From NCBI GenBank assembly GCA_964645245.1, contig CAZYBS010000001.1, positions 526 through 64,525 of the forward strand: a stretch of 64,000 nucleotides of DNA. The letters are read 5' to 3'. The DNA is from an uncultured Candidatus Saccharibacteria bacterium (lineage in GTDB: Bacteria > Patescibacteriota > Minisyncoccia > Phycocordibacterales > UBA9973). The notes below the pieces were generated by a model. The model saw only the letters and a list, made by a program, of their open reading frames with translations. It ran no database searches and was not told the origin of the DNA. The position numbers and the translations under genes were made by a program. Positions 1-64,000 of this stretch are shown here, piece after piece. Each line of letters begins with the position of its first letter. Within the stretch, counting starts at the first letter, position 1.

Positions 1-156
1 CTCTCATTTTGTGCAACTGTTCTACTCTTTTCCTAATAGCTTCTGATCGTGTCTCCTGTCCTGGTATAGATTCTGGCATAAAATTTATTTACATTTTAAC
101 TTTAATAATTTCGACTGCCTGGCCATATTATAGACCCAACAATAAAATATGCAACC

Positions 157-363
157 TTCCTCCCCTCCTTAATCAAGGAGGGGTTCGGGGTGGTAACTCA
201 AAAATAACTCCAGAATCACCACCTCGCCCCAGTAAATCTTGGGGCACTCCTCCTCAACAAGAAGGAGGAGAGGAATTCATCCACCTCCCCCTTCGGGTAC
301 TCCTCAAGAGGAGAATACAAAAAAGATGTCCCCGCCCGTACCGAACGGTACGTTCGGGCGGGA
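157..363. repeat. cluster of GC-rich palindromic mini-elements (family 1 at 157-194 and 247-300; family-2-like at 331-363)
   Basis: cccctccttaatcaaggagggg; cctcctcaacaagaaggagg; cccgcccgtaccgaacggtacgttcgggcggg; the 9-371 ORF is their translation. Confidence 0.7.
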
Positions 364-408
364 AGGAATGACATCTTTTTTACTTGAAATTAATTTAAAA
401 AATCTCAA

Positions 409-1104
409 TTATTGTCTGTGAGACACCTCTTCTCCGAGCTTGGCAATAAAGCGCGCCGCCGCGTCTCTAGCCCCCAAACCGAAAGCCAGGGCGCCACCCA
501 GTGCCAGCATCGCGATGATTCCGGTGAAAAGAACACTCATGTAGTACTCCGCAACGCCGAGTTGCCCTAAGGCAATAATGAAAGCAAAGACCCAGACAGC
601 ATACTTAGCAACAGCGCCAAGTAAGTTGGCTGATCTAAGATTCATAGTTCTGGCAGAGGCTGTAGCTGCCGAAGAAAGAGCTTCGGAGACAATTGTCGCA
701 ATTACCAGGACCAGAGCAGCCACGACAACCCTCGGTAGAAAACCCAACACGTCATCTTTCAGGAAAGATGCGATATAATCCAGGCCGACCAAGCTAAGTG
801 AAGGAAGAAGAAAAACAACGACAACGAACCACTTCACTACTTGTCCGATAAAGTATCCAGTATCAAGAGTCATTCCCGCTTTTCTGAAGAAGTCATCTGC
901 TCCAACAGAAGCAAAAAGTCTATCTATCTTCAGGGTACTGAAAACTTGCTCGAGAGCTCGAGCAATAACATTACCTAAAAGCCAACCTATAATAAATAAA
1001 ACAACCGCGACAACAAGCTTCGGAGTAAATTGAACGAAGCCCCACCACAAACTTTGAAGTGATGAATTAAAAACATCGCCCCATGTAAGCCAAATATTAT
1101 TCAT
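409..1104 (-). CDS. multi-pass membrane protein, conserved TM-helix repeat family (MscS-like small channel)
   Basis: 231-aa ORF, several hydrophobic helices, repeated TM-helix architecture; putative promoter with GAGTTATCCACA motif plus TATAAT upstream. Confidence 0.5.
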   Translation of the reverse strand: MNNIWLTWGDVFNSSLQSLWWGFVQFTPKLVVAVVLFIIGWLLGNVIARALEQVFSTLKIDRLFASVGADDFFRKAGMTLDTGYFIGQVVKWFVVVVFLLPSLSLVGLDYIASFLKDDVLGFLPRVVVAALVLVIATIVSEALSSAATASARTMNLRSANLLGAVAKYAVWVFAFIIALGQLGVAEYYMSVLFTGIIAMLALGGALAFGLGARDAAARFIAKLGEEVSHRQ

Positions 1105-1208
1105 AATATTGATAATCTCCGCCAGAGGCGGATCAGCCTATGGCTGAAATAAAAGCACTTTGTTAAGTTTCGACCTTATTAAAGTTCTAACCTACATTAT
1201 ATCAAATC

Positions 1209-1790
1209 CTAGCCCTTTTTTAAGGCTTGTGTGGATAACTCCTTAACCTCTAAAAGAACCTCATGTGGGTAATCAAGGATATCTCGGACAAGTTTATCAT
1301 ACATATTGAGCCTATAAATAAACTCTTTTGTGTCAAAAATAGCATAAACAAGCTCTGCACCAATTTCGGCCTCAAGCCTGCGAATCCCCTTTTCAATCTT
1401 GCCTCGCTTCATTTTATCCCCGACAATCAATAAATCCACTCGGCTATCATCCTTTTTAATAAAGATGCCAGAAACTACAACAAGCTTTACCCGCCCAACT
1501 TTTTTAAAATTGTCTAAAATAGTCTGTTTATTCAAACTATCAGACCTTACCAAAAGATCTTCAAATTTTTCCGCATATTTAAAAAAAGAATTAAAAAACC
1601 AATCCAAAGCACGCCTTTTAATAAAATTAACGGAAGAAAGCAACCTGAGTTCCCGACGAACGATAAGAGGACTGACCCGGCTGCGCTTGACAATATCCTT
1701 ATTCTTGAAACCCTTACCTTTATTGAGTAGGAATAGCCTCATTATTTTTACTCTGGCTCCATTGCCCAGTATTTTTCCCAAAATTTCCAT
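1209..1790 (-). CDS. hypothetical protein, possible N-terminal winged-helix
   Basis: 193-aa ORF, basic N-terminus (KNKDIVKRSRVSPLIVRRELRLL); no recognisable catalytic motif. Confidence 0.4.
   Translation of the reverse strand: MEILGKILGNGARVKIMRLFLLNKGKGFKNKDIVKRSRVSPLIVRRELRLLSSVNFIKRRALDWFFNSFFKYAEKFEDLLVRSDSLNKQTILDNFKKVGRVKLVVVSGIFIKKDDSRVDLLIVGDKMKRGKIEKGIRRLEAEIGAELVYAIFDTKEFIYRLNMYDKLVRDILDYPHEVLLEVKELSTQALKKG
1230..1241 (-). promoter_or_regulatory. GAGTTATCCACA (DnaA-box-like) upstream element, 28 nt before TATAAT (promoter of 409-1104)
   Basis: minus-strand reading gagttatccacacaagccttaaaaaagggctaggatttgatataat. Confidence 0.45.
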
Positions 1791-1822
1791 ATATGTGTAT
1801 TATAATGATTTTTCAAGAAAAA

Positions 1823-3544
1823 TCAATGCTGGTAAAAACCCCTGGCTTCCGAGTCGGGAAGCATTATTAAATTCACGCCTTTTGTCCTGCAAAGCTCTAT
1901 TATTTTCTCATCATTGACTGAACCGCTGGTGGAAAAAATCGTTTTTATTCCACGACCGATGAGCACTTCCGGCGCGTCCGGAAAAGGAAAGAAGCTGTCG
2001 CTGTATGCGACAGCTTCTTTCAAATCCGCTATAGTTTCGGATTTAGGAGCTAAGCTCCCAAAAGGGAGCTTAGCTCCTAAATCGTTAGCAAATGCTGCCG
2101 CCTCATCGGCACGGAAAATAGCCAGCTTGGCCGCCCCGACGCGGTCTTGCTGTCCAACACCGTTGCCATAAAGTCTGCCGCCTTTGACTAAAGTAATAGT
2201 ATTGCTATTTGAGGTTGAGCCGATAGCCCAAGCAAGCACTGCGTCCTTGCTCTCAATCGCCGGCACAAAAGTATAATTGGGCTGTTCCATAAAGCCGCCC
2301 CGGACATAACGGAACCTTCTGGCATTATCTAAGGCAGACAATCCTGCTTTTAAAATGCCGCGGTTTGCTAAAAGCCGACATTTGCCTCCTTTACGAGAGA
2401 GAATTTGTTTTGCTTCTTCCGAGAATGACGGCGCGGCAACAACATCAAGCAGCCGTCTATTCGTTCCGGCATATTTGTGTATCAATTCTTCGGCTATTTT
2501 TTCATCAACATTAAAATTAAGCATTACCGAGCCGCCGAAAATTGCGCGCAGATCTCCCAATAGCATTTTGCCAATGGCATCGAGCCCTGACTCTCCTGTG
2601 CCTGCTCCGCAGGCATTGCCGTGCTTTGCCCCAATGGCAACACTTGACACTTCGCCGAAATTTTTTTCAAATCCAGCGCCAATGTGCGTCATCGTCTGCA
2701 TCATTCTGTCCAAATCGCAAATATTATTATAGGAAAGAGGGCTTCCGGCAACCAGAGCCCAATTATGAATCGCAAGCTTATCTTCACTAGCTGGGTCTTG
2801 CCTAGCTAGTTTGTACAAACTGGCAGGTTTTTGATAGGCATTTTCGCCGTATAATAAGGATTCTAAATTCCCGCCCGAACGACTAACGTCATCCAGTCGG
2901 GCGGGCTTCTTCCCAAAAATTCCTTTGTATTCGCCTTTACCATGATATTCACCTGAGACAGAGCAATATCTCGCAATTAATATCTCTGCTTTAGCAGCCA
3001 AATCATTTAAAAATTCTTCGCGATTGGGCTCGCCATTTTTGAGCCACTTAAGTACTGCTGCTCTATCAGAAGGTTCGCAAATTGTGATACGTCGCCCCTT
3101 CGCGCTTGAACGAATTAAAGCCACTCCACCCATATCCGTTTTTTCCAGTACCCCTTTCCTTCCTCCCCCTACGTAGGGGGAGGTGCCAGGGGCGGAGGGG
3201 GCATATTTTGCAATTTCTTCTTCGAGCGGGTACAGATCTACGCACACCAAATCAATCCAAGGAATGTCATATTTTTCAAGTTCAGCCAAGTGCTCGGGTG
3301 TGTCTAAGGCCAAAAGTCCGCCGTGAATCTTTGGATGAAGAGTCACAACACGATGACCTAAAATAGCGGGAAATCCGGTAATATCTGCCACATCGGTAAC
3401 GCTTACTCCAGCATCAGATAAATGCTTGGCCGTACCGCCGGAAGAAATGATTTTCCAGCCTAAATTTGCCAAACTTTGAGCAAAGTCCGCGATACCCGTT
3501 TTGTCATATACAGAAATTAGCGCTATTTTCTGTCTTTGTTCCAT
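1823..3544 (-). CDS. purH: bifunctional AICAR transformylase / IMP cyclohydrolase PurH
   Basis: MGS-like N-terminal domain (ALISVYDKTG...GGTAK) followed by AICARFT domain; 573 aa, lengthened by two in-frame palindromic insertions. Confidence 0.9.
   Translation of the reverse strand: MEQRQKIALISVYDKTGIADFAQSLANLGWKIISSGGTAKHLSDAGVSVTDVADITGFPAILGHRVVTLHPKIHGGLLALDTPEHLAELEKYDIPWIDLVCVDLYPLEEEIAKYAPSAPGTSPYVGGGRKGVLEKTDMGGVALIRSSAKGRRITICEPSDRAAVLKWLKNGEPNREEFLNDLAAKAEILIARYCSVSGEYHGKGEYKGIFGKKPARLDDVSRSGGNLESLLYGENAYQKPASLYKLARQDPASEDKLAIHNWALVAGSPLSYNNICDLDRMMQTMTHIGAGFEKNFGEVSSVAIGAKHGNACGAGTGESGLDAIGKMLLGDLRAIFGGSVMLNFNVDEKIAEELIHKYAGTNRRLLDVVAAPSFSEEAKQILSRKGGKCRLLANRGILKAGLSALDNARRFRYVRGGFMEQPNYTFVPAIESKDAVLAWAIGSTSNSNTITLVKGGRLYGNGVGQQDRVGAAKLAIFRADEAAAFANDLGAKLPFGSLAPKSETIADLKEAVAYSDSFFPFPDAPEVLIGRGIKTIFSTSGSVNDEKIIELCRTKGVNLIMLPDSEARGFYQH
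2870..2905. repeat. family-2 palindrome (variant loop) in-frame in purH
   Basis: cccgcccgaacgactaacgtcatccagtcgggcggg. Confidence 0.75.
3151..3202. repeat. family-1 GC palindrome inserted in-frame in purH
   Basis: cctccccctacgtagggggagg plus flanking G/C runs; encodes KYAPSAPGTSPYVGGGRKG absent from canonical PurH. Confidence 0.75.
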
Positions 3545-3550
3545 ATTGAA

Positions 3551-3925
3551 TTACTTTAATTCCACTTTCCCTCCGGCTGTTTCAATTTTTTTCTTAAGTT
3601 CTTCAGCTTCGGCTTTCTTCATTCCCGCTTTTAAGGTTCCCGGAGCGGCATCAACCAAATCTTTGGCATCCTTCAGTCCGAGACCCAAGACTTCTTTTAC
3701 GATTTTCATCACCGCAATTTTCTGTTCACCGGCAGATGCCAGAACGGCAGTAAAAGTATTTTGCTCCTCCTTTGCCTCGCTCGCCTCGCTGTCGCTTTGG
3801 CGAAGCGGGCCGGAGCCTTGAGCAGACACTCCAAACTTTTCCTCCAATGCCCTGACAAGCTCATGTAAGTCCAATACGGACATAGTTTCTATTTTTTCTA
3901 TAAGGTCTTTAAATTTTTCTGACAT
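3551..3925 (-). CDS. rplL: 50S ribosomal protein L7/L12
   Basis: 124 aa, conserved C-terminal domain KIAVMKIVKEVLGLGLKDAKDLVD...GGKVELK. Confidence 0.9.
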   Translation of the reverse strand: MSEKFKDLIEKIETMSVLDLHELVRALEEKFGVSAQGSGPLRQSDSEASEAKEEQNTFTAVLASAGEQKIAVMKIVKEVLGLGLKDAKDLVDAAPGTLKAGMKKAEAEELKKKIETAGGKVELK

Positions 3926-3936
3926 AATTCTAATTA

Positions 3937-4419
3937 TTAGTTTTTAATTTTTGCTATTTCATTCAACACAATAGCAAGGCGCTGTATTGGAGAATTAACA
4001 AGATTCACGAACTGCGCGTATAGAATTTCCCGACTTGGAATCATTGCCAGCTCCATCATCTTTTCTTTGCCAATAAATTTCCCCTCAAAAATTCCACCCA
4101 AAATATTCAGGACTCCTTTGTGAGTTTTTTGGAAATTATAGACTCCGCGCGGTGAGGCAATAGCATCTTTCGAGTACGCAATGGCAACCTCGCCGGCAAG
4201 TTCTGGAATTTCACCTTCCGCTTTTCCTTTCAACGCACGGGCCAGAAGTGTTTTTCTAGAAACTTTATAGCTCACCCCTTTCTTTCGGAGATCTCGACGC
4301 AGTATCGTCTCGTCGCTTACTTTCAGGCCATGAAAATTTACGAAGACGAGAGACTCGCTTTCTTGTATTGCTCCTTCGAGATCCCTTATCATTTCTTCTT
4401 TTTTTGATTTTTGTAACAT
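3937..4419 (-). CDS. rplJ: 50S ribosomal protein L10
   Basis: 160 aa, L10 fold, immediately upstream of rplL. Confidence 0.9.
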   Translation of the reverse strand: MLQKSKKEEMIRDLEGAIQESESLVFVNFHGLKVSDETILRRDLRKKGVSYKVSRKTLLARALKGKAEGEIPELAGEVAIAYSKDAIASPRGVYNFQKTHKGVLNILGGIFEGKFIGKEKMMELAMIPSREILYAQFVNLVNSPIQRLAIVLNEIAKIKN

Positions 4420-4700
4420 GATATTTTGAAACTAAAAAACGGCTCGCGCCGTCAAAGATATCGACCCACTAAACAGGACTTATTTTACCCGCCATAGCTT
4501 TAGCGACGGAGGGTTGTGCCTATCTTCTTTGCGGTAAATTCACTATAGCACAGACATTTTACTTTGCAACTGTATTATTTAGCGCATCTTTCTGCTCATT
4601 TCCTTGGTCAAAATGACTCACCAAAAAAACTCCAACGAGGCCCAAGACTATCATTCCGGTAAAAATAATCAGAGTCTTAAAAAAGTGTTTGGTCACAATT
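4420..4700 (-). promoter_or_regulatory. rplJ 5' leader (putative L10 autoregulatory leader) with extended -10 (tgatataat) near 4700
   Basis: ~275-nt untranslated, GC-richer structured region between a TGnTATAAT-like box and the rplJ start; typical position of the L10 leader. Confidence 0.4.
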
Positions 4701-4724
4701 TAATTATATCATAAACCTTGCAGT

Positions 4725-4916
4725 TTAACGATATCCTTTGCTCCATAAGATGATGGCCAGAATAATGGACAAGAGAAGCAAAGAGTGCCAGTAGTCCCAA
4801 TGCGAATATACTCTTCTTTTCTTTAGAAAATCTGCGAACATCTTATTCCCTTCCAGAAAAATAATGAGGGGCAAAATGGCTATCATATACCAAATTTTAA
4901 AAAGAATCATAAACAT
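4725..4916 (-). CDS. small hydrophobic membrane protein (hypothetical)
   Basis: 63-aa ORF with two predicted TM helices. Confidence 0.3.
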   Translation of the reverse strand: MFMILFKIWYMIAILPLIIFLEGNKMFADFLKKRRVYSHWDYWHSLLLLSIILAIILWSKGYR

Positions 4917-4944
4917 ATGTTAATTATAGCATATTGGGAATCAT

Positions 4945-6975
4945 CTAAATATCCGAATCTGACCAGACATCAGAATTATTGCGATGCAGACGGGCAAAAC
5001 TATAGGGAGCGTTAGGTACACATGCCACGCCAATTGCCGGTGCACAATTTGTTCCTGTTCCTGTTAAAAAAGTAGCAACATAGTACCAACCTACATAATT
5101 CGCATAACCAGCCGAACCTGAAAATTTTTGTCCATTACCCATAGCGGTATAAGAACTGCCAGAACAAGAAAAAACTTCAACTGGGCCAATTGGAGACTCA
5201 TTCATAAAGTTATAAGAATTATCAGTATCTGAAATAGCGTACATTACACGACTGCCTGAGTTAGCGACACAAGACAAAATAATATCTTGGGTAAATTCCC
5301 CAGTACTGGCAAAGGTGGGAAAAATTTGGATGGCAGAATTAGCTACCTGTCCATTAATTATTAGAGTATTCGCAGCTACTGTGGTATAAGCAACATTTGA
5401 ATTACCAACGGCATCGGTCAAGATAACGCTAGCTGGAACAGTGCCGGATGCCCTGTTGGTATTTCCGGAAACCACAGTGTAAGTAGCTGTGTAAATATTA
5501 CCTCCGGCATTTGTAAATCCAGTGGTCGCTACTCCATTAACAGTAATTGTTCCAGCGGTATAGTTCGCACCATCAGCCGTAATGGTTAAAGTAACAGTGC
5601 CACCGACTCCTTTAGAGCCAGAATTCGGAGTAAGAGTCAGGGCAGAAATCACAGGCGGGGTGGTGTCAGCCGGTGCTGGTGTCGGGTATGGTGTCGCATA
5701 TGGTGTTGAATATGGAGTCGAGTATGGTGTTTGGTAAGGCAATGGCAGATTGGCTGCCGCTACGCCGCCGCCGCCAGGCAAGAGACTGGGGTGGGAGATT
5801 TCTGGTACAACCCCCTCGGATTCCCCCTTGTCAGGGGGAACTGCCTCCCCTGATAAGGGGAGGTCAGGAGGGGTTTTTTCGGTATCTGCTATGGGAACAT
5901 TATCGACAACCGGTTTAGCTCCGACGCTTTCAGTCGGAGTCCCAACTTTAGTCGGGAGATTTTCTTTGGTAGAATTTTCGGTAGGTTCGGAGGAAGTGTC
6001 CTGTGACGCAGGAATACCGGCAAGAATTACAGCTGCGGCATTATTGGGGTTTTTATTAGTAAAAGACTTAGCAAAAGAATATGCATTTGACGCTATTTGT
6101 ATTACTTTATTTCCAATGGCCAAGCCAACCTTCTTAACTGTATTTTTTGCCAGAGCAATACCAGCCTTGCCAGAATCAATCGGATGATCAACAAAAGACA
6201 GCAGATTTCTTTGTAATTCATGCGCAAAGGTAACTGCGGGAGGATTTATGCATGGCATATACACATTTTGCATATTATTTGTTTGAAGTTTTTCAAGCGA
6301 CGATTCTATATCGGAAACAATTTTCGCGCCTTGATATTTTAAGTAAACGTCGGAAAAACTGTGACCGTCAGGGTCATCTGACAGCTGAAACAGAATATGG
6401 GTATTGGGTGGCAATATTTTAAGTACACGCCCGACACGCGCAGCGATAACTCTATCTGTATCGGAAGTTATGTAATTTCCTCCTCCGGCCACATGGGAAG
6501 CCGGAGTGGCCACGCCATATACACCAATGGACTCTCTCGGGATAGAGGCTAAGCCTCTATCTGTAACTTTATCGTAAAAATTATTGGCATAAAAGTTGCC
6601 TTGGGAATGGCCGACCAGTAATAATTTTTGAGTGGTGACCTTTTGACTGGCATCATTCCACATTTCGATCAGATCATAATCGGATTTTTCATCAAAAAGT
6701 CCTTGCTGTACGGCGTCTATGAGATCAAGAGCTCCGCCGGCGTGGGATGGGTTATGAAGAAAATCTATAGTTACAAATTCATTTTTGTATATTTTTGTTA
6801 ACTTATCTTCAAGAGCTTTTTTATTTTCTTGTGCTCCTCTTTGGTCAGTATTTATTCCGTTGATTGTAAAAATAGAATATCCAACAGGTGAACAAGCCCC
6901 CACCTGAGCAAAAACAAAACTAGGTAATAAAGATATGATTAGCGCAAAAATAACTAATTTAAAAAACAAGGTCAT
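4945..6975 (-). CDS. secreted alpha/beta-hydrolase (lipase/esterase-like, GHSQG nucleophile elbow) with Pro/Thr-rich linker and C-terminal Ig-like domains
   Basis: signal peptide MTLFFKLVIFALIISLLPSFVFA (start moved to internal Met to avoid overlap with the upstream gene), GXSXG motif GHSQG, PYxTPY repeats, beta-rich C-terminus; carries an in-frame GC-palindrome insertion at 5811-5880. Confidence 0.55.
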   Translation of the reverse strand: MTLFFKLVIFALIISLLPSFVFAQVGACSPVGYSIFTINGINTDQRGAQENKKALEDKLTKIYKNEFVTIDFLHNPSHAGGALDLIDAVQQGLFDEKSDYDLIEMWNDASQKVTTQKLLLVGHSQGNFYANNFYDKVTDRGLASIPRESIGVYGVATPASHVAGGGNYITSDTDRVIAARVGRVLKILPPNTHILFQLSDDPDGHSFSDVYLKYQGAKIVSDIESSLEKLQTNNMQNVYMPCINPPAVTFAHELQRNLLSFVDHPIDSGKAGIALAKNTVKKVGLAIGNKVIQIASNAYSFAKSFTNKNPNNAAAVILAGIPASQDTSSEPTENSTKENLPTKVGTPTESVGAKPVVDNVPIADTEKTPPDLPLSGEAVPPDKGESEGVVPEISHPSLLPGGGGVAAANLPLPYQTPYSTPYSTPYATPYPTPAPADTTPPVISALTLTPNSGSKGVGGTVTLTITADGANYTAGTITVNGVATTGFTNAGGNIYTATYTVVSGNTNRASGTVPASVILTDAVGNSNVAYTTVAANTLIINGQVANSAIQIFPTFASTGEFTQDIILSCVANSGSRVMYAISDTDNSYNFMNESPIGPVEVFSCSGSSYTAMGNGQKFSGSAGYANYVGWYYVATFLTGTGTNCAPAIGVACVPNAPYSFARLHRNNSDVWSDSDI
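5811..5880. repeat. family-1 GC palindromes (two hairpins) in-frame in hydrolase gene
   Basis: tcccccttgtcaggggga and cctcccctgataaggggagg followed by ggaggggtttttt. Confidence 0.75.
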
Positions 6976-6979
6976 TACT

Positions 6980-7600
6980 TTAGTTTGGTAAAGTGGAATA
7001 ATCAATATCACAAATTATATCTAATGAATTATAACTACTTAGATTTTTATAAAAATCAGCCTGTGCTTGATCTCTCGCTTTTGTATTAATTTGTAGTTTT
7101 TTAATAAAATTAATAAATACCTTAATTTTCTCCATATCAGTATCACTTCTGGACGACTCAGGACTTTTTCTTGGCACAAGAGTATCACTGACACAGGAAC
7201 TGGCTCTGTCTTCTTCACGAATTACCTCTGTTACCGTTTCTTTATTTACTATCGGTTGTATAAACTCCATCTGCAACGCCAGTGCATACTGCAAAAGGAC
7301 GGCGCGGGTTTTGGCGGAGTTGGGATATTCTTTGAAAATAGCCAGTTCAACGTCGTCACGAATGCCGTTATTATTGGCATCAATGCCTGGCACCGTTTTA
7401 TCCGCATCGGCGCCGGGGTCCGGCGGAAGATTTTCGCCCAGCACGTCAGAAAACTGGAGTTTGGTGGCGTGAATTTTCGCCACCTGCTCTTTGGTCTTTT
7501 CCTCTTCCAGACGAAACGGCAGTCTGATGATTTCCGCCAGAATAAATAAACTTACTAAAACAATCCCCGTCCATTTTAATATTTTTAATGTTTTATTCAT
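6980..7600 (-). CDS. hypothetical membrane-anchored protein
   Basis: 206-aa ORF with N-terminal TM anchor. Confidence 0.45.
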   Translation of the reverse strand: MNKTLKILKWTGIVLVSLFILAEIIRLPFRLEEEKTKEQVAKIHATKLQFSDVLGENLPPDPGADADKTVPGIDANNNGIRDDVELAIFKEYPNSAKTRAVLLQYALALQMEFIQPIVNKETVTEVIREEDRASSCVSDTLVPRKSPESSRSDTDMEKIKVFINFIKKLQINTKARDQAQADFYKNLSSYNSLDIICDIDYSTLPN

Positions 7601-8005
7601 TTATGAATTATATAATACTTTATATTAAAAATAGAGCAGGCCGGCGCTTGAAAGCTGCCGGCCTGAGATTTCTCGCCGCAGACGTAAGTGTTATGTATCT
7701 ACTATATGAGGGGGATGGCAACCCCTCACGCAGGACATTCCTCACCATCCACGGCGAGATTTGTTGGAGAGAGGCTAAAACTAGCCCTCAATCTCCGATG
7801 TCTATTCCGAAGAACTTGTACGCCGCGGACTGGGGGCCCAAGCCCAGCGCGATAATCGCCTCTCGCCCCCCGGTGAGAAACGCCATACCACGCTAAACAC
7901 CCCAGTCCACGGCTGATTTATCTTCGCATGTGAAGTATGCCCTTGTCAATGAAAACAAGCACAACAAAAATACAGAGGATTATCCTCTGTATTTTTGTTC
8001 AGCTC

Positions 8006-8120
8006 GCCTCTTCCCCCTCTCCTTGAACCCCTTTGTATTCCCCCTTATCAGGGGGAAATCATTTGTCTCCCCTGATAAGGGGAGGTCAGGAGGGGTTGGA
8101 GAGGGGCTGGGGAGAGGTCG
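8006..8120. repeat. intergenic tandem cluster of family-1 GC palindromes
   Basis: cccccttatcaggggga, ctcccctgataaggggag, ggaggggttggagaggggctggggagagg. Confidence 0.8.
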
Positions 8121-8123
8121 TTT

Positions 8124-8573
8124 CTATTTCTGAATCAGAATCGCAGCGACGTTTTGCGATTTGTCGCAATCCACATACCAAGTCGCCGGCAAGGTTAGGC
8201 TGGAGAGCTTCACTATCTTAAAACCATACGCCTTGATAGAAAACACGGAACCGACTTTGACAGCGCGGGAAATAGGAGCGCGGTTGTCAATCATAATATT
8301 CGTATTGTTCTTGTAAGTGACATTAGCCGGAGTTGCTCGGCACTCTTGGTCAAGCTGCAGACGAGCGTCTTTATATTTTACTAGAGCCTGCGCATAGCTA
8401 ATTGACGTTGCCGGAAATGTAACATTGACGCTGCCATCGTTTGCATTCTCCACAGAATCTGTGGGCTGATTGGTATAAGTGGGAACAGGATTCTTCTTCA
8501 CTAGCCAGAATCCGTAGATGACAAGGATTAAAACGATAACTAAGATAAAAACCGGACTATCGCCTTTATTCAT
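8124..8573 (-). CDS. hypothetical membrane-anchored/secreted protein
   Basis: 149-aa ORF with N-terminal hydrophobic anchor VFILVIVLILVIYGFWLV. Confidence 0.45.
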   Translation of the reverse strand: MNKGDSPVFILVIVLILVIYGFWLVKKNPVPTYTNQPTDSVENANDGSVNVTFPATSISYAQALVKYKDARLQLDQECRATPANVTYKNNTNIMIDNRAPISRAVKVGSVFSIKAYGFKIVKLSSLTLPATWYVDCDKSQNVAAILIQK

Positions 8574-8596
8574 GCTGTTTATTATAACACAAATTC

Positions 8597-8648
8597 ACCT
8601 CACCCCTTCCCCCTCTCCTTAATAAGGGGAGGGGCTGGGGAGGGGTTA
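8597..8648. repeat. family-1 GC palindrome directly downstream of giant gene stop
   Basis: cctcaccccttccccctctccttaataaggggaggggctggggaggggt. Confidence 0.8.
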
Positions 8649-8650
8649 GA

Positions 8651-8880
8651 TTACTTCGCCATAGCGTTCATCAAAGCTTTTGTTTTCTTGCCGATCAGGC
8701 CGTCAGCTTTCAGGCCATTGTCCTTTTGCCATTGCTTGATAACAGCAATGGTCTTGGGACCGAGTTTGCCATCCAGGACTAGACCCAGATTCAAGACTTT
8801 GTTCAAGAATCTTTGCAGCTCCTTGACCGGTTCACCTTTGCTGCCGCTCTTCAGAGTGACGGTGCCGAAATTGTAGGGTG
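8651..8880 (-). repeat. peptidoglycan-binding-domain 3' cassette, copy 1 (end of giant gene)
   Basis: ~230 bp ~93% identical to 15744-15970. Confidence 0.8.
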
Positions 8881-11800
8881 TAGCTGGAGTAGCCGGCGTT
8901 GCAGAGCTTACTCCCGGAACTGCCGGGGTAGCCGGTGTTGCAGGAGCGGCCGTACTTACAATATTCCCTACACAGGACTTACCTGTAACTGTGCTGAAAC
9001 CAGTGGTTCTATTGCCACAGCCAGTAATTGCTGTTGGGGTAGTCGCAGTTGTGGTAGGAGTGGTGGTCGTAGTAGTAGAAGGAGTACTTGAACTGCTGGA
9101 GCTGCTGCTCGAGGTACTGGCTGCGGGAGAATAAGATGCTCCTGAAGAAGCCGCAGCGCTGGCAATAAATGTTGGAACGGCTGAAGACGCGCTGCTTGCG
9201 GCCGATTCATCTCCAGTCGAATTTAGCGCGCTGATTTTAAAGTAATAAGTCGTCCCGGAAGTCAAGCCCGTTGCTTGAAAACCCACTGAAGTAGACGAAC
9301 CAGCTAGAGGGAAACTGCTATTATCGGTGGATTGGTAAATATTATAACTGGCAGCGTTGGCTACGGCTGTCCAGCTGAGACCAACAATAGTTCCGCTATT
9401 AGGCTGGATAGAGAGCGTCAGACCAGTTGGTGTGGCTGGAGGAGTTCCGCCGGACGCAACCATTGGGGCAAAGTCGGACAAGTGAGAAACTGTGGCGGTC
9501 AGAGTATTAAGAGTTGTGTCCACGGTGGTTGACAAGGTGTCGTAAGTTTGGTTCGCATCATTCCACACACCAATCACTAGCGATGCTTCACTCGTGCCGG
9601 CGGGCAAATCACCTTCGGTATATGGAATGGTGATTGTAATTTCGTCATTCAAGCTGGAAATCGGCGAGCCGTCAGAACCTACCGCGTCAATTGATACCGC
9701 GTTCTTAGAAAGGATAGCGCCGCTTGGCGGATTAGGCATAGCCGTATTAACCCTAGTCGTGACCGTTGCGGCATTAGAGCCCGTGCCCAATGCGTTGGCC
9801 GGAATTTCCATTTGGAAGAAATTGCCAATGTCAGTGTTGGTTAGGAATCCTCCAGATGCGGGAGTAACAGTTTCCGGACGTTCCGCTTTAATGGTAAAGC
9901 CGGAAATCGCGGTCAAGGCAAGGTTTTGGCCTGAAGGACTATTGTTGCTGACCGTGACCGGTAAAGGACCGCCTTCGTAGCCGTGGCTATGAGCTCTTAT
10001 CGTCCAGGTGCCATTATCCACGTTGAGGGTATAAGCGCCCGCGGCATTAGTCTGGGCTACGGCGTAGCCGCCGGCTCCATCGGTAGCGTCAACAAAGGCA
10101 TTAGACACGCCGCTGGCATCAATGGTAATCGTACCAGTAATGGTTCTGGCAGCAGTAGTTAAGGCGATAGTGCTTACGGCAACGGTTGCGTTTGTCACCG
10201 TAGCGGTGCTTTCGGCCGGAGATTTGTATCCCGGCTTGTCGGCCCGAACTTTATACACTCCCGGCGGAACACTAATACTGAATGTTCCATTGGAAGCGGT
10301 TTGTCCGCCTAAGAAGATAGTGTTGGTTTGTCCAGTTGGAGTTCCGTTCAAAGACACCCAAGCGCCAGATAAAGCCGATCCATCTCCGTTCACTGTTCCA
10401 GTTACCGCATATAGTACTCCAGCCGATGCCGTGTAGGTAATCGTGCGCGTGGTATTAACCCCGGTGGTTGTTCCGACACTGCCATAGGCCGGATGCCCTG
10501 CCCGGACAGTATACGTTCCCGGTGGAACAACCACGGTATAAACCGCGTTGGCGCCGGAAGTGGTTGAGGTTGAAGTAAAGTTACCGCGGCCATTGGAATC
10601 ACGAACTTCCACTCCGGCATTGGCAATGGCATTGGTGCCATCAGTGATATTAATCGTAATGGTGATAGGCGCCGCTTGGGTGCAATTTTTTCCGGAAGTA
10701 GTAGTGTTAGCCGTCACCGCAATACCGGTTACCGGCGTGCCTTCTCCGACTCCCGGGAAATAACAAACAAGCGAATAAGTTCCAGCTGGAACCCTTAAGC
10801 TGTAAGTGCCGTCAGAGCCAGTTGTGGTCATATTGCCGCTAGAGCCCGTAGAATCCTCCGCCCGCACCATCACGCCCTGCACGGCAACAGTTGCCTGCGT
10901 GGCAGTACCGGTAATGGTCCCCATAGATAAACTTTGCGCGGAGAAATCCTGACCGCTGGAACTGCTGGTGGTAATCGTAATAGTTTTGGTTCCCAAGCGT
11001 CCAAAGCCGGGAGCAAAAGCTTCCACGACCCAAGTGCCGGCCGAGACATACAGAGTGTAGGCGCCGTTAGCGTCAGTCGGACCACCGACAAAGTTTCCGC
11101 TATCGCCTCCAACGGCTGTGGTATTGGAAGTGGAAACGACTTTGCGTCCGGAAACACCAGCGTAAGAGATGGCATTGCCTGAATCGTCTTTAATCGTTCC
11201 GGTAATAGTCAAAGTGGTTGCGGCATCAAGCACGAAGGCGAGAGTGGTTGGAGTATTGGCAGATGCGCCCACGGTAATTTGTTTTTCTGGAACCGGCGGC
11301 ATGCCCGGTTTAAACACTCCGCAGAGGTAAACTCCCTGGACTGTCTTTAAGGTAAAGGCCCCGGTAGTTCCAGTTTGGCCGCCGGTGCCGAATCCGCCGG
11401 CCGAACCAGTGGTGGATGCGGCTACTGGACGGCAGAAGACACCAGCACCGGAGACTCCGGTACCCGCAGAATCAACTACGGTTCCAGTAATGGTTTTATC
11501 AGCCGTGGATAAAACGAAGGCCAGCGCCGGGACAGTTGAGTTAGAGACACTGACACCTGCCACATTTACCTGAACGCTTGGCGGAGGCATGAAAGAAAAG
11601 TCCGGTGGTGGTGGAGGCGGAGCGCCCGGAGTAAAGGAAGTTTCCGGCATGGCTGGGCCAACTCCAATATTGTAAGAACTATTGGCCAAAACCGGCAGAG
11701 AATAAGCAACGGGAGACCCGGTCATCGTTAAGGTCTTTTTAGTAAAACCATTGGGCGAAGAAGCAAAAATGTCCACTTTCGTAGTATTGGCCCCATTGAT

Positions 11801-14800
11801 AGTGCCGGAGATTGTTAGAGCCGCGGCATTGCTTAAGGCAAAGTTTTTGGTATGAGTTGCTGCATCCGAGGTAATCTTATGCGACTGGGGCATGGAGTTA
11901 AATGCTACATCAATCGCCGCGGTCGGCTTAAGCCCGACCATATAATCACCGTCGGCCAGATTAGTAAAGGTCGCGACACCGGCAATACTGACGGTGGCCG
12001 TAGTAGCTTCTTGTCCTCCGGTAGCCGGACTGAATAAGTAGACGGTAACACTGTTAATACCTTCTCCAGAATCATTTGTACCATTTGTGTTAGCATCTTT
12101 AAATACATTCACCGTCAAAGTGCGAGAACCGGCAGCGCCCAAGAAGAACGGCGCCGCGGTTATGGTCTGTAAAGTTGCCCGATTATTGGCAGATGTATTT
12201 TTGGTCTGCATAGTCACAGTGTAGCCACTGCTTGAAGGTACTGTAGAATTAACAATGCCCGAAAGGTCCATGCAGATGAATGAATTGGCTCCGGTGGCTG
12301 CGGCTGCGGTAGTGGTAATGGTAATGGTACCTGCATCATTGTTAGCAACAACCGTATCAATAACAGGCGCGCCGGTAGCCGGACCGTTTAAGTCGGCATT
12401 GCAGAAACTTAAGGCTACAGCCACCTTGTCCGCTGCGGTCAGAGTAAACCCGGCAGGAAAAGTCAGAACAATCTGGCCGGTAGCAGGAATAGAGGTTCCG
12501 GCCAAAAATTCCACGTGATAATTGGAAGTAGCTCCAGCTCCCCGACTCATTGGCATCACCCGGCTCGGATTCATACCTTGCATACTCATGTCAATCGTGC
12601 CCCCGCCCGGACCAATTAGACCGCCGGAAGTGGCGGAATTGGCAACTGTGCCAAATTGAGTGTTCAAGGCAGGAGTACCAGTAACATCCATAACTTGGCT
12701 ACTCAAGTCTTGAACAACCGAAGAAACTGTGATTTTAAAAGTTGCAGGAGTTTCAGTGGTTCCATTTTGCAAGGACAAACCGGTAATGCGGGCCGTCTTG
12801 GTTCCCGCTTCATAGACTACAGTCTTCCCGCCTAAAGAGATGGAAGAACCGACAGGGCTTTCCAGAGTGAAGTTGGCAATATTGTCCGCCGCATTCGGTC
12901 CTCCACCTGATTTCATTTGTTCGGAGAAAGTAACAGCCACGCTGAAGTTATCGGCGTTAGCAAAAGTGAGTATTGGCTTGACCGTATCGGCGGTAGCTGT
13001 AGTGGTGAAGGCCGAAGTGTAATTGGCGGCCAGCGCGTTGGCTGAAAGGTCTTTGACGCGCGGATCACTTCCCCCACCGATTATCGTGAAGGTGTACTGT
13101 CCGTTTGAACCGCCGCCGGAACTGGATTCAAGGGCCGTACTTGGAGAAAAGCTGACAGACCGACTCTGTGGATTATAGGTAACACTGCCGGTAACTGCGG
13201 CGCTATTGCTGGTTTTCTTTAATGTTACAGTATTGGCGTTGATAGTAGAGGGATCCATATCCTCGCTGAAGCCAGCCGTCACGACTGTGCCAAGGGCAGC
13301 ACCCGTGGCGGCGTTGGCCGGCGAAACGCCTGAGACTGTCGGCGCTGTGGTGTCAGCTGCACCCGATGGTGTATGGAAGAATAAGAAATATGGCGCCGTA
13401 AGTACCGCACCCGTGGCGCTCGTTGCCGTAATGTTGACTTTGGCCACATAGCCGGTTGCTGCGGTCAAGGCCGAGGACGGGGTAAGTGTGACTGTTTTGG
13501 AAGGCGAATCATAAGCTTTGGTAGTAGTCACAGCGATTCCAGGAGCGCCGTTGACATCGGTAAACAATCCAATGTTGGCCGCATCGGTAATTGAACCTCC
13601 CCCGCTTGAGGCCATATCCACGCTAAATGTTAATTTAATAGGCGCGCCAATCGGATGAGTCTGGCTTCCCGGACTTGGCTGGCTGGATTGAACAAATGGA
13701 GGTGTGGTATTGGTTCCGCCGGTTGAGCCGGTGGTAAAGGTTACTGTTCCGTTGGCTGCCAGGGCATTGCCGGCGGAATCCTTAACTCCGGTAGTGACTG
13801 TCGTAACGTAAGTCGTAGAAATAGTCAAGTTGGCGGGAGCGTTGTCTAATCGCAATGCCGTGCCATTAACCGCGGCAGCGCCGGTGACAATGTGAAAGAC
13901 GTAAGAGTTATTGTTAAAGGCGTTGGCCGTGGTTTTGGCCATGACAATATCGCCGAACGAAAGCGCAGTGGCGGCAGTTACCGCTCCTTCTGCCCCTGGA
14001 GTGATTTTGGAAACTTGAGAAGAAGCGGCAAAAGTTGGAGCTCCACCGGTAGCGCCGTCTAAGCGTAAAGTTGTAGGCGCGATATCAGTAGTAATATTCT
14101 GGGCTGTAGTAACTATATGCCAAGCAAAAGAGTCAAGATTGTCTCCGTTGGTAGTAACTTTGGCAAATACCAAATCACCGACTACAAAGTTAATGCCGCT
14201 GTCTACACTACCCACCACTTGACTTGAGGCGTTAACTGCAGAAGTATCGTTAGGAGCAATGGTTGAAAATTTAGAGCCGGAAACATAAGCCGGCGCCGCT
14301 CCCGCACCGTCAAGTCTTAGAGAAGTGTTATTAACTGCAGCACCAGTTGTTACTATATGCCAGTTATATTTAACATCAGTAGGGTTGGTTGTAGTATTTA
14401 CGACAATTATATCACCGGCGGTGACAGAAGTCGCAGCAGTGACAGCGCCCGTGGCCGTCGGAGTGGCAACCTTGGTGACCTGGCTGGAACCATGCAAGGG
14501 AAAACCGTTGAAAGCGAATGTTCCAGAAGTCAAGGTAGCATCTGTGATTAAACCAACGTCTGACGGGAAGGTTTCGTGCTGTTTGATGACAATATCACCA
14601 ACTGTGGGAGAAGCATAACCGGTGGGCGGCTGCGGAGAAATAGGATTGGTGCCGGCAATCGGATAGAAAGCGGTGGAAGTGCTCCCGAGCTTGGCAAAAC
14701 GCGAGCTGTCCGCAAAAGTTGGGGTATTGGAAACAACCACATCAAAGCCATCGGGGAATGGTCGAATACCGGCGCCCACCGGAGTGCCGCCACTGGTGAA

Positions 14801-15514
14801 GGTGACATTGGAAGGAGTGATGGTTGACTGGTCAATATTTTCACTGAAACAAACGTGAACGAATGTAGAAATAGGAACACCGGTTGAAAGATTGGCTGGA
14901 CCGGTGCAGCTGGCGCTCACGGTCGGAACGACTGTATCAATCGTTAAAGCTTGGACTGCGGCAGCTAATAAAGCTGTGCCAAGCGCCGCTCCTCCAGTTC
15001 CCCCTGCGGTAATGGCGTTGGCTGCCATAGTCGCCTTAAAAGCGTGGCCGTTGACTGCTCCAGCAGCGGTGCTGGCTGTCACGATATACCAAGAAGCGGC
15101 TGCGCCTATCGTCTCCCCTGTAACAGTAATGGTAGTTGTGGAGCCGACATTAACCGTTGTTTGTGTTCCCTTGACTGTGTCTCCACCATCTAAAATATTA
15201 TCAGCTGATTTAAAAACTTTAAGATTGGTAAAATCTCCCGTCACGGTCGGACCGGCGGTGCTTTCAATACTGACCACGACTTGTGTGATTGTGTTATCGG
15301 CATTATTTCCGGTTAACTGAAATCGAATAAGAGGGGTATCCGTGCTACTTGCTTTGATTGTCTGGGAAGGGGTTACCACGCCGGCCGGCGCTGTGGTTTC
15401 AGAAACGGCTGCGTAGACAACAGTGTATACCACTACGCTTAATAAAATAAAAACAGCAAAAATTGCTGTTAGTATTGCGACTGGAGAAAACATTTTTCTA
15501 AGAGAAATATTCAT
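8651..15514 (-). CDS. giant cell-surface protein (2287 aa) with Ig-like / carboxypeptidase-regulatory-like / FN3 repeats and C-terminal peptidoglycan-binding (PG_binding_1-like) domain
   Basis: N-terminal signal/TM, Thr/Ala/Gly/Val-rich beta-repeat body, FN3-like segment (GTTYYFKISALN), C-terminal ...LDGKLGPKTIAVIKQWQKDNGLKADGLIGKKT. Confidence 0.7.
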   Translation of the reverse strand: MNISLRKMFSPVAILTAIFAVFILLSVVVYTVVYAAVSETTAPAGVVTPSQTIKASSTDTPLIRFQLTGNNADNTITQVVVSIESTAGPTVTGDFTNLKVFKSADNILDGGDTVKGTQTTVNVGSTTTITVTGETIGAAASWYIVTASTAAGAVNGHAFKATMAANAITAGGTGGAALGTALLAAAVQALTIDTVVPTVSASCTGPANLSTGVPISTFVHVCFSENIDQSTITPSNVTFTSGGTPVGAGIRPFPDGFDVVVSNTPTFADSSRFAKLGSTSTAFYPIAGTNPISPQPPTGYASPTVGDIVIKQHETFPSDVGLITDATLTSGTFAFNGFPLHGSSQVTKVATPTATGAVTAATSVTAGDIIVVNTTTNPTDVKYNWHIVTTGAAVNNTSLRLDGAGAAPAYVSGSKFSTIAPNDTSAVNASSQVVGSVDSGINFVVGDLVFAKVTTNGDNLDSFAWHIVTTAQNITTDIAPTTLRLDGATGGAPTFAASSQVSKITPGAEGAVTAATALSFGDIVMAKTTANAFNNNSYVFHIVTGAAAVNGTALRLDNAPANLTISTTYVTTVTTGVKDSAGNALAANGTVTFTTGSTGGTNTTPPFVQSSQPSPGSQTHPIGAPIKLTFSVDMASSGGGSITDAANIGLFTDVNGAPGIAVTTTKAYDSPSKTVTLTPSSALTAATGYVAKVNITATSATGAVLTAPYFLFFHTPSGAADTTAPTVSGVSPANAATGAALGTVVTAGFSEDMDPSTINANTVTLKKTSNSAAVTGSVTYNPQSRSVSFSPSTALESSSGGGSNGQYTFTIIGGGSDPRVKDLSANALAANYTSAFTTTATADTVKPILTFANADNFSVAVTFSEQMKSGGGPNAADNIANFTLESPVGSSISLGGKTVVYEAGTKTARITGLSLQNGTTETPATFKITVSSVVQDLSSQVMDVTGTPALNTQFGTVANSATSGGLIGPGGGTIDMSMQGMNPSRVMPMSRGAGATSNYHVEFLAGTSIPATGQIVLTFPAGFTLTAADKVAVALSFCNADLNGPATGAPVIDTVVANNDAGTITITTTAAAATGANSFICMDLSGIVNSTVPSSSGYTVTMQTKNTSANNRATLQTITAAPFFLGAAGSRTLTVNVFKDANTNGTNDSGEGINSVTVYLFSPATGGQEATTATVSIAGVATFTNLADGDYMVGLKPTAAIDVAFNSMPQSHKITSDAATHTKNFALSNAAALTISGTINGANTTKVDIFASSPNGFTKKTLTMTGSPVAYSLPVLANSSYNIGVGPAMPETSFTPGAPPPPPPDFSFMPPPSVQVNVAGVSVSNSTVPALAFVLSTADKTITGTVVDSAGTGVSGAGVFCRPVAASTTGSAGGFGTGGQTGTTGAFTLKTVQGVYLCGVFKPGMPPVPEKQITVGASANTPTTLAFVLDAATTLTITGTIKDDSGNAISYAGVSGRKVVSTSNTTAVGGDSGNFVGGPTDANGAYTLYVSAGTWVVEAFAPGFGRLGTKTITITTSSSSGQDFSAQSLSMGTITGTATQATVAVQGVMVRAEDSTGSSGNMTTTGSDGTYSLRVPAGTYSLVCYFPGVGEGTPVTGIAVTANTTTSGKNCTQAAPITITINITDGTNAIANAGVEVRDSNGRGNFTSTSTTSGANAVYTVVVPPGTYTVRAGHPAYGSVGTTTGVNTTRTITYTASAGVLYAVTGTVNGDGSALSGAWVSLNGTPTGQTNTIFLGGQTASNGTFSISVPPGVYKVRADKPGYKSPAESTATVTNATVAVSTIALTTAARTITGTITIDASGVSNAFVDATDGAGGYAVAQTNAAGAYTLNVDNGTWTIRAHSHGYEGGPLPVTVSNNSPSGQNLALTAISGFTIKAERPETVTPASGGFLTNTDIGNFFQMEIPANALGTGSNAATVTTRVNTAMPNPPSGAILSKNAVSIDAVGSDGSPISSLNDEITITIPYTEGDLPAGTSEASLVIGVWNDANQTYDTLSTTVDTTLNTLTATVSHLSDFAPMVASGGTPPATPTGLTLSIQPNSGTIVGLSWTAVANAASYNIYQSTDNSSFPLAGSSTSVGFQATGLTSGTTYYFKISALNSTGDESAASSASSAVPTFIASAAASSGASYSPAASTSSSSSSSSSTPSTTTTTTPTTTATTPTAITGCGNRTTGFSTVTGKSCVGNIVSTAAPATPATPAVPGVSSATPATPATPYNFGTVTLKSGSKGEPVKELQRFLNKVLNLGLVLDGKLGPKTIAVIKQWQKDNGLKADGLIGKKTKALMNAMAK

Positions 15515-15615
15515 AAAAATATTTAAGATTAAAAGCTAATAAAAAAGACGACGTTCTTTTTATATATAAAAGTCATTTTTTATTATACCACTAATTTATT
15601 ACACCACACTTAAGA

Positions 15616-15627
15616 TGTGGATAACTC
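15616..15627 (-). promoter_or_regulatory. GAGTTATCCACA upstream element, 28 nt before tggtataat (promoter of giant surface gene)
   Basis: gagttatccacatcttaagtgtggtgtaataaattagtggtataat. Confidence 0.5.
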
Positions 15628-15633
15628 AAACAC

Positions 15634-15661
15634 AAAAAACCACTCTGAAAAGTGGTTTTTT
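15634..15661 (-). terminator. rho-independent terminator hairpin
   Basis: aaaaaaccactctgaaaagtggtttttt, stem flanked by A/T runs (potentially bidirectional). Confidence 0.6.
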
Positions 15662-15666
15662 GCATT

Positions 15667-15726
15667 CACCTCTCCCCTTCGCCCCTCTCCATAAGAGAGC
15701 TTATGGAGAGGGGTTGGGGTGAGGCT
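15667..15726. repeat. family-1 GC palindrome downstream of 15744-16547 gene
   Basis: cctctccccttcgcccctctccataagagagcttatggagaggggttggggtgagg. Confidence 0.8.
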
Positions 15727-15743
15727 ACTAATTTACAAATTTT

Positions 15744-15970
15744 CTACTTCGCCATCGCATTCATCAGAGCTTTTGTTTTCTTGCCGATCAGGCCATCAGC
15801 TTTCAGGCCATTGTCCTTTTGCCATTTCTTGATGACGGCAATGGTCTTGGGACCAAGTTTACCATCCAGGACTAGACCCAGATTCAAGACTTTGTTCAAG
15901 AATCTTTGCAGTTCCTTGACTGGTTCACCTTTACTGCCGCTCTTCAGAGTAGTGGTGCCGAAGTTGTAGG
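15744..15970 (-). repeat. peptidoglycan-binding-domain 3' cassette, copy 2
   Basis: ~230 bp ~93% identical to 8651-8880. Confidence 0.8.
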
Positions 15971-16547
15971 GACCGGCCGAAACTGGAGAGACAACACCGC
16001 TGACACACAGTGCGCCAGTTGAGGTATTGTATTTATTGCCTCCGGAACAGCCGGGAGAAACCGTCGTCATGGTAACTTCTGGAGAAATGGTCAAGGCGAC
16101 GGGTGTCGTACTCGTCGCTACGGTTGCAGTCGGTGAAGCTGAAGAGGAACCTCCCCCGCCGCCTCCGCCGGAAACTAATCCTCCGCTACCGCCGAAAGTA
16201 CAAGCGGTAGAAGTAGGCGTAAAGATTACCGTCGTTGCTCCGGTAACCAGAACCGAGTTCTGAGAAAGGTTACAAGACTGAGCCAGACCCAAGTTATTCG
16301 TCAAGGTATCTCTAAGCGGAGACACCAAGGTTAAGGTACTGGAAGCCGGCACCGTCACGGTCAGCGTCGTCGCGCCGACTTCTATTGTCGTGGCCGCTGA
16401 ATTAGCTGTAATCGTGTAGTCGCGGCTATTAACCGTGACTGTCGTATCAACGCTGAAAGTCAAGTCAGCCGCTTGCGCAACCGAAACGACTCCAACACAG
16501 AGAGACAAGACAGCTATTAACAAACCGATTTTTAATTTTTTAATCAT
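15744..16547 (-). CDS. secreted protein with the same C-terminal peptidoglycan-binding domain
   Basis: signal peptide MIKKLKIGLLIAVLSLCVGVVSVAQA; last ~70 aa ~93% identical at DNA level to the end of the giant gene. Confidence 0.6.
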   Translation of the reverse strand: MIKKLKIGLLIAVLSLCVGVVSVAQAADLTFSVDTTVTVNSRDYTITANSAATTIEVGATTLTVTVPASSTLTLVSPLRDTLTNNLGLAQSCNLSQNSVLVTGATTVIFTPTSTACTFGGSGGLVSGGGGGGGSSSASPTATVATSTTPVALTISPEVTMTTVSPGCSGGNKYNTSTGALCVSGVVSPVSAGPYNFGTTTLKSGSKGEPVKELQRFLNKVLNLGLVLDGKLGPKTIAVIKKWQKDNGLKADGLIGKKTKALMNAMAK

Positions 16548-16641
16548 TTTGTTTTTAAGATTATATATACGGGATTCGACCCAGAGAAAGTTTCAAGAAA
16601 AATCCCGTATATTTATTTGTTGATAATGTACTTAACTTAAG

Positions 16642-16679
16642 CCTGCCCGCAATGCTACGCATATAGCGTTGCAGGCGGG
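16642..16679. repeat. family-3 palindrome, intergenic, just downstream of the 16691 gene stop
   Basis: cctgcccgcaatgctacgcatatagcgttgcaggcggg. Confidence 0.75.
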
Positions 16680-16690
16680 AAACAAAATAA

Positions 16691-18886
16691 TTATTTGTTG
16701 GTATAAACACTCCAAGTATTTGCAGCTGTGTTCACGAAAGTTAATTCAATATCTGTACCTGAAGCAACTGTTGCAGTTCCAATAATTGTCATACCTGAAG
16801 CTCCAGCAGTAATGGTCAAGGTTTGAGCACCACCGAGGTTAGCAAACACTACTCTGAATGTATCCCCAACTGCGACACCTGGAATAGCAGCAGAAAGAAG
16901 AGTACCAGTAGGGAAAGTAACCGTACCTGCCCCCGTAGCACTTGTTTGAGTTAGAACACCACCTAGAGTCTGAGCTGCTGTTGGAGTAGAGTTTTGAACT
17001 GTACCAAGTGCAGTAGTCGTCGTACTAAACAATGGAACTCTTAATGTGCCTCGTCCAAGGGAAATAAAACCATTAGCACCAGCCGTACCACCATTAGCAC
17101 CACCACCAGCACCTGGAACTAAGGTTACATTTCCACCAGCACCACCAGTACCAGAAGCACCACCTGACAAACCACCAGCACCTGCTGTTAAGCCCAATGC
17201 GCCACCAGCACCAGATGTACCAGCGTTAGTTGAGTTTGCTCCACCAGTACCTGTCGTAATTGATACAGCACCACCAGCACCTGAGCCATTAGTTGCACCC
17301 GTAGCAACACCACCATTTCCAACGGTAACAGTCAATGCGCCACCAGCGCCACCAACAGTAGCTGCAGCTGCAGTAGAACCAACACCTGTTGTAAGAGTAA
17401 TCGCACCACCGGCCGTGCCACCTGTAGAAGCAGTACCACCTGCGCCAGCAGTTATAGCAACAGCTCCACCAGCAGCTAGAGTACCAGCAGCACCTGCTTG
17501 GACTGTAACAGTACCTGGGGTATTTCCTAAGTTAGCAGTTCCAGATTGAACTGTTACATCACCAGAAGCACCACCAGTCGCAACACCTGATCTAAGAGAA
17601 ACCGCACCGGAAGCGCCGGAAGTTGTAGTACCAGAAAGGAAAGCAACAGTTCCGGAAGCGCCGGAAGTTGAACCACCAGCACCAGAAGTAAGAGCAACCG
17701 CGCCACCTGCGCCAGTTACACCACCTGCACCAGCAACACCAGTAACGGCACCACCAGCAGCAGCGACAGAACCAGCACCAGCTGTCAATGTAACAGCACC
17801 ACCAGCCGCACCAGTTGTGGCTGAGCCAACACCTGCAGCACCAGCAGTAAGAGTAATAGCACCAGCGGCACCGGATGTACCGGCACCAGAAGGAGCACCA
17901 GAAGCACCAGCAGTAAGCGAGTATGAACCACCAGCACCGGATGTACCAGTAGTAGTAGTGCCACCAGCGCCGAGAGTAACAGTAGAAGCACCACCGGCGC
18001 CACCTGTACCAGCACCAGAAGCATTACCTCCAGCGCCAGCTGTAAGGGTAGATGCGCCACCGGCGCCACCTGTACCCGTGACAGTAACGCCACCAGCACC
18101 AAGAGTTACGGTAGAAGCACCACCGGCACCACCAGTGTTACCTAATGTAGCCGCACTACCTGCACCCGAAGTTAAAGAGTAAGCACCACCTGCACCTGCA
18201 GAAGCGCCGGCAGTTGTGCCTGCAGCACCAGCAACAAGTGTAATTGCACCACCTGCACCTTGTCCGCCAGTTCCGCCAGCGCCAGCTGTAACAGTAACTG
18301 CGCCACCGGCGCCAGTTCCGGCACCGTTAGCACCCGCGGTAATTGCAACCGTACCCGGAGTGTTAGCGGCAGTCGTTGTACCTGAAGAGAGAGTTACCGC
18401 ACCAGAGACACCGGCTGTGGCATTACCAGAACCTAAAGCAACAGCACCCGAAGCACCGGAAGTAGTCGTGCCTGTAGCGACAGTCAATGCGCCTGAAGCG
18501 CCAGAAGTTGCGCCTCCAGCACCAGTAGTAACAGAAATAGCACCACCGGCACCAGTTGCGCCACCGGCACCAGCCGTCACTGCGCTAGCACCACCAGCCG
18601 CACTACCTTGACCTGCGCCAGCAATTAGAGAAGATGCGCCACCGGCAGAGTTGCCAGCCGTACCTGCACCGGAAGTTAACAAAATAGCACCACCAACACC
18701 CGTAGTTGAACCTCCAGCACCAGCTGTCACAGTGATAGCATCACCGGCTGCTGAAGCAGAACCTTGCGCGCTAGTAACACTTGTTGCGGCAACAGTCAGA
18801 GTTGCGCTAGCCTGACCCGCGCCGACAAATGCGACCAGAGCCAGAGACATCAAAATTAAACCTAAACCTTTAAATAATTTTTTCAT
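16691..18886 (-). CDS. Gly/Ala/Thr-rich highly repetitive secreted protein (putative surface fibril/adhesin)
   Basis: start set at MKKLFKGLGLILMSLALVAFVGAGQASA signal peptide; >600 aa of GAGGxTxGAxGAVTxT degenerate repeats; distinct beta-rich C-terminal domain. Confidence 0.55.
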   Translation of the reverse strand: MKKLFKGLGLILMSLALVAFVGAGQASATLTVAATSVTSAQGSASAAGDAITVTAGAGGSTTGVGGAILLTSGAGTAGNSAGGASSLIAGAGQGSAAGGASAVTAGAGGATGAGGAISVTTGAGGATSGASGALTVATGTTTSGASGAVALGSGNATAGVSGAVTLSSGTTTAANTPGTVAITAGANGAGTGAGGAVTVTAGAGGTGGQGAGGAITLVAGAAGTTAGASAGAGGAYSLTSGAGSAATLGNTGGAGGASTVTLGAGGVTVTGTGGAGGASTLTAGAGGNASGAGTGGAGGASTVTLGAGGTTTTGTSGAGGSYSLTAGASGAPSGAGTSGAAGAITLTAGAAGVGSATTGAAGGAVTLTAGAGSVAAAGGAVTGVAGAGGVTGAGGAVALTSGAGGSTSGASGTVAFLSGTTTSGASGAVSLRSGVATGGASGDVTVQSGTANLGNTPGTVTVQAGAAGTLAAGGAVAITAGAGGTASTGGTAGGAITLTTGVGSTAAAATVGGAGGALTVTVGNGGVATGATNGSGAGGAVSITTGTGGANSTNAGTSGAGGALGLTAGAGGLSGGASGTGGAGGNVTLVPGAGGGANGGTAGANGFISLGRGTLRVPLFSTTTTALGTVQNSTPTAAQTLGGVLTQTSATGAGTVTFPTGTLLSAAIPGVAVGDTFRVVFANLGGAQTLTITAGASGMTIIGTATVASGTDIELTFVNTAANTWSVYTNK

Positions 18887-19085
18887 AATCTTTTTCAGCC
18901 CGAGGCTGATCCGCCTTGGGCGGAAATAATAATTAATAATAATGTCACTAATAATTTTCCTCAATCGCCTAAGAGTGCCCTTAAGGGAATGCACTGTAAG
19001 ACAATTCAAGATGACAAAAGCGTATTCGACTCGCCAATGTGTCCCTAATTATACAATAGGAACAAATATTATGACACAAGGGGGG

Positions 19086-19097
19086 TGTGGATAACCC
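19086..19097 (-). promoter_or_regulatory. GGGTTATCCACA upstream element, ~32 nt before ttgtataat (promoter of Gly-rich surface gene)
   Basis: gggttatccacaccccccttgtgtcataatatttgttcctattgtataat. Confidence 0.45.
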
Positions 19098-19195
19098 GAA
19101 CTAGGGGCTAGTTGCTAGGGACTAGGGGATAGTTTTTATGCCAAATTTGTTTTTACTTTCCTAGAACCTAGAACCTTGTCCCTAGAACCTAACCT
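19094..19195. repeat. CTAG-rich motif cluster (ctaggggctag, ctagggactagggg, cctagaacctagaacc, ccctagaacctaacc)
   Basis: shares ctagaacctag / ctaggggctag words with 23655-23750 and 19765-19785. Confidence 0.45.
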
Positions 19196-19547
19196 ACTTC
19201 TTCGCTGCTAAAGCTTCAGCGATTTTGCTATTGGGAAGTATCGGACCGTAAAATACGACATGTTTCCTATTTAGATATAGGTGTTTGGGCGCCCAAAGAG
19301 CTTCAGTCAGCGGATTAAGCTGGAAATTGCTCTTCTTAGGGTCGGTAGCGTCTGGTGCCGTAGCTAGAATATAGCCATTTTTCAATTCCATCATTGGAAA
19401 TGTAGATAGCTTGCCTATATATACTTCCCCGGTGGAAAGATATACGACAGAAATAGAATTACCTGTATCCCTATATTTGCTCCAAAGAGCAACTCCCACG
19501 ACAACCAAAACCACGATAACTATCAGCGCGATATTTTTTTTAGACAT
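19194..19547 (-). CDS. hypothetical membrane-anchored protein
   Basis: 117-aa ORF with N-terminal TM anchor IALIVIVVLVVVGVALW. Confidence 0.4.
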   Translation of the reverse strand: MSKKNIALIVIVVLVVVGVALWSKYRDTGNSISVVYLSTGEVYIGKLSTFPMMELKNGYILATAPDATDPKKSNFQLNPLTEALWAPKHLYLNRKHVVFYGPILPNSKIAEALAAKK

Positions 19548-19611
19548 AATAAATTCTTTTTTATGTTATTTGTAATAGAGATACTATAGAGGAATTTGAT
19601 ACAAAATACAA

Positions 19612-19682
19612 CCTCACCCTACCCTCTCCAAAGGAGAGGGTAAATCACCCCTCCCTTTTGGGGAGGGGTTGGGGAGAGGTGG
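19612..19682. repeat. family-1 GC palindromes (two adjacent hairpins)
   Basis: ccctctccaaaggagaggg and cccctcccttttggggagggg. Confidence 0.8.
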
Positions 19683-19688
19683 TAAATA

Positions 19689-19719
19689 CAAAAAACCACT
19701 CTGAAAGGAGTGGTTTTTT
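19689..19719 (-). terminator. rho-independent terminator hairpin, near-identical duplicate of the 15634 copy
   Basis: aaaaaaccactctgaaaggagtggtttttt. Confidence 0.6.
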
Positions 19720-19785
19720 GAAGTTTTAGAAGATCGACCCCGCCCAAGGCGGGCAGGCATCTAAAAGCTATTTCTAGAACCTAGG

Positions 19786-19842
19786 CCTCACCCCTCCGCC
19801 CCTCTCCATAACTTAGTTATGGAGAGGAGTTGGGGGAGAGGT
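19786..19842. repeat. family-1 GC palindrome directly downstream of 19842-23348 gene stop
   Basis: cctcacccctccgcccctctccataacttagttatggagaggagttgggggagagg. Confidence 0.8.
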
Positions 19843-22800
19843 TAGCTTGATACGCCAACCGTACCGGTAGGATAGTTGTAGAAGAAGCCAGGAGTTGTGG
19901 TCGTACGGTCAAGGTATCTGTTGGATACGGTCGTAGCCGCGCTTCCGGCGACATCTATACCATTGGTAGTAGCGGCATTTCCAGCCGTGTCAGTCCAGCT
20001 CAAGAGGTCCGCATTACCGGTGCTCAATGTAGCTTGACCGGCTTTGTTCGTACTGGTAACCGCGTCAAACTGCAAGAAAATCTTGAAGGTCTGACTTGTT
20101 CCAGCCGGAATCTGATAACCACCGGTAAAGGTAATGGTTGAAGTACCTCCAGCTGTCGTACTACCCATTGCCGTATTAGTCGTAGTCACCGGATTGCCGT
20201 CCTTGTCTTTAACACGAATACCGTCAGCCGCATAACCAGGGTTAGCATTAGGTAGTGTAGCCGAAGTTAGAATGGCATTAATTGGCAGAGCGTTAAGTGT
20301 GATATCACCCTTGAGATTAGCCGTCACAACCACATTACCAATTTGAACTGACCCAGTAGTAAGTACTTGAGTTGAGGTCGTCAGCGTCATGGTAGGAGCC
20401 GAACCAACCAATTTCATAGTCGGAGCAGCTACTGTAGCCGCGGTCTGAACAGTATCACAAGTTTGGATAGCCGCCGTACAAAGCGTACTGGTCGTATTAC
20501 CGCTGGTGTACTTGATGTACTCCAGAGCGACACGCGCAGTAGCGCCGGTAGAAATACCATTAGTGCCAACTTCGGCGTAGGAAACAAACACCTCCTGGCT
20601 AAGTCCGGAACCGCCGTTTGGAACAGTCAGAGCCAGACCGGTCAAGTAGGAAACACCAGCAACCGGCGCAGCTGACACATTGCCAACCTTAATCGCCGTA
20701 ACCGTTGAAGGAACTAATCTAACCGCTGAAGGAGTACCGGTAGAAGCTACAGCCACATAAACAGTCAGGTTTGGAGCGGAAATTGCGGTAACCGTACCCA
20801 AACCGTTGGTGGTCGCGGCCACTAGCTGAACGACATCACCCACCGCAAACTTAGCCGTATCGGCTGAAGTCGTCAGGGTCAGTGTCTGGGCAGTAGTTGT
20901 GTTTGCATCGGCATCGGTAGAAGCGGCCGAGAAGTCTTGGCTGTTGACAGTGAATTTCATTTCTGAAATTACTGCCGAGCCGCCAGTCGCTTGAATCTTG
21001 AACACTGCCTTGGTAGCATTAGCCGCACCGCCATTGGCCGCCGGAACGAATTGCTGAGAGGTAGATGGAGCGGTCAGCAAGGCAATGTTGTTAGAAACTG
21101 TACCGACAGCCAAAGTAACTGTTTGACCGGTTACCGCTGTCGCATTACCGTTCTGACTAATTGAAACATTGCTGCTTGAACCAATAGAAGTAACAACCAG
21201 CTTGGTCAAAACTGATGCGCTGCCAGCTGTAGCACCCGTATCAGCCAACACATCAATTACTTTGGTTGCTCCAGGTAGAAGCGTAAAGTCAACGGAGAAT
21301 GTGTTGGAAGCCGCCGGCTGAATTGGATTAGCGCCGGAGCCAGTAGTTTCGGAAGTTCTAAGATTGGAGAAGTTGGTCAAGGCCGGGGTGGTAGAAGTTG
21401 ACAGGGCTGTGCCCGCACCATTGAATAAGGTAACAGCCAAACTGGTTACCCGAACAGATTCAGAAGAACTCTGGTTTTGCAGAACGAATGAGCCAACCTT
21501 CACACCGGCGGTGTTCGGATTAGCATTTTGACTGGCATAACCGGTATTCCTGGAAACCGCCAGGACTCCGGTCTGAACAGTCAGGATTGTTCCGGTGACG
21601 GTAGAAGTCGGGAAATTCAAAGTGGCCTTTGAATTCTGACCCTGTCCATTGCTGGAACCGACATTAAGGTTAGCCGAGACCGAACCGGCAGTATAGTTGA
21701 TACTGGTAGAGTTCTGAAGGTCGGCGCGAATTTCAATATAACTGTCCGCACCGGCTGGCAGAATCATTTGTGAACCAAGCTGGAAGGTAAGCGCATCCGT
21801 GCCGTTGTAGGCAGCGCTGGAACCAACCTGTGAACCGTTAAAGTAGATAGTCACATTGTTCAAGTTGGTCGTTGAACCGGAGGCGGTAACACCGCTAGTC
21901 ATGATAGGTTTAACAATAAGATTGCTAACCTTCACATCCTCGCCATATCCATGCACTTTGAATTTACCAATAGCGACGTTGGTCGCGCCGCCAGTAATAT
22001 TCGTCAGCGCTTGGAAAGTAGGGTCAACATTGACCGAAGCCGAACCGGCATTAATTGTTATTTGACCGGCCGTATTGGCAGTAAAGGCAGTGGTAGAACT
22101 AACAGCCGCAGCCAAATTTACTCCAACTTGACCATCGTAGAGAACTAAGTCAGAGGCTTGCTGAACTGAAACTGTAACCGTGTAGCTTGCACCCTTGACA
22201 ATATCTGCGCGCACATCAACCGTGTGCGTACCAGTTGAAAGCTTTAGAGGGCTAGCGGAAAAGTCAAACATTGCGTAGTTGGAGCCGGTAATCGTGCCCA
22301 TCGTAGCGGCACTGCCTACATTGACACCATCAACATAAAGCTTGACATTGCCCAGCGCGTCAACCGGGGCTGAACCAACTGTGCGGAAGTTCGCACCCTT
22401 GAGCCAGACTTCACGTACATTTACTTGTACCGGAGCTGACCAGACTGTGTAGGCGGAGGTCCCGGCATTGACTGATGCGGCCGGAACAGCCACCGAAGCT
22501 TGCGTGGCCAGATAGACACTCGCTAAGTTACCGCTACCGTAAGTCATTGTATTACCGCTTACGTTAGCTGTCACAGCTGTTTGACCAGCGGCGGTAAAGC
22601 TAAGTAGAGTAATGCCCAGAGTGGAAGCATTAGTCACAACAGCCACATCAGCTTTGACCGAAATAGTTCTGGAACCACTGACCGCCAGACCAAGACTATT
22701 CATTGTTAGTTCACCAGTATTGTTGAATGAATAACCGTCGGTCAGACGAGTCGTCCCGTCATATAAGTAGAGATTGGACAAGGTGTTTTGGTCAGAGACA

Positions 22801-23348
22801 CCAGTGCGCTTGAGCATAACTGTATTGACAGTGCCTGCACCACTGAAGGTAAAGTGCGCCAGGTCAGCCGTAGATTGACCGCCGATGATGTATCTGGAAG
22901 CTGGATTGTCTGCCGCAACTGCGACGGTTACTGGACCAGTTTGTGCTACTGGAGTTGTTGCTGCACAAGGAGCGCCGGTATTACTATTGTACATAGCCCC
23001 GCCCTCACAACCTGCAGCTGGAGCAGAAGTCATAGCCGCACCGCCGGACCAAGCAGCGCGTGATTTAGGACCGAAGACTCCGTCAGCCGCCAAGCCTGCA
23101 TCGCTTTGCCAAGCCATGACAGCCGCTTTGGTTTTCGGACCAAATTTACCGTCGGCAGTGGCTCCGACCGCCGTCTGCAGACATTTAACTTGCTCGCCTT
23201 TTGAACCTACTCTCAAGGTGCTAGTGATTGTACAATCAGCCGCAAGAGCTGTAGTCGCGAACGCAAAGGCGAACAAGACGACACCTACGAGCAGAGCCGA
23301 CGCAACCATCGCTCCAAGAAGGAATTTTGATTTTAATATATTACTCAT
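19842..23348 (-). CDS. large cell-surface protein (1168 aa) with N-terminal peptidoglycan-binding-like domain and Ig-like beta repeats
   Basis: signal peptide, then GSKGEQVKCLQTAVGATADGKFGPKTKAAVMAWQSDAGLAADGVFGPKS (PG_binding_1-like), long Thr/Ala/Val/Gly-rich body. Confidence 0.65.
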   Translation of the reverse strand: MSNILKSKFLLGAMVASALLVGVVLFAFAFATTALAADCTITSTLRVGSKGEQVKCLQTAVGATADGKFGPKTKAAVMAWQSDAGLAADGVFGPKSRAAWSGGAAMTSAPAAGCEGGAMYNSNTGAPCAATTPVAQTGPVTVAVAADNPASRYIIGGQSTADLAHFTFSGAGTVNTVMLKRTGVSDQNTLSNLYLYDGTTRLTDGYSFNNTGELTMNSLGLAVSGSRTISVKADVAVVTNASTLGITLLSFTAAGQTAVTANVSGNTMTYGSGNLASVYLATQASVAVPAASVNAGTSAYTVWSAPVQVNVREVWLKGANFRTVGSAPVDALGNVKLYVDGVNVGSAATMGTITGSNYAMFDFSASPLKLSTGTHTVDVRADIVKGASYTVTVSVQQASDLVLYDGQVGVNLAAAVSSTTAFTANTAGQITINAGSASVNVDPTFQALTNITGGATNVAIGKFKVHGYGEDVKVSNLIVKPIMTSGVTASGSTTNLNNVTIYFNGSQVGSSAAYNGTDALTFQLGSQMILPAGADSYIEIRADLQNSTSINYTAGSVSANLNVGSSNGQGQNSKATLNFPTSTVTGTILTVQTGVLAVSRNTGYASQNANPNTAGVKVGSFVLQNQSSSESVRVTSLAVTLFNGAGTALSTSTTPALTNFSNLRTSETTGSGANPIQPAASNTFSVDFTLLPGATKVIDVLADTGATAGSASVLTKLVVTSIGSSSNVSISQNGNATAVTGQTVTLAVGTVSNNIALLTAPSTSQQFVPAANGGAANATKAVFKIQATGGSAVISEMKFTVNSQDFSAASTDADANTTTAQTLTLTTSADTAKFAVGDVVQLVAATTNGLGTVTAISAPNLTVYVAVASTGTPSAVRLVPSTVTAIKVGNVSAAPVAGVSYLTGLALTVPNGGSGLSQEVFVSYAEVGTNGISTGATARVALEYIKYTSGNTTSTLCTAAIQTCDTVQTAATVAAPTMKLVGSAPTMTLTTSTQVLTTGSVQIGNVVVTANLKGDITLNALPINAILTSATLPNANPGYAADGIRVKDKDGNPVTTTNTAMGSTTAGGTSTITFTGGYQIPAGTSQTFKIFLQFDAVTSTNKAGQATLSTGNADLLSWTDTAGNAATTNGIDVAGSAATTVSNRYLDRTTTTPGFFYNYPTGTVGVSS

Positions 23349-23614
23349 AAATTTTTTCTAATTTTTACGCCATTAATTAGTTTCGACTCGCCCCTCACTT
23401 GCACGCAAGTGAGGGACAAAACTAAAAGCGTATTTTTTCTATCGTTATTTTTTACCCGCTAATAATAATGACCTTTTATTCTCCTTCAAGATTTTTTCGA
23501 CGAAATCGTGAACGAAAACAAATTACGATTGGTGAATATAGATTGCACAAAGATGTGCAGTCAACAGACACCATGACATTATAATATACAGCTCCAGGAT
23601 AGAGCAATATACTA

Positions 23615-23626
23615 TGTGGATAACTC
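23615..23626 (-). promoter_or_regulatory. GAGTTATCCACA upstream element, ~30 nt before tattataat (promoter of 19842-23348 surface gene)
   Basis: gagttatccacatagtatattgctctatcctggagctgtatattataat. Confidence 0.45.
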
Positions 23627-23654
23627 CCACACCCCTATATTTGCACACTTTTAA

Positions 23655-23750
23655 CTGGAATGCAAGGGGGTAAATCAGGGGCTAGGTGCTAGGTTCTAGA
23701 TTATGCTGTTTTTCACTAGTCCCTAGCACCTAGAACCTAGCCCCTGATTT
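23655..23750. repeat. CTAG-rich long imperfect inverted repeat downstream of the 23737 gene
   Basis: atcaggggctaggtgctaggttctag ... ctagtccctagcacctagaacctagcccctgat. Confidence 0.5.
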
Positions 23751-24456
23751 GGTACCTACTCCAGCGTTTCTCTCCTGTCTTATTAAGGATACTGTCCTTG
23801 ACCATAGATACTAACTCTCTCTGTAATGTCTTTTCACTACAAGAAGAAATGAGTGACCCTGCCTCGCCGGCAGGCAGGCCTGAAGCTTTGGTTTTAATAT
23901 CCGTTATGGTAACACCACTAGGACTGGCTTTTATTACAGATATTATTAGATCTCGTCTTTGTTTTTTTACGGACAAAGCAAGAGTTCTATCGGACAAAGC
24001 TTTCATAAGAGTGCTCCCTTTTTGGACACCGATTCTAGTATGTCCTTTAGAATTTTCTCTCCCCCTGCTAAGGGGGAGTGCTCCGACCCGGGTCGGAGCG
24101 AGGGGGTCAGACCCCTCCTCATTCCTCCCCTTAGCAGGGGAGGAATTTTCTAAAAATTCTTCAAGCCATGTAGGTTTTATTTGCTTGGACTCACTTATGG
24201 ATTGATTGAGTTCTGTGAATTCTTTTCTGAGAATATTGCTATTCATTTCAGAAATGATATTAACGGCGGAAGCTATGTCCAAAAAGGACATGATCTCAGA
24301 TATTTTAGGTAAAGTATTTACCGGGGCAAAATGCATGTCCGATATAATATTAGTGCCTAATGTCCTTAACTTATTCCGAAGTGGCTCTTCTTTGTCCATA
24401 ATGTCTGTTACCATATAAAGCGCAGTAATAAGTTTATTGGTCTTGGTGTAAGACAT
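23737..24456 (-). CDS. hypothetical protein with C-terminal winged-helix-like segment
   Basis: start set at MSYTK (upstream ORF extension is a translated repeat half-copy); contains in-frame ~90-bp GC-palindrome insertion at 24056-24144. Confidence 0.4.
   Translation of the reverse strand: MSYTKTNKLITALYMVTDIMDKEEPLRNKLRTLGTNIISDMHFAPVNTLPKISEIMSFLDIASAVNIISEMNSNILRKEFTELNQSISESKQIKPTWLEEFLENSSPAKGRNEEGSDPLAPTRVGALPLSRGRENSKGHTRIGVQKGSTLMKALSDRTLALSVKKQRRDLIISVIKASPSGVTITDIKTKASGLPAGEAGSLISSCSEKTLQRELVSMVKDSILNKTGEKRWSRYQIRG
24056..24144. repeat. composite family-1 GC palindrome (nested hairpins) in-frame in 23737-24456 gene
   Basis: ctccccctgctaagggggag ... ctccgacccgggtcggag ... gagggggtcagacccctcctc ... 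cctccccttagcaggggagg. Confidence 0.75.
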
Positions 24457-24458
24457 CA

Positions 24459-24488
24459 ACCTCACCCCTTCGCCCCTCTCCTTAATAT
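24459..24488. repeat. family-1 half-copy (left arm only) at the 5' end of the same gene
   Basis: cctcaccccttcgcccctctccttaata. Confidence 0.6.
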
Positions 24489-24586
24489 TTTTTTCATCTC
24501 CAAGCATCTGTCCGTTATACTATAGGACAAGGAAAAACGCAAGGTATTTTTACTAAAAAACTTTTCTGTGTTAAAATATAAATATC

Positions 24587-26809
24587 ATGAAAAATAAAAA
24601 AGAAAATCCAGTAGGACTAAAAACTCAAACCAAACACGGGATAATGGCAGTCATTTTTTTTGTTTTGGCATTATTTTTTTTAATGTCCGCCTTTGAGATG
24701 ACGGGAGTCGCCGGTGAATTTATTTATGAAAAACTTAATTACCTTTTAGGTATCGGCTATGCACTTCTTCCTGCCCTTTTTGTCTTGCTTGGGTCTTCAT
24801 TTGTAAAATCGGAGACTCCGGATATCGGATGGACAAGTACAATAAGTGGAATAATGTTTCTCCTCTCGGGGCTCGGACTAATAGACATTGCCTCCGGTAA
24901 GCATTCGGGCGGATTGTTAGGAGAAATTTTATCAATACCTCTGGTCTCTCTTTTTGACGCATATGCGAGCATTATTTTCCTCGGCGCAATTTTAATAATT
25001 TCAATTCTGGTAATATTTGACGCAAAACTGGACATCGCGCCTTTTTTTGAAAAACTCTGGATTTTGATAACGAAGAAAAAAGCAGAGAAATACTCTTCCC
25101 CTGCTAAGGGGGAGATAGCCGAAGTAGAGGGGGTCGACCCCTCCCTAATCCTCCCCTTAGCAGGAGAGGAGGAATCAGAACCGATAACTAAAAAAATTAA
25201 AAAAGTATTGGGTATAAGTAAGGAAGACGAAGAAGAGATGCCAATTAAAAAAAGGAAAGCGGATCTTTCTACTTACGTTCCTCCCCCACTGTCTCTATTG
25301 GAAGAAGATCAAGGTAAGCCGAATACCGGCGACATAAAAGCTAATGCCAATATAATAAAACGCACGCTCCTAAACTTCGGCATTGAAGTGGAAATGGATG
25401 AAATAACAATCGGGCCGACCGTCACGCGTTATGCATTGAAACCGGCCGAGGGAATGAAACTCTCGCGCATTATCGGCCTCACCAACGACCTGGCGCTGGC
25501 GCTGGCGGCGCACCCGATTAGAATAGAGGCGCCGATTCCGGGAAAATCTTTGGTTGGCATTGAAATTCCAAATAGAACAAAGTCGCTAGTCGGTCTGGCC
25601 ACCCTGCTGGCTGATGATAAATTCCAAAATTCTTCAAAACCCCTGACTATAGCCCTAGGCCGCAACATCGGAGGCAAGTCAGTATTTGGCAACCTGGCCA
25701 GAATGCCGCATTGTCTGGTCGCCGGCGCAACCGGTTCCGGGAAATCAGTAGCTATTCACGCGATGATTACTTCCCTGCTTTATAGAAACGGGCCAGACGA
25801 CTTGAAATTTATAATGATAGACCCCAAGCGCGTAGAGCTCACCCTTTATAATAATATTCCGCACTTGCTCACTCCCGTCATCACTGATGCCAAAAAGACA
25901 ATCCTGGCTTTGAAGTGGGCAGCCAAAGAAATGGATCGCCGTTATGACATATTGGAAGCAGAATCCGTGCGAGACATAGAATCTTACCATAACAATATCT
26001 GGAAAGAAGGGGGTGGTGATCGTCTACCTTATATTATCATTATAATAGATGAGTTAGCAGACATAATGAGTTCTTATCCGAGAGAACTTGAATCCGCCAT
26101 CATCCGCCTGGCGCAACTGTCCAGAGCTGTGGGCATTCATTTAATCTTGTCTACCCAGCGTCCGGAAGTAAATATCATTACCGGCCTAATTAAAGCTAAT
26201 ATTCCGGCTCGAGTCGCCCTGAAAGTTTCTTCGCAAGTAGATTCACGCACCATACTGGATGCCGGCGGCGCAGAAAAACTTTTGGGCGCCGGAGATATGC
26301 TTTATTCTTCGGGCGAAGCTCAGCCAGAACGCTTGCAGAGCGCGTTTATTTCCGAAGCCGAAGTTAAAAAAGTCGTAAAGTATCTGGCCGATGTATATAA
26401 AGATGAAATATCCGAAGAGATAGCATTTTCGGCAGGAAATATGGCAGTTGATAAAAGTATTTTTTCCGCCCAAGGCGCCGCGCCTGCCGGATTTGGCGGG
26501 CAGGGACCAGCCTTGGGCTGGGAAAGCTTAGATGAAGGAGGTGATGACGATGAACTGTACGAAGAAGCGAGAGCTTGTGTCATAGAGGCCGGTAAAGCGT
26601 CAACTTCTTATCTGCAAAGAAAATTAAAATTAGGATACGCACGCGCGGCGCGCCTAATGGATAAATTGGAAGAACGTGGAGTAATCGGCCCCGGCGATGG
26701 CGCAAAACCCAGGGAGGTATTGTCCCGACGTCCAGAGGAGTCGGGATCCCGACCGCAAACGTCGGGAGAGAAAATCACGCATGATGATATGGGGGGTAAT
26801 ACAATATGA
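24587..26809 (+). CDS. ftsK: DNA translocase FtsK
   Basis: N-terminal TM helices, linker, motor domain with Walker A GATGSGKSV, C-terminal gamma domain (SYLQRKLKLGYARAARLMDKLEERGVIGP). Confidence 0.9.
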   Translation: MKNKKENPVGLKTQTKHGIMAVIFFVLALFFLMSAFEMTGVAGEFIYEKLNYLLGIGYALLPALFVLLGSSFVKSETPDIGWTSTISGIMFLLSGLGLIDIASGKHSGGLLGEILSIPLVSLFDAYASIIFLGAILIISILVIFDAKLDIAPFFEKLWILITKKKAEKYSSPAKGEIAEVEGVDPSLILPLAGEEESEPITKKIKKVLGISKEDEEEMPIKKRKADLSTYVPPPLSLLEEDQGKPNTGDIKANANIIKRTLLNFGIEVEMDEITIGPTVTRYALKPAEGMKLSRIIGLTNDLALALAAHPIRIEAPIPGKSLVGIEIPNRTKSLVGLATLLADDKFQNSSKPLTIALGRNIGGKSVFGNLARMPHCLVAGATGSGKSVAIHAMITSLLYRNGPDDLKFIMIDPKRVELTLYNNIPHLLTPVITDAKKTILALKWAAKEMDRRYDILEAESVRDIESYHNNIWKEGGGDRLPYIIIIIDELADIMSSYPRELESAIIRLAQLSRAVGIHLILSTQRPEVNIITGLIKANIPARVALKVSSQVDSRTILDAGGAEKLLGAGDMLYSSGEAQPERLQSAFISEAEVKKVVKYLADVYKDEISEEIAFSAGNMAVDKSIFSAQGAAPAGFGGQGPALGWESLDEGGDDDELYEEARACVIEAGKASTSYLQRKLKLGYARAARLMDKLEERGVIGPGDGAKPREVLSRRPEESGSRPQTSGEKITHDDMGGNTI
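25094..25172. repeat. composite family-1 GC palindrome in-frame in ftsK linker
   Basis: cttcccctgctaagggggag ... gagggggtcgacccctccc ... cctccccttagcaggagagg; close relative of the 24056-24144 copy. Confidence 0.75.
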
Positions 26810-27219
26810 ATCACAACGCAAAAAGAATATCACAAATAGCTGGCCTGTCTATTTTTTTTCTTCTGATTATTATTTACGCCTTTTTCCGCTCTCATGATTT
26901 AATTTTCGGAGTGAAAATAAAAAATGTAAATATAGTAGACGGGGCACCCGCCCGAACGACTGTTCAGTCGGGCGGGAAAGTTGCAAACAGTGTTCTCCAA
27001 GTGACAGGAAATGCGAGAAATGCGACAAACTTGACTTTAAACGGCCGGGAAATTTCAATAGACCAAGAAGGTAATTTCGACGAGACAATAGTTCTCCTGA
27101 TAGGATATAATATAATAAATATAACAGCCAAAGATAAATTTGGATATATTGATGAAAAAAATTATCAAATTATAAATAACGAGCGAAGTGAGTATATTTT
27201 ATTTGACCCTGTTAAATGA
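26806..27219 (+). CDS. hypothetical membrane-anchored protein
   Basis: 137 aa, start overlaps ftsK stop (ATGA), N-terminal TM; contains in-frame 30-bp family-2 palindrome. Confidence 0.4.
   Translation: MNHNAKRISQIAGLSIFFLLIIIYAFFRSHDLIFGVKIKNVNIVDGAPARTTVQSGGKVANSVLQVTGNARNATNLTLNGREISIDQEGNFDETIVLLIGYNIINITAKDKFGYIDEKNYQIINNERSEYILFDPVK
26947..26976. repeat. family-2 30-bp palindrome in-frame in ORF 26806-27219
   Basis: cccgcccgaacgactgttcagtcgggcggg (identical 30-mer). Confidence 0.85.
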
Positions 27220-27306
27220 TTTTTGAAGACAAAAATCAAAATCTAAAAGATTTTATTTAACAGGGTGGTGATTTTATATAGTCGCTACGCTCATTAAAAA
27301 TCAACC

Positions 27307-28380
27307 ATGTTAAAGAAAAAAGAAAAAAAAGAAGACAAGACTGTGGGAATAGCTGTGCTGGAAGATACTTTGAAGTCAATCCAAAATAAATTTGGCGAAG
27401 GAGCCATAATGAAGTTCGGTGATTCACCGAAGGTGGACGTCAATGTGGTGCCAACTGGCTCTATCGGCCTGGATATGGCGCTCGGAGTCGGCGGGATACC
27501 ACGCGGCAGAATTATTGAAATATTCGGGCCGGAATCATCCGGAAAGACAACGCTCGCCTTGCATATCGCGGCGGAAGCGCAAAAGCTCGGTGGGATCTGC
27601 GCCTACATAGATGCCGAACACGCAATGGACCCGGAATATACCAAAAAACTTGGAGTTAACATAAATAATCTGCTCATTTCCCAACCGGATAACGGCGAAC
27701 AAGCGCTGGAAATCGTAGAGAGCTTAGTGCGAACGGGAAAAATTGATGTCATCGTTATCGACTCGGTGGCAGCGCTCACTCCCAAAGATGAGATTGAAGG
27801 TGATATGGGCGCATATCATGTCGGCAAGCAGGCCCGCCTGATGTCCCAAGCGCTGCGCAAGCTTACGGCAATAGTGGCAAGGTCTAAGACCGTTGTTATT
27901 TTTATAAATCAAATCCGCATGCAAATCGGAGTGATGTTCGGCAATCCAGAAACTACTCCGGGAGGCAAAGCGCTGAAGTTCTACACTTCGGTCCGGCTGG
28001 ATATTCGAAAAATCGCTCAAATAAAAAAAGGGGAAGAAGTTGTGGGTTCGCGCACCCGTGTCAAGGTAGTGAAAAATAAGGTCTCAGCTCCATTCAAGCA
28101 GACGGAATTTGATATTATTTACAACGAAGGCATTTCCAAAGAAGGCGAGATTATGGCATTGGGAGAGAAATTCAAAATCATAGAAAAAACCGGGAATTCG
28201 TATTTCTATGTACCCCTACCCGGCCTCCCCCTTAATAAGGGGGAGGAGAAAGGAGGGGGTAAAGAGAAAATAAAGCTCGGCGTAGGCTATGACTCTACCC
28301 GCACGTTCCTGAAAGAAAACAAAAAAATCTCCGACCAAATCCTGAAAGAAATTAAAAAGAAATTTACGGAGGAAGCGTAA
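27307..28380 (+). CDS. recA: recombinase RecA
   Basis: [36 protein letters not shown] and remaining conserved RecA core; C-terminal region has an in-frame palindromic insertion. Confidence 0.95.
28212..28260. repeat. family-1 GC palindrome in-frame in recA C-terminal region
   Basis: cctcccccttaataagggggagg; adds [17 protein letters not shown] relative to canonical RecA. Confidence 0.75.
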
Positions 28381-28514
28381 AAACTCGTTGAAACATAACT
28401 TTTCGGAGGGGTTTTGAGCGCGACGGCGCGAAAACTTCAGGATTTTTTAAGCTTCAAAAAATCCGTACCGAAGAAAAGTTGTGTTGAGAAAGAGTTTCTG
28501 ATAATATAGCCCCT

Positions 28515-29132
28515 ATGTCCCAGCTTCAATACAACGAAATTCGAGAGAAAAAAATAATAATTTACAACGGCGAGCCATGCGAAGTGGTAGAGAGCCACGT
28601 CGCGCGGACGCAACAGAGGAAACCGCAAAATCAGGTAAAACTCAAAAGCTTGATTTCCGGCAGGACCATCGCCGCCACTTTTCATGTCTCTGAATCGGCT
28701 GATGAAGCGGATATTATAAAGCGTGATATTACTTTTTTGTATCACAACAAACCTGCCCGCAATGCTTCGCATAGCGATGCGGGCGGGGGTGAATATTGGT
28801 TCTGCGACCCGCAAGACAAAAGTGACAGATTCAAACTTGATGCCATACTTATCGGCGAAGGAGCTAAATTCTTAAAACAAAACGGAAACGTTACAGCCCT
28901 AGTTTGGGAAAATGAAGAAGAAAATGAAAAAATTATAAAGGTAACCCTGCCGATTAAAATGGAATTTAAAGTAAAAGAGGCTCCACCGGCTGTCCGCGGA
29001 GACACATCTAAATCAGGCATGAAAGTTATCACTCTTGAAAACGGTGCAACCCTCAACGCCCCGATGTTCATAAACGGAGGAGATGTCATCCGCGTTAATA
29101 CGGAGACCGGAGAATATGTGGAGCGAGTTTAA
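28515..29132 (+). CDS. efp: elongation factor P
   Basis: 205 aa, three-domain EF-P layout with conserved KPxxxxVKLK region; loop insertion PARNASHSDAGG from a family-3 palindrome. Confidence 0.9.
   Translation: MSQLQYNEIREKKIIIYNGEPCEVVESHVARTQQRKPQNQVKLKSLISGRTIAATFHVSESADEADIIKRDITFLYHNKPARNASHSDAGGGEYWFCDPQDKSDRFKLDAILIGEGAKFLKQNGNVTALVWENEEENEKIIKVTLPIKMEFKVKEAPPAVRGDTSKSGMKVITLENGATLNAPMFINGGDVIRVNTETGEYVERV
28752..28787. repeat. family-3 palindrome in-frame in efp
   Basis: cctgcccgcaatgcttcgcatagcgatgcgggcggg. Confidence 0.75.
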
Positions 29133-29192
29133 ATGAGCGAGACCCTGAGTACATTGAAGGGTGGAGCGAGTCTAATTTATAAAACTTAATTT

Positions 29193-29579
29193 TTATACAT
29201 CAAGACCCAATTGTTGGGCCCTCGCTTTAATTTCCGCTAAGGCTTTTGTAAATAATTCTATATCTTTAACATGTTTTATTGTTTCATCTCTCGCAAGAGA
29301 TCGAGTCACTAATTCAATCATTAAAATAAATTCGGGGGCAATTTCTTCATTGGATTTTTTAGGACCAAAAAATACCCCAAGCAGAATTTTGAGTGGACCC
29401 AAAATACTATCTTCTGCAATTTGTATATCTAGGGCGACATCTGAATATTTTCTCGACCGAGACAATTGCAGAGCTTCAGAAAATTGCTCGCTGGTAAAAT
29501 GCAAACTCATATCTTGAATACGCTGAAGCACCGGAGATAACTTTTCAGGCTGGGGGAATCTTACTATTTCTTTTACCAT
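29193..29579 (-). CDS. hypothetical protein
   Basis: 128-aa ORF between efp and rpsR, no recognisable motifs. Confidence 0.35.
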   Translation of the reverse strand: MVKEIVRFPQPEKLSPVLQRIQDMSLHFTSEQFSEALQLSRSRKYSDVALDIQIAEDSILGPLKILLGVFFGPKKSNEEIAPEFILMIELVTRSLARDETIKHVKDIELFTKALAEIKARAQQLGLDV

Positions 29580-29584
29580 AAATT

Positions 29585-29785
29585 TTATTTCACCACAAAA
29601 GGAAGCAAGCCTAAAAATCTCGCGTGTTTGATGGCGGAAGTCAAAGCGCGCTGATTTTTAGCAGTAACGCCGGTGCGCTTATGGCCCATGATTTTGCCAT
29701 TAGGATTTAGAAATTTCTTCAGGATTTCAATATCCTTATAGTCTATGTATTTTATGTTATTGGCTGAAAAGTAATCTTGCTTCAT
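29585..29785 (-). CDS. rpsR: 30S ribosomal protein S18
   Basis: 66 aa, GKIMGHKRTGVTAKNQRALTSAIKHARFLGLLPF. Confidence 0.85.
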   Translation of the reverse strand: MKQDYFSANNIKYIDYKDIEILKKFLNPNGKIMGHKRTGVTAKNQRALTSAIKHARFLGLLPFVVK

Positions 29786-29804
29786 AGCTGTGTGTTTTTA
29801 TTTG

Positions 29805-30254
29805 CTAAAAAGGAATGTCTTCAGGATTAATATCTTCTTCCGGATATTCTATGCTATCGACTTCTTCACTTTTATTGCTTGAATCTTTCAGTGCATTTTG
29901 AGCTCCCGTAGTTCCTCCGCCACTTCCTTTGGGACCAAACTGGGTGCGGTCGGCTATCACCTCCGTACGATACTTTTTTTCTCCACTGGTCTTATCATCC
30001 CAACTCCTTGTTTGCATCCTGCCTTCCACTAAAATGGAAGACCCTTTCTTCATGTACTGCGCAACTGTCTCGGCTTGACGTCCGAATACTACGACATTGT
30101 GATAGTCAGCTGCTTCCTGGCGCACGCCATTTTTATCTTTCCAAACGCGATTGGTGGCTAGGGAAAATGAACAAACTTTAACTCCTGTCGTCGTCGAGCG
30201 AAGTTCCGGATCCCGGGTTAAATTTCCTATTAATATTACTTTGTTTAAATACAT
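29805..30254 (-). CDS. ssb: single-stranded DNA-binding protein
   Basis: OB-fold N-terminus, Gly-rich linker, acidic C-terminal tail ending DIPF. Confidence 0.9.
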   Translation of the reverse strand: MYLNKVILIGNLTRDPELRSTTTGVKVCSFSLATNRVWKDKNGVRQEAADYHNVVVFGRQAETVAQYMKKGSSILVEGRMQTRSWDDKTSGEKKYRTEVIADRTQFGPKGSGGGTTGAQNALKDSSNKSEEVDSIEYPEEDINPEDIPF

Positions 30255-30276
30255 AATTTTAAAAGACTAATAATAA

Positions 30277-30768
30277 TTATACTGCAACTAATGCGTCTAT
30301 TTCTTTATCTATCTCTTCTTTATTTATAGGGACGGCTATTTCATTTTCGGTATGCTTTCTCATGACTGGCCTTTTATATTCTCCACGTACAAATCTTTTT
30401 GCCGCAATAGTATTTTCTCTGACTGTTTTTAAGAGCAGAAATCGAATAAAGTTCGGATCAAGGTCAAGATGCCTCTTCAATTCCAAAATCGCTTCTGGAT
30501 TCATTATAAATTTAGTCCAACCAAAATACGCCGTGTTAAATTTATTGCGTACATTGGATGTCACTTTTTTCATAGAATAAGCAAGTGTAGTCATCCTGGG
30601 CATTTCATCCGTTATAATCTCACCCCCAAAAGATGAGACAAGTTCTTTAAGATTACCATAACTAACTGGCACATCTTCCTGCCCAATTGTAGGCACCAAA
30701 AGATAACCAAGCTCATAGACTTGCTTGTCATTTTTATTATTTTCTGCCCCACTATCCATATCTTGCAT
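30277..30768 (-). CDS. rpsF: 30S ribosomal protein S6 (with C-terminal extension)
   Basis: YELGYLLVP... S6-like N-terminal domain; canonical rpsF-ssb-rpsR arrangement. Confidence 0.75.
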   Translation of the reverse strand: MQDMDSGAENNKNDKQVYELGYLLVPTIGQEDVPVSYGNLKELVSSFGGEIITDEMPRMTTLAYSMKKVTSNVRNKFNTAYFGWTKFIMNPEAILELKRHLDLDPNFIRFLLLKTVRENTIAAKRFVRGEYKRPVMRKHTENEIAVPINKEEIDKEIDALVAV

Positions 30769-30792
30769 GAATTACATATTAACAAAAAGCCG

Positions 30793-31650
30793 CTAAATTG
30801 TAAATACTCGCTGGGCATTTGCAATCAAAGCTTGCGCAACTTCGTCTTCCGGCAGATTTTTAATCTCGGCAGTTTTTTTGACGACTTCTTTTACATAAGA
30901 GGGTTCATTACGTTTGCCTCGGTGTGGTACAGGAGTGACATACGGAGAATCTGTCTCAGACATAATCATATCAAGCGGCGTATTTCTGATAACTTCATCG
31001 TAGTCCCGGGTAAATGTAATGACCCCGGTAAAAGAAAGAGTAAAACCAAAATCCAAAAAACTTTTTGCTTCCTCCCAAGTCCCGGCAAAAAAATGCACAT
31101 TGCCTTTAACTTGAGCATAAGTCTTTAGAATTTCTAGAGCATCACTATAAGCCCGCCCGAACGACTGTTCAGTCGGGCGGGCATTGCGAATATGAAGCAT
31201 CAAGGGTTTATTAAATTCATTGGCCAGTTCTATTTGCTGTATAAAAGCTTCTTTTTGTTTTAATATTGACTCTTCGGTGCAACGATAATAATCCAACCCG
31301 CACTCGCCTATTCCGACTATTTTTTCATTTGCTTTTTTGTCTTTTAAAAGTTCTCGGTAAGATTCTTTATCAAAAACTTCTCCGCGCGAGGTAAATTCTT
31401 TTCCGCCAACACCTAACTCCTTTTCATCGTGATACGACACTCCAGTATGTATCGGGTGCAGTCCGATAATCGCATACACGCCTTCTTTATACTGATTGGC
31501 CATTTTCACCGCTTTTCTTGAAGTATCCATTTGCGTACCGACATTTATCACCCAGGTATTATTTTCCAAGGCGCGCTTAATCACCTCATCTCTATCTTCA
31601 TCAAAGGCCTTAAAATTAACATGGCTATGTATATCTATGTATTTGGGCAT
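30793..31650 (-). CDS. tatD: TatD-family metal-dependent hydrolase/DNase
   Basis: N-terminal IDIHSHVNF, TIM-barrel metal ligands; in-frame family-2 palindrome insertion (NARPTEQSFGRAYS). Confidence 0.85.
   Translation of the reverse strand: MPKYIDIHSHVNFKAFDEDRDEVIKRALENNTWVINVGTQMDTSRKAVKMANQYKEGVYAIIGLHPIHTGVSYHDEKELGVGGKEFTSRGEVFDKESYRELLKDKKANEKIVGIGECGLDYYRCTEESILKQKEAFIQQIELANEFNKPLMLHIRNARPTEQSFGRAYSDALEILKTYAQVKGNVHFFAGTWEEAKSFLDFGFTLSFTGVITFTRDYDEVIRNTPLDMIMSETDSPYVTPVPHRGKRNEPSYVKEVVKKTAEIKNLPEDEVAQALIANAQRVFTI
31152..31181. repeat. family-2 30-bp palindrome in-frame in tatD
   Basis: cccgcccgaacgactgttcagtcgggcggg (identical 30-mer). Confidence 0.85.
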
Positions 31651-31654
31651 AAAT

Positions 31655-32197
31655 TTATATAATTAAATCATTATGGGTATACCCCATTTCCCTGAGTTTG
31701 ATATAAAGCGGTAAAAGTAATACTACCTCTTTTTTGGGATCGTGTTTATGATGATCCTTAGCTATCATGGCTATATATTCCTTTAGCTCTTGTTTGTCTA
31801 TGTTTGTTTCTTTAATGGCTTGCTCAACACTTTTCAGAAAATCATCATCTGTTTCTTCCCACCTTCTCTTACTAAAACCTCTTTCTTTTCTTCTGGCTTC
31901 TTCGTCTTTATCTGGCCGTAAGTACCATTCTTTCCATTTTTTACCTCTGTCCTCAAGAACTTGTTCTAAACTTCTGTTACCTCTTCCTAACCTAGCTGTA
32001 TGTTCACGAGCATCTTTTCCTGAAGTTGCAGGTAATCTTGTATAAAAATTATTCATATAATAGTCAGCTCTCATTTCAGGAGTCCACTGCTCTTCAGATT
32101 TATGTGAAGGTCGCTCCTGGGCATTAATTTCGGCCCATATAATTTTTTCCATAGACTTTTCGGGCTTCTTAGGTTGCTGTGGTGGTTTTGGTTCCAT
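31655..32197 (-). CDS. hypothetical protein (charged, Lys/Glu-rich)
   Basis: 180-aa ORF, no recognisable domain. Confidence 0.4.
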   Translation of the reverse strand: MEPKPPQQPKKPEKSMEKIIWAEINAQERPSHKSEEQWTPEMRADYYMNNFYTRLPATSGKDAREHTARLGRGNRSLEQVLEDRGKKWKEWYLRPDKDEEARRKERGFSKRRWEETDDDFLKSVEQAIKETNIDKQELKEYIAMIAKDHHKHDPKKEVVLLLPLYIKLREMGYTHNDLII

Positions 32198-32246
32198 ATA
32201 TTTTATATTCCTTACAGAGGTTTAACCTCTGTATTGTATTATTAAT

Positions 32247-33728
32247 TTAGTCCTTGCGGGGGAATAATGGAGTTTCGGGCATCTTATTTTCTTTTACTAA
32301 GTTAATTATTCTTTGAGATGTATGAGGAAGCAGTGGTCTAAGCATTCTCCCAACTCTAAAAAGTGATGCTAATAGTTGTTCTATGTCTTTTTTTGCTTGA
32401 TCAGGATTTATTTTTATTTTCTTGAAGGGCTCTTCTGCCTGTATATATGCATCAAGATAAGTAGTATAGGCCATAACTTCCTCAACACCTTTATTAAAAT
32501 AATATTTATTTAAATGTTGACCTAATCTATCTTCCTGAGGCAAAATCTCTGGCTCTTTCTCTAGGAAAACATTATTACTTACTGCCATTTTCATTATTCT
32601 TGAGACTAAATTCCCCAAACCATTTGCCAGATTTGCATTGTAGGCGTCCTTAAATCTTTCCATCGTAAACGGACTGTCTTCAAAAGGAGAAATCTCGCGC
32701 AAGAGAAAATAGCGCAGAGCATCCGTGCCGTATTCTTTTACAATTTCTCCTGGAGAAATTACATTGCCGAGGGACTTGGACATTTTAATCCCGCCCTCGC
32801 TGGTAATGAAACCGTGATAGACAACTCTGTCGGTTGTCGGCAGGCCTGCCGACATGAGCATCCCCTGCCACATGACTGACTGAAATTTCACCATATCTTT
32901 GCCGGCAGTTTGGACCGTTTCCCCATCCTGCCAAAATTTTTCAAACAGATTTTCTTTTTCATCCGGTTTACCCGCCGTAGCTTTAGCGGAGGCGGGCCAG
33001 CCCAAGGTGGAAATATAATTTATCAGAGCGTCAAACCAAACATACATGACCTGCGTATCGTCCCCGGGTATTGGTATACCCCAAGAAAAACGTTTTTTAT
33101 CGCGGGAGATTGAAAAATCTTCCATTCCATCTTGCACGAAATCAATTGCTTCCTTCCTGCGCCACTCCGGAATGATTACTTTCTCATTTGATAGATAGTC
33201 TAGAAGTTGCTTTTTATAATTTCCTAATCTAAAAAAATAATTTTCTTCTTCAACGACTTCAGGCTCTTGAGTCGGATGAAGTGAGCACTTACTATTCACA
33301 AGGTCTCTCTCTGTAATAAATTTTTCACACCCGACACAATAAAGCCCTCTATAAATCTTTTTATAAATGTCCCCCTTTTTATCACAAAGACGCCAAAATT
33401 CTTGCGCCGCTTTGATATGCTCTTTACTGGTTGTTCTGATAAAATTATTATAAGAAAGATTCAAGATGTCTTTAAGATCGAGAAATTTTTGCGCATAATG
33501 ATCAACATAATCTTGAATATCTTTGCCTTCTTTTTGACTTGCTTCCCAAATCTTTTGGCCGTATTCATCCGTGCCGGTACTAAAAAAAACGTCTTTGCCC
33601 GTCAGGCGCTGATAGCGCGCAATGGCATCGGACTGCACTAATTCAAGCGCAAAACCAATATGAGGCTCCGCATTTACATAGGGAATCGTTGTCGTAATGA
33701 AGAAAGGTTTTTTTTCATTGCTCGTCAT
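32247..33728 (-). CDS. metG: methionyl-tRNA synthetase
   Basis: class I HIGH-like region (PYVNAEPHIGF) and KMSKSLGN motif. Confidence 0.9.
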   Translation of the reverse strand: MTSNEKKPFFITTTIPYVNAEPHIGFALELVQSDAIARYQRLTGKDVFFSTGTDEYGQKIWEASQKEGKDIQDYVDHYAQKFLDLKDILNLSYNNFIRTTSKEHIKAAQEFWRLCDKKGDIYKKIYRGLYCVGCEKFITERDLVNSKCSLHPTQEPEVVEEENYFFRLGNYKKQLLDYLSNEKVIIPEWRRKEAIDFVQDGMEDFSISRDKKRFSWGIPIPGDDTQVMYVWFDALINYISTLGWPASAKATAGKPDEKENLFEKFWQDGETVQTAGKDMVKFQSVMWQGMLMSAGLPTTDRVVYHGFITSEGGIKMSKSLGNVISPGEIVKEYGTDALRYFLLREISPFEDSPFTMERFKDAYNANLANGLGNLVSRIMKMAVSNNVFLEKEPEILPQEDRLGQHLNKYYFNKGVEEVMAYTTYLDAYIQAEEPFKKIKINPDQAKKDIEQLLASLFRVGRMLRPLLPHTSQRIINLVKENKMPETPLFPRKD

Positions 33729-33738
33729 TATTTATCTA

Positions 33739-34812
33739 TTATTTGTTGCTGGTTCGGGCTAAGGTTTTATCTTTTTCAATGTCACTCAAAAATTCCATGA
33801 CAATGACCGCCACCGGAATAGCCAGCACCACTCCCCAGAATCCGCCCAATTCGAAACCAATCAAAGCGGATAAAATTATGACAATTGGCGAAAGACCCAC
33901 TATTTTTTTAATAATCAGCGGAGCAAAAAGGAAAACTTCAAATTGATGAACAATTACATAAGCTCCGGTGACCATAAGTGCGCTTCCGATCCCTCCGGAA
34001 AGATAAGAAAAAGTAAAAGCGGGAATCAGGGCGACTAAAATACCATAAGGCACAAGTTCCATTATTCCCGCAATAATGGAAAGAAGCAGGGCATATTCTA
34101 TGCCTAAAAGAGAGAGCACCAAATAAATGAGGACGGCCACCACCAAACCCAAGACCACTTGCCCTTTCATCCATAACGCAATTTTGCGACGTGAGCGTTC
34201 CCACAGGTCTACCACATAATCATCGTATTGAATAGGCACAATGATTCGAAGGAAATTTTCTATTCCCCTTTCTTGGATTGAAAGATAAAAAGAAATAAGA
34301 ATAATTAATATAAAATTGAAAATACCTCCGAAGGCGACAGAAAGCGTTTGGAAAAATCCCCCCGAAAGATTCAAGACAAAAGCTTTGGATACTGAAAATA
34401 GTGTGGTGAGTGAAAAATTACTTGAAAGATTACTGACTATATCTTTAGCGCCAGAGAAGGCTTCATTTTGAAAATAATTCAAGAAAGAGACACCCGGAAT
34501 ATAAGTCGAGATAAAACTGGAAAAGTTATAAATTTCGGTTATTAAAAGCGGAGCAAAAAGATAAAATATCCCGGCTAAAACAAAAAGTGACATAGCATAC
34601 AAAATCACAATTCCAAATACTCGATTGATTCCTATTTTTCTAAAATGGGGAACAGCTGATTCTACAAATGAAGCGATTACAATGGAGGTCAAAACTATCA
34701 GGACTAAATCCCGTAAATACCACAATAAAAATACACCCAAAGCAAGTAAAACGGCTCGGACCATTGTGTCGGTGGATATGGAAATAGAAGTGATATTGTT
34801 CTTTTCAAACAT
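33739..34812 (-). CDS. AI-2E family (UPF0118/PerM-like) transporter
   Basis: 357 aa, ~8 TM helices with typical PerM-like topology. Confidence 0.6.
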   Translation of the reverse strand: MFEKNNITSISISTDTMVRAVLLALGVFLLWYLRDLVLIVLTSIVIASFVESAVPHFRKIGINRVFGIVILYAMSLFVLAGIFYLFAPLLITEIYNFSSFISTYIPGVSFLNYFQNEAFSGAKDIVSNLSSNFSLTTLFSVSKAFVLNLSGGFFQTLSVAFGGIFNFILIILISFYLSIQERGIENFLRIIVPIQYDDYVVDLWERSRRKIALWMKGQVVLGLVVAVLIYLVLSLLGIEYALLLSIIAGIMELVPYGILVALIPAFTFSYLSGGIGSALMVTGAYVIVHQFEVFLFAPLIIKKIVGLSPIVIILSALIGFELGGFWGVVLAIPVAVIVMEFLSDIEKDKTLARTSNK

Positions 34813-34833
34813 AGAAATACTATATCACAAAAC

Positions 34834-34883
34834 ACACCCCTCCCCAACCCTCCCCTTATTAAGGGGAGGGCGAAGGGTGAGGT
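34834..34883. repeat. family-1 GC palindrome, intergenic, opposite orientation
   Basis: cacccctccccaaccctccccttattaaggggagggcgaagggtgagg. Confidence 0.8.
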
Positions 34884-34887
34884 GAAT

Positions 34888-36156
34888 TTAAAATTTTAGT
34901 ATTTTCAAAAATTTAGCCTTCTCTTTGAAGGGCCCGATGAGGGCCAGATTGAGCTTTTTGTTTTTAAAAATATTGTTTGCCAGGTTTTGGATTTGGCTGG
35001 CTGTGACTTTACGTATTTCATTGGCCTTTTCTTCGGCTCCTTTGATTTCGCGTTTCAAAAGTTCTTGCCCGCCGTAAAAATTAGCAATGTCATCGCTGGA
35101 CTCCAGAGAGAGTTTCATATTGCCAATCAGGCACTCTTTGACTTTCTCTAATTCTTCTTTTCCAACTTTATAACTCTTTAATTTTCTGCATTCTTCCAGT
35201 ACTGCTTGCACAACTTCATTTATTCTTTTATTATCCACCCCGGCCGAAATTTGCAAAAATCCGTGGTCAGTATAAGCGTCGCTGTAAGCGCGAACATAGT
35301 AGCCAACACCCATCTCTTCACGAAGCTTGACGAAAAGGCGAGAGCTCATTCCCGCGCCTAGGACTCCGCCGAGCACGGAGAGAATTGCATTTTTCTTATT
35401 AAATAAATTGAAACTCCTCACCCCTAAAACAAGATGCGTTTGGTCTGTCTTTTTAAAATTAATTAAGGCGCATGGCTTTTTTTGTCTTTCTTTTACTCTT
35501 ATTTTATGACTCTTCCTGCCGCGCGGAACTCTGCTGAAAATTTTATTTACCTCTTTCATTACTTCTTTTTGTTTTACTTGCCCGGCGACTATTAATACGG
35601 TAGCTTCCGGCAGATAGTGTCTCTTTTTATAATTAACAAAATCAGCAGTTTTCATATTCAAAATATTTTTCTTTTCACCGGCAACATTCCAACCAGCTGG
35701 CTGATTTCCGTAAAGCAATTTCATAAATAAATCTTGCACATGTCTTTGCGGCATATCTTCATACATATTTATCTCTTCTATAATCACGCCTTTTTCTTTT
35801 TGCATCTCGGCGTCAGGAAAAGTGGAATTTAGATATATATCCGACACAACGTCGAAAATCTGCCGGAAATGCCGAGCACCGGATTTGGCATAATATCCCG
35901 TATATTCTTGCGCGGTAAAAGCATTGTATTGACTTCCGAGCGCGTCTAATTCTTTTGAAATATCAACGGCTTTTGGCCTTTTGGCTGTGCCTTTGAAACA
36001 CATATGCTCTAAAAAATGAGAAATACCATTCACCTTTTTTTCTTCGTATTTTGACCCCGCCTCTACTAAGACCAAGACCGTCACCGTCGGATTGTCTTTC
36101 ATCGGTACGGTGATAACTCTTAAACCATTCTTTAAAACTCTTTTTGAGAATTTCAT
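34888..36156 (-). CDS. M16 family (insulinase-like) zinc peptidase
   Basis: HxxEH inverted zinc motif HFLEHMCFKGT; start set at MKFSKRV behind an extended -10 (tggtataat). Confidence 0.75.
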   Translation of the reverse strand: MKFSKRVLKNGLRVITVPMKDNPTVTVLVLVEAGSKYEEKKVNGISHFLEHMCFKGTAKRPKAVDISKELDALGSQYNAFTAQEYTGYYAKSGARHFRQIFDVVSDIYLNSTFPDAEMQKEKGVIIEEINMYEDMPQRHVQDLFMKLLYGNQPAGWNVAGEKKNILNMKTADFVNYKKRHYLPEATVLIVAGQVKQKEVMKEVNKIFSRVPRGRKSHKIRVKERQKKPCALINFKKTDQTHLVLGVRSFNLFNKKNAILSVLGGVLGAGMSSRLFVKLREEMGVGYYVRAYSDAYTDHGFLQISAGVDNKRINEVVQAVLEECRKLKSYKVGKEELEKVKECLIGNMKLSLESSDDIANFYGGQELLKREIKGAEEKANEIRKVTASQIQNLANNIFKNKKLNLALIGPFKEKAKFLKILKF

Positions 36157-36203
36157 AATGAATATTATACCAGAATTTTTTGTCCAACTCAAATTTACCA
36201 GAA

Positions 36204-36233
36204 CTACGCTATAGCGTAGGCTATGTAAATAAA
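36204..36233. promoter_or_regulatory. putative operator: 14-bp perfect palindrome TACGCTATAGCGTA plus tatgtaaata, upstream of M16 peptidase gene
   Basis: ctacgctatagcgtaggctatgtaaataaa; 28/32 match to the copy at 36870-36899. Confidence 0.5.
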
Positions 36234-36249
36234 GGAAATAACAAAAAAA

Positions 36250-36840
36250 CTAATAGTGTGCCAGTTTAAAATGTTTAATTAGGAAATTGTCATTTTCAAT
36301 TTTATCTGCTACTACATAGAGTACATCACGCCCAACTCTAAAATCTGCTTTCATTAAAGTAATAAAATCTTCACAATCATACGGATACACCCACACACTA
36401 TCCTGCAATCTTAGAAATTCCATTTTAAATAAATTGCGTCGGATTCTATCTCTGATATTTTTTCTTTTTTCTTTGACATCAAACATGAGTAATCTCCATT
36501 TTCCATCCCACCTTTTAGGTTTTTTAATCTGAAAACCATTAAATCTCAGTTGGCGCAGTTTATCTTGCCCCCTTAGGGTTAACCTAGCAAAATTTCCCCT
36601 TTCTGTTTTTTCAAAAACAATAAAACCGGCATTCTTTAACCGTGCCAATGATCTATTGAAGGAATATTTTCTATATTTGCTTTTCATAAAGTCGGGCTCA
36701 AATTGCGCCAAGACTTTTGTCATTTTCGGAGCTATTAAAGCAACACTTAAACCGCCTAGTGCAAAAATAGTGGACAGAATGGCTCTTTGTAGTTTTGCTC
36801 TTTTTTCTCTTTTTCGTACCTCTTGTTCTATGCTTCTCAT
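36250..36840 (-). CDS. hypothetical regulator-like protein: N-terminal winged-helix plus C-terminal Cas2/VapD-like segment (PaaX-like layout)
   Basis: C-terminal LLMFDVKEKRKNIRDRIRRNLFKMEFLRLQDSVWVYP follows the Cas2 pattern hydrophobic-x-DV...R-rich...RxQxSV; flanked on both sides by a TACGCTATAGCGTA palindrome. Confidence 0.4.
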   Translation of the reverse strand: MRSIEQEVRKREKRAKLQRAILSTIFALGGLSVALIAPKMTKVLAQFEPDFMKSKYRKYSFNRSLARLKNAGFIVFEKTERGNFARLTLRGQDKLRQLRFNGFQIKKPKRWDGKWRLLMFDVKEKRKNIRDRIRRNLFKMEFLRLQDSVWVYPYDCEDFITLMKADFRVGRDVLYVVADKIENDNFLIKHFKLAHY

Positions 36841-36869
36841 GTTTACTTATCTTACCATAATTTACTTAA

Positions 36870-36899
36870 CTTACGCTATAGCGTATCTTATGTAAATAT
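36870..36899. promoter_or_regulatory. putative operator, second copy, upstream of the wHTH/Cas2-like gene
   Basis: ttacgctatagcgtatcttatgtaaatatt. Confidence 0.5.
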
Positions 36900-36970
36900 T
36901 GGAATACTATTGAAACAATAGTTTTTAAGAGTTGAATGGTAACTTACCTTTGTATAATTCCAATTCTTTC

Positions 36971-38212
36971 TTAGATTTTTTCTTTTAGATAATTCTCTAA
37001 ATCAGTTATTTTTACTCGCTCTTGTTCCCCCGTGTCCCGGTCACGAACAGTCACGGTGTCATCAGTTAAAGTATCAAAGTCAACGACGATGCAAAACGGC
37101 GTGCCGATTTCGTCTTGTCGGCGGTAGCGTTTGCCGATGTTGCCATTGTCATCCCAAGCTACCCTGCCAAATTGCGCTTTTAGAGGAGTGTAAACTTTGG
37201 TATTGGCATACTCCACCAGCCCTGGTTTGTTTTTAAGCAGTGGCGAGACAGCACAAATAACTGGAGCAATATTTGGCTTTAATTTTAGATATTCTCTTAC
37301 TTCACCATCTTTTTTATCCTCGGCATAAGCGGACAATAATAGCGCCAAAACTGCGCGATCCACGCCAAAAGTCGGCTCTATTACATGAGGCACCATTTTC
37401 TCCCCTTCCTCTTCGTCAATGTATTCAAGCTTGTGATTGGTCAAATCAAAGTCTGCCCTATATGCCAAACCGAAAAGCTCTTTCCTGCCAAATGGATAAT
37501 CAAATTCAAAATCTACCGTTCTCTTTGAATAATGAGCACGGTCGGCGTCAGGCACTTCAAGCTCGTGCACTTTACCCATATCAAGACCGATTTCTTCCAT
37601 CCATTCAAGCATTTCACCTTTCCAGTATTCAAAATATTTCTCCCATTCAGTAGAACGAACAAAATATTCTATCTCCATTTGTTCAAATTCTCTTTGGCGA
37701 AAAAGAAAATCTCTGGGGGCTATTTCGTTTCGAAAAGCTTTGCCAATTTGTGCCAGACCGAAAGGGAGTTTAGGGTGAAAAGCATCCACGGTATTTTTAA
37801 AATTAACAAACATCCCCTGGGCTGTTTCTGGACGCAAGTAAGAAATACTAACTTCTTCTTTCTTTGCTCCAACCTCCGTTTTAAGCATAGTGTTGAACTG
37901 CTTGCCATCAAGTAAGTCTGCAAAATTAGCAACGTGGCCCGCTACTTCCCAGACTCTACTATTCATCAGTATCGCTGCATCAATGCCATACATATCACGC
38001 CTATTGTCTACAAATTTTTTCCACCAAGATTGCTTAATATTATTTTTAAAAGCTAAACCAAGATGTCCCCAATCATAAGTACCGGCAAATCCCCCGTAAA
38101 TTTCTGAACCTGGAAAAACAAATCCGCGCCTTTTGCACAGCGAAACTATTTTTTCCATTAGATTATTTTCTTCTGCATTATCTTTATTTTCTTTTTTATT
38201 TCTTTCTGACAT
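36971..38212 (-). CDS. glyS: glycyl-tRNA synthetase (alpha2 archaeal/eukaryote-type)
   Basis: class II GlyRS N-terminal sequence GFVFPGSEIYGGFAGTYDWGHLG; single-chain type. Confidence 0.85.
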   Translation of the reverse strand: MSERNKKENKDNAEENNLMEKIVSLCKRRGFVFPGSEIYGGFAGTYDWGHLGLAFKNNIKQSWWKKFVDNRRDMYGIDAAILMNSRVWEVAGHVANFADLLDGKQFNTMLKTEVGAKKEEVSISYLRPETAQGMFVNFKNTVDAFHPKLPFGLAQIGKAFRNEIAPRDFLFRQREFEQMEIEYFVRSTEWEKYFEYWKGEMLEWMEEIGLDMGKVHELEVPDADRAHYSKRTVDFEFDYPFGRKELFGLAYRADFDLTNHKLEYIDEEEGEKMVPHVIEPTFGVDRAVLALLLSAYAEDKKDGEVREYLKLKPNIAPVICAVSPLLKNKPGLVEYANTKVYTPLKAQFGRVAWDDNGNIGKRYRRQDEIGTPFCIVVDFDTLTDDTVTVRDRDTGEQERVKITDLENYLKEKI

Positions 38213-38215
38213 ACG

Positions 38216-40165
38216 TTATTCCACCACCACGCCTCCAGCCGGAGGAAAAGAGGGATCATTATCCAATTCCGCGCGAAGCGATGTTTTACTGACTCTCACA
38301 TCCACCTTAGCAAAATCATCATGTCCAGTCAAAATTACGTCATTGATAAGAACTGGAATGGTGCCAATTTGAGAAAGCGAAGGAGTAAATGAGACTTGAA
38401 AAGAAACTGCGCGGCTTGTGTTAGTGATACCGGTGCCTTTGGGAATTCTGCCGATGTTCCAAACTAGTTCTTTAGTGGAAGGGTTATAAGTTAAATCTTC
38501 ATCGGCCGGTGAAATAGGACCGACAAAACGCATCCACGAGGGGATGGTGGAATGGATAATACCTTTCGAAATATTGTTAGCCGTATTGGAAAGAGACCAG
38601 ACTATTGTATAAGTTGTTTCTTTTTCAACCCTGGGAGGCACAGGGCCTTTGTTGGTGAAAGGTCCCGAATAATAAAGCGCCTTAGCCGCCAGCCCGACGT
38701 CGGAAATAATTCGAACTGTTGAAGACTCAAAATTATTTAAATCTTTATTTGCATAGCCTTCAACTAACTGTTTGCCGGAAATAGAAACTTCTATATTAAT
38801 AGAAGGGTTAGAAAGTAGTCCGTCTGCAGCAGAGAACAATGAAAGCGATGAAACAGAGAAGCTGACAGACCCGGAATCACCAGGGTTTACTTCCGCAAAT
38901 TCATTTTGAGAATTTCTGTCCCAAGTTATTAGATTTTTTGAAGAATCATAAAAACCTTGTTGCGCATTTATTGTTTTGCGATTGACTGCATTGCCGGAAA
39001 TCTCCGCTCGAATAATTAAATCATTTACCTTGGTATCTAAATTATTTGTCCATTGAATTTCGCCATTAATTGGAGTCTTTGTATCGGTGGCATATTCTCT
39101 CTGATATACGCCATTGATAAAAAGCTTCGCCTCAATGAAGGGCTTTTTTATTGTAACCGTATGCGAAAGAGAGTTAAAAACTACATCAATCACCGATTTG
39201 TCCGATGCGGATTGCAACCCGGTTGATATGTGAAAACTTTTTTCTTCTCCGTCAAAAACATCAAGCATTTTACCAAGTATAGAAATACCACGCTCGGAGC
39301 CAGGAGCCAGATCTCCTAAACTCCAAATACTGTTTCCCAGAGAAGAGGCTGGAACAGATGACGTAAATTGAAACCCCGCCGGATAATTAAGTTTCAGGAG
39401 TATTTTGGAGGCTGGTTTAGTAGCGTTTAATGTCATTTTTATATTAAGAGTGATATCTTGATTTGGACTTATTGTCAGAGGAGCATCAACGGAAAGATTT
39501 ATGGGCGTAGAACTGATGGTAACTTCATAAGGTTTTTCCTTCACAAAAATAGCATTAGATCCTTCCACCCGGTACTCCAGAGAAATTTTTATAGGACGCC
39601 TGCTTCCTTGCTCGCCAAAAAGCACTATTTTTAGATTTTCATTGCGTACTGCTCCAGCCGGGATTGTACCTAATGATAAACGATTTCTCTCCGTCCCAGC
39701 CGATAAGTCCGCTTCAGAACCTGAAGAACTCTTGGGGTATTCCAGGACCAGATCAACTAAGTCTAACGGAGAATTATTTCTATTGGTAATCCCGACAATC
39801 AGCGACAGTTCTTCTCCCCCGGCAGTGAAATTGTTTCCAAGGATGGAAATATCAATATTGTCATTAGAAACAGTATTGCCTCCGGCCCAGAACACATAAG
39901 AGGCATAGAAAAGGGTTAAAATAAAAAAAGCTAGCGAAAAGATAAAAAAATTCTTGAACATAGAGGTTTTCATAAAAAATTTCTCGCCGGAATGGGAAGA
40001 ATCAAGGTCAACTTTCTTTCCATTTTCCCAGGCGTCCGGTACATCTTTTCTATTTAAATGTGTAAAGCTATCTCGGTGTTCTATCTTTGTTTGATAATTC
40101 TTACTGAAAAGCTTGCCCTTGAGTTCCTCAATTCTGTTTAGTTTATTTCTATCATTTAGTGGCAT
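38216..40165 (-). CDS. hypothetical large membrane-anchored extracytoplasmic protein
   Basis: 649 aa, single N-proximal TM (FFIFSLAFFILTLFYASYVFWAGG), beta-rich remainder. Confidence 0.45.
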   Translation of the reverse strand: MPLNDRNKLNRIEELKGKLFSKNYQTKIEHRDSFTHLNRKDVPDAWENGKKVDLDSSHSGEKFFMKTSMFKNFFIFSLAFFILTLFYASYVFWAGGNTVSNDNIDISILGNNFTAGGEELSLIVGITNRNNSPLDLVDLVLEYPKSSSGSEADLSAGTERNRLSLGTIPAGAVRNENLKIVLFGEQGSRRPIKISLEYRVEGSNAIFVKEKPYEVTISSTPINLSVDAPLTISPNQDITLNIKMTLNATKPASKILLKLNYPAGFQFTSSVPASSLGNSIWSLGDLAPGSERGISILGKMLDVFDGEEKSFHISTGLQSASDKSVIDVVFNSLSHTVTIKKPFIEAKLFINGVYQREYATDTKTPINGEIQWTNNLDTKVNDLIIRAEISGNAVNRKTINAQQGFYDSSKNLITWDRNSQNEFAEVNPGDSGSVSFSVSSLSLFSAADGLLSNPSINIEVSISGKQLVEGYANKDLNNFESSTVRIISDVGLAAKALYYSGPFTNKGPVPPRVEKETTYTIVWSLSNTANNISKGIIHSTIPSWMRFVGPISPADEDLTYNPSTKELVWNIGRIPKGTGITNTSRAVSFQVSFTPSLSQIGTIPVLINDVILTGHDDFAKVDVRVSKTSLRAELDNDPSFPPAGGVVVE

Positions 40166-40183
40166 TATGTAATTGTATCATAT

Positions 40184-40765
40184 TTATAAGTGTGTTTCTC
40201 TAAGAGCCTTGTTGATTTCGGAAAGTATTTTTGTTCTATCTTTTGAAACTTCAAATATGACACTTTCTTCAAACGGGAACTTGATAAGAGCATCAATCTT
40301 CTCATTCCCGCCTATATAACCAAGGTTGTTAAGTATCCGCAAAACAATAACTGCCTCAATATTGCGCAAATCTTCTTTTGTTTCAATCTTTTCCAAAATA
40401 GATAAACCCTGGAGTAGGTCGACAAATAAAGCTTCATTTGGTTCAACACCGGCCAATAAGCGTTTTAGCAAATGTGCAATGTTTGCCAAAATTTGAAAGT
40501 TTTCAGGCTGTTTAGCGATTTGCTCTAACCCATTTGTCTTCGATGCATTCGTTACCCGCCAAAAGTCTTTGCCTTGGACAAGATCAATTTTAAGATAGGC
40601 AAAATCTTGCAACACAAAACGCAATTTTGAAGACATTTTACGTACCCCTTGGGCCGAGGCCGTTATCATTCCTAAATCGCGAGTAAAAATGGAATAATGT
40701 TTTCCTGCTTCCCCAAAATTCTTACTTCCCAATATTATTCCTTCGGTGTGATAAATGTGATGCAT
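40184..40765 (-). CDS. recO: DNA repair protein RecO (probable)
   Basis: 193 aa, N-terminal OB-like region HTEGIILGSKNFGEAGKHYSIFTRDLGMITASAQGVRK typical of RecO. Confidence 0.55.
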   Translation of the reverse strand: MHHIYHTEGIILGSKNFGEAGKHYSIFTRDLGMITASAQGVRKMSSKLRFVLQDFAYLKIDLVQGKDFWRVTNASKTNGLEQIAKQPENFQILANIAHLLKRLLAGVEPNEALFVDLLQGLSILEKIETKEDLRNIEAVIVLRILNNLGYIGGNEKIDALIKFPFEESVIFEVSKDRTKILSEINKALRETHL

Positions 40766-40775
40766 TAGAATCCTT

Positions 40776-43700
40776 TTATTGTATCACAAAATTTTTCAAC
40801 TGCTCAATTACAGGGGCCACGGTTTTATCATTTATATCTTCCGGCCTGATTTTGCATTTTGAGAAAATCTGCTTTTCCATTTGCCTGACGGCATTTTCAA
40901 AGGCAATACGTTCGGGTGTATTGCCACCACGATGCTCGTAACGTTTTCTTAAGTCTAAAAATCTCTGTTCCAGGCTCACTACTCCGAAGGGAATTACGCG
41001 ATCGTCGCAGTATTCTACAATCTTTTTTCCATAATCAATGCCCAAGGCATTGCCTGGTGCGCCTAAAAAACTAATAGCTTTGATTAATTCTAAAACCTCA
41101 TCTGAAACTTGAAGTTCCTGTGCAATTTTCAGGCTAGCTGAATATTCATCATTGCCATACTTATTTACATATCCATCCTTCACTTTCTGCCAATATGATA
41201 AACCCTCCGGTTTCAAAAATTCAGGAAAAGAATCTAATTTAAACTTGAGAATATTCCCCATATCGTGGAGCAAGCATGCAGTAATAATTTCTTCTTTGTT
41301 TAAAGATTCATTAAAATTATCGCAAATCAATGATGCCACAGCCGCCACGCGGAGCATATGCTCCTGCAGACTAGGAATGATTTTATATTTTTTATATATT
41401 GTTTCAATACTCATGGCCATCTTATCGCCCGGAGCAAGTCCCATTTTCTTTCTCGTGTCTTGAAGCTCTCGCATAAAATCTCGATATTCCCCTTCAGCCC
41501 TAAGCTCTGGAGTGATTGTTGTATCCAGCCATACTTCTTCTGAAATATTTTTATCCTCCAAAATTCTTCCGACATTCAACTCCTCCTTCATGATCTCCAA
41601 AAATTCACCGCCCAACTTCAAACTTTTAACTTTTAACTCGCCAAGCGGTTGGCGAACTTTTATTCCGGTTTTTTGTCTGGCTTCGAGGCCTAGAGTCACA
41701 ATCTGCCTGACTGTTTCCATATTTTTCAAAACCTTATTCTTCTCTCCACTAAAAATGTCAAGGATACCCTTTAGCATTTTTGGCCACTCGCACAAATGCA
41801 CGCTCTCCTTGTCATCCTCATTTCTTAATTTCAGCCAAATATCCTCCGCCGCAAATGGAGCGAAGGGCGCGAGCAGTTTCGCCAGGTTTTTTAACACAAA
41901 ATATAAAGTTTGCTTTGCTTCTTTATCACCCTCTTTTATCCGTTCACGCGAGCGGCGCAAATACCAAGTGGAAAGGTCTCCTATAAAATCCCGCATAGCG
42001 CGCACCGGTTCAAGCAATTTATAATTGTCCAGATTCTTCGTCGTCATTTCCGTCAGCTCATCTAATCTGGCTAAAATCCAAACATCAAGAACATGTTTTG
42101 ATTTTGGTTTATCTCGACTTGCCCCGTACCGAGCTTGCTCTGGTATGGGGTAAAGCTCATAAAAGGCGAGCACGTTATAGAGTAACCCAAAGACCTGCTG
42201 GTGAAGCAAGGCTACAGTTCTTTCGTCAAAATTTTTAGACTCGCCGGGCTGATTCACCGAGTACATCCATAAGCGAAGCGTGTCCACGCCATACTTCCCT
42301 ATCATAACCCAAGGGTCAACAACGTTCCCCAGAGACTTAGACATTTTTTTGCCGGCGACATCCAAAAGGTGTCCTAGACAGGTTACATTTTTATAAGCCT
42401 TGCCTCGGCCCATTAGCACTCCCACAGCATGCAAGGTATAAAACCACCCGCGAGTCTGATCAACCGCCTCGCAGATAAAATCTGCTGGATATAGAATTTT
42501 TTTGGGGTCAAAAGGATAATGGTCTTGCGCAAATGGCATCGCGCCGGAATCAAACCAAACATCCATGACTTCTTTGGTACGTATTAAATTACCGCCACAA
42601 GAGCAGACAAGTGTAACCTTATCAATATACGGCCGGTGCAAATCAAGCTCATAATTTTCATTGTGCGGTAAGGGAATAAAATCAAACTCTTTAACTTCAG
42701 CATTCTGTAGGTAAATTAGAGGATTATTCTTAATTGACAACCCGCTAAATAACAAACCCTTTAGCACAAAACTTAATGCTCGAGTAGCTCCGTCATGGCC
42801 AACGATAAGAATATTTTTGTCAGAATATTTCTTTTCTAAATCATAAATAAAATCACCAATTCGTTTAACCACTTGAACAAAATTTTCTCCGTCGGATAAA
42901 ATTTCAAAAGGATCATTCAAATAATCTACATCATAGTATTTCCTAAATAAAGTTCGGTCTTTGCCTTCAAAAAATGAACTGGTCTCCCATTCTTGAACTC
43001 GTTCATCATAAATAACTTTTTCTAACGGAAAACCAATTTGTTCACAAGTTATTTTAGCGGTCTGTTTTGCCCGATTAAGTGGTGAAGAAATAATGACGTC
43101 AATTTTTCTGGCCAATTTTTGAGCACTTTCTAATACTTGTCTTTCTCCATTTTTTGTCAAATTCGCTTTATGTTCAGAATCTTGATGATGGAAATTATTT
43201 ACATTATTGTCAGCCTCTCCATGCCGCATCACAAAATATTTATTGCCGGATTTTTCGGTTTTTTCTCTTAAGCCGGCAATGCTGCCTATAACCTCAACCT
43301 TCTTGCAGGATTCGCAAACCCACACCGGCAGGGGCGTGCCCCAATACCGCTCACGGGATATTGCCCAGTCTTTTATTTCGCGAAGCCACTCGCCAAAACG
43401 CCCGTCCCGAATATGCGACGGCTCCCAATTAATTTCCCTATTTTCTTTTATCATCTGCTCTTTTATTCCTGGATTTGACATTTTGATATACCAAGAATCG
43501 CGGGCATAATAGATAAGTGGGGTTTGGCAACGCCAGCAATGTGGATATGAGTGCTGATAATTTTCTTTACTGAAGAATAAATTTTTGTCCGCTAGATATT
43601 TTATAATATCCAAATCTAAAGTGGGCTTGCCCGGCTCGCCATCTTTACTGATGTCTTTTTCTTTTACAAGCCTTCCTTCCAAAAATCCCGTGCCTTTTAT

Positions 43701-44768
43701 AAATTTGCCTTCAAGGTTTACCAAGTGATGCTTGGGCAGTCCCAGCTTTGTTCCCAATACAAAATCATCCTGCCCGTACATTACAGCAGTGTGCACAATT
43801 CCCGTACCTTCTTCTGTATTCACAAAATCTGCCGCATATACTTTGTAAGCTTTTTCCAGCTTAGACTTTTCACTTTCAGATATTGTGTCGGCAAGACACG
43901 GGAAAAGCGGCTCGTATTCCAAGCCAATCAAATCTTTGCCTTTCACCTCCTCTAAAATTTCATAGCCTTCGGTCAGTATTGAAACTCTTTCTTTGGCTAA
44001 AATTAATATTTCATTTCTAACTTTTACTTTTATATAAATAATATCTTCTTCCACCGCCAGTGCCACATTGCCAGGAAGAGTCCACGGAGTAGTGGTCCAT
44101 GCCAAAATGTAAGTATTCTCTTGCCCTTTTACTTTAAATTTAACTGTTACAGACAGATCCTTGTCGTCTTCGTATCCTTGTGCGAGCTCGTGCGAGGAAA
44201 GTACTGTACCACACCTTGGACACCATGGCACAACTTTATAATCTTTGTAGAGTAAATCCTGCTCATTTATTTTTTTGACCACATTCCAAAGAGATTCAAT
44301 ATAATCATTGTGATATGTCACATATGGGTTCTCCTGGTCCAGCCAATACCCGATACGCTTGGTAAATTTATTCCATACATCCAGATATTCCCAAACGCTT
44401 TCCTTGCATTTTTGATTAAACTTGGCAATGCTATATTCTTCAATCGCTTTTTTAGAATTCAATCCCAGCTTCTGTTCTGTTTGAATTTCTACCGCCAATC
44501 CATGCGTATCCCACCCGCCCTTGCGACGAACGTGATAGCCACACATTGTCTTGTATCGAGGAATTGCATCCTTAAATGCTCGCGCTTCCAGGTGATGAAT
44601 CCCCGGCTCACCATTGGCGGTCGGTGGACCTTCATAGAAAATAAATTCTTTTTTGCCTTCCGTTTGCCCCAAAGATTTTTCAAAAATTTTATTTTTCTGC
44701 CAAAATTCCAAAACAGCTTCTTCGCGGAAAGCGGCGTCAGATTTTTCATTTGTTCCCTTTTCAGCCAT
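40776..44768 (-). CDS. ileS: isoleucyl-tRNA synthetase (type 2) with internal histidine-phosphatase-like insertion and C-terminal HD-domain fusion
   Basis: PPTANGEPGIHHLEAR HIGH-like region, CP1 editing domain, KMSKSLGN; 1330 aa; RHGE...VGHDG module at aa ~508-700; LLHDMGN HD motif in last ~200 aa. Confidence 0.9.
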   Translation of the reverse strand: MAEKGTNEKSDAAFREEAVLEFWQKNKIFEKSLGQTEGKKEFIFYEGPPTANGEPGIHHLEARAFKDAIPRYKTMCGYHVRRKGGWDTHGLAVEIQTEQKLGLNSKKAIEEYSIAKFNQKCKESVWEYLDVWNKFTKRIGYWLDQENPYVTYHNDYIESLWNVVKKINEQDLLYKDYKVVPWCPRCGTVLSSHELAQGYEDDKDLSVTVKFKVKGQENTYILAWTTTPWTLPGNVALAVEEDIIYIKVKVRNEILILAKERVSILTEGYEILEEVKGKDLIGLEYEPLFPCLADTISESEKSKLEKAYKVYAADFVNTEEGTGIVHTAVMYGQDDFVLGTKLGLPKHHLVNLEGKFIKGTGFLEGRLVKEKDISKDGEPGKPTLDLDIIKYLADKNLFFSKENYQHSYPHCWRCQTPLIYYARDSWYIKMSNPGIKEQMIKENREINWEPSHIRDGRFGEWLREIKDWAISRERYWGTPLPVWVCESCKKVEVIGSIAGLREKTEKSGNKYFVMRHGEADNNVNNFHHQDSEHKANLTKNGERQVLESAQKLARKIDVIISSPLNRAKQTAKITCEQIGFPLEKVIYDERVQEWETSSFFEGKDRTLFRKYYDVDYLNDPFEILSDGENFVQVVKRIGDFIYDLEKKYSDKNILIVGHDGATRALSFVLKGLLFSGLSIKNNPLIYLQNAEVKEFDFIPLPHNENYELDLHRPYIDKVTLVCSCGGNLIRTKEVMDVWFDSGAMPFAQDHYPFDPKKILYPADFICEAVDQTRGWFYTLHAVGVLMGRGKAYKNVTCLGHLLDVAGKKMSKSLGNVVDPWVMIGKYGVDTLRLWMYSVNQPGESKNFDERTVALLHQQVFGLLYNVLAFYELYPIPEQARYGASRDKPKSKHVLDVWILARLDELTEMTTKNLDNYKLLEPVRAMRDFIGDLSTWYLRRSRERIKEGDKEAKQTLYFVLKNLAKLLAPFAPFAAEDIWLKLRNEDDKESVHLCEWPKMLKGILDIFSGEKNKVLKNMETVRQIVTLGLEARQKTGIKVRQPLGELKVKSLKLGGEFLEIMKEELNVGRILEDKNISEEVWLDTTITPELRAEGEYRDFMRELQDTRKKMGLAPGDKMAMSIETIYKKYKIIPSLQEHMLRVAAVASLICDNFNESLNKEEIITACLLHDMGNILKFKLDSFPEFLKPEGLSYWQKVKDGYVNKYGNDEYSASLKIAQELQVSDEVLELIKAISFLGAPGNALGIDYGKKIVEYCDDRVIPFGVVSLEQRFLDLRKRYEHRGGNTPERIAFENAVRQMEKQIFSKCKIRPEDINDKTVAPVIEQLKNFVIQ

Positions 44769-44800
44769 GATTGACTGATTTTAGCATATTATCCTTGTTT

Positions 44801-46513
44801 TTACATCTTCTCCGGAGCCTTGATGCCGAGGAGATGGAGACCTTTTTTCATCACAGAGGCAAAAGCAAAGGTAAGGGCCACTCTGTAAGGCGAAGTCGGG
44901 TCATCTTTATTTACAATGACCGTATTGCCGTAAAAGCTGTTATAGGCGCGCGCAAGTTCTATCAGATAGTTCGCAATGTAATGCGGTTCGTATTCTCTAG
45001 CAGAGCGCAGTACAACTTCTGGAAATCTATATAATAATTTTTCCACTTCGAAAATCTCGGTTAACAAAATATCGGGGTCCGGCAAGATATTTTCTTTTTT
45101 TGCCTTTTCCAAAACGGAATTTGCCCGGGCATAGGAATATTGCAAGTACGGCCCGGAATCTCCTTCAAAGGAAATAGAACTTTTAGAATCATAGACGGTA
45201 TCTCCGCCAGTGGCTTGTTTCAGAATAGAATATTTAAGAGCTGCAATGGAGATTTGTTCCGCAATTTTTTCATTTTCAATTTCCGTGAAATTTCCATCTT
45301 GCATTTTTTCACGGACAAGTGTTTTTGTATCACGAATTAATGTTTCACCGGTTATCACATTCCCTTTACGCGAACTCATTTTCCCAAAGGTAAAGCGCAT
45401 TACGCCATGAGTTATATGCAACATTTTGTTTTCATAATCTGGATGGATGAGAGAGATGGCCTTGGCAACCACTTTCATATAATCTGCTTGTTCATTGGCA
45501 GTAATTACAATAGATAAGCTCATATTGGGCACGGTTTTAAATTTCTCCACAGTCAAACCTAACTCTTTGGTCTCATAAGTGGGAAGACCCTGGGAAGTGA
45601 TAAAAACTCTGGTGTGAAGTTTTTCATCATATTCCCCACCCTCAAAGATAACTGCTCCATCGCTTTTGTGAAACACTTTGCCTAAATTATCCTTCACAAT
45701 CTGTTCACCAATCAATATCATCTCGCTCTCCAAAAAGTAAAAGTCAAACTGCGTGCCAAGCATATCGTATATGTCCTCAAAAGCTTTCATCGTTTCTTCT
45801 AAACCCCAGTCATATATTTGATTTATTTTTTCATCACTCCTATCATAAATTTTTTTATTTATTTCATCTATTTCTTTTTTCGCCTTAGGGTCATTTTCGT
45901 AAGCATTGGCGCCCAGAGCGTAAGCTTTGCCAATATTGGCGGCATGTATCGTATGATTTCCCGTTTTATCTTGCAATTTTTTATCTTTTTGAAGACCCCA
46001 TATCGCTCTAGCCACATGTAAGCCCACATCACCCTGATAATTTGCCCGGGATACAATAGCGCCGGAATGCTCAAGAATTCTAGCAATTGATTCACCGATT
46101 GCATTCGTTTTTAAGTGGCCAATATGGAAAGGCTTGAAAGGATTCGGGTCGGTATACTCAATCATTATTTTCTTGCCGGACAAAACAGCATTCGCCCCGA
46201 CATTTTCTCCTTTATTTAAAATTTCTTCAATACTCCCTGCAAAGAATTTACGGGACAAAAAGAAATTAATAAACCCTACAGAGGCTTCTATTTTCTCTAT
46301 GTATTTATCAGTATTTAATCTCAACATTTCCGCAACAATCTTATCCGCAAGCTCTTTCGGATTGGTTTTTGATGCCTTCGCGCAAACCATCGCAATATTC
46401 GTAGAATAATCTCCCATCTCTAAAATGCTCGGGTGTTCCAGGGAAATTTCTGTAACTGCTATATCCAGGTTTTCTAACGCATCTCGTATTAAATTTTTAA
46501 TTTTTTCCTGCAT
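44801..46513 (-). CDS. argS: arginyl-tRNA synthetase
   Basis: 570 aa, N-terminal Arg-tRNA-binding domain, class I catalytic core, DALR anticodon-binding C-terminus. Confidence 0.9.
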   Translation of the reverse strand: MQEKIKNLIRDALENLDIAVTEISLEHPSILEMGDYSTNIAMVCAKASKTNPKELADKIVAEMLRLNTDKYIEKIEASVGFINFFLSRKFFAGSIEEILNKGENVGANAVLSGKKIMIEYTDPNPFKPFHIGHLKTNAIGESIARILEHSGAIVSRANYQGDVGLHVARAIWGLQKDKKLQDKTGNHTIHAANIGKAYALGANAYENDPKAKKEIDEINKKIYDRSDEKINQIYDWGLEETMKAFEDIYDMLGTQFDFYFLESEMILIGEQIVKDNLGKVFHKSDGAVIFEGGEYDEKLHTRVFITSQGLPTYETKELGLTVEKFKTVPNMSLSIVITANEQADYMKVVAKAISLIHPDYENKMLHITHGVMRFTFGKMSSRKGNVITGETLIRDTKTLVREKMQDGNFTEIENEKIAEQISIAALKYSILKQATGGDTVYDSKSSISFEGDSGPYLQYSYARANSVLEKAKKENILPDPDILLTEIFEVEKLLYRFPEVVLRSAREYEPHYIANYLIELARAYNSFYGNTVIVNKDDPTSPYRVALTFAFASVMKKGLHLLGIKAPEKM

Positions 46514-46524
46514 AGTGTAAAAAG

Positions 46525-46947
46525 TTATTTCTTGCCAGTACTCCCAAACCCGCCTTCGCCCCGGGCAGATTCACTCAATTTATCAGTTTCTTCTAATTCT
46601 CCAACAACCACAGGCATAATTACAAGTTGAGAAACTTTATCACCCTCTTCAAAAGTGTACGACTTATCGGACAAATTCACTAAATGGGTATTATATTCAC
46701 CGCGGAAACCGGCATCAAAAACTCCGCCCATTGTATGCAATCCCGCTTTGGAAATGCTTCCTTTATCCATAACAATAGCCCCATACCCTTCCGGAAATTC
46801 AAGAGCAAACCCATGCCAAAAACGATGATGCCCCATAGGAAGAATCGTCACCGTCTCCATCGCATACATATCCATACCCACATCACCCGGATGATGATAT
46901 TTGGGCAATTTCGCACCCTCCTTAAGTTTTTTAACCTTTATTTTCAT
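46525..46947 (-). CDS. dut: dUTP diphosphatase
   Basis: 140 aa, dUTPase motifs (PGDVGMDMYA, GLHTMGGVFDAGFRGE). Confidence 0.85.
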   Translation of the reverse strand: MKIKVKKLKEGAKLPKYHHPGDVGMDMYAMETVTILPMGHHRFWHGFALEFPEGYGAIVMDKGSISKAGLHTMGGVFDAGFRGEYNTHLVNLSDKSYTFEEGDKVSQLVIMPVVVGELEETDKLSESARGEGGFGSTGKK

Positions 46948-46948
46948 A

Positions 46949-47653
46949 TTATTCTATAATCTTTTTAATCTTTCCATAAATTTTCTGATGGATATTTTTT
47001 CTGGTATCTATTCTATCACCAGAGGTGCATTCTATTTTCATCCAATTCTTTTGCGTCTTTGCCAGCCAAAGCGCGCTTTTGCGGGAATTTTCTAAAAATT
47101 TGACATCCTTCTCATGAACGTCGGTTTTTTTTGCTTTTTTCTTGCCTAAATAACTCCTATTGCTATTTTTATTTCGAGCACGAATCAATTTCAGCACAAT
47201 TGGGATCGGCACATTCAGATAAAACACTACATCCGGCTTTGGAATCTTGAAAACTTCATATTCCATTTCCGCCAGCCATTTAAGAAAACTCTTTCTTTTC
47301 TTTAAATTCGCGATTTTCCCGCCTTGATGAATCTGGTTGGCGCTGGCATATCTATTGGCTATGATAATATTTCCCTCTTTCAGCCATTTTTGGATTTTAC
47401 TTCTTGATTCAAAACGGTCTGCAGCGTAAAGGACAGAAACGATCTTCGGATGCACTTTCACAAAATTATAATACTGCTCGGAAAGGCAGTGCCCGATAAA
47501 TTTGCCGAAAAAATTTGAATAATAATCCGGGAAATCAACCACTTTTACCTTGTGGCCGTCTTCTTTCAAGTGCTTAATTAAAAGCTTTGTCTGCGTCGCC
47601 TTCCCGCTCCCATCCGTGCCGTCTATTACAATGAGTTTGCCCTTTTTTGCCAT
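46949..47653 (-). CDS. tmk: thymidylate kinase-like nucleoside monophosphate kinase
   Basis: P-loop LIVIDGTDGSGKATQ characteristic of dTMP kinase; adjacent to dut. Confidence 0.65.
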   Translation of the reverse strand: MAKKGKLIVIDGTDGSGKATQTKLLIKHLKEDGHKVKVVDFPDYYSNFFGKFIGHCLSEQYYNFVKVHPKIVSVLYAADRFESRSKIQKWLKEGNIIIANRYASANQIHQGGKIANLKKRKSFLKWLAEMEYEVFKIPKPDVVFYLNVPIPIVLKLIRARNKNSNRSYLGKKKAKKTDVHEKDVKFLENSRKSALWLAKTQKNWMKIECTSGDRIDTRKNIHQKIYGKIKKIIE

Positions 47654-47696
47654 CTAGAAAATATAGCAGAAAAAGGCTTAAATTGAAAATTATTTT

Positions 47697-48977
47697 TCAT
47701 ACGAACCGCTTTGGTATTGGGAACTTTTTAGCCAGAGCTTTGATTTCTTTATGCACAGATTCTTTTATTTTTTTATTATCTTTGTCTTTTAAAACTGTAA
47801 CCATCAGCTCGGCGATGCGTTCACATTCTTTTTCTTTTAATCCACGAGTAGTCATTGCGGGAGTACCAAGCCTTAAGCCACTAGGCCTGAAAGGGGGGTT
47901 GGGATCATCGGGAATCATGCTTTTATTAGTAGTAATGCCGACTGCATCCAGTATTTTTTCAACTTCCCCGCCCAGCATATTAAAAGACTTAACGCAATCA
48001 ATTACCATCATATGATTGTCGGTGCCGTCAGTAACCAGTTTGACCCCCATTTTCATCAATCTCGCCGCTAACTTCTTAGAGTTAACCAAAACTTGTTGTG
48101 CATATTTTTTGAATTTGGGTTTCGATGCTTCATCTAAAGCAACAGCAATCGCCGCAATGGTATGCATATGCGGTCCACCTTGTAAGCCGGGGAAAACACT
48201 TCGGTCTAAAACAGTAGGCAAATTTTCTTTGGTAATTTCAATTTCTTTAAGCGGATTTCCAACTTTCCCTTTGGAAAGTATCAAGCCCCCGCGGGGACCA
48301 CGCAGGGTCTTATGAGTCGTAGTGGTAACAATATCAAAACCGTAATCAAAGGGATTTCGCATCACTCCGGCCGCAACCAAACCTCCAAAGTGCGCTACGT
48401 CAGCCATCGTGAAAGCCCCTACTTCATCAGCCACACGCTTGAAAATAGAGTAATCTAAATCTCTCGGGTAACTGGTATAGCCACAAAGAATTACTTTTGG
48501 TTTGTGTTCTTTTGCCATGGCCAAAAGCTCGTCAAAATCAATCCTCCCTTTGTCTTCAGGATGTGTTTTATAGCGCACCCAATTGAATAGCTTACCCATA
48601 TGAGAAACTGGGTGCCCATGAGTTAAATGTCCACCATGTGATAGATCCATACCCATAATTGTGTCCCCTGGCTTCATGAGTCCAAGATAGACTGCCTGAT
48701 TCATTGGGGAACCCGAGAGTGGCTGCACATTAGCATGGTCGCATTTAAATAATTTCTTGGCGCGTTCTATGGCTAAATTCTCTAATTGATCAGTAAATTC
48801 CTGCCCGCCATAATAACGCCGCCCCGGATAGCCTTCGGAATATTTGTTGGTGAAAACAGAACCATTCGCTTTCAAAACATCCTCCGATACGTAATTTTCG
48901 GATGGGATAAGCTCAAAACTTTCTGCTTGTCTCTTTTTCTCTCCTTTTATTAGTTTTTCCACTAGTTTATCCCGCAT
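47697..48977 (-). CDS. glyA: serine hydroxymethyltransferase
   Basis: LIPSENYVS..., GGHLTHG, PLP-lysine region TTTTHKTLRGPRGG. Confidence 0.95.
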   Translation of the reverse strand: MRDKLVEKLIKGEKKRQAESFELIPSENYVSEDVLKANGSVFTNKYSEGYPGRRYYGGQEFTDQLENLAIERAKKLFKCDHANVQPLSGSPMNQAVYLGLMKPGDTIMGMDLSHGGHLTHGHPVSHMGKLFNWVRYKTHPEDKGRIDFDELLAMAKEHKPKVILCGYTSYPRDLDYSIFKRVADEVGAFTMADVAHFGGLVAAGVMRNPFDYGFDIVTTTTHKTLRGPRGGLILSKGKVGNPLKEIEITKENLPTVLDRSVFPGLQGGPHMHTIAAIAVALDEASKPKFKKYAQQVLVNSKKLAARLMKMGVKLVTDGTDNHMMVIDCVKSFNMLGGEVEKILDAVGITTNKSMIPDDPNPPFRPSGLRLGTPAMTTRGLKEKECERIAELMVTVLKDKDNKKIKESVHKEIKALAKKFPIPKRFV

Positions 48978-48994
48978 GTTTGCACTATAACAGA

Positions 48995-49875
48995 TTACTT
49001 ACTAAAAGAAAATGTTACATTTTCGCCATTTGATTTCATAATTATAGTGCCAAGTAAGTCGGTCCTAAAAATCTTGACACCAAATTGAGTTAAGATATTT
49101 AATGTTTCTTGGTGCGGATGACCGTATTTATTATCTTTGCCATCTGAAATAACTGCATAAATTGGAGAAACAGCTTTTATAAATTCGTAAGATGTGGAAG
49201 TACGCGAACCATGATGCCCAACTTTTAAAATAGTGCTAGTAAGTTTGTCTTTAAAATTTTCTCCAAGAATTATATTTTCTGTTTTCGTTGTAGCATCACC
49301 AGTGAGCATCACGGATGTCTTTCCATAGATAAGCTTGGCCATAACTGAACCATCATTGCTCGCCCAAGTTGCTACATCTCTGTCCGGAAACAAAATATCA
49401 ATCGCTGCTCCACCTCCAATATTTAGTCGCATTCCTTTTTTGGCTAAAATGTCAGGTATATTTTTGTTTTTTATTTCTGTTTTAAGGTTTTGATAAGTTT
49501 TAGAATCGGTCTGGGTGCCAGACTCAAAAACTCTATCCACTTTGTACACTTTCAAAACATCCAAAAAACCGCCAACGTGGTCTTGGTCTGGATTAGTGAT
49601 GATAATTGCGTCTATCCTTCTGTCAAAGGCGGGCATGACGCGCGCAGCTGGCTTAGTATCCTCCTAGGCGGTCCGCCATCCACTAATATCTGCGTTCCAG
49701 TCGGCGACTCTATAAAAAGAGCATCTCCTTGACCAATATCCAACATGGCAAAAGTGAGTTTTGGGTGGGAATCTTGAAAGTCCTGATAGAAAATGGAAAT
49801 AACTGCGAGTAAAAGCAAAAAGACTAAAATAAACAAGCCATATTTTTGAACATACTGCTTGATATTTTTAAACAT
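48995..49875 (-). pseudogene. ComEC-type metallo-beta-lactamase domain gene, frameshifted (two overlapping ORFs 49612-49875 and 48995-49636)
   Basis: upstream ORF ends ...DALFIESPTGTQILVDGGPP; downstream ORF begins ...RRIDAIIITNPDQDHVGG (HxHxDH region). One domain is split across two frames near 49640-49680. Confidence 0.5.
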
Positions 49876-49893
49876 GTTATAATACTAGCACGT

Positions 49894-50508
49894 ATGAAAT
49901 TTGAAGAAATGAAATTTAATATTAGCGAGCTGAAAGGTATCTCCGCTAAAAATATAGAAGAGCATTTGAAACTCTACGCCGGTTATGTAAAAAATACCAA
50001 TCTAATCGTTGAAAAAATAGGTGAATATATGGCTGACTCGGAGAAGAATGCTTATGTCATCGGAGAACTACAAAGAAGATTCGGCTTTGAGTTTAATGGT
50101 ATACGCAACCATGAATATTATTTCAAATCTCTAGAGGACGGGGCAAGACCGCTACCAGTAAATTCGAAATTGAGAAAGGCTATAGAAAAATTTACCCCGT
50201 CAACGGCGGGGCAAGCACCGTCTTTTGATTTATGGCTCTCCGGCTTCAAGTTACTCGCAATGACTCGTGGAATCGGCTGGGCAGTACTTGGCTATGACAA
50301 ACAGACACAACAATTTGTACATATCTGGATAGACGAGCAGCATCTGGGACAGTTAAACGGAGTTGATTGGATTTTAGGAATTGATATGTGGGAACACGCT
50401 TATGTTTATGATTATCCAACTTCAGAAAAGAAAAAATATGTGGAAGCATTTTTTGAAAATCTCAATTGGGAAGTAATAGAAGAAAACTTTATAAAAGCAG
50501 AGCGTTAA
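49894..50508 (+). CDS. sodA: Fe/Mn superoxide dismutase
   Basis: C-terminal GIDMWEHAYV...NLNWEVIEENF matches the SOD DxWEHAYY metal-ligand region; start set at MKFEEMKF. Confidence 0.8.
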   Translation: MKFEEMKFNISELKGISAKNIEEHLKLYAGYVKNTNLIVEKIGEYMADSEKNAYVIGELQRRFGFEFNGIRNHEYYFKSLEDGARPLPVNSKLRKAIEKFTPSTAGQAPSFDLWLSGFKLLAMTRGIGWAVLGYDKQTQQFVHIWIDEQHLGQLNGVDWILGIDMWEHAYVYDYPTSEKKKYVEAFFENLNWEVIEENFIKAER

Positions 50509-50565
50509 GGAAAAATATAAAAATTTTCTTGCGGGCAATACAGTAGCCTCCCGCTACTAAAACTT

Positions 50566-52026
50566 TTATATTTCCCCTTCTAGTTTAAAAAAGCTTTTTA
50601 TGCTCCTGCCGAAAAGTCTATAAATAAAATATAAATAGACTAAAAGTGTCAAAAAAAGTGGAAAATCCGGAATGGATAACGAGGCAAATGGAATATTTGC
50701 GAAAAAACTAACGACTCCCAGCTCATAATGCAGCAGCAGATATGAAATATGGCCTAATGGTACAGCTAGTACATACCAAATAATTCCTAGAAAACTAGTC
50801 AGAAATCCCAGAAGCATTGTAAATGGAATAAAGGGAAGTATTAAAACATTTGCCGGCAATGCCACCAGTGACAAATTGCCCATTTTGTAAAGAATAAAAG
50901 GTAGGACAAAAATATATACTGCGCAAGTGACTGATATAATATCTCGCAACTTAAATTTGATGGTAACCCACCAGAAATATTTTTCAATTTTGGGCGCAAA
51001 GAAAATTATGGCAACAGTAGCAATAAAGGAAAGCTGAAAGGACACATCATAAACGAGAACAAACGGATTTAATAAAATCATAACAATACCAGCCAGGAGA
51101 AGTGCCCGCGCGACATCATAGTTTCGCCCAGTCGCGCGGGCCACAAGTACTAAAGTTGCCATTATTCCCGCTCTAAGTGCGGTAGAGCTTGCGCCGGTCA
51201 TTATGATAAATAAAAAGATTGCGAACATCCCCATTCCAATACCAAGATTCTTAGGAAGAAAGGCAAACAATTTCATAAACCATTCGGCAACTATTGTAAT
51301 GTTGTATCCGGACAAAGCGACAATATGTATCGTACCTGTGTCTATGAAACTTTTTCTTAAATCTTCACTAAACGCTGCCTTTTCGCCCAAGATGAGCCCA
51401 CCCATCAGCAAATTCTCTGGACTCCTGATGGCAAAATTAACTTTCTCTAAAAACTTACCTTTAATAGAAAATAAAAAACTTTTGATTTTATTGCCATTGC
51501 CTCGCGATACAATCTCAATGCTTGGATAATTCATCACATAAAAAACTCCGTCTTTCCTCAAGTAATTGACATAATCAAATTCTTTGCCCTGGTCGGTAAT
51601 AAAATTCTTCGGTTTCTCCAGTTTTCCTGAAAAACTAATCTCATCGCCATATCTATAATTATTTTCAGCATCGGTGGTAATTAAAATTTTGGTTTCTTTG
51701 GTTTGAATAATTAACTTTTGATTGTTCTCTCTTATGTCCGGTTCATCAACTATTTCACCAAACATTGAAATGGTCCGCAGTGCCGGCTTATCGGCAACAT
51801 GAAACCTGAAAATCCCTAGGCAAAATGCCAAAATAAAAATCGTCGATATTATATCCCAACGATACTTTAGTGAACTAAAGTTCTTTAGCAGACTAAAGTA
51901 AAGAATTAAGGCCCCAGTTAAGAGTAGGACCAGTAAAACTAAATACAAATTTACAAAAACAAAAGAGCGCAACAGCACCCCGAGAGCAAAACCGAAACAA
52001 GACAAATAAAAAATTCTATCTCGCAT
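50566..52026 (-). CDS. comEC: competence protein ComEC/Rec2, integral membrane DNA-channel domain only
   Basis: 486 aa, many TM helices, typical ComEC competence-domain segments (LRAGIMATLVLVARATGRNYDVARALLLAGIVMIL). Confidence 0.75.
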   Translation of the reverse strand: MRDRIFYLSCFGFALGVLLRSFVFVNLYLVLLVLLLTGALILYFSLLKNFSSLKYRWDIISTIFILAFCLGIFRFHVADKPALRTISMFGEIVDEPDIRENNQKLIIQTKETKILITTDAENNYRYGDEISFSGKLEKPKNFITDQGKEFDYVNYLRKDGVFYVMNYPSIEIVSRGNGNKIKSFLFSIKGKFLEKVNFAIRSPENLLMGGLILGEKAAFSEDLRKSFIDTGTIHIVALSGYNITIVAEWFMKLFAFLPKNLGIGMGMFAIFLFIIMTGASSTALRAGIMATLVLVARATGRNYDVARALLLAGIVMILLNPFVLVYDVSFQLSFIATVAIIFFAPKIEKYFWWVTIKFKLRDIISVTCAVYIFVLPFILYKMGNLSLVALPANVLILPFIPFTMLLGFLTSFLGIIWYVLAVPLGHISYLLLHYELGVVSFFANIPFASLSIPDFPLFLTLLVYLYFIYRLFGRSIKSFFKLEGEI

Positions 52027-52504
52027 CTTTTAACTTCACCGGCATAGCTTCCGCGAAACCGGTGGCAATTTCGTCCGCTCGGTCGTTGTATTTATCTTCA
52101 TTATGTCCTTTGACATAGGTCCATTTAGGATTAAGCTCTTTTGTAAGTGTATAGAGTTCTTCCCAAAGTTCACGATTAAGTACTGGCCTTTTGTTGGCAT
52201 TGCGCCAATTATTTTTCATCCAATTTTTTATCCATTCTGTAATCCCTAAAATCACATATTTTGAATCAGAAACAATTTCTATATGTCTCCTGTTTGAAAA
52301 TTTATTTTTTATATGCTTCAGCGCTTCTATGGGCGCAGTCAGCTCCATCTGGTTGTTCGTAGCATGCTCTACTTTGCCACCAATTTCAATGCGCCCTTGG
52401 CCGCCATAATTTTGCGGAAGCAAAATGACGGCGGCCCAGCCAGCGCTTCCCGGATTCCCCTTTGCCGCCCCGTCAGTATAAATTTTTATTGTATCTTTTG
52501 CCAT
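52016..52504 (-). CDS. rnhA: ribonuclease HI
   Basis: IYTDGAAKGNPGSAGWAAVI... with conserved D-E-D-D residues. Confidence 0.85.
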   Translation of the reverse strand: MAKDTIKIYTDGAAKGNPGSAGWAAVILLPQNYGGQGRIEIGGKVEHATNNQMELTAPIEALKHIKNKFSNRRHIEIVSDSKYVILGITEWIKNWMKNNWRNANKRPVLNRELWEELYTLTKELNPKWTYVKGHNEDKYNDRADEIATGFAEAMPVKLKDAR

Positions 52505-52506
52505 AA

Positions 52507-54231
52507 TTAAGAAATATCAACTACTCTTAATCTTAACTCTTCTTTGCCTCTAAATCTAGACAAATCAAAGGTGGCTAAAAGATCAACGTTCTTATCTTCA
52601 GTCAGGGGTATTTTAAAAGAATCGTGATTAGAAAAAAAAGAAATTGCTTTGGCTTTATGTTTATCGGCATCAGAAAAAATAATTTCTAAATGTTCGCCGG
52701 AGCCATTTTTGCCGAACTTTTTAATATTTTCTATTTTCACATTTTCAAAAAGAAAAATTGGTTTTGGATTGCCAAGACCAAAAGGCGCGAGTTTTTCCAT
52801 TTCACGCCAATTTTTCATATTTACATCAACTAAAGAAAGTTTTGCATCAAAACCGACCCCCTCCCCCCTCCCCCTTGTCAAGGGGGAGGTGCTGGAAGCA
52901 GAGGGGGTAATTTTCGCGTAAGAGATAGATAAGGCTTCTTCTAAGAAATGAATTTTCTCATTATGAACTGTGAATCCTCCAGCCAGTTCGTGCCCGCCGA
53001 AATCCAGGAAATATTCTCGGTTTTCTGTCATCAGCTCCACCACCGATACTGACCCATCACTCCGGCAAGAGCCTTTGATACAATCATTTTCGTCTTTTCC
53101 CCAGACAAAAACAGGTTTTTTGTACTGATCCGAAATTTTCCCAGCCACCAGACCCAATATTCCTACACGCCAATTGGGATTACCCATTACGATAACATCT
53201 CTGTGTTCACGCAAAGGACTCATGCTAAACTTTTTATTTACTTCGCGCATAATACCGGTTACAATAGTTTTTCTCTCATCATTGATTTTGGATAAATAGT
53301 CTGCCAAGACTCCGCCCCTGGCCTCATCATCCGTTGCTAGAAGCTCAAAAGCCCGCAGTGGGTCATCCATGCGGGAAGCGGCATTAAGGCGAGGAGTAAC
53401 CATAAAGCATATATCATCCTCCGACAAATATCTTTGGTCAATATTCATTTTGGCTAAAAGCTTTTGCAAACCCGGGCGAGGAGATTTTCTCAACACTTTC
53501 ATTCCAAAATACGAGATAGCTCTATTTTCTCCTGTTAGCGGAACCATGTCAGAAAGCGTGGCCAAGCCTGCCATATCCAGCATCCACTTCTCAGAGCCCA
53601 TTTTGATTTTAAAATATTCGCCATACTTTTTTACAAAAGCTTGCGCGAACTTAAAAACCACCCCTGCGCCACAGAGCCCGCCCGAATCGCTACGCGAAGC
53701 GTTGCGGGCGGGCATTTTCCCCGGATAACCATCCACTTTTGGGTTCAGAATAGCGTAAGCCCGCGGCAAAATTTCGGGTGGAATATGATGGTCGGTAATT
53801 ATTACATCAATGCCATCTACCTCGGCTTGAGCCACCTCCGCCACGGCCGTAATACCAAGATCAATGGTTATCAAAAGTTTTACTCCTTTTTCGCTAAATT
53901 GTTTTATCGCATCAAGATTGAGCCCGTATCCTTCAGAATTTCTTTGAGGTATATAAATTTCATAATTTTTGTAATTTATTTTTTTTAACAAATCCTGTAA
54001 AATCACCGCTCCCGGAATTCCATCGCAATCATAATCCGCGTAAATGACTATTTTTTCTTTATTCTCTATTGCTTCAAAAAGCCGGACACAAGCCTTCTCC
54101 ATATCTTTCATTAAAAATGGGTCATGCAAATCTCTTTCGTAATTTGGATTAAGAAAAGTCTCCGCTTGTGTTTCGTCAGTAATTCCCCTCTTTTCTAAAA
54201 GTGTCCTTAGTAATTCGCCGTACTTTTGCAT
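52507..54231 (-). CDS. recJ: single-stranded-DNA-specific exonuclease RecJ
   Basis: DHH motifs (ADYDCDGI, ITDHH), DHHA1 domain; start set at MQKYGELL because the upstream ORF extension translates a repeat hairpin; in-frame family-1 insertion at 52855-52908. Confidence 0.85.
   Translation of the reverse strand: MQKYGELLRTLLEKRGITDETQAETFLNPNYERDLHDPFLMKDMEKACVRLFEAIENKEKIVIYADYDCDGIPGAVILQDLLKKINYKNYEIYIPQRNSEGYGLNLDAIKQFSEKGVKLLITIDLGITAVAEVAQAEVDGIDVIITDHHIPPEILPRAYAILNPKVDGYPGKMPARNASRSDSGGLCGAGVVFKFAQAFVKKYGEYFKIKMGSEKWMLDMAGLATLSDMVPLTGENRAISYFGMKVLRKSPRPGLQKLLAKMNIDQRYLSEDDICFMVTPRLNAASRMDDPLRAFELLATDDEARGGVLADYLSKINDERKTIVTGIMREVNKKFSMSPLREHRDVIVMGNPNWRVGILGLVAGKISDQYKKPVFVWGKDENDCIKGSCRSDGSVSVVELMTENREYFLDFGGHELAGGFTVHNEKIHFLEEALSISYAKITPSASSTSPLTRGRGEGVGFDAKLSLVDVNMKNWREMEKLAPFGLGNPKPIFLFENVKIENIKKFGKNGSGEHLEIIFSDADKHKAKAISFFSNHDSFKIPLTEDKNVDLLATFDLSRFRGKEELRLRVVDIS
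52855..52908. repeat. family-1 GC palindrome in-frame in recJ
   Basis: ctcccccttgtcaagggggag plus flanking C/G runs; encodes TSPLTRGRGEGVG. Confidence 0.75.
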
Positions 54232-54260
54232 AAATGGAATTTTAGCATATAATAGAGTAA

Positions 54261-54322
54261 ATAGAACAAATTTTTTGAAGGCGACGTTGCGAAGCAGGAG
54301 TCTGAAAAAACTTTGTTCTATG
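54261..54322. other. hairpin element, copy 1: 16-bp stem enclosing a conserved 30-nt loop (candidate RNA motif or protein-binding cruciform)
   Basis: atagaacaaatttttt-gaaggcgacgttgcgaagcaggagtctg-aaaaaactttgttctat. Confidence 0.5.
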
Positions 54323-54685
54323 AAACAATTTATGGAAAACTGTATTTTCTGCAAAATTATAAAAAAAGAAATACCTTGTACGAAAGTTTACGAGGATGAA
54401 AACTTTTTGGCTTTTTTGGATATAAACCCAATGGGTCCGGGACACACTCAGGTAATACCGAAAAAGCATTACAGATGGGTCTGGGATGTTCCAAATGCTG
54501 GAGAATTTTTTGAAGTTGCTAAGAAAATAGCCTTGGCTCAAAAAAAAGCATTTAATGCGGATATCGTGCGTTCCCAGGTTTACGGTGAAGAAATATCTCA
54601 TGCCCACATCTGGGTCTGGCCGGAAGTTGCCGGCGATGAAAAAGATTTGGTCGGGAATGCGAAAAAAATTATTTCAGCATTTTAA
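54320..54685 (+). CDS. HIT-family nucleotide hydrolase
   Basis: histidine triad ISHAHIWVWP, N-terminal CIFCKII. Confidence 0.8.
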   Translation: MKQFMENCIFCKIIKKEIPCTKVYEDENFLAFLDINPMGPGHTQVIPKKHYRWVWDVPNAGEFFEVAKKIALAQKKAFNADIVRSQVYGEEISHAHIWVWPEVAGDEKDLVGNAKKIISAF

Positions 54686-54690
54686 AGTAA

Positions 54691-55944
54691 TTACTTCAAT
54701 ATCAACGGTGTAAGCGCCGGAAGCTCTTTGCCGGCTAAAAATTCTAAGGTAGCGCCGGCAGCGAGGCTCACGTGTGAATAATCATCTAAATTTCCATACC
54801 GGCGCGCTATAATGGTAGTGTCTCCTCCAGCAAGGATAGTTTGTCCCCCCAGATTTTTGCTGAGTTCTTTCATGGCAGTAAGTATCGCTTCTCCACCATT
54901 TGCAAACTTTTCATCTTCAAACTTTCCCATCGGACCGGCCAGAAAAACAGTTTTAGATTGCGCAATTATGTCCATAAAATTTTTGACTGTTTTAGGCCCA
55001 ATATCAAGCGCTGCCCATTGGTCTGGCACCCCTTCGGAAAAAATATTGATAATTTTTGTTGAAACTCCGTCAGAAATCACCACATCTTCTGGATACACAA
55101 TTTTATCTTTATATTTTTGCAATATTTCTTTCGCATACAAAACCCAGTCTTTCTTTTCACGTTTCTTTTCATCTACAAAGACGTCTTCAATGAAAGAATC
55201 CCCAAGTGCTCTGCCTTGCGCTTTCAGAAAAACACTCGCCACGGCGCCACCCACCAGGACTGTGTCGGCTATTTTTAATAAACTATTTACCGCGTCTACT
55301 TTGTCAGAAATTTTTGCCCCGCCAATAATAACAGTGAAGGGATGTCTCGGACTCTCCAGCAAAGTAGATAACATTTCAACTTCACTCTTCAAATAAAGGC
55401 CGGCCACGGCCTCCAGATGCCGTTCAATGCCGGTCGTGGAAGCATGAATTCTATGGGCTTGAGGAAAACCATCAAAAACAATCAGGTCTTTCCCGCGGCA
55501 GAGCTTTTGCGCGAAAATATCATCATCAATCATTTCTTCGCTATAAAACCGTACATTTTCAAGCATCAGGATATCTCCCGGCTGCATTTTAGCAACTCTG
55601 TCATCAACCTCTTTACCGATACAGTCGTCTACTTTCAGAACCAGATGATGCAAAAGCAGGGAAAGTCTTTGCGCATGAGGCGTGGTGCGAAGTTGTTCCA
55701 CGACATGACCGTCAGGACGCCCGACGTAAGTCAGAATAACGATTTTACAATTTTCTTTCAGGAGATATTGAAGCGTCGGAAGCGTTGCTTTTATGCGCAT
55801 ATCGTCAACAAGCTCCCAAACGCCATTTACTTCCCCGCCCGAACGACTGTTCAGTCGGGCGGGTTTCACATCAATATCATAAGGAGCGCGGTAAAGAATA
55901 GTTTTCTCTTTTAAGTCTATATTTTGTAATGTTTTAAGTTTCAT
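54691..55944 (-). CDS. pgk: phosphoglycerate kinase
   Basis: full-length PGK with conserved N- and C-domain motifs; in-frame family-2 insertion near N-terminus (KPARLNSRSGGE). Confidence 0.95.
   Translation of the reverse strand: MKLKTLQNIDLKEKTILYRAPYDIDVKPARLNSRSGGEVNGVWELVDDMRIKATLPTLQYLLKENCKIVILTYVGRPDGHVVEQLRTTPHAQRLSLLLHHLVLKVDDCIGKEVDDRVAKMQPGDILMLENVRFYSEEMIDDDIFAQKLCRGKDLIVFDGFPQAHRIHASTTGIERHLEAVAGLYLKSEVEMLSTLLESPRHPFTVIIGGAKISDKVDAVNSLLKIADTVLVGGAVASVFLKAQGRALGDSFIEDVFVDEKKREKKDWVLYAKEILQKYKDKIVYPEDVVISDGVSTKIINIFSEGVPDQWAALDIGPKTVKNFMDIIAQSKTVFLAGPMGKFEDEKFANGGEAILTAMKELSKNLGGQTILAGGDTTIIARRYGNLDDYSHVSLAAGATLEFLAGKELPALTPLILK
55834..55863. repeat. family-2 30-bp palindrome in-frame in pgk
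   Basis: cccgcccgaacgactgttcagtcgggcggg (identical 30-mer). Confidence 0.85.
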
Positions 55945-55963
55945 CTGTGTTTTTATAAAAATA

Positions 55964-56025
55964 GCAGGATAAAGTTTTTGAATGGCGACGTTGCGAAGCA
56001 GGAGTCTGAAAAAACTTTATCCTGC
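55964..56025. other. hairpin element, copy 2: different stem sequence, same loop
   Basis: gcaggataaagttttt-gaatggcgacgttgcgaagcaggagtctg-aaaaactttatcctgc; compensatory stem changes relative to copy 1. Confidence 0.5.
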
Positions 56026-56790
56026 TATATTTTCCGCTATTTTAATAATTTCCACGAATTTTTTCGCATCCAGGCTGGCGCGGCCGGGTAATAATCCATC
56101 GACACCCCCATTTTCCAAAAAATCCTCCGCATCTTTTTCATTGGCCGAACCGCCATAAATAACTCTGACTTTGGATGCTTCCAAGCCAAATTTATCAGAA
56201 AGAATTTTACGAATAAAGATAGCCATTTCCAGAGAATCAGCCGGAGTGGCATCTCGGCGATTAAGAGTACTGGAAATCGCCCAAATTGGCTCATAGGCGA
56301 TAATAATTTTTGAAATTGAATTTTTAGAAATCCCATTTAAGCATTCTCCAAGCTGAACTTTGACTAAGTTAAAATAACTGTGATTCTCATCACGCACATT
56401 TTCCCCGACGCAGACTATTGGTCTCAATCCGGCCGAAAGCGATGCCCTGATTTTTTTATTCACCTCGTTATTACTCTCTCCTAAGGCACGCCTCTCGGAG
56501 TGGCCCAAGATTACATATCTGGTGCCAATATTGTAGAGCATCTCTCCTGAAACTTCACCTGTAAAAGCACCCACCTCTCCCCAAAAAGCATCCTGCGCGC
56601 CCAAAGATATTTTTCTAGAGAATTTCTTTAACTTTTCCAAATAAATAAACGGGGGGCAAATTACGACTTCAGTTTTTCTTGCAGTTTTTTTAATACCAGA
56701 AATATACTTTGCCACATCACTAAACAATTTCTCCGCGTCTTTCAGAGATATGGGATTCATTTTCCAGTTGCCGATGATAATTTTCTTCAT
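56017..56790 (-). CDS. tpiA: triosephosphate isomerase
   Basis: KKIIIGNWKMN..., catalytic region AYEPIWAISS; start set at MKKIIIGNWK. Confidence 0.9.
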   Translation of the reverse strand: MKKIIIGNWKMNPISLKDAEKLFSDVAKYISGIKKTARKTEVVICPPFIYLEKLKKFSRKISLGAQDAFWGEVGAFTGEVSGEMLYNIGTRYVILGHSERRALGESNNEVNKKIRASLSAGLRPIVCVGENVRDENHSYFNLVKVQLGECLNGISKNSISKIIIAYEPIWAISSTLNRRDATPADSLEMAIFIRKILSDKFGLEASKVRVIYGGSANEKDAEDFLENGGVDGLLPGRASLDAKKFVEIIKIAENIAG

Positions 56791-56951
56791 ATTGTAAAAA
56801 GTATAGCATATTTGTTTACTGTTCAATAAAATGTATTTTGGAATCAAAAAACCACCGAGAGAGCAGAGTCTTCCCGATGGTCGCGACTGACGATATATTT
56901 TGACTTTGGCGGGCGGGGTGTCAGCAAACCCCCGCCCGAGTGCGACCGAGG

Positions 56952-57389
56952 CTATTTGACCGTTACAACCGCCGACACCTTGTGGTCCGGATCTAACGGA
57001 TGCCAGACTGTCACGATTGCAGTTCCAGGACCCACCGAGAACAATACAATCGTTTGATGGATTTGGTCCTGTCTACCAGACGAAAACGTGTCGACCGGCA
57101 TTGTGGATGTCGCCACAACGCTCGTGTTGTCGCTGGAAACTCTCAAGGAGTCGCCACCGATGTCGCCGCCATCTTGTCTGATTGCTGTCAGGCCGATGAA
57201 CCATCGCGCGCCGGCGAGGTTGTTGAGCTCCATATTGATGCTTGGAGGGAGTCCCGTCACGTCCACCCTCACGACCTTGGTAGCGGTCGGTGTCGGGCCG
57301 GTGGTGGGGCCGTCGCCGCAGGCGACAGTGGCGACGACGAGCGAGGCGAGAGCGATGAGCACGACGACGAGACAAGCCATCCTTTTCAT
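56952..57389 (-). CDS. putative lipoprotein encoded in a high-GC island
   Basis: MKRMACLVVVLIALASLVVATVAC signal plus Cys; surrounding 56860-57480 is ~58% GC versus ~40% window average. Confidence 0.4.
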   Translation of the reverse strand: MKRMACLVVVLIALASLVVATVACGDGPTTGPTPTATKVVRVDVTGLPPSINMELNNLAGARWFIGLTAIRQDGGDIGGDSLRVSSDNTSVVATSTMPVDTFSSGRQDQIHQTIVLFSVGPGTAIVTVWHPLDPDHKVSAVVTVK

Positions 57390-57539
57390 GGTTGAACTCC
57401 GATAAGTGTGTGATTGTGAGCGCGCAATGACCACCGTGGTCGAATCACGCGGGACGAGATGTCTTTTCGCAGTATACACCTTTTGACACATTTTGTCAAG
57501 CCAAAAAACCCGCCTATATTTAAGCTCTTTAGAGAAGCT

Positions 57540-58910
57540 TTATTCTGTTTCTTTCCAGCTGTCTATCTCGTACCCACCCGAAGGACCGGAAGAGAAATTA
57601 GTATTGGCCAATCCGGATTCGTAGGTCACTATAGCGTTATTGGTAATAAGTAAAAGATAAGCCGTTACCTCTTTCAAGGCCGCTGAATTATTAACTTCAA
57701 TTTTACCTTCACCGGCGTATAAAATAGCGGCACCGGCACCATTGCTCATCCTAATCGCGTCGGAAGCAACTCCTTCTTTCTGAGAAAGCAACATGATGTA
57801 GCTACCGCTTGTGCCTGAACCCAAGAGTTGAGCGCTGTTAGAAATTTCTATATAACCATTATTGGAATCCTCATCAATACCGGCCAGAACCATCCCGCTA
57901 TTGCCTCCAAATGACGGAGACAAGCGTAGGATAGAGCTGTTGCTGAGCCTTATCTCCCCCGTAACCCAAAGCGTACCGGTGACTGTTAACTCTGCTGTAT
58001 TGCTTAAAAGCAAATCGCCATTAATTTTTTTGGGACCTAAATTTCTTGTGCCACTGCTATAATTTTGAGTTCCGACAACGCCGCCGGCTACGGCTTCGGC
58101 TTCCCAGAGATCAATTTGGGCTTCCGAGATTGGCAGAGGCAAAATATCCGCGGGAACGAAAACGTCTGGATTGGGAGTGGTAATGGCTCCGGTCACAGTG
58201 CAACTTGCTCTGGTATCATATTTAGCTGTACCCCCAATCGTGCAGTTGGAAATGGAGTCAGCCACGACATTGCCGGTGACGGTCGTATTTTGTAATACTG
58301 AATGCTTAGCATTTCCTCCTACGGTAGAATTGCCCCGTATAGTAAATGAATCCGAATTACCTGTTATGTCCACACCATCAATAATGCCGGTTGGTCCGGA
58401 AGCAATCGCTGCGCCTTGGATTCTGGCTGAATTGGTGCCGATTATATTTCCGCCTGAATAAGCATTGCCGATTATTTTGGAGCTATTAGTCATTTCTAGT
58501 CCGCCTTGTCCTACTTGCACGCCATAATTAAAAGAAGCGCCAACACCGGTCTTAAGCTTAATATTCGTTTTTCGCTGATAACTTGAAACATCACCCAGAG
58601 AAGTTATACCTTTCTGCCCCAAGTTATCGGTAATGGTGGTCGTAACGGAATTAGAGTCCAGAGTCAAATTTTCACTTCCCCCGATCGTTATACCATTTAT
58701 TATCCGATACAATGCATCCTCGCTTCCCGACTCAGCCAGAAAATATGATTTTTTTGAATTCAGGTTCACCTGGGCGTTTTTAAACTCACGCACTGAGGAC
58801 GATACCAGCCCGGAAATTATTGCCAAAGAAATAAAAATAAAAAAGACAACTGATATCAGCATCGCTGCGCCAGATTGATGATTAACTTTTCTTTTTATTT
58901 TCTGTTTCAT
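57540..58910 (-). CDS. large minor-pilin/PilX-like protein of the type IV pilus cluster
   Basis: N-terminal hydrophobic segment (GAAMLISVVFFIFISLAIISG), then Gly/Asn/Thr-rich beta-helix-like repeats; position in pilus operon. Confidence 0.45.
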   Translation of the reverse strand: MKQKIKRKVNHQSGAAMLISVVFFIFISLAIISGLVSSSVREFKNAQVNLNSKKSYFLAESGSEDALYRIINGITIGGSENLTLDSNSVTTTITDNLGQKGITSLGDVSSYQRKTNIKLKTGVGASFNYGVQVGQGGLEMTNSSKIIGNAYSGGNIIGTNSARIQGAAIASGPTGIIDGVDITGNSDSFTIRGNSTVGGNAKHSVLQNTTVTGNVVADSISNCTIGGTAKYDTRASCTVTGAITTPNPDVFVPADILPLPISEAQIDLWEAEAVAGGVVGTQNYSSGTRNLGPKKINGDLLLSNTAELTVTGTLWVTGEIRLSNSSILRLSPSFGGNSGMVLAGIDEDSNNGYIEISNSAQLLGSGTSGSYIMLLSQKEGVASDAIRMSNGAGAAILYAGEGKIEVNNSAALKEVTAYLLLITNNAIVTYESGLANTNFSSGPSGGYEIDSWKETE

Positions 58911-58911
58911 T

Positions 58912-59421
58912 TTAATAGCTTCCTCTTAGAACAATCGTGTCGTAAAAATCTTGTGTGCGACCTAATGCATCATTGACAGATTTGACAGTTAGTAATATTT
59001 TCACGGCTTTGCCTTTCACCGTGGTTATTTGCGTAAAGGTAAGACCAGTTACCACTATATTCGGCGTATTTAAATTACCGGTAAGAATATTATTCTCTAA
59101 AAGTTGCAGATTAGAACCAGAAAGTAAAAATTCGACTGTTTTTTCTGCGCCCAGATTGTCTTTAGTATTCAGCTTTAAATTACTTAGACTGATAGAATTT
59201 ATTCCGTAAGCCGGCCGAATCTCTCTAGATATTTTTTCCATGATGACTCCATTTTGCATCAACTCCATTTGTATCGCATTTTCTCTAAACGACCTAGCCA
59301 TTGTAATCATTGCATTAATCACTACCAAAGAAAGAACAGAAAAAAAGGCAATATAAAAAAGAAGCTCTAAAATGGCATAACCTCTTTTATAACTTTTAGT
59401 TTTCAATTTCATAATTTTCAT
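58912..59421 (-). CDS. type IV pilin-like (pseudopilin) protein
   Basis: class III signal KRGYAILELLFYIAFFSVL (G-1, E+5). Confidence 0.6.
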   Translation of the reverse strand: MKIMKLKTKSYKRGYAILELLFYIAFFSVLSLVVINAMITMARSFRENAIQMELMQNGVIMEKISREIRPAYGINSISLSNLKLNTKDNLGAEKTVEFLLSGSNLQLLENNILTGNLNTPNIVVTGLTFTQITTVKGKAVKILLTVKSVNDALGRTQDFYDTIVLRGSY

Positions 59422-59883
59422 TTAGGGAAAAATATTTATTATATAAAATGGCAAGGTTTTAGTAATGGTAATTCCGCCCTCCAGCCAGGATACAGTAACA
59501 GTGACTAATTTTGTTCCAGGGTCGTCCGTGCCAATGCTCCCGATATCTTTTGTAGTATTATCACGATTCACACTCGCTATGACGACTGTGCGCGTAAAAA
59601 TTCCCACCGTATTGGCGGTAGATGATAAAATCCAAGTACCGCCAGAAAATGCCGGATAATAATTTGTACCCGAGTTTAAAGAAGAAATATTACTCCAGGC
59701 ATTATCTCGAAGTATCCGAACTGCTTCGGCCCCTTCTTCCAGCAGGAATGCCACTTGGCTTGCATGAAAAGCCTGGCGAGAAACATAAACAGATTTTTGA
59801 GCAACCGCCATCGCGGCTAAAATTGAAACAGTAATAATAGAAGCTGCCACTAATATTTCTATTGTCATAAAACCTTTTTTCAT
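59422..59883 (-). CDS. type IV pilin-like (pseudopilin) protein
   Basis: prepilin N-terminus MKKGFMTIEILVAASIITV. Confidence 0.6.
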   Translation of the reverse strand: MKKGFMTIEILVAASIITVSILAAMAVAQKSVYVSRQAFHASQVAFLLEEGAEAVRILRDNAWSNISSLNSGTNYYPAFSGGTWILSSTANTVGIFTRTVVIASVNRDNTTKDIGSIGTDDPGTKLVTVTVSWLEGGITITKTLPFYIINIFP

Positions 59884-59888
59884 TTGAT

Positions 59889-60356
59889 TTAATTCACGCT
59901 AGCAACACCCGTAGCAGAAATTGTAATAATTTTGGAATAAGAGGCAGTGGAAATCGTTATGGTACCAGTAGCACTGGGGGACCCCGAAAGACGATTAAAA
60001 TAAATATCGCCGGATGTCCCGCTGACACCGCCCAGTGTAACGTTTGCAATACTGGCGGGTGTTATGATATTTACTGTTTCGTTGTCCGTGGCCGACGCAG
60101 AAAAAACTTTGCCTTTAAAAATTATAATTTTGTCGGACTGAAAGTGCACTCCATACTCCGAAGAATTGAGAGAAGAAAGCGTCTTGCCACGCGCCTTGTT
60201 TATAGATGATAACGTATCTTGAACTCCGCTTTTCAGTACTTGGTTCTCTTTGATTTTTGAAAATTGCGGAAGGACAATCAAGATTATCAAGCCAATTGCC
60301 GCCGCCAGTACCAGCAGTTCTATAACGGTTATTCCTCTGTTGTAAAAGTTTTTCAT
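59889..60356 (-). CDS. type IV pilin-like protein
   Basis: prepilin N-terminus NRGITVIELLVLAAAIGLI. Confidence 0.6.
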   Translation of the reverse strand: MKNFYNRGITVIELLVLAAAIGLIILIVLPQFSKIKENQVLKSGVQDTLSSINKARGKTLSSLNSSEYGVHFQSDKIIIFKGKVFSASATDNETVNIITPASIANVTLGGVSGTSGDIYFNRLSGSPSATGTITISTASYSKIITISATGVASVN

Positions 60357-60408
60357 AATATTTTTAGTAGATAGCGCCTTAGGCCCTATCTAGGGCCTAA
60401 GGCGCTAT

Positions 60409-61626
60409 CTACTCTATGTTGCCTAAAATGGAATAAAGCGGTGAAATCATGGAAATAGCAAAGAACCCAACCCCGGAGCCGATGACAATCATTAAGAGGG
60501 GCTCAATAATGGTGGAAAGATTTTTAGTTTTATTTTCAACTTCTTCTTCATAAAATAAAGCGATTTGCAGCAACATATCTGACAATTTTCCGGTTTCTTC
60601 TCCGACCTGTATCATTTCCGACATCATTATTGGATAAAGATTATCGTTGTCTACAAAAGTCTGGGAAAACGGAGCCCCTTTTTCTACCGCGGCTCTAGCA
60701 TCCGCTAGGACTTTTTTGTAGTAAATATTTTGGACCACATCTTCCGTAATTTCAACCGCCCGGATGATGGAAACGCCGGAAGATAAAAGCGAAGACATGG
60801 TGCGGGCAGTGCGGGCGGTATTCAACTCTTTGGCCAAATTACCGATAAATGGAAGCCGGACGACCAGGAAATCAATATACTTCGCCATAAATCTAGCACC
60901 CAAAAGCCAGTAAAGGCCGAAGCCTACGCCGATTATAATCAGGAAGGTCAGTATTAAATTATTGGAGAAAAAGTTACCGATAAAAATAAGCAGGCGGGTG
61001 GAAGCCGGTAAAACAACGCCGAGCTCTTTGAAAGTGTTAGCCAAGGTCGGTACCACAAAAGCAAACATTAAAACACCAATCACCACCATCGCGGACAGAA
61101 TCACTCCCGGATAAATAAGCGCTCCGCGTATTTTCTTGGTCAAAGAATGCGATTTCTCTAAATTCATCCCGACATCAGAAAGCGCGCCGGCCAGGTTGCC
61201 GGACTCCTCGCCGGAGCGCGTCATTGACACAAAAAGTTTTGAAAAAATATTCGGGAATTTTGAAAGTCCCGAAGACAATGTCTCTCCGGAATTTATGTTA
61301 TTGGAAAGAGATGTTAAAATCTTGCCGAGTGCGGGATTTTTTGTCTGCTTTTTTAAAACTGATAACGCTCGAAAAAGCGACAGCCCGGCTCGCAGCATGC
61401 CGCTTAAATTTCTGGTTAAAATAATCTGCTCACTGACGCTGACTTTTGAAAACATGACGGCCAATACGGACATTCTGTCAAAAAAACTCTCATTCTGCTC
61501 TTGGATTGATACGGGAATATACCCGCGACCCCTCAAGTCGCGAGCCAGAGAAAGACGATCCAAGGCATCTAGCACCCCTTCTGAAATTTCTCCTGTTTTT
61601 GATCTTGCTCTGTAAGAAAATAGCAT
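60409..61626 (-). CDS. pilC: type IV pilus platform protein PilC (GspF family)
   Basis: two T2SSF-like repeats, three TM segments; start set at MLFSYRARSKTGE. Confidence 0.85.
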   Translation of the reverse strand: MLFSYRARSKTGEISEGVLDALDRLSLARDLRGRGYIPVSIQEQNESFFDRMSVLAVMFSKVSVSEQIILTRNLSGMLRAGLSLFRALSVLKKQTKNPALGKILTSLSNNINSGETLSSGLSKFPNIFSKLFVSMTRSGEESGNLAGALSDVGMNLEKSHSLTKKIRGALIYPGVILSAMVVIGVLMFAFVVPTLANTFKELGVVLPASTRLLIFIGNFFSNNLILTFLIIIGVGFGLYWLLGARFMAKYIDFLVVRLPFIGNLAKELNTARTARTMSSLLSSGVSIIRAVEITEDVVQNIYYKKVLADARAAVEKGAPFSQTFVDNDNLYPIMMSEMIQVGEETGKLSDMLLQIALFYEEEVENKTKNLSTIIEPLLMIVIGSGVGFFAISMISPLYSILGNIE

Positions 61627-61711
61627 CTTTGTTTTTATGAAGGTATACAAATTTTTATAAATAAAATCCCTTGCATTATTTATAAAAATTTGTATACCTG
61701 AATTGAATAAA

Positions 61712-63475
61712 CTATTCGGAAACAACGCGGAATACCTCCTCCAGCGTGGTTATACCCAAGACCGCTTGATAAACTCCGTCTTCCAGCATCGTCATCATTC
61801 CCTCCTTTTTCGCTTGTGTTTCTATATCATCCTGCGAACTTCCTTTTATAATCATTTCTTTTATCGTAGGCGTAATCTTCAACACTTCATGCATGCCAAT
61901 ACGGCTTGAATAGCCATCTTCAAACTCACTAATTCTTACTGGTTTATAAAAAGGAATTTTATCCCAAGTATCATTCAGGCCGATGATGTTTTCCGTTTTT
62001 AATAAAGAGAGCATCCTGTCCAAATCAACAATCTTAGCCAGATTCTTCATTTCAACTTCCGACAAGAAGTATTTTTCTTTATTGGGAACAAGTTTGCGCA
62101 CCAATCTTTGCGCGATAATCGTTTTGACTGTGGCAGTTATCAAAAAGGGCTCAACACCCATATCGATCAGTCTCGGTATTGCGCCGGCGGCAGAATTGGT
62201 ATGAATGGTGGAGAGAACTAAATGGCCAGTCAGCGAAGCATTGACTGCCAGTCCGGCTGTCTCGCTGTCCCGAATCTCCCCGACCATTATTATATCCGGA
62301 TCCTGGCGCAGCAGTGAACGCAATCCATTAGCGAAAGACAATCCTATCTCCGGCTTTACCTGTGTTTGATTGACTCTGGGCATTTGGTATTCAATCGGGT
62401 CTTCCACGGTGGAAATATTGACCTCCGGCTTATTCAAAATATCAAGCATCGTATAGAGGGTGGTGGTTTTTCCACTGCCGGTGGGCCCCGTCGCCAGCAC
62501 CATTCCTGTTTTTTGCTTTAATGAAGCATATATTCTCTCCAGCCCTTCACCATGAAAACCAAGAGTTTCCAAGGAGAATCCGTGCGTATCTTCCTTTAAA
62601 ATTCTCATAACCGTTTTTTCCCCGAAGAAAGTCGGCAAGGTGGAGACACGAAAAGAAATTTTTTCTCCGTCCTGCTCTTTTTTGAATCGGCCGTCCTGGG
62701 GCAGTCTTTTTTCATCCAGTTTCAAATTTGCCAACACCTTGATGCGGGCGGTTATGCCGGCTCCGGCATTCTTGTCCAAGACCATGGCATCATGCAAGAT
62801 GCCATCTATCCGGTAGCGCACCGTCAGCTCTTTTTCCCCGGGTTCAATGTGAATATCGGATGCATTTTGCAAAATGGCGTGAATAATCAGAGAGTCAACT
62901 ATTTTTACCACCGGCAAATCCTCGGCCATTTGCTTCAGTTCCACTTCAGACTTTTCAGACATTTTCTCACCGTCTTCACTGGAGGCGGCTTCTAGCGCGG
63001 TAGATTCTTTTTGGATAATATCTTGAAACTCAGCTTTGAGGCTTTGCCGGTACTGCACCAGCACAGACTTGACTGAAGAAGTATCGGTCAGCCGAGGTAA
63101 AATTTTAAGCCCGGAACGCTTCTTGATAAAATCAATCACCGGCAGGTCATCAACATCCAGCATTGCCACTTCCAAGCTATTCTCACTTTTTTTGTAGGCA
63201 ACGATATTGTAATTGCGCGCAATCGGCTCCGGAATGAGAGAAAGCACGGAGAAATCAATTTTCTGATTAGTTAAACTGATAAATGGTATCCCCAGAACAA
63301 AAGCTTCCATCCGCTTTAAATCAGTTTCCGATATTTTCCCCTCGGAAAGCAGAATATTTCCAAACTTTTGTTTTTTTTCTTTAGCTTTTTTTACCGCAGA
63401 GTCAAAGTCCGGACGATTTATGAGCCCGGATTCTAAAATAAATTTCTTTAACTGTTCCTCATCGATTACCATCAA
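61712..63475 (-). CDS. pilB: type IV pilus assembly ATPase PilB (GspE family)
   Basis: N-terminal T2SSE_N domain, Walker A GPTGSGKTTT, Asp/His boxes. Confidence 0.9.
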   Translation of the reverse strand: MMVIDEEQLKKFILESGLINRPDFDSAVKKAKEKKQKFGNILLSEGKISETDLKRMEAFVLGIPFISLTNQKIDFSVLSLIPEPIARNYNIVAYKKSENSLEVAMLDVDDLPVIDFIKKRSGLKILPRLTDTSSVKSVLVQYRQSLKAEFQDIIQKESTALEAASSEDGEKMSEKSEVELKQMAEDLPVVKIVDSLIIHAILQNASDIHIEPGEKELTVRYRIDGILHDAMVLDKNAGAGITARIKVLANLKLDEKRLPQDGRFKKEQDGEKISFRVSTLPTFFGEKTVMRILKEDTHGFSLETLGFHGEGLERIYASLKQKTGMVLATGPTGSGKTTTLYTMLDILNKPEVNISTVEDPIEYQMPRVNQTQVKPEIGLSFANGLRSLLRQDPDIIMVGEIRDSETAGLAVNASLTGHLVLSTIHTNSAAGAIPRLIDMGVEPFLITATVKTIIAQRLVRKLVPNKEKYFLSEVEMKNLAKIVDLDRMLSLLKTENIIGLNDTWDKIPFYKPVRISEFEDGYSSRIGMHEVLKITPTIKEMIIKGSSQDDIETQAKKEGMMTMLEDGVYQAVLGITTLEEVFRVVSE

Positions 63476-63501
63476 CTATATTGTAGCAAAAAATATCATA
63501 A

Positions 63502-63580
63502 CCCCCTAAATCCCCCTTATCAGGGGGACACCTCTCCCCAACCCCTCTCCTTATTAAGGAGAGGGGCGAAGGGTGAGGCC
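63502..63580. repeat. family-1 GC palindromes (two hairpins), intergenic
   Basis: cccccttatcaggggga and cctctccccaacccctctccttattaaggagaggggcgaagggtgagg. Confidence 0.8.
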
Positions 63581-64000
63581 TTAATCTTCTATAAAGAATG
63601 GTTTTTTCTTGACCGTCACGGTCGCTGCGCTGGTTGAAGCTGATACGCCATTGCAGGTTACGGTGTAAGTAGTCGAGGAAACTGGACTGACACTGATGCT
63701 GCCGGATGTAGCCCCGCCGGTATTAAAGTTTGTGCCAGTACAGGAAGTCGCGCTGGTTGAAGACCAACTAAGCGTTGTTGAGCCGCCGGTGTAGATTGTT
63801 GTCGGATTAACGCTAATGCTTGTGGTTGTACAAGCAGGCGTACTGCAAGATTGAGAAGATGAGCCAGAACAATTAGCTCCTCCGCCGGAAGGAGGCGGAT
63901 TGGTGCAAGTGCGGGTTTGGGTTCCGGTACTGCCGCAGGCCGTCACGCTGCAGCTGCTCCAAGCGCTCCAGCCGCCGTTGATAACAGGCGCAGGGGTCTG
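63581..64000 (-). CDS. partial secreted protein (runs off window) with thrombospondin type-1 repeat followed by Ig-like domain
   Basis: reading frame extended to the window edge gives [50 protein letters not shown], a canonical TSR (WSxWSxCSxTCGxGxxxRxRxC). Confidence 0.5.

Follow-up and report, generated by a model that had tools for sequence, protein, structure and literature searches.

A 36-bp GC-rich palindrome within efp and recJ of a Patescibacterium, read as a REP/RPE-like non-autonomous repeat with a candidate GIY-YIG partner

The Rickettsia palindromic elements (RPEs) are repeats of about 100-150 bp in ten families, found only in Rickettsia, that lie between genes as well as in frame within unrelated housekeeping genes, where they add a conserved peptide compatible with the protein fold (PMC10969869). 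The palindrome that we describe here shares this dual placement and likewise adds a conserved peptide compatible with the fold, but it is 36 bp (12 residues) long, occurs in PVC phyla as well as in Patescibacteria, and has one protein-coding gene, a GIY-YIG gene, that recurs next to it. We know of no such neighbour for the RPEs.

The REP/REPIN-RAYT systems are also GC-rich imperfect palindromes, of 20-40 bp, present in many copies that are sometimes adjacent or clustered, and they are linked to a single small enzyme gene with the repeat on either side of it. However, REPs lie outside genes, are tagged at one end with the tetranucleotide GTAG or CGTC (PMC3733652), have a Y1 HUH transposase as partner and are mostly inherited vertically, whereas here many copies are intragenic (two of the three in the window, by which we mean the whole 64-kb stretch of DNA analysed), neither end has such a tag, the sequence is common to several phyla, and the gene next to the repeat encodes a GIY-YIG (Slx1-like) nuclease and adjoins a tRNA gene.

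Short GC-rich hairpins have also invaded AT-rich, compact mitochondrial genomes, coding regions included, as GC clusters and as the RHEs of sponges, in genomes that also contain GIY-YIG homing endonuclease genes (RHE: PMC2800124). These hairpins differ in being organellar and in having other sequences. The yeast var1 GC cluster is a mitochondrial example, and to our knowledge no specific linkage of such hairpins to a nuclease gene beside tRNA genes has been described. Phage T4 SegB is a small, selfish, free-standing GIY-YIG gene among tRNA genes (PMC2330249), but its protein includes a DNA-binding domain and no dispersed palindrome is associated with it, whereas the 78-aa proteins described below are a bare Slx1-like catalytic domain.

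The window, from a bacterium with a tiny genome, contains three copies of the palindrome, which we call family 3. The first-pass annotation had placed two of them, at 16642-16679 and 28752-28787, and both are found at these coordinates; the copy at 53677-53712 was absent from it. The copies and the genes around them are as follows.

16642-16679, plus strand: 38-nt variant of the palindrome with an extra TA in the loop, intergenic; CCTGCCCGCAATGCTACGCATATAGCGTTGCAGGCGGG
16691-19009, minus strand: Gly/Ala/Thr-rich ORF of 772 aa with no Pfam family, its stop preceding the intergenic copy
28515-29132, plus strand: efp, elongation factor P, 205 aa; Pfam EFP_N and Elong-fact-P_C, PDB EF-P matches at E = 6e-24
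28752-28787, plus strand: 36-nt copy in frame within efp; CCTGCCCGCAATGCTTCGCATAGCGATGCGGGCGGG, reading PARNASHSDAGG, EF-P residues 79-90
52507-54231, minus strand: recJ, single-stranded-DNA exonuclease, 574 aa counted from the ATG at 54231 (the mechanical ORF extends to 54354); Pfam DHH, DHHA1 and RecJ_OB, PDB RecJ at E = 7e-78
53677-53712, minus strand: 36-nt copy of the C12/G20 haplotype in frame within recJ, reading PARNASRSDSGG in the same frame as the efp copy

A 14-mer of the palindrome, with up to two mismatches allowed, matches three times in the window where 0.38 matches are expected, and three were reached in none of 100 shuffles. All three copies fold as hairpins on the sense strand, at -25 to -29 kcal/mol (z = -4.6 to -5.5). 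The intergenic copy (-25 kcal/mol, z = -4.6) lies 11 nt downstream of the stop codon (16691-16693) of the minus-strand Gly-rich ORF, and it had been suggested that it could act as a terminator hairpin. An intrinsic (Rho-independent) terminator at 16642-16679 was considered and rejected: the hairpin is there, but a T-run follows it on neither strand and a consensus terminator scan makes no call. A REP-like effect of this copy on mRNA 3' ends may exist.

A broader form of the same idea is that the palindrome is a functional regulatory hairpin that selection keeps in place and that does not move, terminating transcription or stabilising the mRNA 3' end after the Gly-rich gene and pausing translation in efp and recJ. 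The stable fold, the position just past a stop codon, the frequent placement of PVC copies after stop codons, and the preservation of the fold by compensatory changes all agree with this. We nonetheless consider it decidedly unlikely, given the missing T-run, the occurrence of the same sequence in dozens of unrelated genes, at positions without relation to one another, and its absence from most of their orthologues, the mixed orientation of copies beside GIY-YIG genes, and the presence of nested and tandem copies.

The efp site can be compared closely with its empty counterparts. The window EF-P is 100% identical to that of Parcubacteria group bacterium Gr01-1014_24, and alignment with E. coli EF-P (PDB 6ENJ) opens a 13-residue gap exactly at the insert, between ...LTYLYN and DGEFWHF; the E. 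coli string LYKDGDE-YHF given in the first-pass annotation is wrong. Among the 120 closest EF-P proteins 18 have a PAR...GG insert at one codon boundary, and the other 102 have no PAR-type insert, one of them (P0092) having an unrelated 7-residue insert instead. For 14 of the 18 carriers the nearest relative is an empty protein, in a tree built from 192 columns only and from a best-120 match list biased towards insert carriers. At the DNA level, among 80 related loci, filled sites are longer than empty ones by exactly 36 nt, which stand between AAYAAR and GGNGAR, and no target sequence of 2 nt or more is duplicated. Elsewhere among these loci the site is occupied by a 24-nt, a 30-nt (family B) and a different 36-nt palindrome, of which the 24-nt and 30-nt forms preserve the reading frame. 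In a structural model of the window EF-P the insert is predicted to be a low-confidence coil (pLDDT about 52) between strands 67-77 and 93-98, at a beta-hairpin turn of domain II.

The recJ site behaves similarly. The insert PARNASRSDSGG directly precedes the conserved LCGAGV motif and is extra relative to the solved RecJ 8Y30; one protein in the comparison (P0241) is 100% identical to the window RecJ, 111 of 120 orthologues have an empty site, and the closest RecJ relatives have family-B-type inserts there. As judged from these alignments, carriers of the EF-P and RecJ inserts are interspersed with empty relatives, and exactly the same codon boundary is used by other short palindromes. The patchy presence at one site could partly reflect recombination among lineages that co-exist, or repeated precise loss. 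A MITE, with terminal inverted repeats and a target-site duplication, was also considered and rejected, as the whole element is one hairpin and the efp sites show no duplication of 2 nt or more.

Family 3 is one of several palindrome families in this genome, the others being represented in the window by the following.

2873-2906: variant of family B
26947-26976, strand unassigned: family B palindrome of 30 nt, CCCGCCCGAACGACTGTTCAGTCGGGCGGG, with terminal arms common to family 3
31152-31181: further copy of family B
52865-52891, within recJ: family-A palindrome, reading SPLTRGR
55834-55863: further copy of family B

In other lineages family B is found at both of the family 3 insertion sites, in efp (L147, P0052/P0068) and in recJ (P0242/P0243). 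The first-pass annotation had missed these several families, as well as the cross-phylum spread and the GIY-YIG/tRNA cassette link described below.

A strict pattern scan recovers the family 3 palindrome at no fewer than 120 loci. The taxa among the matches listed include many Patescibacteria classes together with Verrucomicrobia, Kiritimatiellia and Lentisphaerae, and the flanking GC content of the matches listed ranges from 0.32 to 0.66. Beyond efp and recJ, the in-gene hosts in other genomes include IleRS-like, MurD-like, GrpE-like and further ORFs. All 28 variants begin with CCYGCC... and end with ...GGCGGG, and their flanks are variable. Four haplotypes dominate among the matches listed, with differences that compensate one another and leave a bulged hairpin intact: 97.3% of cells pair in the bulged structure, a value reached by none of 500 shuffles, with compensatory pairs at 12-30 (UA 16/CG 7) and 16-26 (UA 14/AU 7/GC 2), whereas the plain palindrome register gives 90.2% pairing and no compensatory pairs. 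One palindrome lies within another at L007, copies are arranged head to tail at L089, and no Rfam 15 covariance model overlaps the palindrome at E <= 1. Within this genome the element is dispersed, and with little change it extends across Patescibacteria and Verrucomicrobia/Kiritimatiellia/Lentisphaerae. It is present at some orthologous sites and absent from others, its nested and tandem copies are hallmarks of a mobile element, and its hairpin is kept by compensatory changes. The first-pass annotation had called for a search for further copies, and had named their absence, together with EF-P relatives carrying the same segment, as grounds for giving up its reading; what is found is a third copy in the window, the many loci elsewhere, and EF-P orthologues that mostly lack the segment.

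All of these data come from metagenome-assembled genomes, and faulty assembly or sequencing, or contaminating DNA common to several bins, could in principle produce such a pattern. However, the element is recovered by many independent projects and platforms, its flanks match the GC content of their own genomes, reading frames are preserved, and lineage-specific variants have compensatory changes; we assign this explanation a negligible probability.

The intragenic copies show a strong preference in how they are read. With coding context defined by stop-to-stop ORFs of at least 100 aa, a measure that is unreliable for the high-GC PVC loci, 46 of the 63 36-nt copies at low-GC loci fall within ORFs, and 40 of these 46 are read in frame +0 (P = 3e-22 with one in five open frames as the expectation), which is the most hydrophilic Cys-free reading of the palindrome. 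By contrast, all ten 37-38 nt copies in other genomes lie outside long ORFs. The bias towards one frame and the exclusion of the 37-38 nt variants point to translation and selection rather than splicing, and the palindrome in efp and recJ is evidently translated as 12 extra residues. The suggestion that the same element stands both within coding sequence and between genes holds well on this reading, with efp and recJ on one side and 16642-16679 on the other.

The alternative is that the insert is lost either before translation, as a mini-intron, or during it, by a bypass of the kind known from yeast mitochondrial byp elements, so that the proteins lack the 12 residues. GC-rich palindromes in AT-rich mitochondrial genes can be bypassed, and the hairpin here is strong and compact. 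Removal would, however, make length and frame irrelevant, yet the intragenic copies are 36 nt, stop-free and mostly in one hydrophilic frame, the 37-38 nt variants are confined to non-coding DNA, and the shortened 24-nt and 30-nt derivatives at the efp site keep the frame. Removal is therefore very improbable.

Returning to translated insertions, we infer that in gene-dense, AT-rich Patescibacteria survival of a copy within a gene would need a length that is a multiple of three, a stop-free hydrophilic frame (P-A-R-N-A-S/T-H/R-S-D/V-A-G-G), and a permissive surface-loop site. Under these three conditions the efp and recJ copies would be translated 12-residue loop extensions without a required function, and the 38-nt intergenic copy would be a frame-breaking variant able to persist only outside genes.

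Of the 2954 ORFs at the palindrome loci, those of the GIY-YIG family recur most often as neighbours. A GIY-YIG gene lies 0-70 nt from the palindrome at L015, L021, L031, L033, L034, L096, L103 (twice) and L112, in mixed palindrome orientation, and the over-extended N-termini of GIY-YIG homologues read through the palindrome. When 78-aa Slx1-like GIY-YIG genes were sampled regardless of the palindrome, it was present just upstream in 8 of 8 (chance about 1e-18). These genes lie immediately upstream of a tRNA gene, and in seven of the eight cassettes a duplicated tRNA 5' fragment is split by the palindrome; no tRNA fragment is evident around the palindrome in the eighth, L222. The palindrome is a constant part of these GIY-YIG/tRNA cassettes, usually interrupting the duplicated tRNA 5' fragment. 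Against the link, only about 8% of sampled palindrome copies adjoin a GIY-YIG gene, and the palindrome is missing beside two members of the subfamily (L066, L090). Neither a GIY-YIG gene nor a tRNA gene is found within the 64-kb window, and the partner of the window copies, if any, is elsewhere in the genome or lost.

The 78-aa protein matches Pfam PF01541 (GIY-YIG, E = 3e-15 to 8e-18) and falls in the stand-alone size class of about 80-100 aa (Slx1-like/UPF0213 branch). Its best PDB relative is 1ZG2 (E = 1.5e-5), a bacterial Slx1-family member (PMC1564403).

The size of the palindrome, its GC-rich imperfect symmetry and the clustered intergenic PVC copies are REP/BIME-like, and REP-RAYT systems are an established precedent (PMC3116915, PMC3337134) for a classical REP/REPIN or an IS200/IS605-type hairpin moved by a Y1 (RAYT/TnpA) transposase, in which case the GIY-YIG adjacency would be incidental, for example through palindromes piling up in junk DNA beside selfish cassettes. 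We consider this unlikely. The REP tag is missing, no Y1-like family recurs in the ORFs of about 0.9 Mb surrounding 126 copies whereas GIY-YIG does, and a four-helix-bundle gene that is also common and multicopy in the same loci does not adjoin the palindrome. [quoted passage not shown]

We therefore favour, as the likely explanation overall, a short (36 bp) GC-rich imperfect palindrome that behaves as a REP/RPE-like non-autonomous mobile element, with the GIY-YIG gene as its candidate partner. Against such a role, GIY-YIG enzymes act on DNA by hydrolysis, and we know of none that transposes anything. Most probably the putative structure-specific nuclease, or its cassette, would be the source or trans-acting partner that spreads the palindrome, in the manner of RAYT and REP, and targeting of universally conserved tRNA genes by the cassette would explain movement between phyla. 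A bolder and more tentative proposal, which we think possible but somewhat doubtful, is a selfish system of two parts, the palindrome and the 78-aa Slx1-like GIY-YIG gene, that has not been described before. Its nuclease cassette would home into universally conserved tRNA genes and so pass between phyla, the palindrome would be carried at the split of the displaced tRNA fragment, and putative structure-specific cuts would seed solitary palindromes genome-wide, including in the loops of essential proteins. If true, this would parallel the RAYT-REP partnership with a GIY-YIG enzyme in place of RAYT, and it would keep Patescibacteria proteomes steadily supplied with loop insertions of 8-13 residues.

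Short palindromic repeats are usually regarded as intergenic curiosities, but here one 36-bp sequence is common, almost unchanged, to Patescibacteria and Verrucomicrobia and lies inside essential proteins (EF-P, RecJ, and aminoacyl-tRNA synthetase-like and cell-wall enzyme-like ORFs). It offers a concrete mechanism for the many small lineage-specific insertions in candidate-phyla-radiation proteins, and calls for caution in their alignment, phylogeny and structure prediction. The palindrome is a marker of recent inter-phylum DNA exchange, and its insertions provide a natural map of the loop sites that are permissive. Were the GIY-YIG link causal, it would be a new kind of enzyme-repeat partnership and would suggest a testable activity for the widespread, uncharacterised stand-alone bacterial Slx1-like nucleases.

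The palindrome occurs three times in the window:

16642-16679, 38 nt, intergenic, 11 nt beyond the stop codon that ends the Gly-rich ORF 16691-19009 on the minus strand
28752-28787, 36 nt, inside efp (28515-29132), encoding PARNASHSDAGG
53677-53712, minus strand, inside recJ, sharing frame and orientation with the efp copy, encoding PARNASRSDSGG

The two copies reported by the first-pass annotation, at the intergenic site and in efp, are both present, and searching the window with the first 14 bases of the palindrome located the third, giving 3 matches against 0.38 expected; none of 100 shuffles gave three. Each window copy forms a strong hairpin (sense strand -25 to -29 kcal/mol, z -4.6 to -5.5), and a strict pattern (GCCCGCAAYGCNNCGC, 1-5 nt, GCGNTNCNGGCGGG) scanned against species-representative genomes finds at least 120 loci with further copies. 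The palindrome is a real repeat family, referred to here as family 3. Matches at 100% assign the window to Parcubacteria group bacterium Gr01-1014_24.

The intergenic copy had been proposed to act as a terminator hairpin, but a canonical terminator is not supported, as a T-run is absent 3' of the element on both strands and a terminator scan is negative. A REP-like influence of this copy on mRNA stability is possible. Its additional TA would disrupt a reading frame. The neighboring ORF encodes a repetitive 772-aa Gly/Ala/Thr-rich protein whose N-terminus is signal-like and which matches no Pfam family; beside it lies a gene (15744-16547) for a 267-aa protein containing a peptidoglycan-binding domain.

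The whole window contains 31 GC-rich palindromes whose stems are 10 bp or longer, and two other families recur:

CCCCTCC...TTA...GGAGGGG, second family: 162-183, 3162-3183, 5824-5860, 8610-8634, 15682-15713, 28224-28246, 34848-34870, 52865-52891, 63542-63566
CCCGCCCGAACGACTGTTCAGTCGGGCGGG, 30-nt family: 26947-26976, 31152-31181, 55834-55863, 2873-2906

Several copies of the second family lie within long ORFs, for example in the recA C-terminal tail (LPLNKGE) and in recJ (SPLTRGR). The 30-nt family has terminal arms in common with family 3, encodes PARTTVQSGG or PARLNSRSGG where it lies in ORFs, and occupies the efp and recJ insertion sites of other lineages.

Comparison with relatives shows that the copies are insertions. 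The extra loop segment noted earlier relative to E. coli EF-P stands, as alignment with PDB 6ENJ leaves a 13-residue gap that coincides with the insert and is flanked by LTYLYN and DGEFWHF, although the E. coli sequence then quoted was slightly off. The majority of the closest 120 EF-P proteins are 192-193 aa long and lack the segment, and 18 contain a PAR...GG insert at the identical codon boundary. In a tree of 192 shared columns the carriers are scattered, with an empty nearest neighbor for 14 of the 18; because the tree is short and the list of 120 is biased towards carriers, we take this scatter to indicate that gain, loss or exchange has recurred, and not as a count of events. At the DNA level, among 80 related metagenomic loci, empty efp sites read AAYAAR|GGNGAR, and filled sites have exactly 36 additional nucleotides at this junction with no target duplication. 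The same boundary is alternatively filled by a 24-nt palindrome (CCTGCCCGCCAATTGGCAGGCGGG), a 30-nt palindrome (CCCGCCCGAACGACGGTTCAGTCGAGCGGG) or a different 36-nt palindrome, and the His and Arg versions, both major family 3 haplotypes, are found there. The recJ insert is likewise additional relative to the solved RecJ 8Y30, and the site is empty in 111 of 120 orthologues; the 30-nt type (PARTTVQSGG) occupies it in the nearest relatives, and family 3 in the window genome.

Both EF-P and RecJ have more indel hot spots, which in relatives hold small palindromes of other kinds. A second one in EF-P follows VWEN(D/E)EE (window ~28905-28925, residues ~131-137), where four relatives (loci L130, L143, L174 and L186) carry a small palindrome such as CCCACCGACGCTAAAGCTTTGGTGGGC, translated as PTDAKALVG. 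Separately, EF-P residues 29-40 (window 28599-28634), corresponding to the modified-Lys34 loop of E. coli, here read ARTQQRKPQNQ with Gln aligned with K34, and this loop is invariant in the 61 aligned orthologues, which suggests that post-translational modification is different or absent.

The intragenic copies carry the filter expected of translated sequence. We counted 36-nt copies in low-GC loci as intragenic if a stop-to-stop ORF of 100 aa or more contains them; this holds for 46, and 17 lie outside any long ORF. Forty of the 46 are in frame +0, the reading P-A-R-N-A-S/T-H/R-S-D/V-A-G-G (P = 3e-22 against one in five), and none of the ten copies of 37-38 nt lies within a long ORF. V1, the commonest haplotype, is open in five of six frames, and V2 has a stop in one more frame. 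Frame +0 gives the most hydrophilic of the Cys-free peptides, the other frames being hydrophobic or Cys/Arg-rich, and the residues flanking inserts are chiefly K, E, D, G and N. In an AlphaFold model of EF-P (mean pLDDT 83), residues 79-90 form a coil in domain II between strands 67-77 and 93-98, and the ten residues 81-90 have a mean pLDDT of 52. Such length and frame constraints would be absent if the segment were spliced out or bypassed, and we infer from this sequence evidence that it is probably translated and merely tolerated. The earlier idea of an element tolerated at once as structure and as protein is supported. The efp and recJ copies are likely to be passengers that sit in permissive loops and are either neutral or slightly deleterious. 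A further 37-nt copy, at locus L071 (~2046-2079), lies at the overlap of 626-codon and 473-codon frames; either the element has frameshifted a gene there or the sequence contains an error.

Family 3 is spread widely across phyla and is highly uniform. With lineages assigned by record title, the matches listed include many classes of Patescibacteria (Nomura-, Moran-, Davies-, Roizman-, Levy-, Giovannoni-, Jorgensen-, Staskawicz-, Magasanik- and Gribaldobacteria, Saccharibacteria and Kazan), Verrucomicrobia (including Udaeobacter, Chthoniobacterales and Prosthecobacter), Kiritimatiellia and Lentisphaerae, as well as some low-GC bins that carry Gammaproteobacteria or Bdellovibrionales labels by title alone. 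Flanking GC ranges from 0.32 to 0.66, indicating distinct genomic backgrounds. Copies in PVC genomes resemble classical REP clusters: they are situated after stop codons, locus L007 has one copy nested within a second, and two abut head-to-tail at L089. Across 129 copies, the flanking bases have no more than a weak preference for purine|G and tend not to be T at -1, which fits the Lys/Glu/Gly codons of loops better than a recognition site, and a target-site motif was rejected. A phage vector was also rejected, with just five matches among 2.9 million viral contigs, every one in a high-GC contig. These predicted viral contigs (L121-L125, GC 0.51-0.66) include one, L123, in which the palindrome lies within a 786-codon frame and is translated as PARNASRSDAGG.

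The hairpin is conserved. Four haplotypes account for 77 of the 114 36-nt copies among the matches listed, and variants show paired changes at positions left free by the search pattern. These fit a bulged hairpin made up of an outer stem of 6 bp, a bulge of 5 nt (CGCAA), then 3 bp, one T.T mismatch and 4 bp closed by a triloop, in which 97.3% of cells pair, with compensatory pairs at 12-30 (UA/CG) and 16-26 (UA/AU/GC); no shuffle reached the observed values. A plain symmetric palindrome is less supported, with 90.2% pairing and zero compensatory pairs. No Rfam family matches the palindrome.

When ORFs of at least 90 residues from loci around the palindrome were clustered (n=2954), a small GIY-YIG protein (Pfam PF01541) was the most recurrent family. 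At eight loci (L015, L021, L031, L033, L034, L096, L103 and L112) its gene lies 0-70 nt from the palindrome and adjoins tRNA genes. The order in L103 is GGGCGGTTA, palindrome, GCTCAGTTG, eight bases, the 78-codon GIY-YIG gene and an intact tRNA-Val starting GGGCGGTTAGCTCAGTTGG, such that the palindrome splits a duplicated tRNA 5' fragment at position 9/10. L103 also has two tandem units at 6860-7530, a perfect duplication of tRNA fragment plus palindrome followed by the GIY-YIG gene, upstream of tRNA-Val, and the TAG stop of the GIY-YIG gene overlaps the first G of the tRNA. The Verrucomicrobia loci L015 and L021 have the mirror order: intact tRNA-Val, GIY-YIG gene, then a tRNA 3' fragment that the palindrome interrupts. 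ARAGORN and Rfam detect the intact tRNA-Val only, arguing against a further tRNA or tmRNA, and what lies beyond the palindrome is a duplicated 3' fragment of a tRNA.

A palindrome-independent search with the GIY-YIG protein gave 559 matches, mostly of 78 aa, and over-extended N-termini among these homologues run directly across the palindrome (for example PARNATHSVAGG, LRIALQAG and MRSIAGR). Eight homologues were picked solely by the length of their contig, and all eight are preceded, in either orientation, by the palindrome or a near variant of it and followed by a tRNA-Val, Ile, Thr or Gln; from the palindrome density in the window, the chance of eight in eight is ~1e-18. Seven of them have a tRNA 5' fragment interrupted by the palindrome; in the eighth, L222, no tRNA fragment is evident around it. 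As controls, the palindrome is absent from a second GIY-YIG subfamily and from two genes of the same subfamily that do not adjoin tRNAs. The palindrome is tightly linked physically to these GIY-YIG/tRNA cassettes. A four-helix-bundle gene (23S rRNA IVS-type) recurs in the same loci, yet is not adjacent to the palindrome, and was rejected as a partner. The closest solved relative of the GIY-YIG protein is 1ZG2, a bacterial protein placed by PMC1564403 in the Slx1 branch of structure-specific nucleases. The 64-kb window contains no GIY-YIG gene and no tRNA gene.

In two relatives (L183 ~150-470 and L196 ~2660-2980) recA and efp are separated by a GIY-YIG gene belonging to a different subfamily and bordered by 17-18-nt inverted repeats CCCCGCACATAAATT.../...AAATTTATGTGCGGGG. 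In L210 (1360-1500), upstream of a GIY-YIG gene, two different palindromes occupy two positions of one duplicated tRNA-Thr 5' fragment.

We classify the palindrome as a REP/RPE-like palindromic repeat. Two known systems come closest to it in how it works. It shares with Rickettsia palindromic elements the property of being an in-frame passenger (PMC10969869), but differs in size and host range. It resembles REP/REPIN-RAYT systems in pairing a short palindrome with one enzyme gene, but lacks the extragenic location and GTAG/CGTC tag of REPs, and no Y1 transposase was seen among the ORFs around the copies. Mitochondrial genomes offer functional analogues in their GC clusters and hairpin elements. 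A literature search of incomplete coverage, which took in few subscription journals, found no description of the palindrome DNA or peptide, no link of GIY-YIG proteins to REP-like repeats (REP/RAYT), and no prior description of palindromes in Parcubacteria coding sequences.

The element is probably mobile and non-autonomous, with the GIY-YIG cassette as its putative source or helper, and targeting of tRNA genes could explain its transfer between phyla. With a hydrolytic nuclease, templated insertion of the 36-bp hairpin may proceed through nuclease-induced breaks repaired with other copies as template, or through gene conversion between elements via their common CCYGCCCG/CGGGCRGG arms; such conversion would also account for the exchange of interiors seen at efp and recJ. 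Family 3 and its cassette may represent a nuclease-repeat partnership of a new kind, a credible and testable proposal that we put forward tentatively.

Follow-up and report, generated by a model that had tools for sequence, protein, structure and literature searches.

The 64 kb stretch of DNA analysed here (the window) contains two hairpins with the same apex on different stems, one beside recJ and the other between tpiA and pgk, and the question raised by this pair is whether it serves the adjacent genes or the element itself. Neither hairpin is a regulator dedicated to recJ or pgk. Both are most probably (at a rough probability of 0.7) miniature, non-autonomous, hairpin-forming insertion elements of 60–80 nt, designated core A, which populate Paceibacteria/Parcubacteria genomes. 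The element is dispersed over loci and genomes, and orthologous sites may be filled or empty; copies within genes persist only if they leave the reading frame intact; and the fold of the element is kept by compensatory change, on one particular strand.

Anatomy and gene context of the two hairpins

Two hairpins had been proposed from a sequence-only reading of the window, and both were recovered at the positions given. The 25-mer apical core GGCGACGTTGCGAAGCAGGAGTCTG occurred exactly twice in 64 kb, both times on the + strand, against an expectation of 0 (100 shuffles). The proposed limits were corrected for copy 1, which ends at 54321 instead of 54322, and copy 2 was longer than claimed (55961–56028). 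The parts of both copies are as follows.

54261..54321, + strand: copy 1, core-A hairpin element (sequence, fold, covariance-model match, pair counts)
54261-54276 and 54306-54321, + strand: copy 1, 5' arm and 3' arm
54277-54279 and 54303-54305, + strand: copy 1, junctions GAA and TGA
54280-54282 with 54300-54302, + strand: copy 1, inner helix P2, GGC with GTC
54283-84 and 54298-99, + strand: copy 1, tandem GA
54285-54297, + strand: copy 1, apical mini-hairpin CGTTGCGAAGCAG
55961..56028, + strand: copy 2, core-A hairpin element (sequence, fold, covariance-model match)
55961-55979 and 56010-56028, + strand: copy 2, 5' arm and 3' arm
55980-55983 and 56007-56009, + strand: copy 2, junctions GAAT and TGA
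55984-55986 with 56004-56006, + strand: copy 2, inner helix P2, GGC with GTC
55987-88 and 56002-03, + strand: copy 2, tandem GA
55989-56001, + strand: copy 2, apical mini-hairpin

The arms had been described as 16-bp inverted repeats, which is correct for copy 1 save for a single T·C mismatch (54271/54311) and incorrect for copy 2, whose stem is a perfect 19 bp (ATAGCAGGATAAAGTTTTT/AAAAACTTTATCCTGCTAT). They had also been described as differing between the copies; this difference is confined to the middle of the stem (AAC/GTT versus CAGGAT/ATCCTG), where it is compensated, the ATAG start, the CTAT end and the loop-proximal AAA(G/T)TTTTT being common to both. At the junction, the copies are one base apart (GAA-GG versus GAATGG). 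On the + strand, copy 1 folded at −21.1 kcal/mol (z −3.9; 72.6 bits with the covariance model) and copy 2 at −31.9 kcal/mol (z −8.1; 76 bits). The minus strand of both copies also folds (−13.2 and −27.5 kcal/mol), the + strand having an advantage of 4–8 kcal/mol.

Gene context, assigned with Pfam, agreed with the sequence-only reading, with recJ starting at 54231 (−), the HIT gene at 54320 (+), pgk at 54691–55944 (−) and the tpiA stop overlapped by copy 2. The features adjoining the hairpins are listed below.

54229..54231, − strand: recJ ATG, 29 nt from the foot of copy 1
54225..54253, + strand: promoter-like TTTGCA-17-TATAAT just 5' of copy 1 (consensus scan, 10/12 matches)
54320..54322, + strand: HIT-family gene ATG, the A and T of which are the final two paired bases of the copy 1 3' arm
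55945..55960, − strand: spacer TTTTATAAAAACACAG, from copy 2 to the pgk ATG (compared in the window, L121, L099 and the empty L119/L120)
56017..56028, − strand: last three tpiA codons and stop, ATA GCA GGA TAA, read as I-A-G-stop (translation)

Copy 1 lies between the divergent recJ and HIT starts; if the candidate promoter is used, the HIT mRNA would carry this copy as its 5' leader, in the better-folding orientation. The tpiA stop TAA (56017–56019, −) is located inside the 3' arm of copy 2, and this arm supplies both the C-terminal residues of TpiA and the stop codon. The spacer TTTTATAAAAACACAG is probably what remains, in decayed form, of the native tpiA 3' end after its displacement; this end reads TTATCAAAATAA in L119.

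Conservation of the fold among 14 copies

A set of 14 distinct copies was compiled from a metagenome 18-mer scan, synteny and a covariance model. The scan yielded 117 loci, in 10 of which the full hairpin was present with differing stems; L121, L123 and two L125 copies were added via synteny and the covariance model. Since 10 of the 14 copies were chosen by the exact 18-mer, part of the core conservation follows from the selection, and the copies found without this selection match the 18-mer at 17 of 18 positions anyway. Building and scanning a covariance model had been suggested in the sequence-only reading; 12 further copies were obtained in other genomes and the covariation was upheld.

Across the 14 copies, stem pairing was kept in 97.1% of cells, versus 48–58% with the partners slid, and double-sided changes were present in 14 of 22 pairs; the observed pairing and covariation values were reached by none of 500 shuffles. 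Preservation of the secondary structure, as claimed from the two window copies, was thereby borne out, with stems and P2 covarying far beyond controls. The inner helix P2 is G·U-rich and shows covariation at 3/3 pairs, the middle pair being G·U in 8 of 14 copies, and stem wobbles counted on the GAATGG strand were G·T in 18 cases versus A·C in 5 (p = 0.011, from 23 informative, partly non-independent pairs). The fold is specific to the strand corresponding to the window + strand, because it is there that P2 covaries and is G·U-rich.

The element consists of an AT-rich stem of 16–24 bp with a T-run and an A-run at its end, followed by a conserved junction (GAAYGG ... CCKGA) and by an apex made of a 3–5 bp helix, tandem G·A pairs and a UGC-GAA-GCA mini-hairpin, the loop bases of which differ among copies (GAA, AAA, GUA). 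GCGAAGC in the centre of the core is a sequence which we take to form an unusually stable DNA mini-hairpin. Conservation is limited to the inner T-run, the junction and the apex, the outer stem being the most variable part, and the core is nearly invariant between genomes with TpiA only 72% identical.

These data bear on the suggestion that the hairpins act on the minus-strand transcript, as a cis-acting RNA (recJ 5' UTR and tpiA–pgk intercistronic leader of pgk) that regulates recJ and pgk. Both copies do lie just upstream of minus-strand start codons, the minus strand folds too, and a hairpin is retained at the tpiA–pgk junction in L099 and L121. However, the wobble pairs and P2 favour the other strand, which also folds better, and the same element also occurs in frame in unrelated ORFs, downstream of ftsZ and upstream of a thioredoxin-like gene. 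With the tpiA–pgk junction empty in L119/L120, and a different, flipped core in some relatives at both orthologous sites, such a function is extremely improbable.

Copies inside reading frames and in other contexts

The sequence-only reading had named a protein-tolerated mini-repeat inside ORFs as an outcome that would speak against it, and this was what was found: half of the core-A copies (7/14), all antisense to the GAATGG strand, are embedded in frame in mnmA (L006), a tsaC/Sua5 family gene (L003), a class-V aminotransferase/cysteine desulfurase gene (L063), uvrA (L026, L123, L125) and uvrC (L125). The frame was kept without stops in 7/7 of these, versus about one in three by chance, and Pfam domains run on either side of the element. 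Since the frame is preserved and stops are absent, the ORF copies are apparently translated as an insert of 21–26 aa. An intron or a translational-bypass element was considered and rejected, because skipping would need neither the frame nor the absence of stops. The reverse complement of the element has 3 open frames and the GAATGG strand has 1, so that stop codons explain the orientation of all 7 embedded copies (on this expectation alone, 7/7 has a probability of about 0.13); the orientation bias was therefore discarded as a clue to mechanism.

Outside ORFs, the element was located after the ftsZ stop and followed by a T-run (L024), 12 nt before a same-strand start codon (L112 group) and ahead of a thioredoxin-like gene. 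The placements in L024 and L112 would suit a host-beneficial RNA module on the GAAUGG strand (for instance an antisense RNA, a hairpin bound by a protein, or a stabiliser or terminator) that was copied around and selected by the host. The strand-specific fold, the tandem G·A and the covarying P2 are typical of RNA motifs, the core is nearly invariant despite the TpiA divergence given above, and the promoter-like site would put copy 1 in the HIT 5' leader. For the 7 of 14 copies antisense in ORFs, however, the structured strand would need antisense transcription, and the contexts do not agree, the element being upstream of some genes, downstream of others and antisense to yet others. As presence also varies among close relatives, unrelated cores substitute at the same sites and no Rfam match was obtained, a host RNA of this kind is very unlikely.

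Empty and filled orthologous sites

The tpiA–pgk junction is filled in the window, in L121 and in L099 (TpiA 72% identical), and empty in L119/L120, the TpiA of which is 85% identical to that of the window. In the empty-site relative, TpiA ends in ...AENLSK and its TAA abuts the pgk ATG. Absence of the motif at a syntenic position, likewise named beforehand as an adverse result, is thus documented in a close relative. At UvrA residue ~289, the insert is absent from 89 of 120 close UvrA homologs; empty DNA was seen in L126, and filled sites contain both arms and the core (about 78 nt). The 26-aa insert is missing from the UvrA of close relatives, and L124 and L126 have no element at the uvrC site. 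The tpiA arm had suggested that the stems derive from native flanks copied in inverted form. This idea was weakened, because the empty UvrA-289 site shows both arms to be extra and because sequence left over from the native end of tpiA sits downstream of the element.

Sister cores (B, C and D) have their architecture and sites in common with core A. Hairpins at the same site carry similar arms and different apical cores, sometimes flipped, and some relatives have a different core in flipped orientation at the tpiA–pgk and HIT–recJ sites. Microhomology between core C and core D amounts to just 4–6 nt T/A runs. Stems often extend a few bases into native flanking sequence, and L127 has an 'arms-only' remnant, as if the apex had been deleted between the repeats of the arms. 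Similar stems with different cores at one orthologous site are not predicted by a model in which the whole hairpin transposes.

Exchange of this sort also concerns a site at the DNA level, that is, a cruciform or hairpin serving as the binding site of a host protein with a role in replication, recombination, nucleoid organisation or DNA uptake. In favour of it, the inverted repeat is perfect and its centre, which contains GCGAAGC, is conserved, and G·T wobble is tolerated in single-stranded DNA too. Yet the core is swappable for unrelated ones, its apex loop varies, the element is missing at orthologous sites of close relatives, its density is low (2 core-A copies per 64 kb in the window) and no tie to any specific locus type was seen, which makes a host binding site most unlikely.

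Alternatively, palindromes might be made, lengthened and kept near-perfect by replication template switching (quasipalindrome correction) without dedicated mobility machinery, in which case the covariation would be mutational, not selected. Under this explanation, spread and apex exchange would occur by ectopic template switching or recombination at T-run/junction microhomology. Near-perfect stems that differ by site and often reach into native flanks, the L127 remnant, cores exchanged within stems that stay site-specific and the presence of recA, recO, recJ and comEC in the window are all consistent with it. Template switching leaves unexplained, however, the near-invariance of the unpaired and non-Watson–Crick parts of the apex and the accumulation of wobbles on one strand, and cores C and D share merely the short T/A runs; we regard it as distinctly unlikely.

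For a miniature insertion element, the fold would be conserved because it is needed for the element's own spread. The single-stranded GAAUGG strand (ssDNA or RNA) would fold into the hairpin, and a putative trans-acting enzyme would recognise the conserved apex, so that the stem need only pair. Copy 2 would have inserted in the last tpiA codons, creating the new I-A-G-stop and pushing pgk 60-odd nt away; effects on the expression of neighbouring genes would be a by-product and not the motif's reason to exist.

A more tentative proposal, unlikely though worth stating, is that the true mobile units are the 25–45 nt structured apices (cores A, B, C and D) and not whole hairpins. The apices would be ultra-small cassettes that home to the tips of AT-rich hairpins or palindromes, between T-run and A-run, where one could take the place of another in either orientation. 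The proposal would account for orthologous stems that are site-specific and carry different cores (tpiA 3' end, HIT–recJ spacer, UvrA-155, UvrA-289), for the common T-run-GAAYGG...CCKGA-A-run frame of all cores and for the preserved fold of one strand. If true, it would imply that CPR bacteria move or convert DNA by a mechanism, so far undescribed, that targets hairpin apices.

Searches for known families

Rfam gave no match at gathering threshold in the window, and E-value scans of the window and of the core B/C loci returned sub-threshold, chance-level hits, mostly microRNA-precursor models on the long hairpin. Hammerhead, twister and hairpin ribozymes and loop E were considered by sequence resemblance and dropped, the Rfam scans being empty; a k-turn was likewise dropped, with a misfit in bulge geometry, as was SRP domain IV, the Rfam scans of the window containing neither SRP RNA nor any other family here. 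Neither window copy was called by an intrinsic terminator scan, and the stems are AT-rich, the loops 29–30 nt long and a U-run follows only some copies. ARAGORN called no element as a tRNA; a tRNA origin was rejected, the sole overlap being 13–15 nt that core B has in common with tRNA-Lys.

Pfam searches of 46 of the 52 window ORFs of at least 110 aa revealed no transposase, integrase or reverse transcriptase, and no RAYT (Y1 HUH) gene was detected in the window with Pfam (64 kb plus fragments examined). Conserved terminal inverted repeats of MITE type were absent across the 14 copies, the flanks of which contained no common direct repeat or conserved flanking motif; the ATAG...CTAT and ACGT...ACGT ends are inseparable from stem extension because they are palindromic. 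A 20-mer scan of the genome collection gave a single chance match without a hairpin, in a Rhizobiaceae MAG, and a scan of viral contigs gave no copies. A chimeric 119-aa query for in-frame copies retrieved no candidates, a search of 1.84 billion representatives with a 35-aa peptide from the window retrieved one false positive (the repetitive protein P0121), and exact look-up of the window Pgk retrieved no record.

Comparison with known repeats

In-frame palindromes in unrelated genes and insertion polymorphism between related genomes place the element in the functional class of the Rickettsia palindromic elements (RPEs), a likeness of class and not of homology. As summarised in PMC10969869, RPEs are small palindromes of several families in a reduced genome, often in frame in unrelated housekeeping genes and read as an extra peptide, with no transposase known; they are about 100–150 bp and conserved along their length (Ogata et al. 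2000, in the same summary). In contrast, the units described here are of 60–80 nt, with a conserved apex and a stem that varies with compensation, different apices occupy the same stem or site, and there is no sequence relationship and a different host phylum. MITEs such as Correia/NEMIS, as well as ERIC and the modular BOX (A-B-C), are also short, non-coding, hairpin-forming and dispersed, with presence/absence polymorphism (PMC10969869). By definition, MITEs have target-site duplications and conserved terminal inverted repeats that match a parent IS (PMC10969869), whereas the termini here are the least conserved part, no target-site duplication was found in the flanks of the 14 copies and no parent IS in the window.

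REPs and REPINs (RAYT, IS200/IS605-like Y1) resemble core A in that their hairpins are thought to be active as single-stranded DNA, are maintained by compensatory changes and are expected to be recognised strand-specifically (PMC3116915). Their layout is the reverse of that found here, with conserved ends and a variable middle spacer, and REPINs, which lie outside genes, have a linked RAYT gene (PMC3116915). Among the Nostoc repeats SDR4–6, which are very small (<30 nt) and putatively mobile, SDR5 was reported to use the HIP1 palindrome as insertion site (Elhai et al. 2008, as cited in PMC5861425 and PMC3116915). SDR5 in HIP1 would be a conserved unit between inverted flanks, which resembles the conserved core between variable arms described here; phylum and sequences differ. 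No published description of such elements in CPR bacteria was found.

The combination of a conserved structured apex, a freely covarying stem and apices that are swappable at fixed sites sets the element apart from classical MITEs and REPs, and points to a way of moving or converting DNA that is probably single-strand and hairpin-based. Such elements can pass the covariation tests applied to functional RNAs without being host RNAs and are thus a source of false positives for motif hunters. The genomes of CPR/Patescibacteria are very small and regarded as streamlined. Yet conserved housekeeping proteins (UvrA, UvrC, MnmA, TsaC, TpiA and Pgk) carry palindrome-encoded inserts of 20–30 aa, which belong to several families and differ between close relatives. 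These inserts affect how genes are annotated, how proteins are modelled and how CPR lineages are placed in alignment-based phylogenies. Locally, the insertion appears to have rewritten the C-terminus and stop of tpiA and to have broken the tight tpiA–pgk stop/start junction.

Core-A hairpins of the window

The 25-nt core GGCGACGTTGCGAAGCAGGAGTCTG was found exactly twice in the window, both times on the plus strand, against a chance expectation of none. Both enclosing hairpins were present in the common orientation assigned to them by the sequence-only reading, the second spanning more than described there. The surrounding genes recJ, a HIT gene, pgk and tpiA were confirmed by Pfam. The TpiA protein matches that of Parcubacteria group bacterium Gr01-1014_24 at 100%, which identifies this bacterium as the source.

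Core-A hairpins and adjacent site
54225-54253, plus: promoter-like site (consensus match only), just upstream of copy 1
54261-54321, plus: copy 1, 16-bp stem with one T.C mismatch
55961-56028, plus: copy 2, perfect 19-bp stem

Fold energies on the plus and minus strand were -21.1 and -13.2 kcal/mol for copy 1 and -31.9 and -27.5 kcal/mol for copy 2, and both folded far more strongly than shuffled sequence. The stems have ATAG...CTAT ends and an inner AAA(G/T)TTTTT in common and differ, with compensation, only in the middle. Most of the 88-nt spacer between recJ and the HIT gene is taken up by copy 1; judged from the promoter-like site, this copy would form the 5' leader of the HIT mRNA, its stem foot meeting the ATG. 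Copy 2 does overlap tpiA, as had been noted, the stop codon lying within its 3' arm.

Copies in other genomes

The core-A locus of the window matched no Rfam family, and scanning the GTDB genome collection for the core gave one match, by chance. Metagenome contigs were scanned with the central 18-mer, yielding 117 loci, most of them chance matches in GC-rich DNA; ten carried the full hairpin, with the same apex on long, AT-rich stems that differ widely in sequence. L-numbers mark loci from other genomes. Four further copies, obtained by synteny and covariance model and thus not 18-mer-selected (L121, L123, two in L125), each had one mismatch to the 18-mer, two of which change the GAA triloop (to AAA and GUA). 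No description of such elements was found in the literature on CPR/Patescibacteria.

Structure and strand

The stem covariation noted from the two copies extended to 14 distinct core-A copies: over 22 pairs, 97.1% of cells were paired vs 48-58% with the partners slid, 14 pairs showed double changes, and 0/500 shuffles reached the observed values. The 'loop' contains an inner helix, P2, of 3-5 bp (GGC/GUC, GUU/GAC, GUC/GAU, GGUC/GAUCC), which covaries at all three modelled pairs, has a middle G.U pair in 8/14 copies, and has GA dinucleotides on either side and a UGC-GAA-GCA cap. Among the long stems of 19 core-A and core-B copies (core B being an alternative apex), the GAAUGG strand had 18 G.T and five A.C wobbles (p = 0.011, with pairs not fully independent). 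Since G.U becomes an A.C mismatch on the opposite strand, the fold is assigned to the GAAUGG strand, the plus strand of the window, and the earlier proposal of a minus-strand function is therefore unsupported.

Copies inside and beside genes

Seven core-A copies lay within ORFs, all in frame; others directly followed the ftsZ stop (L024) or lay 12 nt 5' of a thioredoxin-like gene (L112 group).

In-frame core-A copies
mnmA: L006
Sua5/YrdC-family gene: L003, Pfam domain split into two stretches
class-V aminotransferase gene: L063
uvrA: L026, L123, L125
uvrC: L125

Predicted peptides include FSQTPASQRRHFKK and, in another frame, FSQDLLLRNVDHSEK. The GAAUGG strand was antisense to the gene in all seven cases. 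Its reverse complement is open in 3/3 frames and the GAAUGG strand has TGA in 2/3, so this bias is expected from survival in ORFs and says nothing about mechanism.

Filled and empty orthologous sites

The tpiA-pgk junction was empty in L119 and L120 (TpiA 85% identical to the window), the tpiA stop directly abutting the pgk ATG (...TCAAAATAA followed by ATGAAACTT), and carried a core-A hairpin in the window, in L121 (84%) and in L099, which is more distant (72%). Downstream of the element, all three retain what is probably a decayed native tpiA end (TTATAAAAA..., AAAATAA); the hairpin thus probably landed in the last tpiA codons, supplying residues and stop, and IAG* or VAK* replaces LSK*. On this reading, copy 2 altered the TpiA C-terminus and now places a 19-bp hairpin between tpiA and pgk. 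Among 120 UvrA homologs (82-89% identity), 31 have an insert at residue ~289 and 89 have none; relative to the empty site of L126 (GLVTFKIS/EEEFI), filled DNA has both arms plus core extra, ~78 nt. L124 and L126 lack the insert that L125, L026 and L123 carry at the uvrC site.

A recJ/pgk leader, as suggested earlier, is not what these sites describe: the element sits in frame in unrelated ORFs and is absent from some orthologous sites, a context that shows core A to be an insertion element, not a leader. Effects on the expression of neighbouring genes are possible; they are probably not the reason for motif conservation.

Exchangeable apices

The tpiA site of L122 has the arms of the window (GCAGGATAAAGTTTTT) with core B (GGTCTGGCYGGG...CCCRGAGAACCGAGGACC), in the same GAATGG...CCTGA frame and flipped in orientation. 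The HIT-recJ spacer holds core A in the window and core B, again flipped, in L119 and L120, its arms diverged with compensation. At UvrA-289, inserts of different homologs encode core A in two frames; core B was found there in either orientation, and some inserts fell outside either assignment (e.g. GC-rich palindrome peptides). Four genomes have clearly orthologous arms at UvrA-155 (GATTTCGAGAAG...), three with core D and one with core C; L128 has the empty form and L127 an 'arms-only' remnant. Cores A, B and C have the frame T-run-GAAYGG...CCKGA-A-run in common, and in core B a helix of its own covaries (CCGGG/CCCGG vs CUGGG/CCCAG). No Rfam family matched at the core-B or core-C loci. The hairpins form a set of related elements whose apices can be exchanged.

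Replication template switching with ectopic conversion, the main rival to enzyme-mediated movement, would likewise preserve perfect stems and could swap one apex for another; we consider it distinctly improbable. A reading in which the apices are themselves tiny cassettes that home to the tips of hairpins seems rather doubtful.

The antisense strand of core B (L119 8359-8442, L122 5754-5845, L124 1383-1481, L128 14630-14722) matches tRNA-Lys(UUU) (L126 7550-7623) exactly over 13-15 nt of variable loop and 5' T-stem (TAAGGTCCTCGGTTC). ARAGORN detected no tRNA in core B; the match may reflect where core B came from, or it may be entirely coincidental.

Classification and mobility

Functionally, the core-A hairpin groups best with Rickettsia palindromic elements and MITEs (PMC10969869), as a miniature, hairpin-forming repeat that is non-autonomous. 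The fold is probably kept because the element needs it to propagate, an argument made for REPINs (PMC3116915). The formal definitions of MITE and REP fit poorly: conservation is lowest at the termini, no target duplication could be defined, and a Pfam scan of 46 of the 52 window ORFs of at least 110 aa found no transposase, integrase or reverse-transcriptase domain. We favour movement by a putative trans-acting enzyme, which, on a single strand folded into the hairpin, would recognise the conserved apex.

Other repeats and features of the window

Further repeats and hairpins
26947-26976, 31152-31181, 55834-55863: exact copies of the 30-nt GC-rich palindrome CCCGCCCGAACGACTGTTCAGTCGGGCGGG
24057, 25093, 28224, 34848, 52867 (recJ), 53673-53716 (recJ): mini-palindromes of CTCCCCCTnnnnAGGGGGAG and GCCCGCCCGAA... 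types
28392-28485 (recA-efp spacer): ~68-nt core with GAGCGCGACGGCGCGAAAACTTCAGGATTTTTTAAGCTTCAAAAAATCCGTACC; also L112 170-278, L123 9067-9173, L128 11921-12031
50507-50579, 61641-61699: long AT-stem hairpins
8652-8878, 15745-15971: 227-nt direct repeat, 93% identical
17065-18750: dense array of degenerate 9-63 nt GCACCACCAGC-like repeats

At 55834, CCCGCCCGAACGACTGTTCAGTCGGGCGGG is in frame within pgk and adds 11 aa (KPARLNSRSGG) missing from Pgk of L119 and L121; the palindrome is a second family of protein-tolerated palindromic inserts, unrelated to the core-A element. Some mini-palindromes also lie within ORFs, and peptides of similar style (SPLLRGE, PSLVKEGVGGGNSKK, NPEGKSTSYGAGKN) are insertion-polymorphic at several UvrA homolog sites. 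The conserved ~68-nt core (...GAGCGCGACGGCGCGAAAACTTCAGGATTTTTTAAGCTTCAAAAAATCCGTACC...), set in AT-rich inverted arms, is intergenic in four genomes, twice directly after rpsT; it had no Rfam match at the gathering threshold and could be either a true RNA gene or one more structured element. One of the two AT-stem hairpins (21-bp arms, GC-rich 31-nt loop) overlaps the comEC 3' end and the other (24-bp stem) lies between T2SS-like genes; neither has a core in common with families A-D. The 227-nt repeat joins the ends of two adjacent minus-strand ORFs, described as very large (2287 aa, 267 aa), and the GCACCACCAGC-like array lies within a 731-aa ORF without a Pfam match. The minus strand carries 46/52 window ORFs of at least 110 aa. 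Among the genes, a 1330-aa isoleucyl-tRNA synthetase (40779-44768, minus) is interrupted at residues 512-672 by a histidine-phosphatase (His_Phos_1) domain and also carries an HD domain close to its C-terminus.
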